32,261 nucleotides of DNA from Pirellulales bacterium (GTDB lineage: Bacteria > Planctomycetota > Planctomycetia > Pirellulales > UBA1268): the NCBI GenBank assembly GCA_964201845.1, contig CAXNGP010000001.1, forward strand, positions 1 to 32,261. Reading direction: 5' to 3'. The notes below the pieces were generated by a model. That model saw only the letters and a list, made by a program, of their open reading frames with translations, was not told the origin of the DNA and did no database searches. Of this stretch, positions 1 to 32,261 are shown piece by piece. The position numbers and the translations under genes were made by a program. How positions within the stretch are numbered: the stretch's first letter is position 1; every line of letters begins with the position of its first letter.

Positions 1-3000
1 CGAGTTGCAACTCGAAACGGGTCAGGCCCCGTGAGTCGGCCCCCCAGAGCCAGACGGCGTCGGGGCTCGTGTTCTGGTCGGCAGGGCTGCCGTCGAGCGG
101 GTTGACGAGCTGGGCGAACGGCTGGTTGAAGTCCACGCGGTCGATCGCGCCGCGGTCCATGAAGACGTTGTTGCCGAGGCCCGACAGATTCGTGACGCCC
201 GGGTCGTCGCTGCGGAGTTGGCCGTAGAGGTCCCGCTCCGGCGAGATGATCGGCGACGCCGGAATCCCGATCGGCGAGTTCACCTGCACGAAATCGTTGC
301 GATCCTGGAGCGAGTCGAGCGAGCTGTCGATCGCCCGCGACCCGGCCACGAGGTAGAAGTTGTTCTTCGACGGGTTCACGAACGGGTTCGAGGTCAGCGT
401 GATGGCGTTGTTCTCCGCTACGCCGCTGGCCCCCGTCGAGTTCCAGTAGGCCGACGTGCCCACCACGGTACGGCCGCTCGACGAGCCGTCGGCCGTGATG
501 CCCTGAGCGAGGTTCACGAACAGGTTGTTGAGCAGCGTGGGCCCGGCGTTGTCGGTCACCTGGATGCCCGTACCGCGGGCCGTTTCACCGCCGTAGATTG
601 TGTTGTTGACGATCCGGCCGAAGGGTACCGCCGCCACCGGCACGTTCCCCGTGTTCGGGTCGCCGCTGAACAGAATCCCGGCCAGCCCGGCCCGGGCCAC
701 GACGTTGTTGGCCACCACGGCCCCCGCCGCCAGCCGCTGGTTGTTGAGCGTCGGCAACATCCGCGGCGTGCCGGGGTGCGGCGCGTTGCTACCGCCGTCG
801 CGGGCAGCGGCATCGATCCGAATGCCATACTGCGAGGCGCTCGTGATGATGTTCCCATCCACGAGGAACTGCCCCTGCTCACGCGGCTGGTTGCCGTCAC
901 CCAACTTGGCGCCGAAACCACCGGTCGTGGACCGCTGCGCAATCAGCCGGTCGTTGGTGTCGATCGTCTCAGGAATCGTGGTGCCGTCGGGCAGCGTGAC
1001 CGACCCGAGTTCCGTGCCTCGGCGAATCTCGAGCTGGTACGGGCCGTTGAGCACCTGGGCAGCCACGGTGTCCGTCGGGCCGGGAGTGTTCAGGTCGAAG
1101 AACGTGGTGGCGGCCGCGGTGGCCCCGGTCACGGCCTCGCCCCGCTCCGCGAACCCGATCACCAAGTCGTCGACATAGAAGCCCTCGAACTGGTTGTTCT
1201 GGCCCCGCTCCGGGCTGTTGTAGTTGCCGGTGGTGCCCGCGAGGCCGGTGATGTCGTTGAGCAGGTTTCCGTTGCCGTCCTCCTGGGTCGCGTCGAACTC
1301 GCCGGCCGTGCTGAAGTCGAACCGCAGCCGGACGTCCGCCTGGCCGGCGAACTTGCCGAGGTCGACCCGAGCCTGCCGCCAGCTGCCGGTGTCGAAGAGC
1401 TCCTGGACGTGCTGATTGTCGATCAGCTGGTCGTTCGAGAGCTTCGACGACACCGACGTGAACGCCGGCAGTTCCGCGTTGCTCGTGTCGATGGCCGACC
1501 GCGTGGCGTTGTTGGTGGCCACGAGTTCCCAGGTGAGGCCCCCGTCGATCGAGGCGAGCACCCGGGCGCTGTCCCGCATCCCATCGGTATTACTGGCGGC
1601 GTTCTGCGTGGAGAGCCAGTAGTCGAAGTACAGCGTGGCCTTGTCGGTGTAGGTGTACCCCTGGAGGTTGAACGGGTTCGTCGTCAGGCTGCCGTAGGCC
1701 CCGCCGGGAAGGTTGTAGTTGTTATTGATGGCAGGATTCAAGCTGAGATCCTGCTGCCAAGTGGCGAGATTCGCTCCGTACTGGCCGTTCACGGGCGAGT
1801 AGCCGCCGTACGGAGGGTTCGCAGCCGCATACTGCTCGAAGCCAAAGTACATGCTCAGGCCGCCACCGCCGGCATCAGCACCCCGGCGCGTCGTGGGGTG
1901 CCACATGTTGAGGTCGAGCGGCGAGAAGGCCAAGCCGCGGGCTGCGCCGGCGCCCGATGCGATTGAAAATGCGTCCGCGATCGCGTCACCGTCGGAATCG
2001 AACACGTCCTGCAAGGCACCGTTGGTGTCGAAGCAATAGAGGTTGCCGGTGCCGTCGACGGCGAACAGGAAGTCGGCGTAGAAGCCGTCCTCGAGGTTCT
2101 GCGGGCCGACCGCGAGACCCTGAAATGCGATCGGATTGCCGTTGCCGTCGAGGATCGTGTCGATCACGTTCGTCGTGACCGTGAAGTTGCCGTCGTCGAT
2201 GCCATTGATCGTGAAGAACCGCCCCGTCGTGTCCACGCCGTAGAGCGTGCCGTTAAGCCACGCCATGCCCGTGGTGCGACCAACCGCATTGAGCGGCCCC
2301 TGAAGGCCCCAGTTCTGGAGATCCACGTAGGCTGAGGACCCGTTGGCGGGATCGGCGAGATAGAGGACCGACCGATTCGCCCCCGGATCCCATACCGAAT
2401 AGACGAGATCCTGGTAATCGGCCACACCCGCCCGCCGCCAGGCCACGGCATCCACGGCGTCCGTCTGGAGACTGCTGAACGCGAACGAGTAGGTGACGGT
2501 GGGAAGTTGGACGTCGGCCCCATTCACCGGCGCCGCCCAGCTGATCGAAATCAAACCGGTATCGAGGTCGATCGTCCCGGAGGGCGTGTTTCCGGTGGGC
2601 CCGTTGACGGAGACCTCCGGCCCGAACGTGAGCGGGAGCGTGGCCTGGAAGCCACCGGGCGTCGCAGTGAACGTCCAGGTGCCAGTCCGCTGCACGTTGG
2701 GAGTCACCGTCGTGTCGAGGAACGAGAGCCGGACCGAGCCGGTGATGGCGGCAGTCGGAGGAGGCACCAGGTCTTCCTGGGCGAGTTGGAACGTGGTGAC
2801 GTTGACCACTCCTGCCTGCCGGGCAGCCACGTTGGTCTGCGTGGTCTGGACAGGATCTGCGATCTGGTCGTTGCCGATGACGGTCACCGCTCCGGTCCCG
2901 GTGTCGACGAGGCCCAGTTGTCCGGCCGTGGTCGTGTTGCCGTTGACGCCCCGGTAGACGTACAGATTGCCGTCCGACCGCATGACCATGTCGCCCGTCG

Positions 3001-6000
3001 TCGTGGCGGGGCCGTAGTTGCCCACGAGCGTCGTCTCCACGCCGCCCCGCATCGCGTCAACCGTGACGAGCGAACTGCCCGTCATCACAAACAGCGTCAC
3101 GTCGGAGAGCGTGAAGGGCGTGACATAGGTCTCGAGGTCGGTCGTGTCGATCAGCGCTTCCTCGGGCGGAAGGCCCGTGCCGATCCGGTCGGTCACGATC
3201 CGGTCGACGCTGGCGATCGGCTCGAGCCGCAGGAGCGTGTTGGCGGCAGCACTGCCAAACGTGGCATTGAGCTGCGTCGGCAGCCGCTCGTTCGACGAGA
3301 TCGCCACGTAGTAACGAAGCTGATTGGCGGGATTGGGAGCAGTCGGCGGCAGGCCGGTGTCGCCGCCGCCACTGCCGGTCGGGCCGCCGGCCGTGAGGTT
3401 GACCGTGCCGATGAATGGATCGAGTTTGCCAATGGAGCCCTTCGACAGATCGTCGAAGTCGTTGCCCTGCGACGTGCCCGGCTGGTCATCGGAGACGTCC
3501 GAGTCGCGGCCGACGTAGAGCAGCGTGCCCGTCGAGTCGAACACCGAGATCGTCAGGTCGCCCCGGAACCCGTCCGCGTAGTCGATGTCGAACATCGTGG
3601 CCCACGAATACGGCCCGTCGTTGACGCCACCGATGCTCTGCAACTGCTCGTAGTTGAGCGCGAACGTGTACCAGTCGACATCCCCCTCGGCAGCGATCGT
3701 GCCGCCCACGCTCAGCGCACCACGATTGCTCTCGAGGACGTTGCCGACGTACTGCGCCGTCGCGAACGTGTTATTGTTATCGGTGGGGTTCTCGCCCGTG
3801 TCCGACACGAGCGGCGAGTTGCTCGGCAGTCCCTGAACGTCGATTCCGACCGTGGGATAGCGGACGTCGGCATACCGGACGGTGGAGCCGGGCTTTTCGT
3901 CCCGCTGCCGCAGCCGGATGCGGAGTTCGTAGCGGCCGCTCGTCGCACCGGCGTCGAGGAGCGCCGGGTTGGAGAGGTCGGAGCGGTACTGCGCCGCCGT
4001 CGTGGCGGCCACGGTGCCGTTCGTCACACCGGTCGCCACGGGCTCGTACCGCGGCTGGCTCCGAACACGCACGTAGTAGCGGTTTTGAACACCCTGGGCG
4101 CCCGGCAGGATCAGCCGCATGCCGGCGTCCCGGGCGTTCTGCGTGAAGTAGTCGCCACCGCGCCACGTTTCCTTGGCGAGCGTCTGGGCCGCGCCCGCGA
4201 CCGCCGTGAGCGCAGGCGTGCCGTACGAGTAACGCACCTCGATCGCAGTCTCGCCGATTCCACCGCCGCTGTAGGTGAGCGTGAGTCGGCCCGTCACGAG
4301 ATTTAGTGAGCCACCCGTGGCGTATTCGCCCGTGCCCCCCTGGGCAACGGGCGCCCCATTCGGCGTGCCCAGCAGGTCGCGGCCCAGAACGTTTTGGAAG
4401 GTGATCGCGCCGACGGCGTTCACCGAGAACGTCTGAATGGCCACTGGCACCGGTATCAGCCCCGGGAGGATCTCGTAGATCACGCCGCTGAGCGTGCCCG
4501 GCAGCAGACTGAACTCGCCCGTGGTCAGCCCATCGGGCGCGAACTGGTAGGTCACGCTCGTGCCGCCCACGGCGTCTTGCACGATCTCGCCCTGAGCCAC
4601 GCCCCCCTCCGCGACCGAATCGGCCGACCTGGCCAGCACGTTGCCCGCCGCGTCGAGAACCTCCACCATCGCATCGAGCGCGGGGCTCGTCTTGTCAAGG
4701 TCGATCCAGACCTCCGAGCCGGCGTAGCCTATGAACGTGAAGACGTCGCGGTCGGAGGCGTCGTCGAACGCCACGTTCCCATGAACCTCGAAGCCGAGCC
4801 GGCGATTCTCGTCGCCGCTCTTTTCCTGGGCCGACTCCCAGCTGTTGGTGCCGGTGGCGAAGTTCGGGGCCAAGACACCGAGGTTTTGGGCGTCGTTCGT
4901 GGTCGCGTTCGCGTCGATCCCCGCGGTATATGCCTTCTCGGCCTCGGTCAGGATGGTGACGTTGCGGTCGTTCGAGAATGGCAGGAACAGCAGGCTCCGC
5001 CAATCGCCGGCGGCCGGCACCGTGGCCGAGCCGTCGACGTTGGTGTCGGTCACCAACCGGCCGAGCGGATCGATGCTGGCACCGGCCGTGTCGTCCCGCA
5101 GCGACGTCAGGATGACGGGGAAGCTGGGCTGGCCCACCACCTGCACGGTGCCGCCGATCCGGTCGGCGATGTCGAGGTTCTCGCCGGCCGCCGTGAAGCC
5201 CGCCTCCGGCCCGGCGAGCTTCACCACCAAGCTGGCGTCAGGCCGGCTGAGAAGTCTCACACCCGTGGCCGTGTGGAAGTTTTGGACGACGATCTCATCC
5301 TGGAGCACGTGGACCATGTCGACGTCGTCCCAGACGCTCTCGACGGTGATCTCGCCGCCGCGCACGACCATCCCGGCGGTCGCCTGGCCCCCGACGCCGT
5401 ACGACAGCCGGTTGGCGCGGACGAGCGGCCCGAAGTTGTCGTCGTAGCCGGTGGCGCGGTCGATCCCGCCCGTGCTGCGGCCGGCGTCGCCCCGCTGCAC
5501 GTCCGCGAGTGCGTTGGCGTTGACGCTGATGACCGCCCCCAGGTTCGAGCGGAAGTCGTTCCCCACGATGATCGACTGCGACCCAAGCACGTACACGGTC
5601 GCCGCGTCGTTGCCGCCCCGGCCCGTGCGGTTCGACGAGGCCGTCCCGGCTGCGTTGTTCTCCACCCGGCTGTTGGCCAGCCGCAGGTCGCCCTGATGGA
5701 CCTCCAGCGCGTTGAACCGGTCGAAGCCGCCCTCGATCGGGGTCTCGCCGCCGCCGAACGCCAAGTAGGCCCGGTCGATGCTCGCCCGGGCGCCCGCGTT
5801 GACGATGATGCCGCCCCAGTCGCCGACCGTCAGCGTGCCGATCGCGCGGCCCACGGTGTCGAACTTGTCGGGCACGTTGCCGTTGGTGTCGAACGAGCCG
5901 CCGGCTCCGTAGCGGTTGTCGCCCAAGCTCGTGAAGATCACCGACTTGCCAGGGGCACCTTCGGCGATGAGTTGCGCGGTACCCCGCTCGAGTTCGATCC

Positions 6001-8935
6001 GCGAGCCCTGGAGCTTGACGACCACACCCGCGTCGAACGCCAGCCGTCCCGTCCGACGGGCCTGCTCCACGCCGCCGACCTCGACGTAGCCACCGGCGCC
6101 GCCGTTGATCACCAGGTTCTCCTGGATCACGTACACGATGTCGGTGCTCTTGAGTCGCGCCGGGACGTCGAGCCGATCGAGAGGCGTGCCAAACTGCGTC
6201 TCGATCTTGACGAACAGGCCGTTGACGGAGTTATCCGTCAGGCGGTTACCCCGCAACTCAGGTCCGACGCGGTCGCCAGTGTCCTCAAAGCTATTGGGCG
6301 TGGCGGCGATCCCGGCCCCGGCGCTGAACCGGATCCTGTTGAAGAGCACCGTCGGCCGGGTGCTCTCGAGCTGCACCGGCGCGTAGGAATCCAGCTGCGA
6401 ATCGACCCGCACCTGGCCGCCCCCGTAGCGGATGTCGGCGCCGGTGACCGAGTTGACGAAGGCCCGCCTCGACGCGGCATCGGAATCCTGCCGCAGCACG
6501 AGGCCACCCCACTGCCCCGACTGGACGGCCGGCCCGAAACCGTCGGAGTTGCCGCCGATGGTGTCGTCGTACCAGGACGTGAACGTGACCTGCGAGCCGG
6601 CGTACGAGCGGGTCGCCGGCACGCCGAGCACTTGGAGCGCGGCGCCCGCCCGCGACACGAGCTGCGACGAACTGCCGACATCGATGTTGGCGGCCCGTAG
6701 CTTGAACACGGCACCGCCGTCGATCATGACCGTGACGTTGGCCGGCACGTCGAAGGTGGCCCCGTCCGCGAGCGGCCGACTGGAGAGATCGGTGCCGATC
6801 TGATACGGAGCGGCCGCGGTGCCTGCGATCCGGATCAGCCTGGTCGATGGCTGCACAGCGCTCAGTGCGGCCTGGATCGTCTTGTAGGGATTGGCGAGTG
6901 TGCCGTCACCGCTTCCTGCAACCGGGCTTGACTTGTCGACGTAGATCGTGCTGGCCGACGCCGCGGCGTTGAACCAGAACCGGAACACGCCGCCCGCCAC
7001 CCCGTCTCGATCGCCGTCGACGGGCCTGCCAGAGAGATCGACGATCGTGTTCGCGGACGCGGACGCCGGCGTGAACCCGAGATTGAGCCTGTAGGCACCG
7101 TCGGTTCGGCCATTGGCGCCGGAGTCGCTGATGGCCGGGTCGAAGGCGGTATTGCCCGTGCTCGTGACCGCAACGAAGTAGTTGCCGGCCCCGAGATCCA
7201 GGCCGACGAACGAATCGCGGCCGTAGTAGTCGTCGTTGCGGGCCACGAGCGTCCGCACCGCCCGCCCGCCGACGACCTCCTCCTTGTAGAGGGAGATCAC
7301 CGTGTCGAGCCGGCTGGTGATCGGCTGACCCGGGCGGGCGACCACCGTCTCGGCGGTGAAGCGGCCAGCCTCGGCGAGCGTGAACCGGTAAACGTCGATG
7401 TCCGAACCATTGGGCGGATAAAGCTGCCGGAGGTGCTCGATGTCGTAGTCGCCGGGGAAGATCGGTTCGCCCCCGAGATCGGCGCCCATGATCGAGGGCA
7501 GGTCGTAGGTGTGCTGCAGGCCCAGGGCGTGGCCGATTTCGTGCATGGCCACCCCGAACCAACCGCCCCCGTACTCGCTGTCGCCCCAGTTGATGAGCGA
7601 GTTCATCAGCGCCCCGGCACCGCCACCGAGCCCGGCCACGGAGCCAGCCGGGATGTTCGGGGAGAAGGCCCGCAGGTCGCCCGTGGCCACCATCAGGGAC
7701 GGTACAAAGGGGTTGTAGTCGACCTCGACGAACCGCAGGCCCGATTGCAGGCTGAAGAGTTCGAAGATCTCCCGGGCCCGCTGCTTTTGGGCCTCGGTGA
7801 TCACGTTTTGCAGGTCGTTGCCCTGCGGATCCTGGCCGATCACATCGCGGAAGTCGTACCGCACGGTGGTGATGCCCGTGGCTTGATCGACGACCGCGAA
7901 CGCCGGCGTGCCGTGGGTGCCGCTGTCCACCGGAACGTCTCGTTGGCCGGGGGTATCGAGCGCACCCGGCTGGACGGGAAACTCGAGATTCCCCACCGGC
8001 GTCGGCAGCGTCGCCCTTGCATCAATCGAGGCATCGATCTGGACGCCCGCCGAACTCAGCGTGCTGAGATTGCGAGCCGTCGTGAAGCTCGAGTTGTCGT
8101 CCCCGCCCGCCGCGAACACCACCGGTGCCACGGCCGCTGCACCGCCGATCTCCAGCCGATACAGGCCAACGGCGTCACGAAGGGCCGCCCCGAAGAACAG
8201 CGTGGCCCGTCCCGTCGTCGGGTCGTACGTGACACCTGTGGGGCTTACGGCGGCCCCCTCGGCATTCGTCGCCGGATCGACCTGGATCAGGCGATAGAAA
8301 CCGCGGTTTTGGACCGCTGACGCCAGCAGCGGATCCTCGGTATTGAAGTAGACGTGGATCTGGCCGCGGGACTGGCTCAGAGGGCCCGAGGCGCCCCGGA
8401 CCACCGGTTGAGGCACAACGCCCACCACGAACGCGCCCAGGTCGAGCCGGACGTTCACCGTCGTCGCCGCAGCAGAGTCGGCCGGGGCCAGCGACCGCAG
8501 GCCGGCGCCGACGTTGATCTGGTACGAGCCGTCCGGCAGCGCCTCCTTGAACCGCACAACCACCTGGTTTTGGTTGGGCAAGTCGTCGACCGAGAGGCCA
8601 ACGTCCACGGGCCCACCACCCGCCGCGCTGACGATCGTCACGTTGCCGGCGAGTGTCGCCGGATCGATCCGCACTCCCGGGCTGAACCGCAGCGTGATCT
8701 GCTGCGGAGCCTCGCCGAGCGAGACGACCGCCGGGCTGGCATCCTTGACGTAGAACGGCGTCACGCTGTCGGCATAGGCGGCGACGAGGTCGAACGCCAT
8801 CACACGCCGGTGCTCGAGCCGTTCGGGTGGCGATGCGATTCCGCGCTGACGTCCGTGCCGGACCGCGCCCTGGCGCCGAACCCGACGCTTCCCAAACAGC
8901 CTGCCCAAGGACGACGAACGTGGTGATCTGCGCAT
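1..8935 (-). CDS. Giant secreted multidomain protein with a metzincin (M10-like) zinc-protease domain, PPC-like domains and parallel beta-helix modules. Partial: the 3' end lies beyond the left window edge.
   Basis: Missing from the ORF track because it runs off the edge. My reverse-strand translation from ATG 8935-8933 (alternative ATG 8800-8798) reaches position 1 without a stop, about 2,978 codons. All five long + strand ORFs here (218-1966, 2507-4306, 4394-6700, 7433-8320, 8354-8926) lie in the single codon-aligned antisense frame, the usual shadow of a GC3-rich gene on the other strand. Motifs: HEIGHALGLQH (7511-7543) with a downstream 'PSIMG' Met-turn candidate; PPC-like cores 'DIDVYRFTL' (~7385-7402), 'DRDVFTFIGY' (4721-4753) and 'GDVDWYTFAL' (3653-3685); beta-helix start 'IYVDKSSPVAGSGDGTLANPYKTIQAAL' (6860-6946). 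Confidence 0.85.
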   Translation of the reverse strand, partial: MRRSPRSSSLGRLFGKRRVRRQGAVRHGRQRGIASPPERLEHRRVMAFDLVAAYADSVTPFYVKDASPAVVSLGEAPQQITLRFSPGVRIDPATLAGNVTIVSAAGGGPVDVGLSVDDLPNQNQVVVRFKEALPDGSYQINVGAGLRSLAPADSAAATTVNVRLDLGAFVVGVVPQPVVRGASGPLSQSRGQIHVYFNTEDPLLASAVQNRGFYRLIQVDPATNAEGAAVSPTGVTYDPTTGRATLFFGAALRDAVGLYRLEIGGAAAVAPVVFAAGGDDNSSFTTARNLSTLSSAGVQIDASIDARATLPTPVGNLEFPVQPGALDTPGQRDVPVDSGTHGTPAFAVVDQATGITTVRYDFRDVIGQDPQGNDLQNVITEAQKQRAREIFELFSLQSGLRFVEVDYNPFVPSLMVATGDLRAFSPNIPAGSVAGLGGGAGALMNSLINWGDSEYGGGWFGVAMHEIGHALGLQHTYDLPSIMGADLGGEPIFPGDYDIEHLRQLYPPNGSDIDVYRFTLAEAGRFTAETVVARPGQPITSRLDTVISLYKEEVVGGRAVRTLVARNDDYYGRDSFVGLDLGAGNYFVAVTSTGNTAFDPAISDSGANGRTDGAYRLNLGFTPASASANTIVDLSGRPVDGDRDGVAGGVFRFWFNAAASASTIYVDKSSPVAGSGDGTLANPYKTIQAALSAVQPSTRLIRIAGTAAAPYQIGTDLSSRPLADGATFDVPANVTVMIDGGAVFKLRAANIDVGSSSQLVSRAGAALQVLGVPATRSYAGSQVTFTSWYDDTIGGNSDGFGPAVQSGQWGGLVLRQDSDAASRRAFVNSVTGADIRYGGGQVRVDSQLDSYAPVQLESTRPTVLFNRIRFSAGAGIAATPNSFEDTGDRVGPELRGNRLTDNSVNGLFVKIETQFGTPLDRLDVPARLKSTDIVYVIQENLVINGGAGGYVEVGGVEQARRTGRLAFDAGVVVKLQGSRIELERGTAQLIAEGAPGKSVIFTSLGDNRYGAGGSFDTNGNVPDKFDTVGRAIGTLTVGDWGGIIVNAGARASIDRAYLAFGGGETPIEGGFDRFNALEVHQGDLRLANSRVENNAAGTASSNRTGRGGNDAATVYVLGSQSIIVGNDFRSNLGAVISVNANALADVQRGDAGRSTGGIDRATGYDDNFGPLVRANRLSYGVGGQATAGMVVRGGEITVESVWDDVDMVHVLQDEIVVQNFHTATGVRLLSRPDASLVVKLAGPEAGFTAAGENLDIADRIGGTVQVVGQPSFPVILTSLRDDTAGASIDPLGRLVTDTNVDGSATVPAAGDWRSLLFLPFSNDRNVTILTEAEKAYTAGIDANATTNDAQNLGVLAPNFATGTNSWESAQEKSGDENRRLGFEVHGNVAFDDASDRDVFTFIGYAGSEVWIDLDKTSPALDAMVEVLDAAGNVLARSADSVAEGGVAQGEIVQDAVGGTSVTYQFAPDGLTTGEFSLLPGTLSGVIYEILPGLIPVPVAIQTFSVNAVGAITFQNVLGRDLLGTPNGAPVAQGGTGEYATGGSLNLVTGRLTLTYSGGGIGETAIEVRYSYGTPALTAVAGAAQTLAKETWRGGDYFTQNARDAGMRLILPGAQGVQNRYYVRVRSQPRYEPVATGVTNGTVAATTAAQYRSDLSNPALLDAGATSGRYELRIRLRQRDEKPGSTVRYADVRYPTVGIDVQGLPSNSPLVSDTGENPTDNNNTFATAQYVGNVLESNRGALSVGGTIAAEGDVDWYTFALNYEQLQSIGGVNDGPYSWATMFDIDYADGFRGDLTISVFDSTGTLLYVGRDSDVSDDQPGTSQGNDFDDLSKGSIGKLDPFIGTVNLTAGGPTGSGGGDTGLPPTAPNPANQLRYYVAISSNERLPTQLNATFGSAAANTLLRLEPIASVDRIVTDRIGTGLPPEEALIDTTDLETYVTPFTLSDVTLFVMTGSSLVTVDAMRGGVETTLVGNYGPATTTGDMVMRSDGNLYVYRGVNGNTTTAGQLGLVDTGTGAVTVIGNDQIADPVQTTQTNVAARQAGVVNVTTFQLAQEDLVPPPTAAITGSVRLSFLDTTVTPNVQRTGTWTFTATPGGFQATLPLTFGPEVSVNGPTGNTPSGTIDLDTGLISISWAAPVNGADVQLPTVTYSFAFSSLQTDAVDAVAWRRAGVADYQDLVYSVWDPGANRSVLYLADPANGSSAYVDLQNWGLQGPLNAVGRTTGMAWLNGTLYGVDTTGRFFTINGIDDGNFTVTTNVIDTILDGNGNPIAFQGLAVGPQNLEDGFYADFLFAVDGTGNLYCFDTNGALQDVFDSDGDAIADAFSIASGAGAARGLAFSPLDLNMWHPTTRRGADAGGGGLSMYFGFEQYAAANPPYGGYSPVNGQYGANLATWQQDLSLNPAINNNYNLPGGAYGSLTTNPFNLQGYTYTDKATLYFDYWLSTQNAASNTDGMRDSARVLASIDGGLTWELVATNNATRSAIDTSNAELPAFTSVSSKLSNDQLIDNQHVQELFDTGSWRQARVDLGKFAGQADVRLRFDFSTAGEFDATQEDGNGNLLNDITGLAGTTGNYNSPERGQNNQFEGFYVDDLVIGFAERGEAVTGATAAATTFFDLNTPGPTDTVAAQVLNGPYQLEIRRGTELGSVTLPDGTTIPETIDTNDRLIAQRSTTGGFGAKLGDGNQPREQGQFLVDGNIITSASQYGIRIDAAARDGGSNAPHPGTPRMLPTLNNQRLAAGAVVANNVVARAGLAGILFSGDPNTGNVPVAAVPFGRIVNNTIYGGETARGTGIQVTDNAGPTLLNNLFVNLAQGITADGSSSGRTVVGTSAYWNSTGASGVAENNAITLTSNPFVNPSKNNFYLVAGSRAIDSSLDSLQDRNDFVQVNSPIGIPASPIISPERDLYGQLRSDDPGVTNLSGLGNNVFMDRGAIDRVDFNQPFAQLVNPLDGSPADQNTSPDAVWLWGADSRGLTRFELQL

Positions 8936-9128
8936 TGGACCGCCGGGAGGGGGAGGGATGTTCCTCGAACGTATCTTCGTCACTACCGGCACCAGCCGCT
9001 CGGCGGACCCCGCCCGGCCGTCACCTATTGGTCACACGTCATCCCCTACGCCACTTACGCGACCGGTTCCCGATGGCATCGGGCGGCTCGTACCCTTGGC
9101 GGGAGAACGCGTTGCATCAAATACGCAT

Positions 9129-9165
9129 CCCTGCTCAGAAAGTTCGAGGGTAGCAGGGTATTTTC
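9129..9165 (+). terminator. Terminator-like hairpin with a U-tract in the divergent intergenic region; function unknown
   Basis: CCCTGCT (9129-9135) pairs perfectly with AGCAGGG (9152-9158) across a 16-nt loop. It is followed directly by TATTTTC. No + strand gene lies upstream for it to terminate, so it could be an attenuator or the end of a small RNA. Confidence 0.25.
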
Positions 9166-9224
9166 AAGGCGGCAAGCAACGGGTAGGGCCGAATACGGCG
9201 GAAAAACCGGCCGATCGCTACCTT

Positions 9225-9256
9225 CTGGCGAACCGGCCCACTGGCGAACCGACCCA
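9225..9256. repeat. Tandem 16-bp direct repeat (2 copies, 15/16 identical) upstream of the BtuF-like gene
   Basis: CTGGCGAACCGGCCCA (9225-9240) is immediately followed by CTGGCGAACCGACCCA (9241-9256), about 93 bp upstream of the ATG at 9349. Confidence 0.8.
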
Positions 9257-9348
9257 CGGCAGCCCCGGGGCGGGAGCCGGCCACAAACCGTTCAAACCAC
9301 CGGCCGCGACGGAGAGCGTTGAAAACCCGGTAGCCGGAACACGTCACC

Positions 9349-10293
9349 ATGAAGGATCCCGCGGTTTCCATCGTCTCGCTGTTTCCGGCCGCCACGGAAA
9401 TCGCCTGGGCCCTCAGCGCGGGGGGACGCCTGGTGGGAAGGTCGCACGAATGCGACTGGCCGCCGGAAACCCTGTCGGCACCTGCCCTGACGACGCCGCG
9501 GCTTGACCCAACCGCCTCGAGCCGGGAGATCCACGCCGCGGTCCAACAGGCTCGCGAACAGGCGGCGGGCGCCCTTTTTTCGCTGGATGTCGACAGACTA
9601 GCCGCCCTGCGCCCAGAAGTCGTGCTCACCCAGGCAACCTGCGGAGTGTGCGCAATCTCTCGGGACGAGGTGGATCTCGCCGTCCAGCGCTCCGGGCATT
9701 CCGTCAGGGTCGTGTCCCTGTCGGCATCTTCGCTGAGCGGACTGTGGTCCGACATCATCACCGTGGGGGAAGCCGTCAACATGCTGCCCCGGGCCCGCGA
9801 GCTCGTTTCCCGGCTCCAATCCCGCTGCGACTCGATCGCCTGCCGCGTCGCGACCCTCAGCCGTGCCGGGGCGACGAGGTGGAGGGTCGCGATGATCGAG
9901 TGGCTCGATCCGCCCATGGCGGCCGGCCACTGGACCCCGGAACTCGTGCGCACGGCCGGCGGCGACGATTGCTTGGGCCGCGAGGGCGAGCATTCTCACT
10001 GGATCGATTGGGGCACCGTGGCCGCGGCCGACCCCGACGTCGTGATCCTCTCGCCCTGCGGTTTCACGCTCGACCGCACGCTGCGCGAAGCCGCCACCCC
10101 TGACGTCCGCCGGGTACTCGCGCCGCTGCGGGCCACCCGCGAGGGCCGGTTGTGGGCGGTCGACGGACATCACCTGCTCAACCGCCCCGGCCCACGGCTC
10201 GTCGATTCGCTGGAGGTCATCGCCACCGTGCTCCACCCCGGCATGTTTGACTTCCCCGCGGCCCGTCGGTTCGCCTGCCCTGTCGCTCTCTAG
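9349..10293 (+). CDS. BtuF/TroA-like (Peripla_BP_2 type) cobalamin or iron-chelate binding protein, without a signal peptide
   Basis: 314-aa ORF. It starts directly at the first beta-strand ('VSIVSLFPAATEIAWAL'). 'GRSHECDWPPE' resembles the 'HECDYP' motif of cobalamin-binding-protein homologues. The C-terminus has '...NRPGPRLVDSLEVIA'. The overlapping minus-strand ORFs are Arg-rich shadows. Confidence 0.75.
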   Translation: MKDPAVSIVSLFPAATEIAWALSAGGRLVGRSHECDWPPETLSAPALTTPRLDPTASSREIHAAVQQAREQAAGALFSLDVDRLAALRPEVVLTQATCGVCAISRDEVDLAVQRSGHSVRVVSLSASSLSGLWSDIITVGEAVNMLPRARELVSRLQSRCDSIACRVATLSRAGATRWRVAMIEWLDPPMAAGHWTPELVRTAGGDDCLGREGEHSHWIDWGTVAAADPDVVILSPCGFTLDRTLREAATPDVRRVLAPLRATREGRLWAVDGHHLLNRPGPRLVDSLEVIATVLHPGMFDFPAARRFACPVAL

Positions 10294-10487
10294 AGCGGGC
10301 CGCACGCCGCCAAAAAATCGACCTGGGCCGCGTTTGGCCACTGCGTTCGCAGGCGAGGGCGGACCCGTTCCCGATCAAACCGCTCCGTAGACCACCCGTT
10401 CGTGGAGTGCCGCGAGGGGCGACGGTAGCATGTGCGTCCACGCGGGGCCATTTGTAGTCGCTACTCTCAGCACGCAGCGAGACGCTC

Positions 10488-11570
10488 ATGACCTTTTTTC
10501 CCTCCCGCGTTTGGCGTCCCCGTCGTTCGCGGCGTCGGCAGGCTCCGTTGCGGGGCGAACTGCTCGAGCGGCGACTTGCCTTATCGGTCTCCCCAAACCC
10601 CGGCGGCATGGTGGTCGAAGACGCCGCCTTCGCCCGGGCCGCTGCGCTCGTGAACGCGACTCCGCTCGAAGAGGCGCAGGCCATCCGTTGGGTCGTGCGG
10701 ATGTCGCCCGGCACCGACGTGGCGGCGGCCGCCGCGGTGGCGGGAGCCACCGCGACCCGGCCGACCGGAATCGTCGCCGACACGTTCATCTGGGAGTTTC
10801 CCCAGGCCGCGGCCGGATCGATCCCGGGAACGCTCTCGGCCGCGACCACCAATCGCTCGCATGGGCTCGTCGCAGCCTATCCACTCGTGGCTCGACAACA
10901 GCAGCCACGACTCGTGCCGAACGACCCGCTGTTCGTCAACCAGTGGCACCTGCGCAACACCGGCCAGGGCGGCGGAACTGCGGGCGAGGACGCGGATGTC
11001 ACGGGCGTGTGGGACGCCTACCTCGGCACCGGCGTCACGATCGCGATCGTGGACGACGGCCTGCAGCATGCCCATCCCGACCTCGTCTCGCACTACGTCG
11101 CCGCGGCAAGCTACGACTTCAACGACGACGATCCGGACCCGACTCCCATCAGCACCGACGCCCACGGCACGGCGGCCGGCGGCGTGGCGGCGGCGACCGG
11201 CAACAACGGGCTCGGCGGTTCCGGGGCCGCGCCTGGAGCCTCGCTCGCCGGCCTGCGGCTGATCGCCGGGCCCGCCGACGACCTGATGGAGGCGACGGCC
11301 CTCACCTACGCGCTGGCCGACATCGACATCTACAGCAACAGCTGGGGACCCGACGACAGCGGCACCCAGGTCTCCGGACCCGGCCCGTTGACGCTCGCGG
11401 CCCTCGAGCGGGGCGTCACCGAGGGCCGCGGCGGTCTCGGTGCAATCTATGTCTGGTCGGCGGGCAACGGCCTCGATAGCAACGATAATGTCAACTACGA
11501 CGGCTACGCGAACTCGCGGTTCACGATCGCGGTGACGGCGATCGACAACCAAGGTCGGCAGTCCTGGTAA
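10488..11570 (+). pseudogene. S8 protease fragment 1: N-terminal motif, propeptide, and Asp/His/Asn part of the catalytic domain; ends at the in-frame TAA
   Basis: Reads '...TAIDNQGRQSW*' at TAA 11568-11570. The same frame continues 'AEPGAAILVAAPSNGD...', which is the conserved S8 core. Confidence 0.8.
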
Positions 11571-13376
11571 GCCGAACCGGGCGCAGCCATCCTCGTGGCG
11601 GCCCCGTCCAACGGCGACACTCTGGGCATCACCACGACCGACCTCGTCGGGACGGCGGGCTACAACACGGCGACGTCCGCAGGAGGTGGTGACTACACCA
11701 ACACGTTCGGCGGCACCTCCTCCGCTGCGCCCCTCGTCTCCGGCGTCGTGGCGCTGATGCTCGAGGCCAACCCGAACCTCGGCTGGCGCGACGTTCAGCA
11801 CGTGCTCGTCGAGTCGGCCCGGCGAAACGATCCCACCGACGCCGACTGGGTGCAGAACGGCTCCGGCCGCTGGGTGAACCACAAGTACGGCTTCGGCGCC
11901 GTCGATGCGGCGGCTGCCGTGGCCCTGTCCCAAACATGGACGGACGTCGGAGCGGAGGTCCGGGCTTCTTCGGGCACTCGAACGGTCGGCCTGGCGATCC
12001 CGGACAATAATCCGACCGGTGTCAGCACGTCCTTCACCATGTCGGCCGACCTCGCGACGGAATGGGTCGAGGTGACGTTCTCGGCCACGCATTCCTACCG
12101 GGGCGACCTCGAAGTGGTGCTGACATCGCCGACGGGCACGCAGTCGGTGCTGGCCGAGCAGCGCGGCGACTCCAACGCCGACTACGGCAGTTGGAAGTTC
12201 ACCTCGGCGCGCCACTGGGGCGAATCGTCGGCCGGCACGTGGACGCTCACCGTTCGTGATCTCAGCGCCGCCGACCTCGGCACGCTCGATTCCTGGTCGC
12301 TCGACGTCTACGGCACGAACCCCACCGACGTCGTGCCCACCACCGTTGCCATCACGAGTGATGCCGGTGGCACACTCACGGCCGGCGGGTCGGCCACGGT
12401 CATGTTCACCGTCAGCGAGGCCGTCAGCACGTTCACCGGCGGGATGGTGACGGCGACCGGCGGCACACTCTCCGGGTTCGCGGGCTCCGGAACCACCTAC
12501 ACAGCGACCTTCACGCCGGCGGGAGGCTTCGAGGGCGTGGCCACGATCGCGATCGGCGCTGGGGCCTTCACCAACGGCGCCGGCCAGCCGAACGAGGCGG
12601 CCGCCCTCGACATCGCCGTCGACACGGTCGTCCCGACCGTGACCGTGGCGACCACCGCAGGGAGCACGCTGCTGGTCGGCTCGACCGCCGCGGTGAGCTT
12701 CGCACTAAGCGAACCGGCAGTCAGTTTCAGCCTCGCAAGCGTGACCGTCACGGGCGGCAGCCTGGCCGGGCTGACGGGCTCGGGAACCGCGTATGCCGCC
12801 ACATTCACGCCCGCGGCCGGCTACCAGGGAGCCGCCACGATCGGGGTGGCTGCGGGCGGCTTCACCGACCTTGCCGGCAACGACAACGCGGCGGGCAACA
12901 CGATCGCGTTCACGGTCGACACGGTCGCGCCCACGCTGACGATCTCGCGATCGGGGAGCGGAACAGTCACGCTCGGCGCTGCGGTTACGATCACGTTCGC
13001 CGCGAGCGTCGCGACCACCACCTTCACTGCGGCGGACATAGGCGTCACCGGAGGCTCGCTGTCGGGATTCGCCGGCACGGGCAGCCTCTATACGGCCTCG
13101 TTCACGCCGGCACCTGGATTCCAGGGCCTGGCCACGATCGCGGTCGCGGGCGGCAGATTCACGACCGGGCTGGGCAACCCCAATCAGCCGGCGTCGCTGT
13201 CGTTCCCCGTCGACGTGGCACCGCCGACGCTCGCGATCACCCGGTCGGGGTCGGGCACGCTGCTGGCCGGCACGGTCACGACGGTCACGTTCACGCTCAG
13301 CGAAGTCGGTACGACGTTCGGTCCCGGTGGCGTGGCCGTCTCGGGCGGGACGCTTTTGGCGTTCGCCGGGGGGGGG
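11571..13376 (+). pseudogene. S8 protease fragment 2: catalytic Ser, P-domain and Ig-like repeats 1-4; meaningful up to the G9 tract
   Basis: The track ORF 11595-13754 reads as a real protein up to '...GGTLLAFAGGG'. After 13376 it becomes Arg/His-rich nonsense. Confidence 0.8.
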
Positions 13377-14125
13377 CACGACCTTCACTGCGACGTTCAC
13401 TCCCACCGCGGGTTTCGAGGGCCTGGGGTGGATTGCCGTGGCTGCCGGCGCGTTCACCGACCTCGTAGGCCAGCCCAACGAGGCGGCGGTACTCGAGTTT
13501 CCCATCGACAACCTCGCGCCCACCATCGCGGTGAGTTGGGCGGGGCCGGCGCCGCTCGTCAGTGGTGCTGCGGCGACGGTCTTGCTGAGCCTCAGCGAAC
13601 CGGCTGCCGCCTTCGGCCTGGCAGCCATCGAGGTGGCCGGCGGGACCCTCGTGAATCTGACGGGCGCGGGCACCGCGTTCACCGCCACCTTCCTACCCGC
13701 GGCCGATTTCCGGGGAACCGCCACGGTCACCGTCCCGCCCGGTGCGCTCACTGACATCGCCGGCAACCGCAACCCGGCCCCGGCGGCGGTCGCGATCCCG
13801 GTCGACACCGTGGCGCCGTTGATCGCCGGCTTCCGGGCTTCGCCGGCAACCGCGCGGCTGGGTATCGGCGACGCGATCGTTCTGGAGGCCGATTTCTCCG
13901 AGCCCGTCACGCCCGGCGCCAGCCTGACCGTCCTGCTTGACACCGGTCGCCACGTTTCGCTCGCCGTCGATGCCCTCGGCCTGACGGCCCGCGGCGTCTA
14001 CGTCGCCCAACCAGGTGACGTGAGCGGCGACCTCGACGTGGTCGCGGTGTCGGCCAACGGCTTGCTCCGCAACGCCGCCGGCAATCCGCTGGCCACGACG
14101 CTGCCGCCGCCTCCGGCGGGGCTCG
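12324..14125 (+). repeat. Six tandem coding repeats (about 98 aa, 294-297 bp) encoding bacterial Ig-like domains
   Basis: Unit starts ('VDTVAPT'-type) at 12324, 12618, 12915, 13209, 13504 and 13801. Each unit carries '...SEP...F...VTGG.L.G..G.G..YTATFTP..GF.G...I.V..G.FTD..GN.N'. Confidence 0.85.
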
Positions 14126-14808
14126 CCGGCCGACACGCGGTGGTCGTGGACGCGGCGGTCCGGTTCGTCGCCAGCGGCCTGTTCGGAATCGATCCCGCGG
14201 TCGTTCGCGACGCGAGATCGCAGTTCCGCCACGTGCCGCTGCGGTTCACGACACCCGTCACCGGCCTCGTGCTGGCGGCGTTGCGGCTGGAACTCAACGG
14301 CCAGCCGCTGTCGCTGCAGGGCGCGAGGCTCACCGGATCACGGGATTCGTACGTGCTCTCGCTCCCCGTGACTCGCGTCAATCCAGTCGGAATCTACACC
14401 CTGTCAATCGCCTCGACCGGCGCAGTGCGGGCGACGAGTAACGGGGCCACGGCCACGACCAGCGTGGCGCTCCGCTGGGGCTTCGGACGCAGCGTGGGCA
14501 TGGTTCCCGCCGCGCCCCCGCTGGTGACGCCGCTCGAGGTGGTGCGGACGGCCCGCCGCACGTCGGTGGTGCTCGCCTGGCAGCCGGCGGCCGCCAATGC
14601 CGGCGGACCGGTGAGCCGCTATCTGCTCGAGTACCGGATCGCAGGCACGCAGCGGTGGATCGCCGTGCGGAACTCGGTGCCGGGAGGCGTGAGCCAGACG
14701 ACCGTCAGCGGTCTGGCACTCGGCCACGCATACGAGTTCCGGGTCGCCGCGGTCAATGCCGCGGGCCAAGGGGTATTCGGGGTCTCGGCGCCGTTCCACG
14801 TGGCCTGA
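13377..14808 (+). pseudogene. S8 protease fragment 3: rest of Ig-like repeat 4, repeats 5-6, a linker and FN3
   Basis: The track ORF 13327-14808 becomes repeat-like exactly at '...GGGTTFTATFTPTAGFEG', continuing the repeat interrupted in fragment 2. Confidence 0.8.
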
Positions 14809-14833
14809 GCCACACGCACGAAACCGGAGGCGC

Positions 14834-15856
14834 CTACAGCGCCCCGGGCTTGAGGCCCTTCCGCGCCCCGTTGAACCCGAACGGCGTCGGCTCGAACGTG
14901 CCCACCACGTCGACGCAGGATTTCGAGGGAATCTTGTCGTCGAGGCCCACGGCCCAGTAGCAGGCGTTGACGAGCATCCGCCGCGTGCCCTCGGCCACCA
15001 TGTCGGTCGACGAGCCCATCGTGGTCGTGAACACCCGGCCGCTCGGGCCGCCGTCGACCGCGTAGGTCTTCGTCCAAGCCACCGGCATCATCGGGTCGTT
15101 CTTCTTGCCCTCCACGGGCGCGGAGTCGGGCGTCATCCCGGTGAGCACCTGCCCGAGCACCAGCGGCTTCGAGTCGCCCGGCAATGGCGGGCGGACACCG
15201 TACACGTCGGTCGGCCCCCAGATGTCGCCGTCGGCGATGCCCCGCAGGATCGGGTGATCCTTGGCGTCGGGCGCGATCAGCCCACGGGTGCTCTCCTTGC
15301 CGTGATGGCCGTGATGGCTGATCCACTTCTCCCCGAGCACGAGCCGGCCGAAGCCGTCGACCCACTCCTTCTTCTCGCCGCCATACCCGTTGCCGTAGTG
15401 GGCGTAGGTGCGATCCTTCGGGATGTTGAAGGCGTGAGTGGCCGTCCGCATCCCGATCACGGGCTTGCCGGCCCGGAGGTAGTCGTCGATGTGCTTCATC
15501 TGCTCGTCGGGCAGATTGCGGAACCGCGTGGCGATCACCATCAAGTCGGCCTTCGCGAGCGCCTCGAGGCCCGGGATGTTGTTGCCCGTGTTGGGGCTGA
15601 TCTCGCCGGTCTTGGGGTCGATCGCATACAAGACGGTGCAGGTGAAGCCGTGGTGGGTCGCCAGGATCTTCGCCAATTGCGTGAGCGCCTCCTCGCTCCG
15701 GTACTCCTCGTCACCGCTGACGAGCACGACGTGCTTGCCCTGCCCCGGCCCGGCCGCCCCCGGCACCTGGAGCCACGGGTCATCTGCCCACAGCGGACGG
15801 GCGGCGACGTGGGCGAGCATCAGGGCGACCAACAGCGGGCTCAGCAGGCGGTTCAT
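14834..15856 (-). CDS. Secreted ThuA-like (class-I glutamine-amidotransferase-like fold) protein
   Basis: The ORF is open to 15949, but ATG 15856-15854 gives a classical signal peptide 'MNRLLSPLLVALMLAHVAARPLWA'. The body ('KHVVLVSGDEEYRSEE...ATRFRNLPDEQMKHIDDYLRAGKPVIGMRTATHAF') resembles ThuA-domain proteins, recognised from memory. Confidence 0.7.
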   Translation of the reverse strand: MNRLLSPLLVALMLAHVAARPLWADDPWLQVPGAAGPGQGKHVVLVSGDEEYRSEEALTQLAKILATHHGFTCTVLYAIDPKTGEISPNTGNNIPGLEALAKADLMVIATRFRNLPDEQMKHIDDYLRAGKPVIGMRTATHAFNIPKDRTYAHYGNGYGGEKKEWVDGFGRLVLGEKWISHHGHHGKESTRGLIAPDAKDHPILRGIADGDIWGPTDVYGVRPPLPGDSKPLVLGQVLTGMTPDSAPVEGKKNDPMMPVAWTKTYAVDGGPSGRVFTTTMGSSTDMVAEGTRRMLVNACYWAVGLDDKIPSKSCVDVVGTFEPTPFGFNGARKGLKPGAL

Positions 15857-16031
15857 GCGGAATCTCCGGGCTTTTTGGACGTCACGAGTGGGCAAAACCG
15901 GCGGTAGTGTGACACGAACCGGGGCCGCCCCGCAAACCGCTCCCGGCAATTCGACAACCCGTGTCCGGCGAGCTACTACAGTTTGATGCGGAGCCGCCCG
16001 ACGACGATCCCGCCCGCCCCGGAACCACCAC

Positions 16032-17012
16032 GTGACCGACCGCCGTCCCGGCTTGCCCGCCGCCCCCGCGATTGATCCCCGCTGGATCGGTGTCTTGGCT
16101 CTGCTCGCGTTGCTGGCCGCCGGCCTGGCCCGCGGGATCTACACGGTGGGCCCCGAGAGCGTGGGGGTGATCCAGCGGTTCGGCCGCTTCGTCGGCACGG
16201 TCGGCCCGGGCCTGCGATTCAAGCTTCCCTTCGGCATCGACACCGTCACGATCGTGCCGGTCAAGCGGCAGCTGAAGATGGAGTTCGGCTTCGGCACGCC
16301 CAACGCCACCGATCGGTATCAACCGGCCACGGATCCCGTCCGCGAAAGCGACATGGTGACCGGCGACCTCAACGCCGCCCATGTGGAGTGGGTGGTGCAG
16401 TACGAGATCAGCGACCCCGAGGCCTACCTGTTCAACATGCGGGACCCGGCCGACACCCTTCGCGATCTCTCCGAGAGCGTGGTGCGGGAAGTGGTGGGCG
16501 ACCGGACCGTGGACGAGGTGCTCACGGTCGGACGGCAGGGTATCGAGAACGACGCGATCGCCAGGCTCACGGCGCTCGTCCACGAACTGGACATGGGCCT
16601 GCGGGTCCAGCAGGTGCAACTCAAGAGCGTGCAGCCTCCCGCCGCCGTGCAGGCCTCCTTCGACGAGGTCAACCGGGCCCAGCAGGAGCGGGAGCAGATG
16701 ATCAACCAGGCCAACGGTGAATACAACAAGGTGGTGCCCCGGGCCAGCGGCGAGGCCCAGCGGCTCCTGAGCGACGCCGAGGGCTACGCGATCCGCCGCG
16801 TCAACGAGGCCGAGGGCGACGCCACGCGGTTCAAGGCGCTGCTCGGGCAGTATGAGCGGGCCCCCGACGTGACCCGCCGGCGGCTGTATCTCGAGACCAT
16901 GGGGGAGCTGCTGCCCAAGCTCGGCGGAACGGTCGTGATCGACGAGGATGCCCGCCAGTTCCTCCCGCTGATGAACCTGCCGCCCGCCGCGGCCCGGAGG
17001 CCCGCCCCGTGA
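16032..17012 (+). CDS. hflK: HflK (SPFH/band-7 FtsH modulator subunit)
   Basis: GTG start, one N-terminal TM segment, then 'VGPESVGVIQRFGRFVGTVGPGLRFKLPFGIDTV' and a coiled-coil tail '...NRAQQEREQMINQANGEYNKVVPRASGEAQR'. Its stop overlaps the next start (GTGA, 17009-17012). Confidence 0.9.
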   Translation: MTDRRPGLPAAPAIDPRWIGVLALLALLAAGLARGIYTVGPESVGVIQRFGRFVGTVGPGLRFKLPFGIDTVTIVPVKRQLKMEFGFGTPNATDRYQPATDPVRESDMVTGDLNAAHVEWVVQYEISDPEAYLFNMRDPADTLRDLSESVVREVVGDRTVDEVLTVGRQGIENDAIARLTALVHELDMGLRVQQVQLKSVQPPAAVQASFDEVNRAQQEREQMINQANGEYNKVVPRASGEAQRLLSDAEGYAIRRVNEAEGDATRFKALLGQYERAPDVTRRRLYLETMGELLPKLGGTVVIDEDARQFLPLMNLPPAAARRPAP

Positions 17013-18058
17013 GCCCGCTGCCGATCAATCACCCGCTTCTGGCCTTCCTGCGGCGGCTGGCGGATTTGTTGTTTTCACCGTTCGGCGTCGCCCTGCTCGT
17101 GCTGGCCGGGATCGTGATGTTCGGGAGCGCCTACACGGTGGACCAGCGGGAACAGGTGGTGATCACGCAGTTCGGCCGGCCGGTGGGGGAGCCGATCAAC
17201 TCCAACAAGGGAGACGGTGCCGGTCCCGGCTTGCACTTCAAGATCCCGTTCATCCAGACGGCCAATCGGTTCGAGAAGCGGATCCTCGAGTGGGACGGGC
17301 CCCCGGCCGAGATGACCACCAGCGACAAGCTCTACGTGGTGGTCGACACGTTCTCCCGCTGGCGGATCATCGACCCGCTGGTCTACTTCCAGAGCCTGCG
17401 GGACGAGCGGAGCGCCCTCTCGCGGATCGACGACATCATCGGCAGCGAGACCCGCAACGTCGTCGCCCGACATGACCTGATCGAGATCATCCGGTCCGAC
17501 AAGGATCGCCAGCCCGAGCGGGACGCGGCCCTCGGAGAGGCCGGTGAACTCGTGGGCCGGCTGCCCCCGATCCGGTTCGGCCGCAAGGAACTCGAGCGAG
17601 AGATCCTCCGCGCGGCCGCGCCCAAGGTGGGCATCTGGGGAATCGAGCTGCTCGACGTCCGCGTCAAGCGGGTCAACTACAAGGAGGGCGTGATCGGCAA
17701 GATTTACGACCGGATGATGTCGGAGCGGCTGCAGATCGCCGAGCGGTTCCGCTCGGAGGGTGCCGGCGAGGCGGCCAAGATCGAGGGTCGCAAGGATCGG
17801 GATCTGCAGCGGATCCAGTCGGAGGCCTACCGCAAGGTCCAGGAGGTGCGAGGCACGGCCGACGCGATGGCTTCGGAGATCTACGCGTCCGCCTACGGCT
17901 CGAGCCCCGCCGCCGCCGACTTCTACGGCTTTCTCAAGACGCTCGACACCTACAAGGCCACGCTCGGCGGCGACACGACGATGATCCTGACCACCGACAG
18001 TGACCTGTTCGGCCTGCTCAAGCGGGTGGGCAACGCCCCGGCGAAGCCCGCCGACTGA
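17009..18058 (+). CDS. hflC: HflC (SPFH/band-7 FtsH modulator subunit)
   Basis: N-terminal TM segment, then 'YTVDQREQVVITQFGRPVG...GLHFKIPFIQTANRFEKRILEWDG'. Translationally coupled to hflK. Confidence 0.9.
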   Translation: MSPLPINHPLLAFLRRLADLLFSPFGVALLVLAGIVMFGSAYTVDQREQVVITQFGRPVGEPINSNKGDGAGPGLHFKIPFIQTANRFEKRILEWDGPPAEMTTSDKLYVVVDTFSRWRIIDPLVYFQSLRDERSALSRIDDIIGSETRNVVARHDLIEIIRSDKDRQPERDAALGEAGELVGRLPPIRFGRKELEREILRAAAPKVGIWGIELLDVRVKRVNYKEGVIGKIYDRMMSERLQIAERFRSEGAGEAAKIEGRKDRDLQRIQSEAYRKVQEVRGTADAMASEIYASAYGSSPAAADFYGFLKTLDTYKATLGGDTTMILTTDSDLFGLLKRVGNAPAKPAD

Positions 18059-18187
18059 CCCAGAAGCCACGGCCAGGCCCGCTCGGCGAGTACCTCACGA
18101 GCGGCATTCCCCCACCCCTCATCGCGGTGGTAGTCTGCCGATCAGCCAGCCGATCCCTCGCCTGCCTCCTTTTTCCCGGAGTTCCCC

Positions 18188-18970
18188 ATGCGTACCGGCA
18201 ACCCCACGCTCAACGCCAACACGTTCGAGAACTTCGGCGTCTACAGGCAGGACGCGACGGCCGCCCCGGCCGACGCGATGACGATCAACGGCACCGCCCA
18301 GAAGACGTTCTTTCTCCTGGTGCTGGCGCTCGGCTCGGCCTGCTTCACCTGGTCGCGGACCTTCCGGCTCGTCGAAGCCGACCCCTCGGCGGCGATCGGC
18401 TCGGTCGCCCCCTGGGTGTTTGGCGGGGCGATCGTGGGCCTGGTCGCGGCGCTGGTCATCTGCTTCAAGCACGCCTGGGCGCCGGCGCTCGCCCCGGTCT
18501 ATGCCCTGGCCGAGGGCTTGTTCCTCGGGGGCGTCTCGGCGGGCTTCGAGGCCCAGTATCCGGGGATCGTGATCCAGGCGGTGGGGGGCACGTTTGGCAC
18601 GCTCGCCTGCCTGCTCCTCGCCTACCAATCGGGGCTGATCCGAGCCACGGAAAACTTCAAGCTCGGGATCGTCGCTGCCACCGGCGGGATCGCCCTGCTC
18701 TATCTCGTCACCTTCATCGCCGGCCTGTTTGGTTTCCCGCTCTTCTCGTCGCTGTTCGGCAGCGGCATGATTGGCATCGGATTCAGCGTGGTGGTGGTGT
18801 CGATCGCCGCCTTGAACCTCGTCCTCGACTTCGACTTCATCGAGCAGGCCGCGGCCCGTGGGGCGCCGAAATATCTCGAGTGGTACGGGGCCTTCGCCCT
18901 GATGGTGACGCTGGTCTGGCTGTATCTGGAAATACTGCGTCTGCTGGCCAAGCTCAACGATCGCCGCTAG
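18188..18970 (+). CDS. Bax inhibitor-1/YccA family (BaxI_1-type) multi-pass membrane protein
   Basis: 260 aa. The N-terminus 'MRTGNPTLNANTFENF...MTINGTAQKTFFLLVLAL' is typical of the family, followed by about 7 hydrophobic segments. Confidence 0.8.
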   Translation: MRTGNPTLNANTFENFGVYRQDATAAPADAMTINGTAQKTFFLLVLALGSACFTWSRTFRLVEADPSAAIGSVAPWVFGGAIVGLVAALVICFKHAWAPALAPVYALAEGLFLGGVSAGFEAQYPGIVIQAVGGTFGTLACLLLAYQSGLIRATENFKLGIVAATGGIALLYLVTFIAGLFGFPLFSSLFGSGMIGIGFSVVVVSIAALNLVLDFDFIEQAAARGAPKYLEWYGAFALMVTLVWLYLEILRLLAKLNDRR

Positions 18971-19007
18971 CCCGTCTCTTCCGCGGGACGTACAACGAAT
19001 CCCCGTC

Positions 19008-19403
<396 letters not shown>

Positions 19404-19414
19404 AAACCAAGAGG

Positions 19415-19972
19415 ATGGTCAGTTATCTGCAGCCGTTCACGAACGCGCATGTGAGAAACGAAAACCTCCGCTCCACTGCCAACAAGGCGGCTTTACCGTC
19501 TGTTCAGGCCGAGTCCTCGCCCGTAAGGCGCTGTGTGTCCTGCTTATTGCAGCACCCGCTGGAACGATTCCGCCTTCGCCGTCGCGGAGGCGAAGCCCGG
19601 ATGCGGCAGTGCCGCCTCTGCCACAACCAAGGCGGGCAACTCCGCAGGCCGCGGGAACGCGGCTTATTGACCAAGCGGCAGTTCCACCAGTACCTCACCA
19701 GCGCCAAGAACCAGCGCACCGGCAGGAGCGTCGAGCGGGTCTATCTCGACCTCGTGCAGCAGTTCGGCGGCACCGAAGGTCTGCTACGGATGTGGACGCA
19801 CACCATCGAGAAGAACTTGGCGGTGGGCGGGGTCAAGGCATACCGCCATATTGCCTCGATCCTACGGCTGATGGAGTACCGCGAGGATGCCCAGCCGGAT
19901 AAGCCGGACGACAGCACCGTGCCGGACGAGGAGTTGCTGCACAGAATGTCTCGCGCCAAAGCGTTGAAGTGA
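19415..19972 (+). CDS. Hypothetical protein with a C-x2-C ... C-x2-C zinc-ribbon-like motif (islet cargo)
   Basis: 185-aa ORF. 'RRCVSCLLQHPLERFRLRRRGGEARMRQCRLCHNQ' is followed by a helical, charged C-terminal half. Codon usage is atypical for this window. No family was recognised and the start is uncertain. Confidence 0.45.
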   Translation: MVSYLQPFTNAHVRNENLRSTANKAALPSVQAESSPVRRCVSCLLQHPLERFRLRRRGGEARMRQCRLCHNQGGQLRRPRERGLLTKRQFHQYLTSAKNQRTGRSVERVYLDLVQQFGGTEGLLRMWTHTIEKNLAVGGVKAYRHIASILRLMEYREDAQPDKPDDSTVPDEELLHRMSRAKALK

Positions 19973-20056
19973 AAGTTGCGGGACTGGGCTTCGCTGTCTG
20001 GCTTCGTGCACCCTAAGCCACACGTGGGAGCAAAAGCGGCGTGCAGGCGACGGGTA

Positions 20057-20914
20057 TCAGCCCACAATCGGCTTGAACTGCTTCCGGTACTTCGCGGGTG
20101 TCATTCCGGTCTGGCTACTGAACAACCGCGTGAAGTGGCTCTGTGAACAGAATCCGAGATCAAGTGCTACGAGCGACAGCGGTGTCGAACTGTTCCTGAG
20201 CAATTCCAACGCTTTTACCAGCCGTCGGCGATTGACGAACCGTTCGAGGCTCAGCCCCTCGGTGCGTCGGAACTTTCTGGCACACTGGCTTGGCGAAAGG
20301 CCTACGAGCGAAGCGATTTCCACGAGGCCGATATGACGATGCATGTGAGAGTCGATGTATTCAACGATCCGATTCATGGCTAGGAGTGGAAAGACGCTGC
20401 TGTCTTCATGCCAGTCCGGCGCATACCCACCGAGGAGTTCGATGAGTCGCAAGATCAGTGCACGAGCCGCGATCTTGGAACCCATATCGTTCGTCACTCC
20501 ACAGCCTGTCGTTGAGGCGAGCCGCACCATGCAGTCTCTGAGCACCGCATCTTCGCGAGGCAGGAGATGCGGGTAATCGCTTGGGATATCCGCCTCATCC
20601 GATCCGGCAAGATCGATCAACTGCCATCTTGGTATTTTCAAGAGATACGAACTCGACGGAACCTCTCCTGAGCGGATAACGCGCGTGTGGGCTTCGTTAT
20701 CGGAGGCAAAGAAGGCGACCTGATCGAGTCCGTGACGGTAAAGCCTGTCGCGGCCTCGATGAATCCACTTCACGTCGACTGCTGCTGCAGTCCCGATCAC
20801 GAGCGTGTGGTTCGTCTCACGAGCCTCATAAACTACCGTCGTCGCTGGGGGCATCTCGAACGAGAAACCAAACCACGCACGATGCGGCACGCTCGTCAGA
20901 TGCGGTTCGCGCAA
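20057..20914 (-). CDS. AraC/XylS-family transcriptional regulator (islet cargo)
   Basis: The C-terminal double HTH is '...IVEYIDSHMHRHIGLVEIASLVGLSPSQCARKFRRTEGLSLERFVNRRRLVKALELLRNSSTPLSLVALDLGFCSQSHFTRLFSSQTGMTPAKYRKQ'. The start is uncertain: TTG 20914, GTG 20890 or ATG 20854. The ORF stays open to 21166, but that extension is not protein-like. Confidence 0.8.
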   Translation of the reverse strand: MREPHLTSVPHRAWFGFSFEMPPATTVVYEARETNHTLVIGTAAAVDVKWIHRGRDRLYRHGLDQVAFFASDNEAHTRVIRSGEVPSSSYLLKIPRWQLIDLAGSDEADIPSDYPHLLPREDAVLRDCMVRLASTTGCGVTNDMGSKIAARALILRLIELLGGYAPDWHEDSSVFPLLAMNRIVEYIDSHMHRHIGLVEIASLVGLSPSQCARKFRRTEGLSLERFVNRRRLVKALELLRNSSTPLSLVALDLGFCSQSHFTRLFSSQTGMTPAKYRKQFKPIVG

Positions 20915-21258
20915 AAGCTCCCGAGTAAACTGAACAACTCCCCATCGGTCCCCATCGGAATTGCCCGATGTTAGCGATCTGTTGGGGTATTGTAGGGTTC
21001 GCCATGGCACCGTTGGTCGGTGGCGTGGGGGCAACGGGCCTGCATCCGGAAGTTCGCGTGTCTGTTTCCTGACAAAACGATCGTGTCGCGAAAAAACCCG
21101 CCGTGGTGGCGGAAGTCGCTCGGTCGCGCGCCGAATCTGGCACCGCTGCCTCCCCAGGTTTTGCACCAGTGCTCATGAGCGAGTTTGGGGCGGTGGTCAG
21201 ATTCCGATCTCGCCGCGCAGGTACTCCAGATCCGGATCGATCAGGTCAGCTCGCGGGC

Positions 21259-22647
21259 TCAAGGAGCTGGACGCCGTCCCATCGGTCCGGGAGTGGATCC
21301 GTTTTTCAGGGGTGATGCAAAACGGCCCCAGAGCCACGCGGCCGGGAGGCCCACGATGATCGTCGCCAGCGACAATGCCGCCACCACGGGCCGCTCCCAG
21401 GCGACCGCTGCCGTCAGGATCCCTGTCCCGAGCAGATACACCGCCGGCACGACCGGGTAGCCCGGCACCCGAAACGGCCGCGGCAGATCCGGCCGCCGCA
21501 CCCGCAGCACGAACACCGCCGCGACCGTGAGCATCGAGAAGATCGCCAGCCCCACACCCGCGTAGAGCAGGATCGCCTCGAACGACGCGGTCCAGAGAAG
21601 CACGAGCGCCCAGCCCGCCTGCAAGGCCGTGGCCACGACGGGGGCGCCTTCCGACGACACCCGGCCGGCCGCCGCGGGAAAATGCCCGGCCACGGCCATC
21701 GCGGCGGCCACCCGCGGCCCGGTCAACACGTAAGCGCTCACTGACGCCAGCAGCGTGAGGCCCACGGCCACCGACAGCGGTGCAGCGATCCACGGCCCGA
21801 AGAGCCGCTCGGCGGCGAGCTGGGCGATCGGGGCCACGGCGTCGAGCCCGCGCTCGGCGACGATTCCGCGGATCTCGGCCGCAGTCAACGCCAGGGCATA
21901 GGTGACATTGAGCATGAGGTAGAGGGCCGTCACGATTCCGGTTCCCAGGAGGATCGCCCGGGGCAGCCACCGCTGCGGCTCGGCCACCTCGCCGGCCACG
22001 TAGCCGGCGGCGTTCCAGCCCGTGTAGGCATACGACACATAGACGAGCGACGAGGCCATCGCTACGGCCAGGTCGGGCGACAGTGGCGGCCGATCGACGA
22101 GGTTGCCCCACCGGCCGGCCCCGGCGGCCAGCCCGGCGACCGCGAGGCCCGTAAGAGTCGCGAGCTTCACCAGGGTCATGCCCACCTGGGTGCGGATCGT
22201 CGCACGGCGGCCGAGGCAGTGGACCAGGGACAAGCCGAGAATCACGGTCGTCGCGACCGCGAGTTCTGCTTGACGGCCCGCAGTCGCCTCGAAACCTGCG
22301 GGCGCGAGCAGATACTTCCCCGCCGCCGCCGCCGAGGCCGCGATCGGTCCGCCGAAGCCGATCAGGAACGAGACCCAGCCCGACAGAAACCCCGCCAGCG
22401 GCCCATAGGCCTCCCGCAGGAACACGTAGTCGCCTCCGCTCTCCGGCAGCATCGCGGCGAGCTCGGCGAGCGACAGCGCCCCGCACACCGCCAGGATCCC
22501 GCCCACCACCCAGAGGATGAGCATCAACTGGTTGCTGCCAACGAGCGTTACCGTGAAGCCGCTGGTTGTGAGCACGCCCGTCCCGATCATGCTCGAGACG
22601 ACCAGAAACGTAGCCGTCGCCGGCCCAAACCGGGGGGGCTGACTCAT
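21259..22647 (-). CDS. APC-superfamily amino acid/polyamine permease
   Basis: ATG 22647-22645 gives 462 aa: '[31 protein letters not shown]...' with about 12 hydrophobic segments. The 258-aa upstream extension in the track ORF (to 23421) is Arg-rich shadow. The start overlaps the stop of the upstream gene (ATGA, 22644-22647). Confidence 0.85.
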   Translation of the reverse strand: MSQPPRFGPATATFLVVSSMIGTGVLTTSGFTVTLVGSNQLMLILWVVGGILAVCGALSLAELAAMLPESGGDYVFLREAYGPLAGFLSGWVSFLIGFGGPIAASAAAAGKYLLAPAGFEATAGRQAELAVATTVILGLSLVHCLGRRATIRTQVGMTLVKLATLTGLAVAGLAAGAGRWGNLVDRPPLSPDLAVAMASSLVYVSYAYTGWNAAGYVAGEVAEPQRWLPRAILLGTGIVTALYLMLNVTYALALTAAEIRGIVAERGLDAVAPIAQLAAERLFGPWIAAPLSVAVGLTLLASVSAYVLTGPRVAAAMAVAGHFPAAAGRVSSEGAPVVATALQAGWALVLLWTASFEAILLYAGVGLAIFSMLTVAAVFVLRVRRPDLPRPFRVPGYPVVPAVYLLGTGILTAAVAWERPVVAALSLATIIVGLPAAWLWGRFASPLKNGSTPGPMGRRPAP

Positions 22648-23681
22648 GCGGCCGGACGCCGTCGCGCCGCCCGGCGCACCAGCTCGTCGGCGATCACCCC
22701 GGCCAGGATCACACCGCCGATGATCGCGAACTCCACGTTTTGATACTGCGGATGGGCGAGATTGATCATGTTGTTGAGCACGACCATCAGGGCCGAGCCG
22801 ACGAGCAGCCCGAGGATCGAGCCCTCGCCACCCCGGAGCGAGCAGCCGCCGAGCACGGCCGCCGCGATCGCGTAGAGCTCGTAGAAGTTGCCGAAGTCGC
22901 TGGGCTGGGCGGCGTTGATGTCGAGCACGAACAGCATCCCCCCGAGCGCCGCCAGCGTGCTCGAGATCACATAGGCCAAGAGCTTCATTCGCCCGGTGTC
23001 GATCCCGGAGTAGCGGGCCGCCTGCTCGTTGCGGCCGAGCGCCAACAGATACCGGCCCCAGACGGTGCGATTGAGAAACACCGCCGCCAACACCGCGATC
23101 ACGAGGAAGATCAGCGTGGTGGCGGGCAGCTCGAAGCCCCCTTCCCCGAAGATCGGAAACCGCGCGGTGGCCAGCGACCGCAGCCCCTTGTAGGCCGTGC
23201 CGAAGCCTTGCGACTGGTCCTGCGTGAGCCCGCGGGCCACGCCCCGGTAGATCAGGAGGCCGCAGAGCGTGACCACGAACGGCTGCAGCCCGAGCCTCGT
23301 CACGAGCAACCCGTGCACGAGGCCGATCGCCGCCCCGAGCAGGAGCACGAACCCCACGCCGGCGGGCACGCTCCAACCGTGCTGCACGAGCAGCCAGGGG
23401 AGCAGCACGCCCACCAGGCACACGACCGAGCCGATCGAGAGGTCGATGCCGCCGGTGATGATGACGAAGGCAACCCCGATCGAGAGGATGCCGAACAGCG
23501 CCGTGCGATGGACGATGTTCTCGAGGTTGCCCACTTTCAGGAAGTTGTCGCTGGCCAACGCCGTGTAGAGGCAGACGACCGCCAAGAGGCCGATGATGCC
23601 CAGGATCTTGGGCGACACGATACCCCGGAGGGCTCGGCAGATCGCCGGCCCTCGATCGTTCGCCATCGCCTGCTCGCTCAT
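22644..23681 (-). CDS. Sugar ABC transporter permease (RbsC/BPD_transp_2 type)
   Basis: 345 aa: '...[31 protein letters not shown]...' and '...[12 protein letters not shown]...'. ATGA overlap with the ATPase gene (23678-23681). Confidence 0.9.
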
Positions 23682-25213
23682 GCGCTCATCCTCCCCGCGG
23701 CACCCCCGGCCGCCAACTGCATCACGTTCTCTTCGCTGAGTTCGTCACGGGAGAGCCCGCCGGCAAGCCGCCCCTCGTGCATCACCAGAGCCCGGTCGGC
23801 GAGCGACAGGATCTCCTCCATCTCGCTCGACACGAAGAGCACCGCCAGGCCTTCGCCGGCGAGCCGGTGAACGAGGTCGTAGATCTCCGCCTTGGCGCCC
23901 ACGTCGATGCCCCGCGTCGGCTCGTCGAGCAAGAGCACCTTCGGCTTCATCGCCAGCCACTTGGCGAGCACCACCTTCTGCTGGTTGCCGCCGGAAAGAA
24001 ACTGCACCGCCTGCCGGTCGCCGGGGGTCTTGATCGCCAGCGCCGGAATCATCTCGGTGGACAGCCGCCGTTCCCGGGCGAAGTCGACGAACCCCGCCCG
24101 GCTCTCGGGCCACAAGGACACCAGCGACATGTTCTCCCGTACGGCCATCTCGAGCACGAGGCCCTGCTGCTTGCGGTCTTCCGGCACGAGCGCGAGGCCG
24201 GCCGAGATCGCCTCGATCGGCGTCCGCGGCGTCACCGGCCGCCCCGCCACAGCGATGCTCCCACCCACCGCGGGAGTGACCCCGAACAGCGTCGTCAACA
24301 GCTCCGTCCGGCCGGCCCCGACGAGCCCCGCGATGCCGACGATCTCGCCGGACCGCACCTCGAACGAGATCGGATGTTTCGGGTGGGCGGGCGTCCGCAG
24401 ATCCCGGGCGGCGAGCATCACGTCGCCCGGACGATGGCTCGGCCGGCGGGCGAGCCGGTCGATGTCGCGGCCCACCATCATCCGGATCATCCGGTCGTGC
24501 TCGATTCCGGCGCGATCGGCGATCTCGCCGGCATTTCGCCCGTCGCGGAGAACGACCACGCGATCGGCGAGCTCCTTGACCTCGCCCAACCGATGCGAGA
24601 TCCAGATCACGCTCACCCCCCGCCGGCGCAGCTCCTTGACGACCCGGAAGAGCGTCTCCGTCTCCCGGGCAGAGAGGGAACTCGTCGGCTCGTCCATGAT
24701 CAAGAGCCGCGCCCGCGTGGAAAGCGCCTTGGCGATCTCGACGAGTTGTTGGCGGCCGATCGGCAGCTCGGCCAGCGGCGTCGCCGGATCGAGATCGAGG
24801 CCCACCATCGCCAGCCATTCGGCCGCCTCCCGGCGCATCGTGGCGAGATCGAGCAGCCCCAGCCGCCGTGGCTCCCGGCCCAGGAAGATGTTGCCGGCGA
24901 CGTCGAGGTTGTCGGCGAGGTTCAACTCCTGGTGGATGAGGGCGATCCCCGCCTCCAGGGCGTCTTCCACGCCGCGAAATCGCACCGGCCGGCCGGCCAC
25001 GAGGATCTCCCCCGCGTCGGGCGGCTGCACGCCCGCCAGGATCTTGAGGAGCGTCGACTTCCCCGCCCCGTTCTCACCGATCAGGGCGAGCACCTCGGCC
25101 TGCCCCACACGGAGCGACACGTCGTCGAGGGCCCGCACGCCCGGAAACCGCTTCGAGATCCCCCTCACTTCGACGAGCGGGACCTCGACGAGCGGAACCT
25201 CGGCTGCGTTCAC
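23678..25213 (-). CDS. Sugar ABC transporter ATP-binding protein with duplicated ABC domains (RbsA/MglA type)
   Basis: 511 aa. Walker A 'GENGAGKST', signature/Walker B region '...[11 protein letters not shown]', and a second domain '...[15 protein letters not shown]...[14 protein letters not shown]'. GTG start overlaps the SBP stop (GTGA, 25210-25213). Confidence 0.9.
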
Positions 25214-26349
25214 TTGGCCGCCGGTCGAACGAGCCGCCCGGCCCGCTCGAGCGCCTCGAGGATCAGGGGCGGGTTGTATTCGAAGAGGCCGACCATCGCC
25301 GCCACGTCGGGATGCCGCAACAGCACGTCCTCGGCATTGGCCTTGGCCTTGGCCCGGTCGAACTGGTCGGTCATCGTGCCGAGGATCTCGTACTTGCCGT
25401 CGTCGCTCGTGATCACCGCGCCGGGATCATCGCGGCGGGCGGGATCGGGGTCACGGCCGAGAATCCCGTCGATGCAGCCCTGGCGGCGCCGCTGGGAGTT
25501 GTCCTGGTCGAGCCGCCCGATGAAGAGCATCACCTTGCCGCCGGCGGGCAGGGCGTCGCGGACGAGCTTGCCGCAGATCAGTCCGGCCTCGTAGTTGTCC
25601 ATCCCGATGTAGACCTTGCGGGGCGAATCGGGCGCGTCGCTGTCGTGGGTGACGAGATTCGTGGCGGCGGCCGCCTTGGCAAGCACCTCACCCTGATTGG
25701 CCGGATTGATCGGGCTGATGGCGATCCCGGCCGTGCCCCGCGTGAGCAGGTCCTCGATTTTGCGGGTCTGGTCGGTGATCGAACTGGGCATGATCACGGT
25801 CGCTCTCACGCCCAGGTCGGCCGCGGCCTTCTCGGCGCCCGCCTTGCCGATCGTCCAGAAGTCGGCCACGCCGTTGGTGATGAAGGCGTATTCAGGCCCC
25901 TCGCCCGCCGCGGCGGCGCCGCCCCCGGCGAGCAGCTTCTTGAGCTCCTCCCGAAACACGGCCACCGGCACCACCTCGGCCCCGGCGAACTCCTTGCGGG
26001 AATCATCGGCCAGCACCACCCGGGCCGGGATATTGATGAACTTGCTCTCCGGGACCGCGTCGGCCTTGCCTTCCTTGATGGCGTGCAGCGTCTGGATGCT
26101 CTTGGCACCGTACTGAAACGGGTTCTGGACGATCGTGCCCACGACCGTGCCATCGGCGATCCCCTGCAGCACCGCCGCCGATTCGTCGAACGCGATCACC
26201 TTGACCGGCGGCAGGGACTTGGCAGTCCCGGCCCCAGCGCCGCCGCCACCACCAGCCCCGTCACGCGAGCCGCAACCCGAGGCTGCGACCGCCACCAGGG
26301 CGGCCGTCGCGAGGCCCAACAGACGGATATTTTTTAAGGACGCTTCCAT
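25210..26349 (-). CDS. RbsB-like (type I periplasmic binding protein) sugar-binding lipoprotein, apparently circularly permuted
   Basis: ATG 26349 (TTG alternative 26367). Signal peptide plus lipobox: '[17 protein letters not shown]'. See the finding for the segment order. The overlapping + strand ORF 25312-26337 is shadow. Confidence 0.85.
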
Positions 26350-26504
26350 AGCGGTGTACTCCGGCAAGACAAGCGGTTTTCCCCGGCGACGAGAGTCTAA
26401 CCCGCCCGAGGAACCGCTTCAACGCGTGCGCCGCTGCGGCGGGTGGCGTTCACGTTGCCAGTTTCGACGCGCGCGGCGCCGATCCCTCGTACGCTGAATG
26501 AACG

Positions 26505-27097
26505 ATGAGCACCCATTCCAGCGGCCGCCCCCTCCCCGGTTCATCCCGCCTCACGGCCTTTGCCCGAGGCGGATTGTTGCGCTGCCCGGCCTGCGGCGCG
26601 GGACCGCTCTTTCGCGGCTGGTTCCGGATGCACGACGCCTGCCGGGCCTGCGCCGCGTCGTTCCTTCGTGAGCAGGGCTTCTACCTGGGCTCCATCTACA
26701 TCAACTACGGGGTCACGGTATCGTCACCGGCGCACTCTATGCGTTGCTCGTGCTGGTCGTGGGCACGTCCCATGAGACGGCGCTCACCGCCTGCCTGGTC
26801 GGAGCCGTAGCTTTTCCGATCCTCTTCTTCCGGTACGCGCGGAGTTTTCTCCTGGCCCTCGACGGGTCGGTGAACCGGCACCAGCAGCACGCCACGCTCG
26901 ACGCGACCGAGGGCACGGAAGCCGATCGGGCTCACCTCGCCGCGCTGACCGCCGACGACGGTCGCGCGGGCTGTGCCATGGGCATCGCCCTCGCCCTGAT
27001 CCTGCTGTTCGGCCTCGGTATGGCCGCCGTGACGATCCTGTTCGCGACCGGCACGAGCGGCCCACGGCAGCATGAAGACGCGGTCGACCTGCGGTAG
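26505..27097 (+). pseudogene. DUF983-like zinc-ribbon membrane protein with a -1 frameshift
   Basis: Frame A (26505-) reads 'LLRCPACGAGPLFRGWFRMHDACRACAASF...GFYLGSIYINYGVT'. The hydrophobic continuation 'IVTGALYALLVLVVGTSHETALTACLVGAVAFPILFFRYARSF...' lies in the frame of ORF 26744-27097. The switch falls at about 26709-26720, next to a G4 run. Confidence 0.55.
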
Positions 27098-27116
27098 ACT
27101 CCGTTCGATTCGTTCA

Positions 27117-27170
27117 CATCCGCTCGGCTCAGTGCATCCGCTCAGCTCAGTGCATCCGCTTCGGAGTCCG
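27117..27170. repeat. Three tandem 18-bp repeats immediately upstream of the gluconolactonase start codon
   Basis: CATCCGCTCGGCTCAGTG (27117-27134), CATCCGCTCAGCTCAGTG (27135-27152) and CATCCGCTTCGGAGTCCG (27153-27170), then CATC-ATG (ATG at 27175). Confidence 0.85.
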
Positions 27171-27174
27171 CATC

Positions 27175-28260
27175 ATGGCCTCATCTTGCCTGCCTCACGC
27201 CACCTCGCTCGCGGCCGCTCTCGCCGGCGTCCTCCTGGCGACGCCGGCTGCGCCCGCCGCCGAGCCCGGCCCCGACCTGCTCCCCACAGTGGGCTCGATC
27301 GAGCGGCTCGACCCCCGTTTCGACGCGCTCGTGCCGCCGGGCGCCGTGATCGAGGTCCTCGCCTCGGGCTTCGCCTGGAGCGAAGGCCCGGTCTGGGTGT
27401 CGAGCGACCGCACGGGGCTGCCCGCCGGCAGCCTGCTCTTCTCCGACATCCCGCACAACCGCATCCACCGCTGGCAGCCGGGCCAGGGTCTCGACATCTT
27501 CATGGAGCCCGCCGGCTTCACCGGTCCGGCCGGCTACGGCAACGAGCGGGGCTCCAATGGACTCACGCTCGATCGCGAAGGCCGGCTCATCTGCTGCGAG
27601 CACGGCGATCGGCGCGTGTCGCGGCTCGAGCCCGGCGGGGGCAAGAAGACGCTCGCCGACTCCTACCGGGGCAAGCGGCTCAACAGCCCCAACGACGCGG
27701 TCGTCCACTCCTCGGGCGCGATCTATTTCACCGACCCGCCCTACGGCCTGCCGAAGGGCTGGGACGATCCGCGCCGCGAGCTCGACTTCTGCGGCGTCTA
27801 CCGGCTCGCGCCCGACGGCACGCTCACGCTCCTGTGCGACACCATGACCCGCCCCAATGGGATCGCCCTCTCGCCCGACGAGAAGACGCTCTACGTGGCG
27901 CAGTCCGACCCTGCGGCCCCGATCTGGCAAGCCTTTGCCGTGGCGGCCGACGGAACACTCGCCGACGCCACGACCGGTGGCCGCGTGTTCTTCGATGCCA
28001 CCGCGTTGGCGAAGACCCGCCGCGGCCACCCCGACGGCCTGAAGGTGGACGCCGCGGGCAACCTGTTCGCGACCGGGCCGGGCGGCGTGCTCGTGTTCGC
28101 CCTCGATGGCACGCACCTCGGCTCGCTCTTGACCGGACAGGCCACGGCCAACTGTGCCTTCGGCGAGGACGGCCAGACGCTCTTCATCACGGCCGACTCG
28201 CTTCTCTGCCGCGTGCGACTGACGACCAAGGGACGGCTGCCCGGGCCCGACGCCGACTGA
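27175..28260 (+). CDS. SMP-30/gluconolactonase/LRE-family beta-propeller protein, secreted
   Basis: 361 aa with signal peptide 'MASSCLPHATSLAAALAGVLLATPAAPAAEP'. Family motifs: 'EGPVW...LLFSDIPHNRIHRW', 'SNGLTLDREGRLICCEHG', 'LNSPNDAVVHSSGAIYFTDPPYG', 'RPNGIALSPDEKTLYVA', 'PDGLKVDAAGNLF'. Confidence 0.85.
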   Translation: MASSCLPHATSLAAALAGVLLATPAAPAAEPGPDLLPTVGSIERLDPRFDALVPPGAVIEVLASGFAWSEGPVWVSSDRTGLPAGSLLFSDIPHNRIHRWQPGQGLDIFMEPAGFTGPAGYGNERGSNGLTLDREGRLICCEHGDRRVSRLEPGGGKKTLADSYRGKRLNSPNDAVVHSSGAIYFTDPPYGLPKGWDDPRRELDFCGVYRLAPDGTLTLLCDTMTRPNGIALSPDEKTLYVAQSDPAAPIWQAFAVAADGTLADATTGGRVFFDATALAKTRRGHPDGLKVDAAGNLFATGPGGVLVFALDGTHLGSLLTGQATANCAFGEDGQTLFITADSLLCRVRLTTKGRLPGPDAD

Positions 28261-28314
28261 GCACCGGGGCGGGCCAGGGGCGCGACACCTGCGATCCGGC
28301 CGAGCAGCCTGAGC

Positions 28315-30459
28315 TCACCGCCGCGGGCCCGTGGTCGGTGCGTTCACCGCGGCCGCCGATGGGAGTCCGGCGGCGAGTGCCGCGAAGGCGACGGCCCGTG
28401 GCAGCGGAGCCCCGGGTCGGGCACCCGGGCCGGCAGCCGGCGGCTTCGGGGCGACCGGCGGCTTGGGCGCGACGGGCGGTGCGACGGCGAGGCCCACGTC
28501 GAGGCCGCGGGTTTCGCCGCCCTTTGTCAGCCCCACGATCCGGCTCGTGACCGCCGCGCCGCCGGCCGGCGTCACGACCACGCGGTACGACCCCAGGTCG
28601 AGCCGGTCGAAGCTGTAACCACCGCGGGCGTCGGTTCGCGTGCTGGCGACGGTCGCCCCCGTGGCGTCGACGAGCGTGACCAGCGCGGCGGCCACGCCCG
28701 CCTCGATCGACTGGCGAATCCCGTCCCCGTTGCGGTCGCCGAACACCGTGCCGCCGATGGAGGCCCGGAACAGAAACACGTCGGACTGCAGGTTCGTGAG
28801 GCCGGTGTTGCGCCGGATCACGTCAGCGAGCGTCGTGGCCTGGATCGACCGCACCGCCGCGGCGGGCAGCACGTTCTGATACCAGTAACGGTCGCCGTCG
28901 CGGAGCCGCCGGAACTGGTCCACGATGATCCGGGTGAAGGTCGCCCCCAGGCTCGAGCCCGGCAGATGCTTCTCCGCCAGGCCGCCGACCCACAGGTCGA
29001 CCTTGTCGACGGAGCCGTAGGTGGCCTCGAGCGCCTGCTGCACGGCCGGGGTGGCCGAAATCTGGGCGAAGCTGGTCACCCGGGGCAGGCCGTAGGCCTC
29101 CCGCACCGTGTTGTAGTCGGGCAGGCCGTGGTCGCGGCCGCGCTGGATGTTGAGGGCGGCCAGGTCGAATCCGCCTTGGCCGGGAGCGCCGAACAGAAAG
29201 TTTCGCACGTCGTCGATCACGACGGCGTCCATCTCCTGGGCCCGATCGCTCGCCAGATACTTGAGGATCGGGTCGATGCCCGTCGCGGCCACCACATCGA
29301 TGTTGAAAAAGGCGTCGCGGAGGCTCAGCGCGTCGCGGACCTCGTTGCCTTGGTTGTCGAGGAAGCCCACCTCGTCGCCCAGGAGGCTGTGACCGAACCG
29401 GTAGGCCGCCGTGGCAAACTCGGTGCTGATGCCGGCGTCCACGTTTGGCCGATAGCCGCGGTACGACTGCATCGCGACCGTCGCCGGGGTGCCCTGGCCG
29501 AGGATCGCCGGCAGAAACTCCGTGTAGGTGATGTCCTGCAACTCGGCGACCACCAGCCGCCGGGCGTGCTGGAAGATCTGCTCGTCACTCCAGCCGGGAT
29601 TACGGACCGCGGCATCGGCGGCGATCCGGTTGTGCTCGCGCACGAACAGCGTCTGCAACGCCAGCAGCTGGGGGTTTTCATTGGCCCGCACGTCGCCGGC
29701 CAGATACAGCTCCGCATCGGGCGTCAGGCCGATCGTGGCGTTGGGCAGGCCGGCCGTGTTGAACGGCAGGAGGTTGCCGGCGCTCGTCTTGAGTCGGCCA
29801 CCGGCAAACTCCCGCAGCGCCGCCGCCCGCGTCGGGTCCGATCCGTAGATCTGCGAACCGTCGATGTAGGCCGTCAGCGAGTTCACCTGCTGCCGGGGCG
29901 TGGTCGTGCCCGTGGCCGGGTCGTAGGCGGTGCGCAGGTTCGGCATCGTCCTCGTGCCGGTGCCCGTGGGGTCGAACCAGGGATCGCCCGCGGGAATGCT
30001 GATCGAGATCAGTTCGGCGGGGACGGCCGAATCCGAGAGGGTCAGGTCGTGGTCGAGAAACTGGCCCCACGCGTAGACAAAGCCGCTCATGTCGCGGGCA
30101 TTGGTGATCCCGCCGGCCGGGCTCGCAAAGATCTGGTTGCTGATCAGCCGCTCACCGGGACGATCCGCCCCCGACAGGCTCGCGAGCCCGTCGCCATAGG
30201 CCGCCGAAGAGACGCGCAGGAACGGTTCGCCCGTGCTGCCCCACTCGGGGTGGTTCAGGTTGTTGCCGGTGCCGTCGAGCGATTGGACGGGCAGGGGCAA
30301 CGGTGCGACGGCCAGCAGGGCGCGGGGCTCCAGTCGCTCAGGCGTCGACAGCCGTCGCGAACGGCCGACGCCCTGGTGGCGGCCGGCCCGGGAAGTGTTG
30401 CATTTTGCATCGCGCGTTGCATTGTGCGTCGATCGGTCCGTGTGATTGCTGGCGTTCAT
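28315..30459 (-). CDS. Animal-type haem peroxidase (peroxidase-cyclooxygenase superfamily) with a C-terminal SdrD-B/Cna-B-like domain and a Pro-rich tail
   Basis: ATG 30459-30457 is preceded by GGAGGA, although the ORF is open to 30678. Motifs: 'SLDGTGNNLNHPEWGSTGEPFLR', 'ARDMSGFVYAWGQFLDHDLTLS', '...YRFGHSLL...', '...DLAALNIQRGRDHGLPDYN'. C-terminus: 'GGTVFGDRNGDGIRQ...TDARGGYSFDRLDLGSYRVVV', then 'PPVAPKPPVAPKPP'. Confidence 0.85.
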   Translation of the reverse strand: MNASNHTDRSTHNATRDAKCNTSRAGRHQGVGRSRRLSTPERLEPRALLAVAPLPLPVQSLDGTGNNLNHPEWGSTGEPFLRVSSAAYGDGLASLSGADRPGERLISNQIFASPAGGITNARDMSGFVYAWGQFLDHDLTLSDSAVPAELISISIPAGDPWFDPTGTGTRTMPNLRTAYDPATGTTTPRQQVNSLTAYIDGSQIYGSDPTRAAALREFAGGRLKTSAGNLLPFNTAGLPNATIGLTPDAELYLAGDVRANENPQLLALQTLFVREHNRIAADAAVRNPGWSDEQIFQHARRLVVAELQDITYTEFLPAILGQGTPATVAMQSYRGYRPNVDAGISTEFATAAYRFGHSLLGDEVGFLDNQGNEVRDALSLRDAFFNIDVVAATGIDPILKYLASDRAQEMDAVVIDDVRNFLFGAPGQGGFDLAALNIQRGRDHGLPDYNTVREAYGLPRVTSFAQISATPAVQQALEATYGSVDKVDLWVGGLAEKHLPGSSLGATFTRIIVDQFRRLRDGDRYWYQNVLPAAAVRSIQATTLADVIRRNTGLTNLQSDVFLFRASIGGTVFGDRNGDGIRQSIEAGVAAALVTLVDATGATVASTRTDARGGYSFDRLDLGSYRVVVTPAGGAAVTSRIVGLTKGGETRGLDVGLAVAPPVAPKPPVAPKPPAAGPGARPGAPLPRAVAFAALAAGLPSAAAVNAPTTGPRR

Positions 30460-30662
30460 GGCGTCCTCCGGATGATCGTTCGAGTTGGGAAATCGCTGGC
30501 CCTTGCCCTGTTCCTGCTTGAACCGGCCAACGTGGCCGAAGTTGCACGGGGGTGAGCTGAGCAAAGGGCGTGCCGCGGCGGGGTCGCGGAAATCCGTGGC
30601 GGCGATTGCCTGCCCCGCAACTTCGCCGCGACCCACCCGTTGAACGGCGAAGCGAGTTGGAG

Positions 30663-31145
30663 ATGGCGATGCACGCACGACGACTGGCGATGACCGGCCT
30701 CGCAGCCTGCCTGGCGGCCTGGCCCGCGAGCCGACCGGCTGCCCAGCCCCCCGCGCCAGTCTGCTCGCCGACCCGGATCAGCCTCCAGACCGGCCGCAGC
30801 CCGGCGGCCCTCCACTGGACGAAGGCTGCTCCGGCCGAGCCGGGCCACGACTTCATGGCCAAGAGCAAGGAAGCGGGCAAGCCGTTCTTCATCCGGCTCT
30901 CGTGGAACGCGCTGCATGCCTCCGAGAACGCGCTCGAGGCGACGCTCGCGAAGGATGCGCAGCGGCTCGGCAGCCGCGACGACCGGCGCACCACCGTGGC
31001 CACGATCACCGAGGACCTCGACACCGGCGTGGGCCGGGTGCTCACCGCGATCGACCGGCTCGGCCTCGCGGGCACGACCGACGTGATCTCCACCTCCGAC
31101 AAGCCGGATAAGCCCGGGAAGCCGGTACTCAAGGAGCCGTCATGA
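30663..31145 (+). pseudogene. Miniaturised sulfatase-derived ORF (160 aa). It retains the C-x-P-x-R motif but lacks most of the catalytic domain.
   Basis: Reads 'MAMHARRLAMTGLAACLAAWPASRPAAQPPAPVCSPTRISLQTGRSPAALHWT', then directly '...GKPFFIRLSWNALHASEN' and '...TEDLDTGVGRVLTAIDRLGLAGTTDVISTSDK'. These segments lie far apart in normal 450-500-aa sulfatases. The N-terminal metal-binding DD region and the GKWH region are missing. The stop overlaps the next ATG (ATGA, 31142-31145). Confidence 0.55.
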
Positions 31146-32261
31146 ACGGCCTCGCACGTGGATCGCAGGCCCAGTTACTGACGTGGGGCCTCGCGGTGCT
31201 GGCAGGCATCGGCGGCGGACGCCTTGCCGAAGCCCATCCCTGGCACCGCCATCGCGGCGAGGAGGAGGCGTCGCGAGCACCCACCACCGCGCCGGCCGAC
31301 GTCGCGCCGGCGGCCCGACCAACAGCCTTCATCCTTGCCGCCGCCCGCAAGCCGGCGAACCCGCGGATCGACATCGGCGCCGCCTTCGCGCCATTCGAAA
31401 AGCGTCGGGCGATCGCCACCCGCCGCGACGAGAACTGGTTCTACGTCGAGTCGAACGGGATTCCGGACCATCCCCTGATGGTGGGCATTCGCAACTGGCA
31501 GCAGCAGGTGCCGCTGCCGCAGCCCTACACGGGCGCCAACGCGTGGCAGATTCCGCTCCATCCCGTCCGGGCGGCCGAGCCGGCCTCGACGAAGGATCGC
31601 TTCCTCCGCGGCGCGATCGCGGTGGCCGTCAACGGGATCCCGATTTTCAACCCGCTCAACAACCGCGGTGAGGACGCGCTGGCGATCGGCGAGCTGGACG
31701 AGTATGGCGGCCACTGCGGACGGGCCGACGACTACCACTACCACGTCGCGCCGGTGCATCTCGAAAAGGTCGTGGGCAAGGGGATGCCGATCGCCTACGC
31801 CCTCGATGGCTACCCGGTGTATGGCGAGACCGAGCCCGACGGCTCACCGGTCCAGCCGCTCGACGCCCTCGGCGGGCACGAGGACGGCCAGGGGGGCTAC
31901 CACTACCACGCGCAGCAGCAGTATCCGTATCTGATCGGCGGCTTCCGCGGCGAGGTGGTGGAGCGGGAGGGGCAGGTCGACCCGCAGCCCCGGGCGCAGG
32001 GCGTGCGCGAGGCGCTCGGGCCCCTCCGGGGAGCGACCATCGTGGGGTTCGAGACGCCCGCGGCCGACACGCGGAAGGTGGTCTACGAGGTCGGCGGCCG
32101 GCGGGGCTCGATCGAATACACCGTCGCCAAGGACGGTTCCTCGCGGTTCACGTTCACCGATCCTTCCGGCCGCACCTCGACTGAGACCTACACGCCGCGC
32201 TCCCGCGGCCCCGGGGGCGGCGGCCGTCCCGGTGGTGGTGGCCCGCGCGGGCCCGGCGGCG
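31142..32261 (+). CDS. YHYH-domain protein, secreted. Partial: it runs off the right window edge.
   Basis: Not in the ORF track because there is no stop in the window. My translation: 'MNGLARGSQAQLLTWGLAVLAGIGGGRLAEA...', 'AVNGIPIFNPLNNRGEDA...DEYGGHCGRADDYHYHVAP', 'YALDGYPVYG...GGHEDGQGGYHYHAQQQYPYLIGGFRG', ending in a Gly/Pro/Arg-rich tract at the edge. Confidence 0.8.
   Translation, partial: MNGLARGSQAQLLTWGLAVLAGIGGGRLAEAHPWHRHRGEEEASRAPTTAPADVAPAARPTAFILAAARKPANPRIDIGAAFAPFEKRRAIATRRDENWFYVESNGIPDHPLMVGIRNWQQQVPLPQPYTGANAWQIPLHPVRAAEPASTKDRFLRGAIAVAVNGIPIFNPLNNRGEDALAIGELDEYGGHCGRADDYHYHVAPVHLEKVVGKGMPIAYALDGYPVYGETEPDGSPVQPLDALGGHEDGQGGYHYHAQQQYPYLIGGFRGEVVEREGQVDPQPRAQGVREALGPLRGATIVGFETPAADTRKVVYEVGGRRGSIEYTVAKDGSSRFTFTDPSGRTSTETYTPRSRGPGGGGRPGGGGPRGPGG

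Follow-up and report, generated by a model that had tools for sequence, protein, structure and literature searches.

In 2004, Studholme, Fuerst and Bateman reportedly described a "Planctomycete extracellular" motif (PF07595), which they are said to have proposed as an export signal. PMC8567305 cites Studholme 2004 for the consensus RRLxxExLExRxLLA as a new, putative export signal at the N-terminus, and according to the same paper proteomics of Tuwongella detected 20 of 52 motif proteins, eight of them solely in the SDS fraction. An LEPR-XLL N-terminus is also reported on a Vibrio RTX protein of ∼8000 residues, an RTX/serralysin giant (PMC10868602), which points towards type I secretion. A 2025 review of the phylum mentions neither signal peptides nor export nor secretion systems. 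The first-pass annotation of the DNA described below had recognised a recurrent planctomycete N-terminal motif and a probable targeting signal, in agreement with the literature (PMC8567305) and with the homologue comparisons. It had also regarded the signal as uncharacterised, without an experimentally defined pathway. This holds for the pathway; the signal itself was proposed in 2004, is already modelled in PF07595 and NF012209 and is therefore not newly recognised.

The window, i.e. the whole stretch of 32,261 nucleotides of Pirellulales DNA that was analysed, contains three genes for large extracellular-type enzymes. Their N-termini are probably divergent copies of the planctomycete extracellular signal (PF07595 Planc_extracel, NF012209 class), which would stand in for the classical signal peptide of exported proteins. 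The window adds members to an already known signal class and does not represent a new kind of system. The three N-terminal sequences and the motif coordinates of the first-pass annotation are exactly reproduced by translation and by a regular expression. The relevant features are:

2..8935, minus strand: giant metzincin-like gene with a HExxHxxGxxH zinc site, a weak Peptidase_M10 match and Beta_helix (Pfam)
8795..8824, minus strand: motif ERLEHRRVMA of the metzincin-like protein, residues 38-47 (regular expression match)
8825..8935, minus strand: arginine-rich leader of the metzincin-like protein, residues 1-37 (translation)
10488..14805, plus strand: kexin-like subtilase gene with Peptidase_S8, P_proprotein, Big_12 repeats and an FN3-like C-terminal end (Pfam, translations)
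10488..10556, plus strand: arginine-rich leader of the subtilase, residues 1-23, MTFFPSRVWRPRRSRRRQAPLRG, equivalent to an n-region (translation)
10557..10586, plus strand: motif ELLERRLALS of the subtilase, residues 24-33 (regular expression match)
14837..15856, minus strand: ThuA-like gene with a classical signal peptide, N-terminus MNRLLSPLLVALMLAHVAARPLWA (Pfam ThuA)
27175..28260, plus strand: SMP-30/gluconolactonase gene with a classical signal peptide, core LAAALAGVLL (Pfam SGL)
28315..30459, minus strand: animal-haem-peroxidase family gene with an SdrD_B / CarboxypepD_reg C-terminal domain (Pfam An_peroxidase, E = 1.4e-160)
28318..28401, minus strand: C-terminal tail of the peroxidase, PRAVAFAALAAGLPSAAAVNAPTTGPRR, a conserved, clade-specific "AAFA...basic end" motif (orthologue alignment)
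30310..30339, minus strand: motif ERLEPRALLA of the peroxidase, residues 41-50 (regular expression match)
30340..30459, minus strand: basic and polar leader of the peroxidase, residues 1-40 (translation)

The reading frames start with ATG codons at positions 10488 (+), 8935 (-) and 30459 (-) for the subtilase, the metzincin-like protein and the peroxidase, respectively. The peroxidase comprises 714 residues and the subtilase ∼1440 residues. The metzincin-like reading frame extends past the window, with its C-terminus outside; the product in another assembly (L081) has 3509 residues and contains fn3 domains, and closer metzincin-like orthologues have a C-terminal FN3-like domain. The subtilase gene is broken by an in-frame TAA (11568-11570) and by a frame change near 13.2-13.4 kb, as judged against an intact relative of 1638 residues (P0274), in which the motif reads ELLEPRLALS and contains LEPRLAL. 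The truncated subtilase product recurs in two other assemblies.

The window copies resemble PF07595 in the ExLExRx[LM][LM]A half of the consensus, the extreme N-terminal position, the large extracellular-type carriers and the phylum, but lack the full upstream RRLxL half and score below threshold. With NCBIfam NF012209 (LEPR-XLL domain, model name LEPR-8K) they share the LEPRxLL core, which is exact in the peroxidase (LEPRALLA) and reads LEHRRVM in the metzincin-like protein, and the N-terminal location on very large proteins. In contrast, all three copies are below the cut-off, and NF012209 also names proteobacterial RTX giants, to which the window proteins do not belong. The curated thresholds are 25.5 bits for PF07595 (gathering) and 17 bits for NF012209, and synthetic consensus controls reach 32.6 and 33 bits, respectively. 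On PF07595 the window peroxidase N-terminus scores 11.3 bits (E = 0.31), below the gathering threshold, and the subtilase and metzincin N-termini give no match at E up to 10. NF012209 likewise gives no match at E up to 10 to any of the three N-termini, either as long or as short fragments. Planctomycete homologues of the window subtilase reach 27.7, 24.9, 22.7 and 18.3 bits on PF07595, and two orthologues, P0024 and P0134, reach 16.2 and 14.1 bits on NF012209. The low scores are explained by the incomplete presence of the first part of the consensus (RRLxx / LxL), and as a consequence of scores below both thresholds standard annotation misses all three copies. Giant surface proteins and exoenzymes are numerous in planctomycetes, and a large proportion carries the motif in place of a recognisable signal peptide, so that the secretomes are under-called by standard predictors and curated HMMs, as exemplified by the three proteins in the window.

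The motif is real and lies far beyond chance. Over the 60 N-terminal residues of 20 genes, a strict regular expression is expected to match ∼2e-4 times, with a Poisson P of ∼1e-12 for three or more; simulated six-frame windows contain 0.003 matches each, versus four observed. The fourth match (15557-15586, plus strand) falls on the strand opposite the ThuA gene and is non-coding. Since the expression was built after the fact, conservation provides a stronger test than the chance estimate. Among the first 60 residues of the peroxidase, E41, L43, E44 and R46 are the only ones that are invariant in 50 aligned orthologues, and the leaders are free to vary in length and sequence. Metzincin orthologues with an intact N-terminus retain [LMV]E.LE.RR[VL][ML]AFD behind leaders that differ in length and sequence, and subtilase relatives also retain the motif. 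An arginine at -4 and a leucine at -2 are common across the wider motif set and partly present in the three window copies. It had been considered at first that the similarity might fade with more homologues; instead, it grows when more of them are aligned. Codon usage at the motif positions is mixed (GAG 22, GAA 18, five Leu codons and five Arg codons), which indicates that selection acts on the protein. An element at the DNA or RNA level, such as the CTCGAG palindrome in the L-E codons, is ruled out by this free variation.

The leaders of this class contain 23% Arg plus Lys and have a median net charge of +6 and a median length of 34 residues. The motif itself contains three charged residues, and its hydrophobicity averages close to 0. 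A strongly amphipathic helix is not supported, the hydrophobic moment being just 0.4-0.9 (Kyte-Doolittle scale). An AlphaFold2 model of the peroxidase (50 orthologues) is uninformative on the motif, with a mean pLDDT of 52 and values below 50 for the N-terminal 98 and C-terminal 42 residues. The first-pass annotation had emphasised the absence of a hydrophobic core. This is clear across homologues, where 115 motif-type N-termini have a median of 1.19 for the best 10-residue Kyte-Doolittle mean and 115 non-motif subtilase homologues one of 2.91, whereas the contrast inside the window is only modest (1.7-2.2 in the three proteins versus 2.0-2.6 in five classical-signal neighbours). The longest stretch without D, E, K, R, N, Q or H measures 7-12 residues. 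On the Kyte-Doolittle scale none of the three proteins has a classical Sec h-region, i.e. an uninterrupted stretch of ∼7-15 residues after a short basic n-region. As described previously, a lipobox is also absent, as none of the three N-termini has a Cys downstream of the motif, and there is no Tat motif (S/T-R-R-x-F-L-K): RR pairs can be read from the sequences, but without the F-L-K context or a following h-region. The ordinary signal peptides ascribed to the neighbouring ThuA, SMP-30/gluconolactonase, YHYH and sugar-binding lipoprotein (SBP) were confirmed, the lipoprotein carrying ..VAASGC...

Comparison with the established classes of targeting signals reveals both likenesses and differences. 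Sec (SPase I) and lipoprotein signals occupy the same position in homologues as the window motifs, and share with them a basic N-terminal stretch and small residues at the cleavage register. The window motifs differ from these signals in having no hydrophobic core, three conserved charges at the place of the h-region and a much longer leader. We know of no Sec signal peptide that tolerates near-zero hydrophobicity together with three charges; given these properties of the motif, plain Sec recognition is unexpected. Tat signals are similar in their arginine-rich N-terminus and in a conserved motif before the cleavage site, but the window proteins have neither S/T-R-R-x-F-L-K nor an h-region, and such giant multidomain passengers are unlikely to cross the membrane in a folded state. 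The accessory Sec (SecA2/SecY2) signals of Gram-positive serine-rich adhesins contain a glycine-rich hydrophobic core and the motif KxYKxGKxW, which directs these adhesins to a specialised Sec branch. They resemble the window N-termini in their long basic extension, conserved motif, reduced hydrophobicity and very large surface proteins as passengers, but they retain a hydrophobic core and have a different motif. To our knowledge, no SecY2 has been described in planctomycetes.

Among homologues, the motif and Sec or lipoprotein signal peptides take each other's place at the same position. In a set of 80 genomic peroxidase loci, the motif is present in 33 of the 55 labelled Planctomycetota versus one of the 25 with other labels; of the latter, 15 carry a hydrophobic signal peptide according to a set rule, and several more by eye. 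Saprospiraceae peroxidase homologues have a Sec signal peptide at one end and a T9SS C-terminal domain at the other, and kexin-like homologues outside the planctomycetes mostly have classical signal peptides. Peroxidase and subtilase homologues from other phyla, and from some planctomycetes too, contain a classical Sec or lipoprotein signal peptide exactly at the motif position. When the register is anchored on the conserved R[ST]xDG enzyme start, the motif tail (..LLAA/DLRSIDG) aligns with the AxA cleavage site of the classical versions (..ALRA/EDRSYDG), the slash marking the site. In the L006 subtilase the prodomain begins directly after the motif, and in the peroxidases a variable Pro/Ala linker lies downstream of it.

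The motif is strictly N-terminal, and it is confined to Planctomycetota-labelled contigs, with the exception of one contig with another label. The regular expression has 38 matches in 852 kb of planctomycete DNA, and all placeable ones are located 2-67 residues past an ATG. Three matches lack an ATG ahead of them within their fragment, and among these three is a short ORF, probably noise. Its single match in other DNA (398 kb) lies near a C-terminus. A profile search with a 32-column motif alignment against 1.84 billion representative proteins yielded 16 matches at E ≤1e-3, all at residues 3-81; their small number results from the shortness of the motif. The motif occurs in Planctomycetia and on at least one contig of Phycisphaerae, and relatives of the window proteins are labelled Planctomycetia or Planctomycetota. 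Two Anammox contigs with the motif (L007 and L045) have 67-68% GC, are probably mis-binned and are uninformative on Brocadiia. The domains found on motif carriers include haem peroxidase, S8 with prodomain, metzincin, DUF11, FG-GAP, Calx-beta and dockerin-like repeats. Every carrier has extracellular-type domains, and the occurrence in cytoplasmic-type proteins against which the first-pass annotation had warned was not observed. In a family of ∼400 residues (L038, L043, L052) the motif is accompanied by a hydrophobic helix at the C-terminal end and by a basic tail, which implies that the N-terminal bulk must cross the inner membrane with a stop-transfer. All five PEP-CTERM-like proteins in planctomycete loci have classical signal peptides and none has the motif, so the motif and the classical routes may not be equivalent.

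The comparative evidence supports an export role for the motif, as predicted from sequence. From the same comparisons we infer its export function, its cleavage site and its dependence on Sec. The basic leader, of variable length and with a charge of about +6, would fulfil the role of an extended n-region, while the [hydrophobic]-E-x-L-E-x-R block at the position of the h-core would act as a sequence-specific recognition element and the tail x-[LM]-[LM]-[AS]-[AVG] would take the position of the c-region or cleavage site. The nascent or unfolded protein would be recognised via the motif and then carried over the cytoplasmic membrane, the likeliest route being SecYEG or a Sec-associated pathway with a planctomycete-specific recognition step. 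The leader may be cut off just past the LLA/MMA tail, by which the prodomain or mature enzyme would be freed to the periplasm or the cell surface. By such a signal, with three charges and no hydrophobic core, proteins of up to 10,000 residues would pass the membrane. New handles on this step are the four invariant residues, the predicted cleavage point, the natural motif/Sec swaps within a single family of enzymes and a candidate partner motif at the C-terminus.

An artefact, in which wrong start codons mask ordinary signal peptides or the motif arises by chance in Arg/Leu/Glu-rich, high-GC sequence, can be considered refuted. Arg, Leu, Ala and Glu are indeed frequent in a genome of 68% GC, and the antisense match shows that the expression can occur in a non-coding frame. 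However, the chance expectation given above is very low, the motif residues are invariant in >100 orthologues with differing codons, and the in-frame sequence upstream of the starts is short or polar back to the preceding stop. A stop lies 10 codons upstream of the subtilase ATG, the 32 in-frame codons between stop and ATG of the metzincin-like gene encode polar residues, and in none of the three genes does this polar stretch hide an ordinary signal peptide behind an upstream start, as the first-pass annotation had allowed for. Type I adhesins (LapA-like) carry N-terminal retention modules, a precedent for the idea that the motif is not an export signal but an uncleaved retention or anchoring element that holds already exported proteins at the envelope. 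The conservation of AFDLVAAYA right past the motif in metzincin orthologues, as if it were part of the mature protein, would agree with such a role, as would the enrichment of Tuwongella motif proteins in the SDS-only (envelope) fraction (PMC8567305). Retention is nevertheless quite improbable: the motif proteins have no other export signal, so that the N-terminus must supply export too, the motif substitutes for classical signal peptides in homologues and never occurs alongside them, and the linker that follows it in the peroxidases is variable.

It is also unlikely that the motif marks the substrates of a dedicated route outside general Sec, either a one-step type-I-like secretion, with the motif as recognition, leader or retention element, or a planctomycete-specific translocase, e.g. 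a SecA_DEAD / HlyD / Peptidase_M50 module. The motif tail is in register with the signal-peptidase sites of classical homologues, and the stop-transfer-like helix and basic tail of the ∼400-residue family are a misfit with C-terminus-first type I secretion. The subtilase and the closer metzincin-like orthologues end in a compact FN3-like domain, without an RTX or unstructured C-terminal signal. On the other hand, motif N-termini have no hydrophobic core, PEP-CTERM tails are found only with classical signal peptides, LEPR-XLL is present on the Vibrio giant (PMC10868602), and many carriers are giant, type I-like calcium-binding repeat proteins (PMC8567305; Calx-beta, FG-GAP). In some planctomycetes a secondary SecA_DEAD adjoins HlyD/M50 genes, and in the canonical planctomycete SecA the SecA_SW domain is rearranged (PMC4452313). 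Reports of the secondary SecA, however, cover some planctomycetes only, while the motif has the broader range described above. The extreme C-terminal motif conserved in the peroxidase clade would also be compatible with such a route, and the peroxidase C-terminus may be an uncharacterised type I signal. Pfam searches revealed no ABC, HlyD or TolC genes within the window and no RTX domains (GGxGxD repeats) in the window proteins, and a tblastn search of plasmids for RTX-linked cases with the LEPR-XLL consensus gave no match. An analogy to double-glycine (C39) leaders was dropped, because the putative -1 residue is often Val, which is incompatible with this type of processing.

Next to the preferred reading of the three N-termini as divergent copies of the planctomycete extracellular signal, the C-terminal tail of the peroxidase is possibly a second sorting tag. 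It has no match in Pfam or NCBIfam. A general pairing of the N-terminal motif with a C-terminal hydrophobic-plus-basic tag is not supported, such a tag being present in 7 of 37 complete motif ORFs versus 10.6% of 606 control ORFs. Tentatively, and with unfavourable odds, the LExR motif could direct proteins into an export or sorting pathway specific to planctomycetes and separate from ordinary Sec signal recognition (candidates being the phylum-specific rearranged SecA and the secondary SecA_DEAD / HlyD / Peptidase_M50 module). In the clade of the window peroxidase it would be paired with the AAFA-x-L ... basic C-terminal tag, which would serve a subsequent stage, e.g. crossing of the outer membrane or attachment to the surface. 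Such a pairing would parallel the Sec signal and T9SS C-terminal domain of the Bacteroidota peroxidase homologues. Within the tail, all 50 orthologues share F692, and conservation of A693 is 90% or higher. An AAFA-type tail is also present on three other ORFs, in L004, L006 and L011, two of which are Calx-beta-like and one a subtilase with Calx-beta.

Three enzymes encoded in the window, a subtilase, a metzincin-like giant protein and a peroxidase, carry an N-terminal E-x-L-E-x-R-x-L-L-A-type motif (the LExR motif) behind an Arg-rich leader. Translation reproduces exactly the three N-termini and the motif positions reported in the first-pass annotation, each copy being a regular-expression match:

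10557-10586, plus strand: ELLERRLALS, motif of the subtilase
8795-8824, minus strand: ERLEHRRVMA, motif of the metzincin-like protein
30310-30339, minus strand: ERLEPRALLA, motif of the peroxidase

The enzyme assignments made there are upheld by Pfam domains. The subtilase contains Peptidase_S8, a P-domain and Big_12 repeats; the metzincin-like ORF shows a weak Peptidase_M10 match and Beta_helix, with the zinc motif HEIGHALGLQH visible in its orthologues; and the peroxidase combines An_peroxidase (E = 1.4e-160) with an SdrD_B domain. Of the alternative upstream starts checked for the three carriers, none adds a hydrophobic segment. The neighbours named as ThuA, SMP-30/gluconolactonase, YHYH and a sugar-binding lipoprotein are indeed these proteins, and all possess ordinary signal peptides. 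Approximately 2e-4 N-terminal matches are expected by chance, against three in the window, and simulated windows give 0.003 six-frame matches, against four observed; the three N-terminal matches cannot be explained by chance. The fourth match (15557-15586, plus strand) lies antisense to ThuA and is noise.

As related in PMC8567305, the motif, with the consensus RRLxxExLExRxLLA, was put forward in 2004 as a putative new signal for export and is modelled in Pfam as PF07595. For Tuwongella immobilis, the same source gives a motif variant in 52 genes, with 20 of the 52 products detected by proteomics (8 of these in the SDS fraction only), and the motif in 8 of the 10 longest proteins. A related 24-residue model, NF012209 (LEPR-XLL), is used in the NCBI annotation pipeline. 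Peptides written from the consensus, as positive control, score 32.6 bits with PF07595 and 33 bits with NF012209. The window peroxidase reaches 11.3 bits with PF07595, for which the threshold is 25.5; no match to this model is reported for the window subtilase and metzincin-like protein, and NF012209 matches none of the three copies. Since subtilase homologues of other planctomycetes span the gap to the PF07595 threshold (27.7, 24.9, 22.7 and 18.3 bits), the window motifs are, judged by their profile scores, divergent, sub-threshold members of the class. Of the consensus they retain the C-terminal half, with most of the RRLxL half lost. With the class in Pfam since 2004 and also covered by NCBIfam, the signal is of a known kind; the novelty lies in the three members below threshold, in the analysis of swap and register across phyla, in the evidence for selection at the protein level and in a clade-specific C-terminal motif.

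In more than 100 planctomycete peroxidase orthologues the leader varies in both length and sequence, and all of them keep [ILVM]-E-x-L-E-x-R-[SAT]-[LMV]-[LM]-[AS]-[AV]. In a 50-sequence alignment the only invariant positions within residues 1-60 are E41, L43, E44 and R46 (window peroxidase numbering), which are conserved to the level of the catalytic core. Metzincin orthologues with an intact N-terminus retain [LMV]E.LE.RR[VL][ML]AFD, and the planctomycete relatives of the subtilase also keep the motif, which reads ELLEPRLALS in P0274, an intact 1638-residue relative. Codons vary at the conserved positions (GAG 22, GAA 18; five codons each for Leu and Arg), and selection therefore acts on the peptide rather than on DNA or RNA. 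The 117 distinct motif-type leaders collected range from 5 to 67 residues; leader composition is characterized by a median of 34 residues, a net charge of +6, 23% R+K and 4% D+E. The 625-residue protein P0261, from the representative-protein search, contains leader and motif twice (residues 28-56 and about 105-135), which points to a fused or mis-called start, or else to a duplication of the signal within the protein.

The motif is confined to N-termini. A loose regular expression gives 38 matches in 852 kb of planctomycete DNA, every placeable one lying 2-67 residues past the ATG, nearly all with more than 200 residues downstream; three have no upstream ATG within the fragment, and one of these three is a short ORF, probably noise. 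The 398 kb of other DNA gives a single match, close to a C-terminus. A search of 1.84 billion representative proteins gives 16 significant matches, all of them within residues 3-81. The best 10-residue hydropathy has a median of 1.19 in 115 motif-type N-termini, compared with 2.91 in non-motif subtilase homologues, and the mean hydropathy of the motif itself is about 0. Further motif proteins in the flanks contain DUF11 repeats, S8 with Calx-beta, and FG-GAP or dockerin-like repeats, and none of these has a cytoplasmic-type domain. In Pirellulaceae-type peroxidases (loci L036, L038, L043, L047 and L052) the enzyme domain is preceded by dockerin-like DVNxDGxxSPxDAL repeats, which lie between motif and enzyme in those that have the motif (L047 has none by the rule used); these repeats are consistent with an extracellular, scaffold-bound location.

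Across phyla the motif is exchanged for classical signal peptides. A scan for peroxidase homologues, with one genome per species, yielded 80 loci; the motif occurs in 33 of 55 labelled Planctomycetota and in 1 of 25 with other labels. A simple rule detects a hydrophobic signal peptide in 15 of these 25, and several more are evident by eye, lipoprotein-type signals in Anaerolineae among them. Homologues in Saprospiraceae have both a Sec signal peptide and a T9SS C-terminal domain. Outside the phylum, classical signal peptides are present on most kexin-like homologues, and at least seven planctomycete peroxidase loci use one as well. When the peroxidases are aligned from the conserved R[ST]xDG sequence with which the enzyme begins, the motif tail (LEPLEQRNLLAA followed by DLRSIDG) occupies the position of the AxA site in the classical versions, which read LLLPAALRA followed by EDRSYDG and NNMMA followed by QENRSIDG. 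In L006 the subtilase prodomain starts directly after the motif. The motif-bearing peroxidases of L007 and L045, labelled 'Candidatus Kuenenia', are 65-67% identical to that of the window; the two contigs have 67-68% GC and are probably mis-binned Planctomycetia contigs, giving no basis for the motif in anammox bacteria. The only non-planctomycete-labelled locus with the motif, L060 (Alcaligenaceae, 49% GC), may likewise be mis-binned.

The best-supported reading is that the motif N-terminus would be a cleaved targeting peptide, in which the basic leader may serve as n-region, the charged E-x-L-E-x-R block would stand in for the hydrophobic core and be recognised by its sequence, and the [LM][LM][AS][AVG] tail would form the cleavage region. 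Crossing of the inner membrane would most simply proceed via SecYEG, a route favoured by the register with signal-peptidase sites, the unfolded giant passengers and a family of approximately 400 residues with motif and C-terminal helix:

L038, 17952-19172, plus strand: family member
L043, 696-1955, minus strand: family member
L052, 15549-16676, plus strand: family member

These proteins end in AYP, then a hydrophobic stretch of about 16 residues and a tail of RHRRK type, an arrangement that resembles the anchor signals of sortase or exosortase substrates; Pfam finds no domain in them except a sub-threshold Planc_extracel match in L052. Motif, C-terminal helix and basic tail together imply that the bulk of the protein crosses the cytoplasmic membrane, with a stop-transfer.

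A dedicated export route behind the motif is considered unlikely. Two observations leave room for it, namely the three conserved charges without a hydrophobic core, for which the usual Sec or SRP engagement is not expected, and the PEP-CTERM-like proteins of planctomycete loci, all five of which have a classical Sec signal peptide and none the motif:

L024, from 906, plus strand: PEP-CTERM-like ORF
L041, from 540, plus strand: PEP-CTERM-like ORF
L043, from 4925, reverse-complement strand: PEP-CTERM-like ORF
L054, from 6579, reverse-complement strand: PEP-CTERM-like ORF
L065, from 4383, plus strand: PEP-CTERM-like ORF

Two of these are peroxidase paralogues, and this small sample (n=5) hints that, as regards downstream sorting, the Sec and LExR signals cannot be swapped freely. 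Leads in the literature towards specialised machinery are the rearranged SecA_SW domain of the canonical planctomycete SecA and, in some species, a secondary SecA_DEAD protein whose gene adjoins HlyD and Peptidase_M50 genes, both as described in PMC4452313. A 2025 review of the phylum makes no mention of signal peptides or secretion systems. Type I secretion is suggested by a giant RTX protein of Vibrio that carries a LEPR-XLL annotation, as given in PMC10868602. However, the window has no RTX repeats (Pfam) and no transporter genes near the motif proteins, the subtilase and the closer metzincin-like orthologues terminate in compact FN3-like domains, and the stop-transfer family is at odds with C-terminus-first secretion. 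Those FN3-like ends (..Y.FRVAA....G.......*) are very similar in sequence, and the two neighbouring exoenzymes appear to have a C-terminal module in common:

14700-14805, plus strand: FN3-like end of the window subtilase
L084-L087 and L093: FN3-like ends of the giant metzincin-like ORFs

The peroxidase terminates in a tail (28318-28401, minus strand) of the form ..[LA]AAFA[AGS][LI][AG].., followed by a polar segment of 5-25 residues and a basic terminus (PRR/KKK). This AAFA tail is present across the peroxidases of the window's clade, where all 50 aligned orthologues share F692, and also on two Calx-beta-like ORFs and one subtilase with a Calx-beta domain near the peroxidase gene:

L004, 2173-6894: ORF with AAFA tail
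L006, 6354-8171: ORF with AAFA tail
L011, 8161-11010: ORF with AAFA tail

It is not general among motif-bearing proteins and matches no Pfam or NCBIfam model; it may act as a C-terminal sorting tag of a kind not described before.

The subtilase gene of the window is disrupted. At 11568-11570 (plus strand) an in-frame TAA stands in place of a Tyr codon (QSW*AEPG, compared with QSWYAEPG in P0274), and a frame shift lies inside the Big_12 repeats at about 13200-13400 (plus strand). Gene calls in two other assemblies (L081 and L082) give the same truncated protein of 360 residues, and the TAA is therefore probably real in the population rather than an assembly error.

A tRNA-Met gene (19008-19080, plus strand) is followed at 19100-21200 by DNA of 57-60% GC, compared with 68% for the window. 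This stretch holds an AraC-family regulator (20057-21166, minus strand) and ORFs at 19415-19972 (plus strand) and 21197-22486 (minus strand) with no Pfam match, and may be acquired DNA.

Follow-up and report, generated by a model that had tools for sequence, protein, structure and literature searches.

A substrate-binding protein (SBP) gene of a Pirellulales bacterium encodes a homolog of the cluster B sugar SBPs of CUT2-type ABC importers that has a permuted topology and is not a canonical member of that group. The gene (25210..26349, minus strand; open reading frame of 379 aa plus stop) lies in the window, by which we mean the whole 32,261-nucleotide stretch of DNA that was analyzed, and codes for a circularly permuted Peripla_BP_4 (RbsB-like) sugar-binding lipoprotein. 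It very likely functions as the substrate-binding lipoprotein of an RbsABC-like sugar importer in a Pirellulales-type planctomycete from fresh water, and its chain is a naturally occurring circular permutant of the type I (cluster B) fold. On balance, this subfamily of tethered SBPs from PVC bacteria also appears to be a hotspot of reversible permutation, with four segment orders and at least half a dozen interconversions, including a return at an orthologous locus, by way of internal duplication and deletion.

Segment order, predicted topology, and operon

The reading frame opens with an ATG at 26349 and closes with a stop at 25212-25210, and its product (hereafter, the query) is 100% identical to database cluster P0001. 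Profile PF13407 matched the query with an E value of 5e-42 and 144.6 bits (cut-off 35.1), the match being split into two stretches, and the AF2 model had a pLDDT of 86.5 and a pTM of 0.82. The segments described below all lie on the minus strand. Direct reading of the sequence identified a signal peptide and lipobox in residues 1-26 (...VAVAASG-C26; 26272..26349), and Cys26 is invariant among the 44 permuted homologs of alignment A1. A Gly-rich tether (residues 27-47; 26209..26271) connects the lipid anchor to the new N-terminus and was recognized by low pLDDT and variability: residues 1-42 had a pLDDT of <50 in the AF2 model, and the tether varies in length and sequence across homologs and has the highest dN of the gene.

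The relocated C-terminal segment (Cseg; residues 48-140; 25930..26208), delimited by TmGBP/RbsB mapping and tblastn, represents the final ~95 residues of the canonical order, reads 'VKVIAFDES...INIPARVV' from residue 49, and carries D55 (RbsB D215) and Q75 (RbsB Q235). Its residues 48-115 correspond to RbsB 208-271; they run through a strand and helix of the C-lobe, cross the hinge into a strand and helix of the N-lobe, and finish with the final strands. A family-specific strand and helix make up residues 116-140. Canonical relatives also have Cseg, including this extension, but at the C-terminus. A Gly/Ala linker of ~12 residues (about residues 141-152; 25894..25929), evident in the model and in homologs, joins the old C-terminus to the old N-terminus. 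It has a block mean pLDDT of about 66 in the AF2 model, is of low complexity and variable among homologs, and is present in every permuted order.

The canonical N-terminal segment (N1; residues 153-303, RbsB about 3-150; 25441..25893), defined by the profile, PDB matches, and tblastn, starts with 'EYAFITNG...' at residue 153, extends from the N-lobe core across the first hinge and through the first half of the C-lobe, and carries F164, W165, D236, and R288. It is followed by a family-specific surface loop (residues 304-316; 25402..25440), which is the termini site of relatives of the type of PDB entry 5ER3: proteins with the order N2-Cseg-N1 have their C-terminus within this loop and start just past it. 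N2 (residues 317-373, RbsB about 155-206; 25231..25401), placed by PDB matches, tblastn, and RbsB mapping, is a C-lobe strand-helix-strand-helix unit that closes at the new C-terminus and carries F330 and N359. The sequence ends with a six-residue tail, VRPAAK, and a stop (25210..25230) whose TGA overlaps a GTG at the start of the ATPase frame. Permuted loci keep the tail GGCGGCCAAG-TGA, and L020, a canonical-order locus described below, has a similar GGCAGCCCGG-TGA.

That the protein is circularly permuted with respect to RbsB-type proteins had been proposed in a preliminary description, the quoted strings of which are all present in the protein, and profile, sequence, and structure-model comparisons agree on this point. 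The profile and structure check suggested there returned two PF13407 stretches, the best spanning query residues 162-372 and profile positions 10-207 of 258, and PDB matches in swapped rather than collinear order. In a phmmer search of PDB chains, which matched >40 solved sugar SBPs, canonical proteins aligned with the query in swapped order, such that query 158-373 corresponds to TmGBP 9-208 and query 46-92 to TmGBP 208-254. The sequence of a close canonical-order relative runs uninterrupted across the exact break of the query, which maps to K206|S207 of RbsB. The global alignment score with E. coli RbsB rose from 138 for the query as it is to 197.5 after the query was re-ordered.

Structural comparisons with Foldseek gave the same picture. 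The query model aligned with canonical SBPs over 224 columns with a TM normalized to the target (TMt) of 0.62-0.63 (rmsd of 1.9 A over 224 columns with 3C6Q; probability of 1.00 to cluster B SBPs), while the model of a canonical relative (P0062) aligned with canonical SBPs over 292-330 columns with a TMt of 0.84-0.86. Together, the alignments with 3C6Q and 5ER3 cover all segments of the query, which are predicted to form two alpha/beta lobes in a clamp fold. The collinear chain order of canonical members (strands 2-1-3-4-5 in each lobe and three hinge crossings) is not that of the query.

The ligand-contact residues of RbsB (F15, F16, D89, R141, F164, N190, D215, and Q235) align to F164, W165, D236, R288, F330, N359, D55, and Q75 of the query, respectively. 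These putative ligand-contact positions are drawn from all three segments and, with the exception of F330 (conserved in >=90% of the 44 homologs), are invariant in alignment A1. None of the NCBIfam equivalogs reached its cut-off with the query. The query would fold as the usual two-lobe clamp and bind a monosaccharide between its lobes, and the sugar would be passed to an RbsC-like permease with an RbsA-like ATPase as the source of power. Given that the break loop presumably lies in the C-terminal lobe (by the domain boundaries of RbsB), the position of the anchor and the connections between lobes would differ from those of canonical proteins. Specifically, the lipid anchor is predicted to be attached to the C-terminal lobe, as opposed to N-lobe strand 1 in canonical proteins, and the linker to form a fourth inter-lobe connection, as in TpMglB-2. 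In the AF2 model, the extension helix (residues 129-140) leads through the linker (141-152) to an N-lobe strand (153-157).

As had been noted previously, the SBP gene heads a standard ABC operon, in which profile matches to an ATPase and a permease follow (order: SBP, fused double ABC_tran ATPase, BPD_transp_2 permease). The ATPase is RbsA-like with two fused nucleotide-binding domains (23678..25213, minus strand; PF00005 in two stretches, E 4e-54), and its gene is 3' of the SBP gene in nearly all of the 80 related loci. The permease is RbsC-like (BPD_transp_2; 22644..23681, minus strand; PF02653, E 2e-48) and is syntenic across related loci. Alignment of upstream regions revealed a motif pair, TTGAAG - 17 nt - TAGACT (26394..26422, minus strand), that is kept in six loci, including canonical L020, and is a possible promoter. 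A consensus promoter scan of the upstream region at a threshold of 9/12 matches returned nothing, the motif pair falling below this threshold. The divergent gene further upstream (27175..28260, plus strand; PF08450, E 3e-41) is SMP-30/gluconolactonase-like (SGL) and is a conserved neighbor of the operon; it was identified upstream in L002, L004, L006, L007, and L020 with 83-95% identity.

Conservation and integrity of the locus

A survey of orthologs, which the preliminary description had called for, identified the permuted query order in 69 of the 120 best protein clusters, down to about 63% identity, and in 21 GTDB species-level genomes that were independently assembled and are all recorded as Planctomycetota. 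The clusters with this order come from JGI, ENA, NCBI, and Logan. Such recurrence is far beyond chance. Omega was 0.09-0.19 for the whole gene and stayed low in each segment (Cseg, 0.09-0.23; N1, 0.02-0.09; N2, 0.04-0.09), indicating that every segment is under purifying selection, including both that flank the junctions. Screening by tblastn placed Cseg once in the window (26214-25930) and found each of the three segments to be single-copy both in the window and in every one of the 80 related loci, and no direct repeats >20 nt were identified within 24900-26700.

An assembly artifact, in which a tandem pair of canonical genes was collapsed or chimerized and the cell has no permuted frame, is effectively ruled out, even though the window probably derives from a metagenome and tandem or fused SBP genes do occur in the family (P0121, below), because each segment is single-copy, and it is further contradicted by the lack of long direct repeats, by recurrence of the order with ordinary divergence in many independent assemblies, by purifying selection on the segments at both junctions, and by a permuted relative (5ER3) that was crystallized as a single chain.

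A decaying, non-functional remnant that has retained an open frame by chance is likewise highly improbable. The unusual segment order is all that speaks for decay, whereas the low omega in each segment, the invariance of the lipobox and of the putative ligand-contact residues, a fold predicted with confidence by AF2, and the place of the gene at the head of a conserved operon of three genes, where its stop and the frame of the next gene overlap, speak against it. The earlier suggestion that the protein is probably functional is thus borne out by purifying selection in every segment and by invariant putative ligand-contact positions from all three.

Changes of segment order within the family

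Segment order was surveyed in the 150 best representatives (clustered at 50% identity). These included 82 canonical proteins, 20 with the order N2-Cseg-N1, five complete and five partial proteins with the query order, two with a break inside N1, and one fused tandem. At least four orders exist: canonical (denoted C), cut at about RbsB 206/207 as in the query (P), cut between N1 and N2 as in 5ER3 (R; N2-Cseg-N1), and cut inside N1, with the break at Pfam profile position about 120.

Phylogenetic reconstruction of the SBPs suggests that the permuted order arose inside a clade of PVC-bacterial SBPs with many changes of order. Proteins P0134 (R) and P0133 (P) grouped with 100% support and were joined by canonical P0149 at 99%; these two are 70-76% identical in all segments and differ in order. 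Other pairs of mixed order were P0222 (R) with P0213 (C) at 90%, P0146 (C) with P0142 (R) at 80%, and P0167 (C) with P0150 (P) at 78%. Trees were built by neighbor-joining on corrected p-distances and their deep nodes are poorly supported, and hence only bounds can be given for the number of order switches: supported clades require at least about 6, and Fitch parsimony over the full tree counts 21.

One of these changes can be followed at a single locus. L020, from the Pirellulales MAG LejiaF_68_39, is a canonical-order gene at the orthologous locus within the permuted clade. It has the neighbors that permuted loci have, namely SGL together with an ATPase (86% identical to that of the window) and a permease (89%), and 17 permuted loci together with L020 form a clade with 100% support in the ATPase+permease tree. 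The SBP tree recovers the same clade, with L020-type SBPs inside the permuted ones, at 100%. Permuted loci and L020 agree at both ends of the gene, with the motifs of the 5'UTR, the signal peptide with its lipobox, the final codons, and the ATPase-overlapping stop all in place, and permuted and L020 SBPs share the start ME(A/T)(S/P)(L/F)(K/R)N and the motif GCG(S/P)R(D/E). The tether of L020-type SBPs ends with '...AAGPEYAF' and their C-terminus reads '...KLLSGSKAAR' before the stop, versus '...KLGK' in ordinary canonical relatives; these termini fit scars or remnants of the permuted linker and tail, consistent with reversion. Since a canonical gene occupies the orthologous locus inside a permuted clade, L020 is probably a secondary reversion from the permuted order.

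It is very unlikely that no reversion took place, i.e., that the order of L020 is ancestral and permutation occurred repeatedly, or that a foreign canonical SBP gene was acquired. Permutation is evidently frequent in this family, and the exact sister group of L020 received only 39% support in the ATPase+permease tree. However, taking the L020 order as ancestral implies at least three independent, identical permutations in 99.2% of replicates (point estimate of 6), with L020 basal in 0.2% of 500 replicates, and the linker and tail are homologous among permuted members. The nesting of L020-type SBPs and their leftover-like termini also argue against an ancestral order. An external canonical donor is not evident, since all three segments of L020-type SBPs have 78-93% identity to their counterparts in the query.

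A C-lobe tether and a fourth lobe connection might alter docking geometry or the dynamics of opening and closing, in which case permutation would be adaptive. The lipobox is present in all orders of the family, the three alternative break sites are all in C-lobe loops by RbsB numbering, the permuted order has been stable in its clade down to about 63% identity, and a link between tethering and permutation was proposed by Brautigam et al. (PMC4990184). Yet canonical relatives are also lipoproteins, and thus tethering alone does not require permutation. Furthermore, one lineage returned to the canonical order with its operon and neighbors unchanged, and orders are interleaved among close relatives. 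We regard an adaptive origin as unlikely. Interleaving and reversion fit near-neutral switching better than a directional advantage, and frequent switches and a reversal with unchanged transporter partners suggest that the segment orders are functionally near-equivalent.

The preliminary description attributed the order of the query to tandem duplication followed by trimming of both ends. The first part of this proposal has a counterpart in the family, the fused tandem P0121 (688 aa; N1-N2-Cseg-linker-N1-N2-Cseg), which was found on two independent contigs and heads the same kind of operon; the second part is at odds with the switch at L020, which was internal to the gene. Under such a scheme, a whole-gene tandem duplication would have been fused in frame, after which the 5' end of copy 1 and the 3' end of copy 2 were trimmed. 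This is the classical model of circular permutation, the junction between the units of P0121 ('...LKRLLAGGSAS...') resembles the query linker, and the original change from canonical to permuted order is too old for examination at the DNA level. Against it, simple trimming would have removed the signal peptide and lipobox, which are nevertheless retained in every permuted member, and the L020 switch moved internal segments only, with the 5'UTR, signal peptide, lipobox, and 3' end fixed. The units of P0121 are just 42.5% identical to one another and hence do not represent a recent duplicate; P0121 could be a stable two-domain protein instead of an intermediate. Trimming of a whole-gene duplicate is accordingly the less likely route.

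A swap by internal duplication and deletion is the most likely route, given that the ends of the gene are conserved across the switch between permuted and canonical order at L020. It would begin with an in-frame partial tandem duplication within the gene, and two subsequent deletions would complete it while the signal peptide, 5'UTR, and stop stay put. The intermediate Cseg-N1-N2-Cseg was absent among the proteins and loci examined, and this route is therefore one that we infer.

Comparison with known systems

The best sequence match (E 6e-64) and the best structural match of the query is 5ER3, an SBP from Rhodopirellula baltica SH 1 that was released as a structural-genomics entry in 2015 and belongs to the same subfamily and phylum. 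The two share the fused old termini, with query residues 39-303 (Cseg, linker, and N1) corresponding without a break to chain residues 76-335, and they align over 267 columns with Foldseek. The first residue of the 5ER3 chain is a Cys, probably that of the lipobox. It differs in having the order N2-Cseg-N1 (chain residues 27-80 correspond to query 317-370): its break is in the N1/N2 loop and the native N2-Cseg junction is kept, whereas the query keeps N1-loop-N2 whole and has its break at the N2-Cseg junction. A literature search returned no paper that mentions the entry and, as far as could be found, its permutation is undescribed.

TpMglB-2 (Tp0684) from Treponema pallidum is a naturally permuted type I/cluster B sugar-binding lipoprotein, termed 'Type Ic / Cluster Bc' (PMC4990184). 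Its old termini are joined, generating a fourth lobe-to-lobe crossover, and both sugar binding and closure are retained; a stretch of about 100 residues with the first three N-lobe strands has moved to the C-terminus (N-lobe order 5-4-6-1-2-3), the C-lobe is unaffected, and the authors connect the permutation with membrane tethering (PMC4990184). That study describes one topology in one clade and does not report repeated switching or reversal (PMC4990184). The query is likewise tethered as a lipoprotein through a lipobox with an invariant cysteine. In contrast to TpMglB-2, its N1 is intact after the linker and its break maps to a C-lobe loop (RbsB 206/207). The subfamilies also differ, that of TpMglB-2 being MglB-like with a Ca2+ site. 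TpMglB-2 was absent from the phmmer matches to PDB chains at E <= 1, and MglB chains gave only weak matches (E 5e-4 to 2e-2) confined to N1. Other permuted type I binding proteins precede the query, namely TpMglB-2 (2016) and 5ER3, each of them cut at a site of its own. The novelty seems to lie in the family pattern, in which several orders are interleaved in the tree.

Among canonical proteins, TmGBP (the Thermotoga maritima glucose/xylose-binding protein; 2H3H and 3C6Q) and RbsB (1DRJ and 2DRI) share with the query the fold, the Pfam family, the type of operon (fused double ATPase and single BPD_transp_2 permease), and the putative ligand-contact positions. However, they are collinear (N1-N2-Cseg), such that the query aligns in two swapped blocks, and they lack both the C-terminal strand-plus-helix extension and the Gly/Ala linker. 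RbsB is also a soluble periplasmic protein with no lipid anchor. The canonical relatives of the query's own clade have a single collinear Pfam match (profile positions 10-257) and align structurally with TmGBP over their full length, and P0059, P0062, P0064, P0065, and L020 have the same neighbors, signal peptide, and 5'UTR motifs as the query.

These relationships make the family a natural test case for the evolution of protein topology. If one order can stand in for another alongside the same permease and ATPase, dated natural before/after pairs would be at hand in which the effect of chain connectivity and tether position on a Venus-flytrap protein can be measured. A solved permuted structure (5ER3), a probable reversal, and a fused tandem are available for study, and an origin by internal duplication and deletion, neutral versus adaptive switching, and the effects of the tether and the extra inter-lobe link on dynamics and docking are all testable. 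Periplasmic binding proteins are the main scaffolds of fluorescent biosensors, and sites for permutation or insertion in them are sought empirically; the three naturally tolerated permutation sites, which all map to one lobe, could be used in biosensor design. In profile-based annotation, permuted SBPs appear as partial or two-hit Peripla_BP_4 proteins, and their order can thus be missed, as seemingly happened with 5ER3.

Circular permutation has mostly been inferred from ancient, isolated cases, which makes it difficult to trace its route or to gauge what it costs the protein, whereas here close relatives that share an operon differ in order. Several permuted orders of one fold are also found among DNA methyltransferases, where the usual explanation is that genes were duplicated and fused and then lost their ends. 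The DNA methyltransferase classes are ancient and deeply diverged. In the SBP family, by contrast, orders differ between proteins that are 60-90% identical and at one orthologous locus, and individual events can therefore be dated and dissected.

Layout of the gene and order of its segments

The gene for the RbsB-like sugar-binding lipoprotein (SBP) extends on the minus strand from an ATG at 26349 to a stop codon at 25212-25210 and encodes 379 residues; an alternative upstream TTG at 26367 is possible, and homologs begin at MEASLKN. The protein comprises, in order, a signal peptide with the lipobox AASG-C26, a Gly-rich stretch up to approximately residue 47, the sequence 'VKVIAFDES...INIPARVV' followed by a strand and a helix, a Gly/Ala linker, a segment beginning 'EYAFITNG...' that runs almost to the C-terminus, and a six-residue tail (VRPAAK). 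The strings quoted in a preliminary description of this DNA are all present in the protein.

As that description had also stated, the gene heads a standard ABC operon. The next reading frame, which the stop codon of the SBP gene overlaps, encodes an ATPase with two fused NBDs; a BPD_transp_2 permease and, further on, an AraC-type regulator (20057-21166, minus strand) follow. An SMP-30/gluconolactonase-like gene (27175-28260, plus strand) is divergent from the operon and is a conserved neighbor in related genomes. The presence of this gene and of the regulator points tentatively to an aldose or a sugar lactone as the substrate; no NCBIfam equivalog scored above cut-off for the SBP.

Several features of the surrounding genes were also observed. 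The minus-strand ATPase gene contains a 15-nt tandem duplication at 25167-25196 (codons ~6-15; ACTTCGACGAGCGGG / ACCTCGACGAGCGGA on the plus strand), which encodes 10 residues at the ATPase N-terminus. In most homologous ATPases the alignment begins only at residue 17, and therefore the GTG that overlaps the SBP stop codon may not be the real start, or the N-terminal extension may be lineage-specific. A putative 429-aa ORF directly downstream of the permease (21197-22486, minus strand), which had no Pfam match and no counterpart in 80 related loci, is overlapped by a putative 720-aa ORF in another frame. At 28315-30678 (minus strand) lies the gene for a 787-aa secreted peroxidase of a kind unusual for a planctomycete. 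The protein has a complete animal haem peroxidase domain (PF03098, E 2e-160), after which come SdrD B-like and CarboxypepD_reg domains and finally a tail rich in Pro and Ala.

The SBP is circularly permuted relative to RbsB-type proteins, and the preliminary description was correct in both its observation and its main interpretation. Where canonical relatives have the order N1-N2-Cseg, this protein has Cseg (residues 48-140), N1 (153-303), and N2 (317-373). The Pfam Peripla_BP_4 profile matched it (144.6 bits) in two stretches, the larger of which placed residues 162-372 on profile positions 10-207 of 258, and not in one collinear stretch (profile 10-257) as in P0062, a canonical-order relative approximately 85% identical to the query. 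The Thermotoga glucose-binding protein (TmGBP) matches the query in swapped order (query 158-373 to TmGBP 9-208; query 46-92 to TmGBP 208-254), as does RbsB of E. coli. Alignment of a re-ordered query (150-373 then 47-145) to RbsB increased the score from 138 to 197.5 and located the cut between RbsB K206 and S207, in a C-terminal-lobe loop that connects helix 192-205 to strand 208-213.

An AlphaFold2 model of the query, made with 44 permuted homologs, had a pLDDT of 86.5 and a pTM of 0.82, with disorder limited to residues 1-42 and a less confident linker. Foldseek, which is order-dependent, aligned this model with canonical binding proteins over 224 columns only (TM normalized to the target, TMt, 0.62-0.63). 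For the control model of P0062 (pLDDT 89.9), the alignment spanned 330 columns with TmGBP (TMt 0.86) and 292 with RbsB (TMt 0.84).

Conservation of the gene and segment orders across the family

The query order recurs among orthologs. It was identified in 69 of the 120 best database clusters, with the canonical order in 51, and in 21 of 80 loci recovered by a scan of one genome per GTDB species. By record title these 21 are all Planctomycetota, mostly Pirellulales metagenome-assembled genomes (MAGs) from lakes and estuaries, and the nearest (L001, a Lake Mendota Pirellulales MAG) is 97% identical. Among the MAG records with this operon (L006, L010, L012, L016, L018, L046, L047, L054, and L063), several bear the title 'Candidatus Kuenenia', 'Akkermansia muciniphila', or 'Bifidobacterium sp.'; since the genes in them group with those of Pirellulales or Verrucomicrobiales, the taxonomy given by the submitters seems unreliable.

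Misassembly is not the cause of the permuted order. Cseg, N1, and N2 each occur once in the window and in every locus, with no second partial copy of any of them in the window or the 80 loci, and no direct repeats >20 nt were detected in window positions 24900-26700, where only short chance matches occur. These results exclude a tandem duplicate that was collapsed or made chimeric in assembly. Estimates of omega (Nei-Gojobori, against six orthologs) were 0.09-0.19 overall, 0.09-0.23 in the relocated segment, 0.02-0.09 in N1, and 0.04-0.09 in N2. Residues F164, W165, D236, R288, F330, N359, D55, and Q75, which are drawn from all three segments, align to the ribose contacts of RbsB and are invariant or nearly so. 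The low omega in every segment and these near-invariant predicted contact positions agree with the suggestion that the gene is probably functional.

A profile-free scan of 1.84 billion representatives recovered 2,830 relatives, and the best 150 were classified with segment HMMs. The canonical order was found in 82 of these, the order N2-Cseg-N1 of 5ER3 (a solved SBP of Rhodopirellula baltica) in 20, and the query order in five complete proteins (38-49% identical to the query) and five partial ones. Two further proteins, P0126 (385 aa) and P0267 (340 aa), have a fourth order: their chain opens with the counterpart of query strand 271-277 and closes after that of query helix 252-266, which puts the cut inside N1. 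One protein, P0121 (688 aa), is a fused tandem, and the other 34 are fragments from which one or two segments are missing. On the Pfam profile, the query is cut at position ~207, the 5ER3 type at ~172, and the fourth type at ~120; by RbsB numbering, all three sites fall in the C-terminal lobe. The lipobox is present in all orders.

A neighbor-joining tree of 142 re-ordered SBP cores (281 columns, 200 bootstraps) shows the orders intermingled. The query's own clade, with 17 permuted and 2 canonical members, has 100% support. A 5ER3-type protein (P0134) and a query-type protein (P0133) form a clade with 100% support, which canonical P0149 joins at 99%; the two are 70-76% identical in each segment, yet their order differs. 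Other mixed-order clades are (P0222, P0213) at 90%, (P0146, P0142) at 80%, and (P0167, P0150) at 78%. Fitch parsimony counts 21 order changes over the whole tree, a figure on the high side given the weakly supported deep nodes, and the supported clades alone require about six.

Probable reversal in L020 and proposed origin of the permuted order

Canonical order occurs at the orthologous locus L020 (Pirellulales MAG LejiaF_68_39) and in clusters P0059, P0062, P0064, and P0065. These L020-type proteins are 78-93% identical to the query per segment, nearer than the basal permuted P0066-P0073, and the neighbors of L020 are those of the permuted loci (gluconolactonase-like protein 86%, ATPase 86%, and permease 89% identical). 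In a tree of concatenated ATPase and permease alignments (796 columns, 500 bootstraps), 17 permuted loci and L020 form a clade with 100% support. L020 was basal in 0.2% of replicates, and an ancestral L020 order would need at least three independent identical permutations in 99.2% of replicates (point estimate six). On these grounds and on the SBP tree, an ancestral or foreign L020 gene was rejected. Bipartition frequencies gave 39% support for a grouping of L020 with the L004 group.

The termini of L020-type proteins appear to preserve traces of a permuted ancestor, judging from comparison of their tether end ('...AAGPEYAF') with the end of the query linker and of their C-terminus ('...KLLSGSKAAR') with the 'KLLAG...' and terminal '...PAAK' of the permuted form; ordinary canonical relatives, in contrast, end in '...KLGK'. 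The restored junction 'AGRL-RE-VKV' has the same length as the native 'GKLGK-VKV'. DNA identity between L020 and the window is 85% in N1 and N2 and 74% in Cseg, too diverged for breakpoint microhomology to be traceable. L020 probably represents a reversal to the canonical order.

Permuted loci and L020 share, conserved and collinear, the upstream motifs (TTGAAG, 17 nt, TAGACT, GGGGAAAACCG), the start ATGGAA.CG, the signal peptide, and the lipobox. At the 3' end, the final codons and the TGA, which overlaps the ATPase frame, are likewise conserved. Only the internal blocks [Cseg-linker] and [N1-N2] appear to have exchanged places. The preliminary description regarded the permuted order as what tandem duplication and trimming of both ends would produce. 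Duplication survives as the probable origin, though as an internal, partial one: such trimming of a whole-gene duplicate would remove the signal peptide. By the simplest route, an in-frame partial tandem duplication inside the gene would make the new junction at once, and two deletions would then remove the outer redundant blocks.

The form Cseg-N1-N2-Cseg was not seen among the best 150 representatives or in the window and 80 loci. P0121 (L081, 5001-7067; L082, 358-2424), also a lipoprotein, consists of two complete SBP units in tandem joined by '...LKRLLAGGSASAPEQ...' and heads an SBP-ATPase-permease operon on two independent contigs. Its two units share just 42.5% identity, so P0121 may represent a stable protein of two domains instead of a short-lived intermediate.

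The pair TTGA(A/G)G - 17 nt - TAGACT, followed by GGGGAAA(A/G)CCG, lies at window positions 26394-26422 and also occurs at the equivalent positions in L001, L002, L004, L006, and L020; even the canonical revertant has kept it. A sigma-70 scan found no promoter upstream of the SBP gene at threshold, and the pair falls below it. The pair with the following motif may constitute an operon promoter and 5'UTR element.

Predicted function and known permuted binding proteins

Fold, order, conservation, and operon of the query are established by the analyses described here. The lipoprotein would bind a monosaccharide between its lobes, possibly a sugar related to the neighboring lactonase, and present it to the RbsC-like permease. 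Its anchor would be on the C-terminal lobe, in contrast to canonical relatives, and the linker would form a fourth inter-lobe connection, as suggested by RbsB mapping and by analogy with TpMglB-2 of Treponema pallidum. Repeated switching and one reversal, with transporter partners unchanged, argue that the segment orders may function about equally well. Alternatively, the position of the tether may have an adaptive effect; a link with membrane tethering has been suggested for TpMglB-2, for which the names 'Type Ic / Cluster Bc' were proposed (PMC4990184).

In TpMglB-2, the first three N-lobe strands are at the C-terminus and a fourth hinge crossover is present, and the protein still binds glucose and closes (PMC4990184). 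It was the sole natural permutation of a type I (cluster B) sugar-binding lipoprotein found in the literature searched, which yielded nothing on permuted binding proteins of Planctomycetes, Verrucomicrobia, or PVC bacteria and no mention of 5ER3. TpMglB-2 is absent among the query's PDB sequence matches at E <= 1, and a single event shared with it was rejected, given the different break site and subfamily. The best PDB match to the query is 5ER3 (E 6e-64), which is itself permuted (chain 27-80 corresponds to query 317-370 and chain 76-335 to query 39-303). The two proteins differ in cut site and have the fused junction of the old termini in common. Permutation of such SBPs is thus already known from TpMglB-2 and from a solved but undiscussed relative, 5ER3; what our analysis adds is the family-level pattern, in which permutation is recurrent and reversible.
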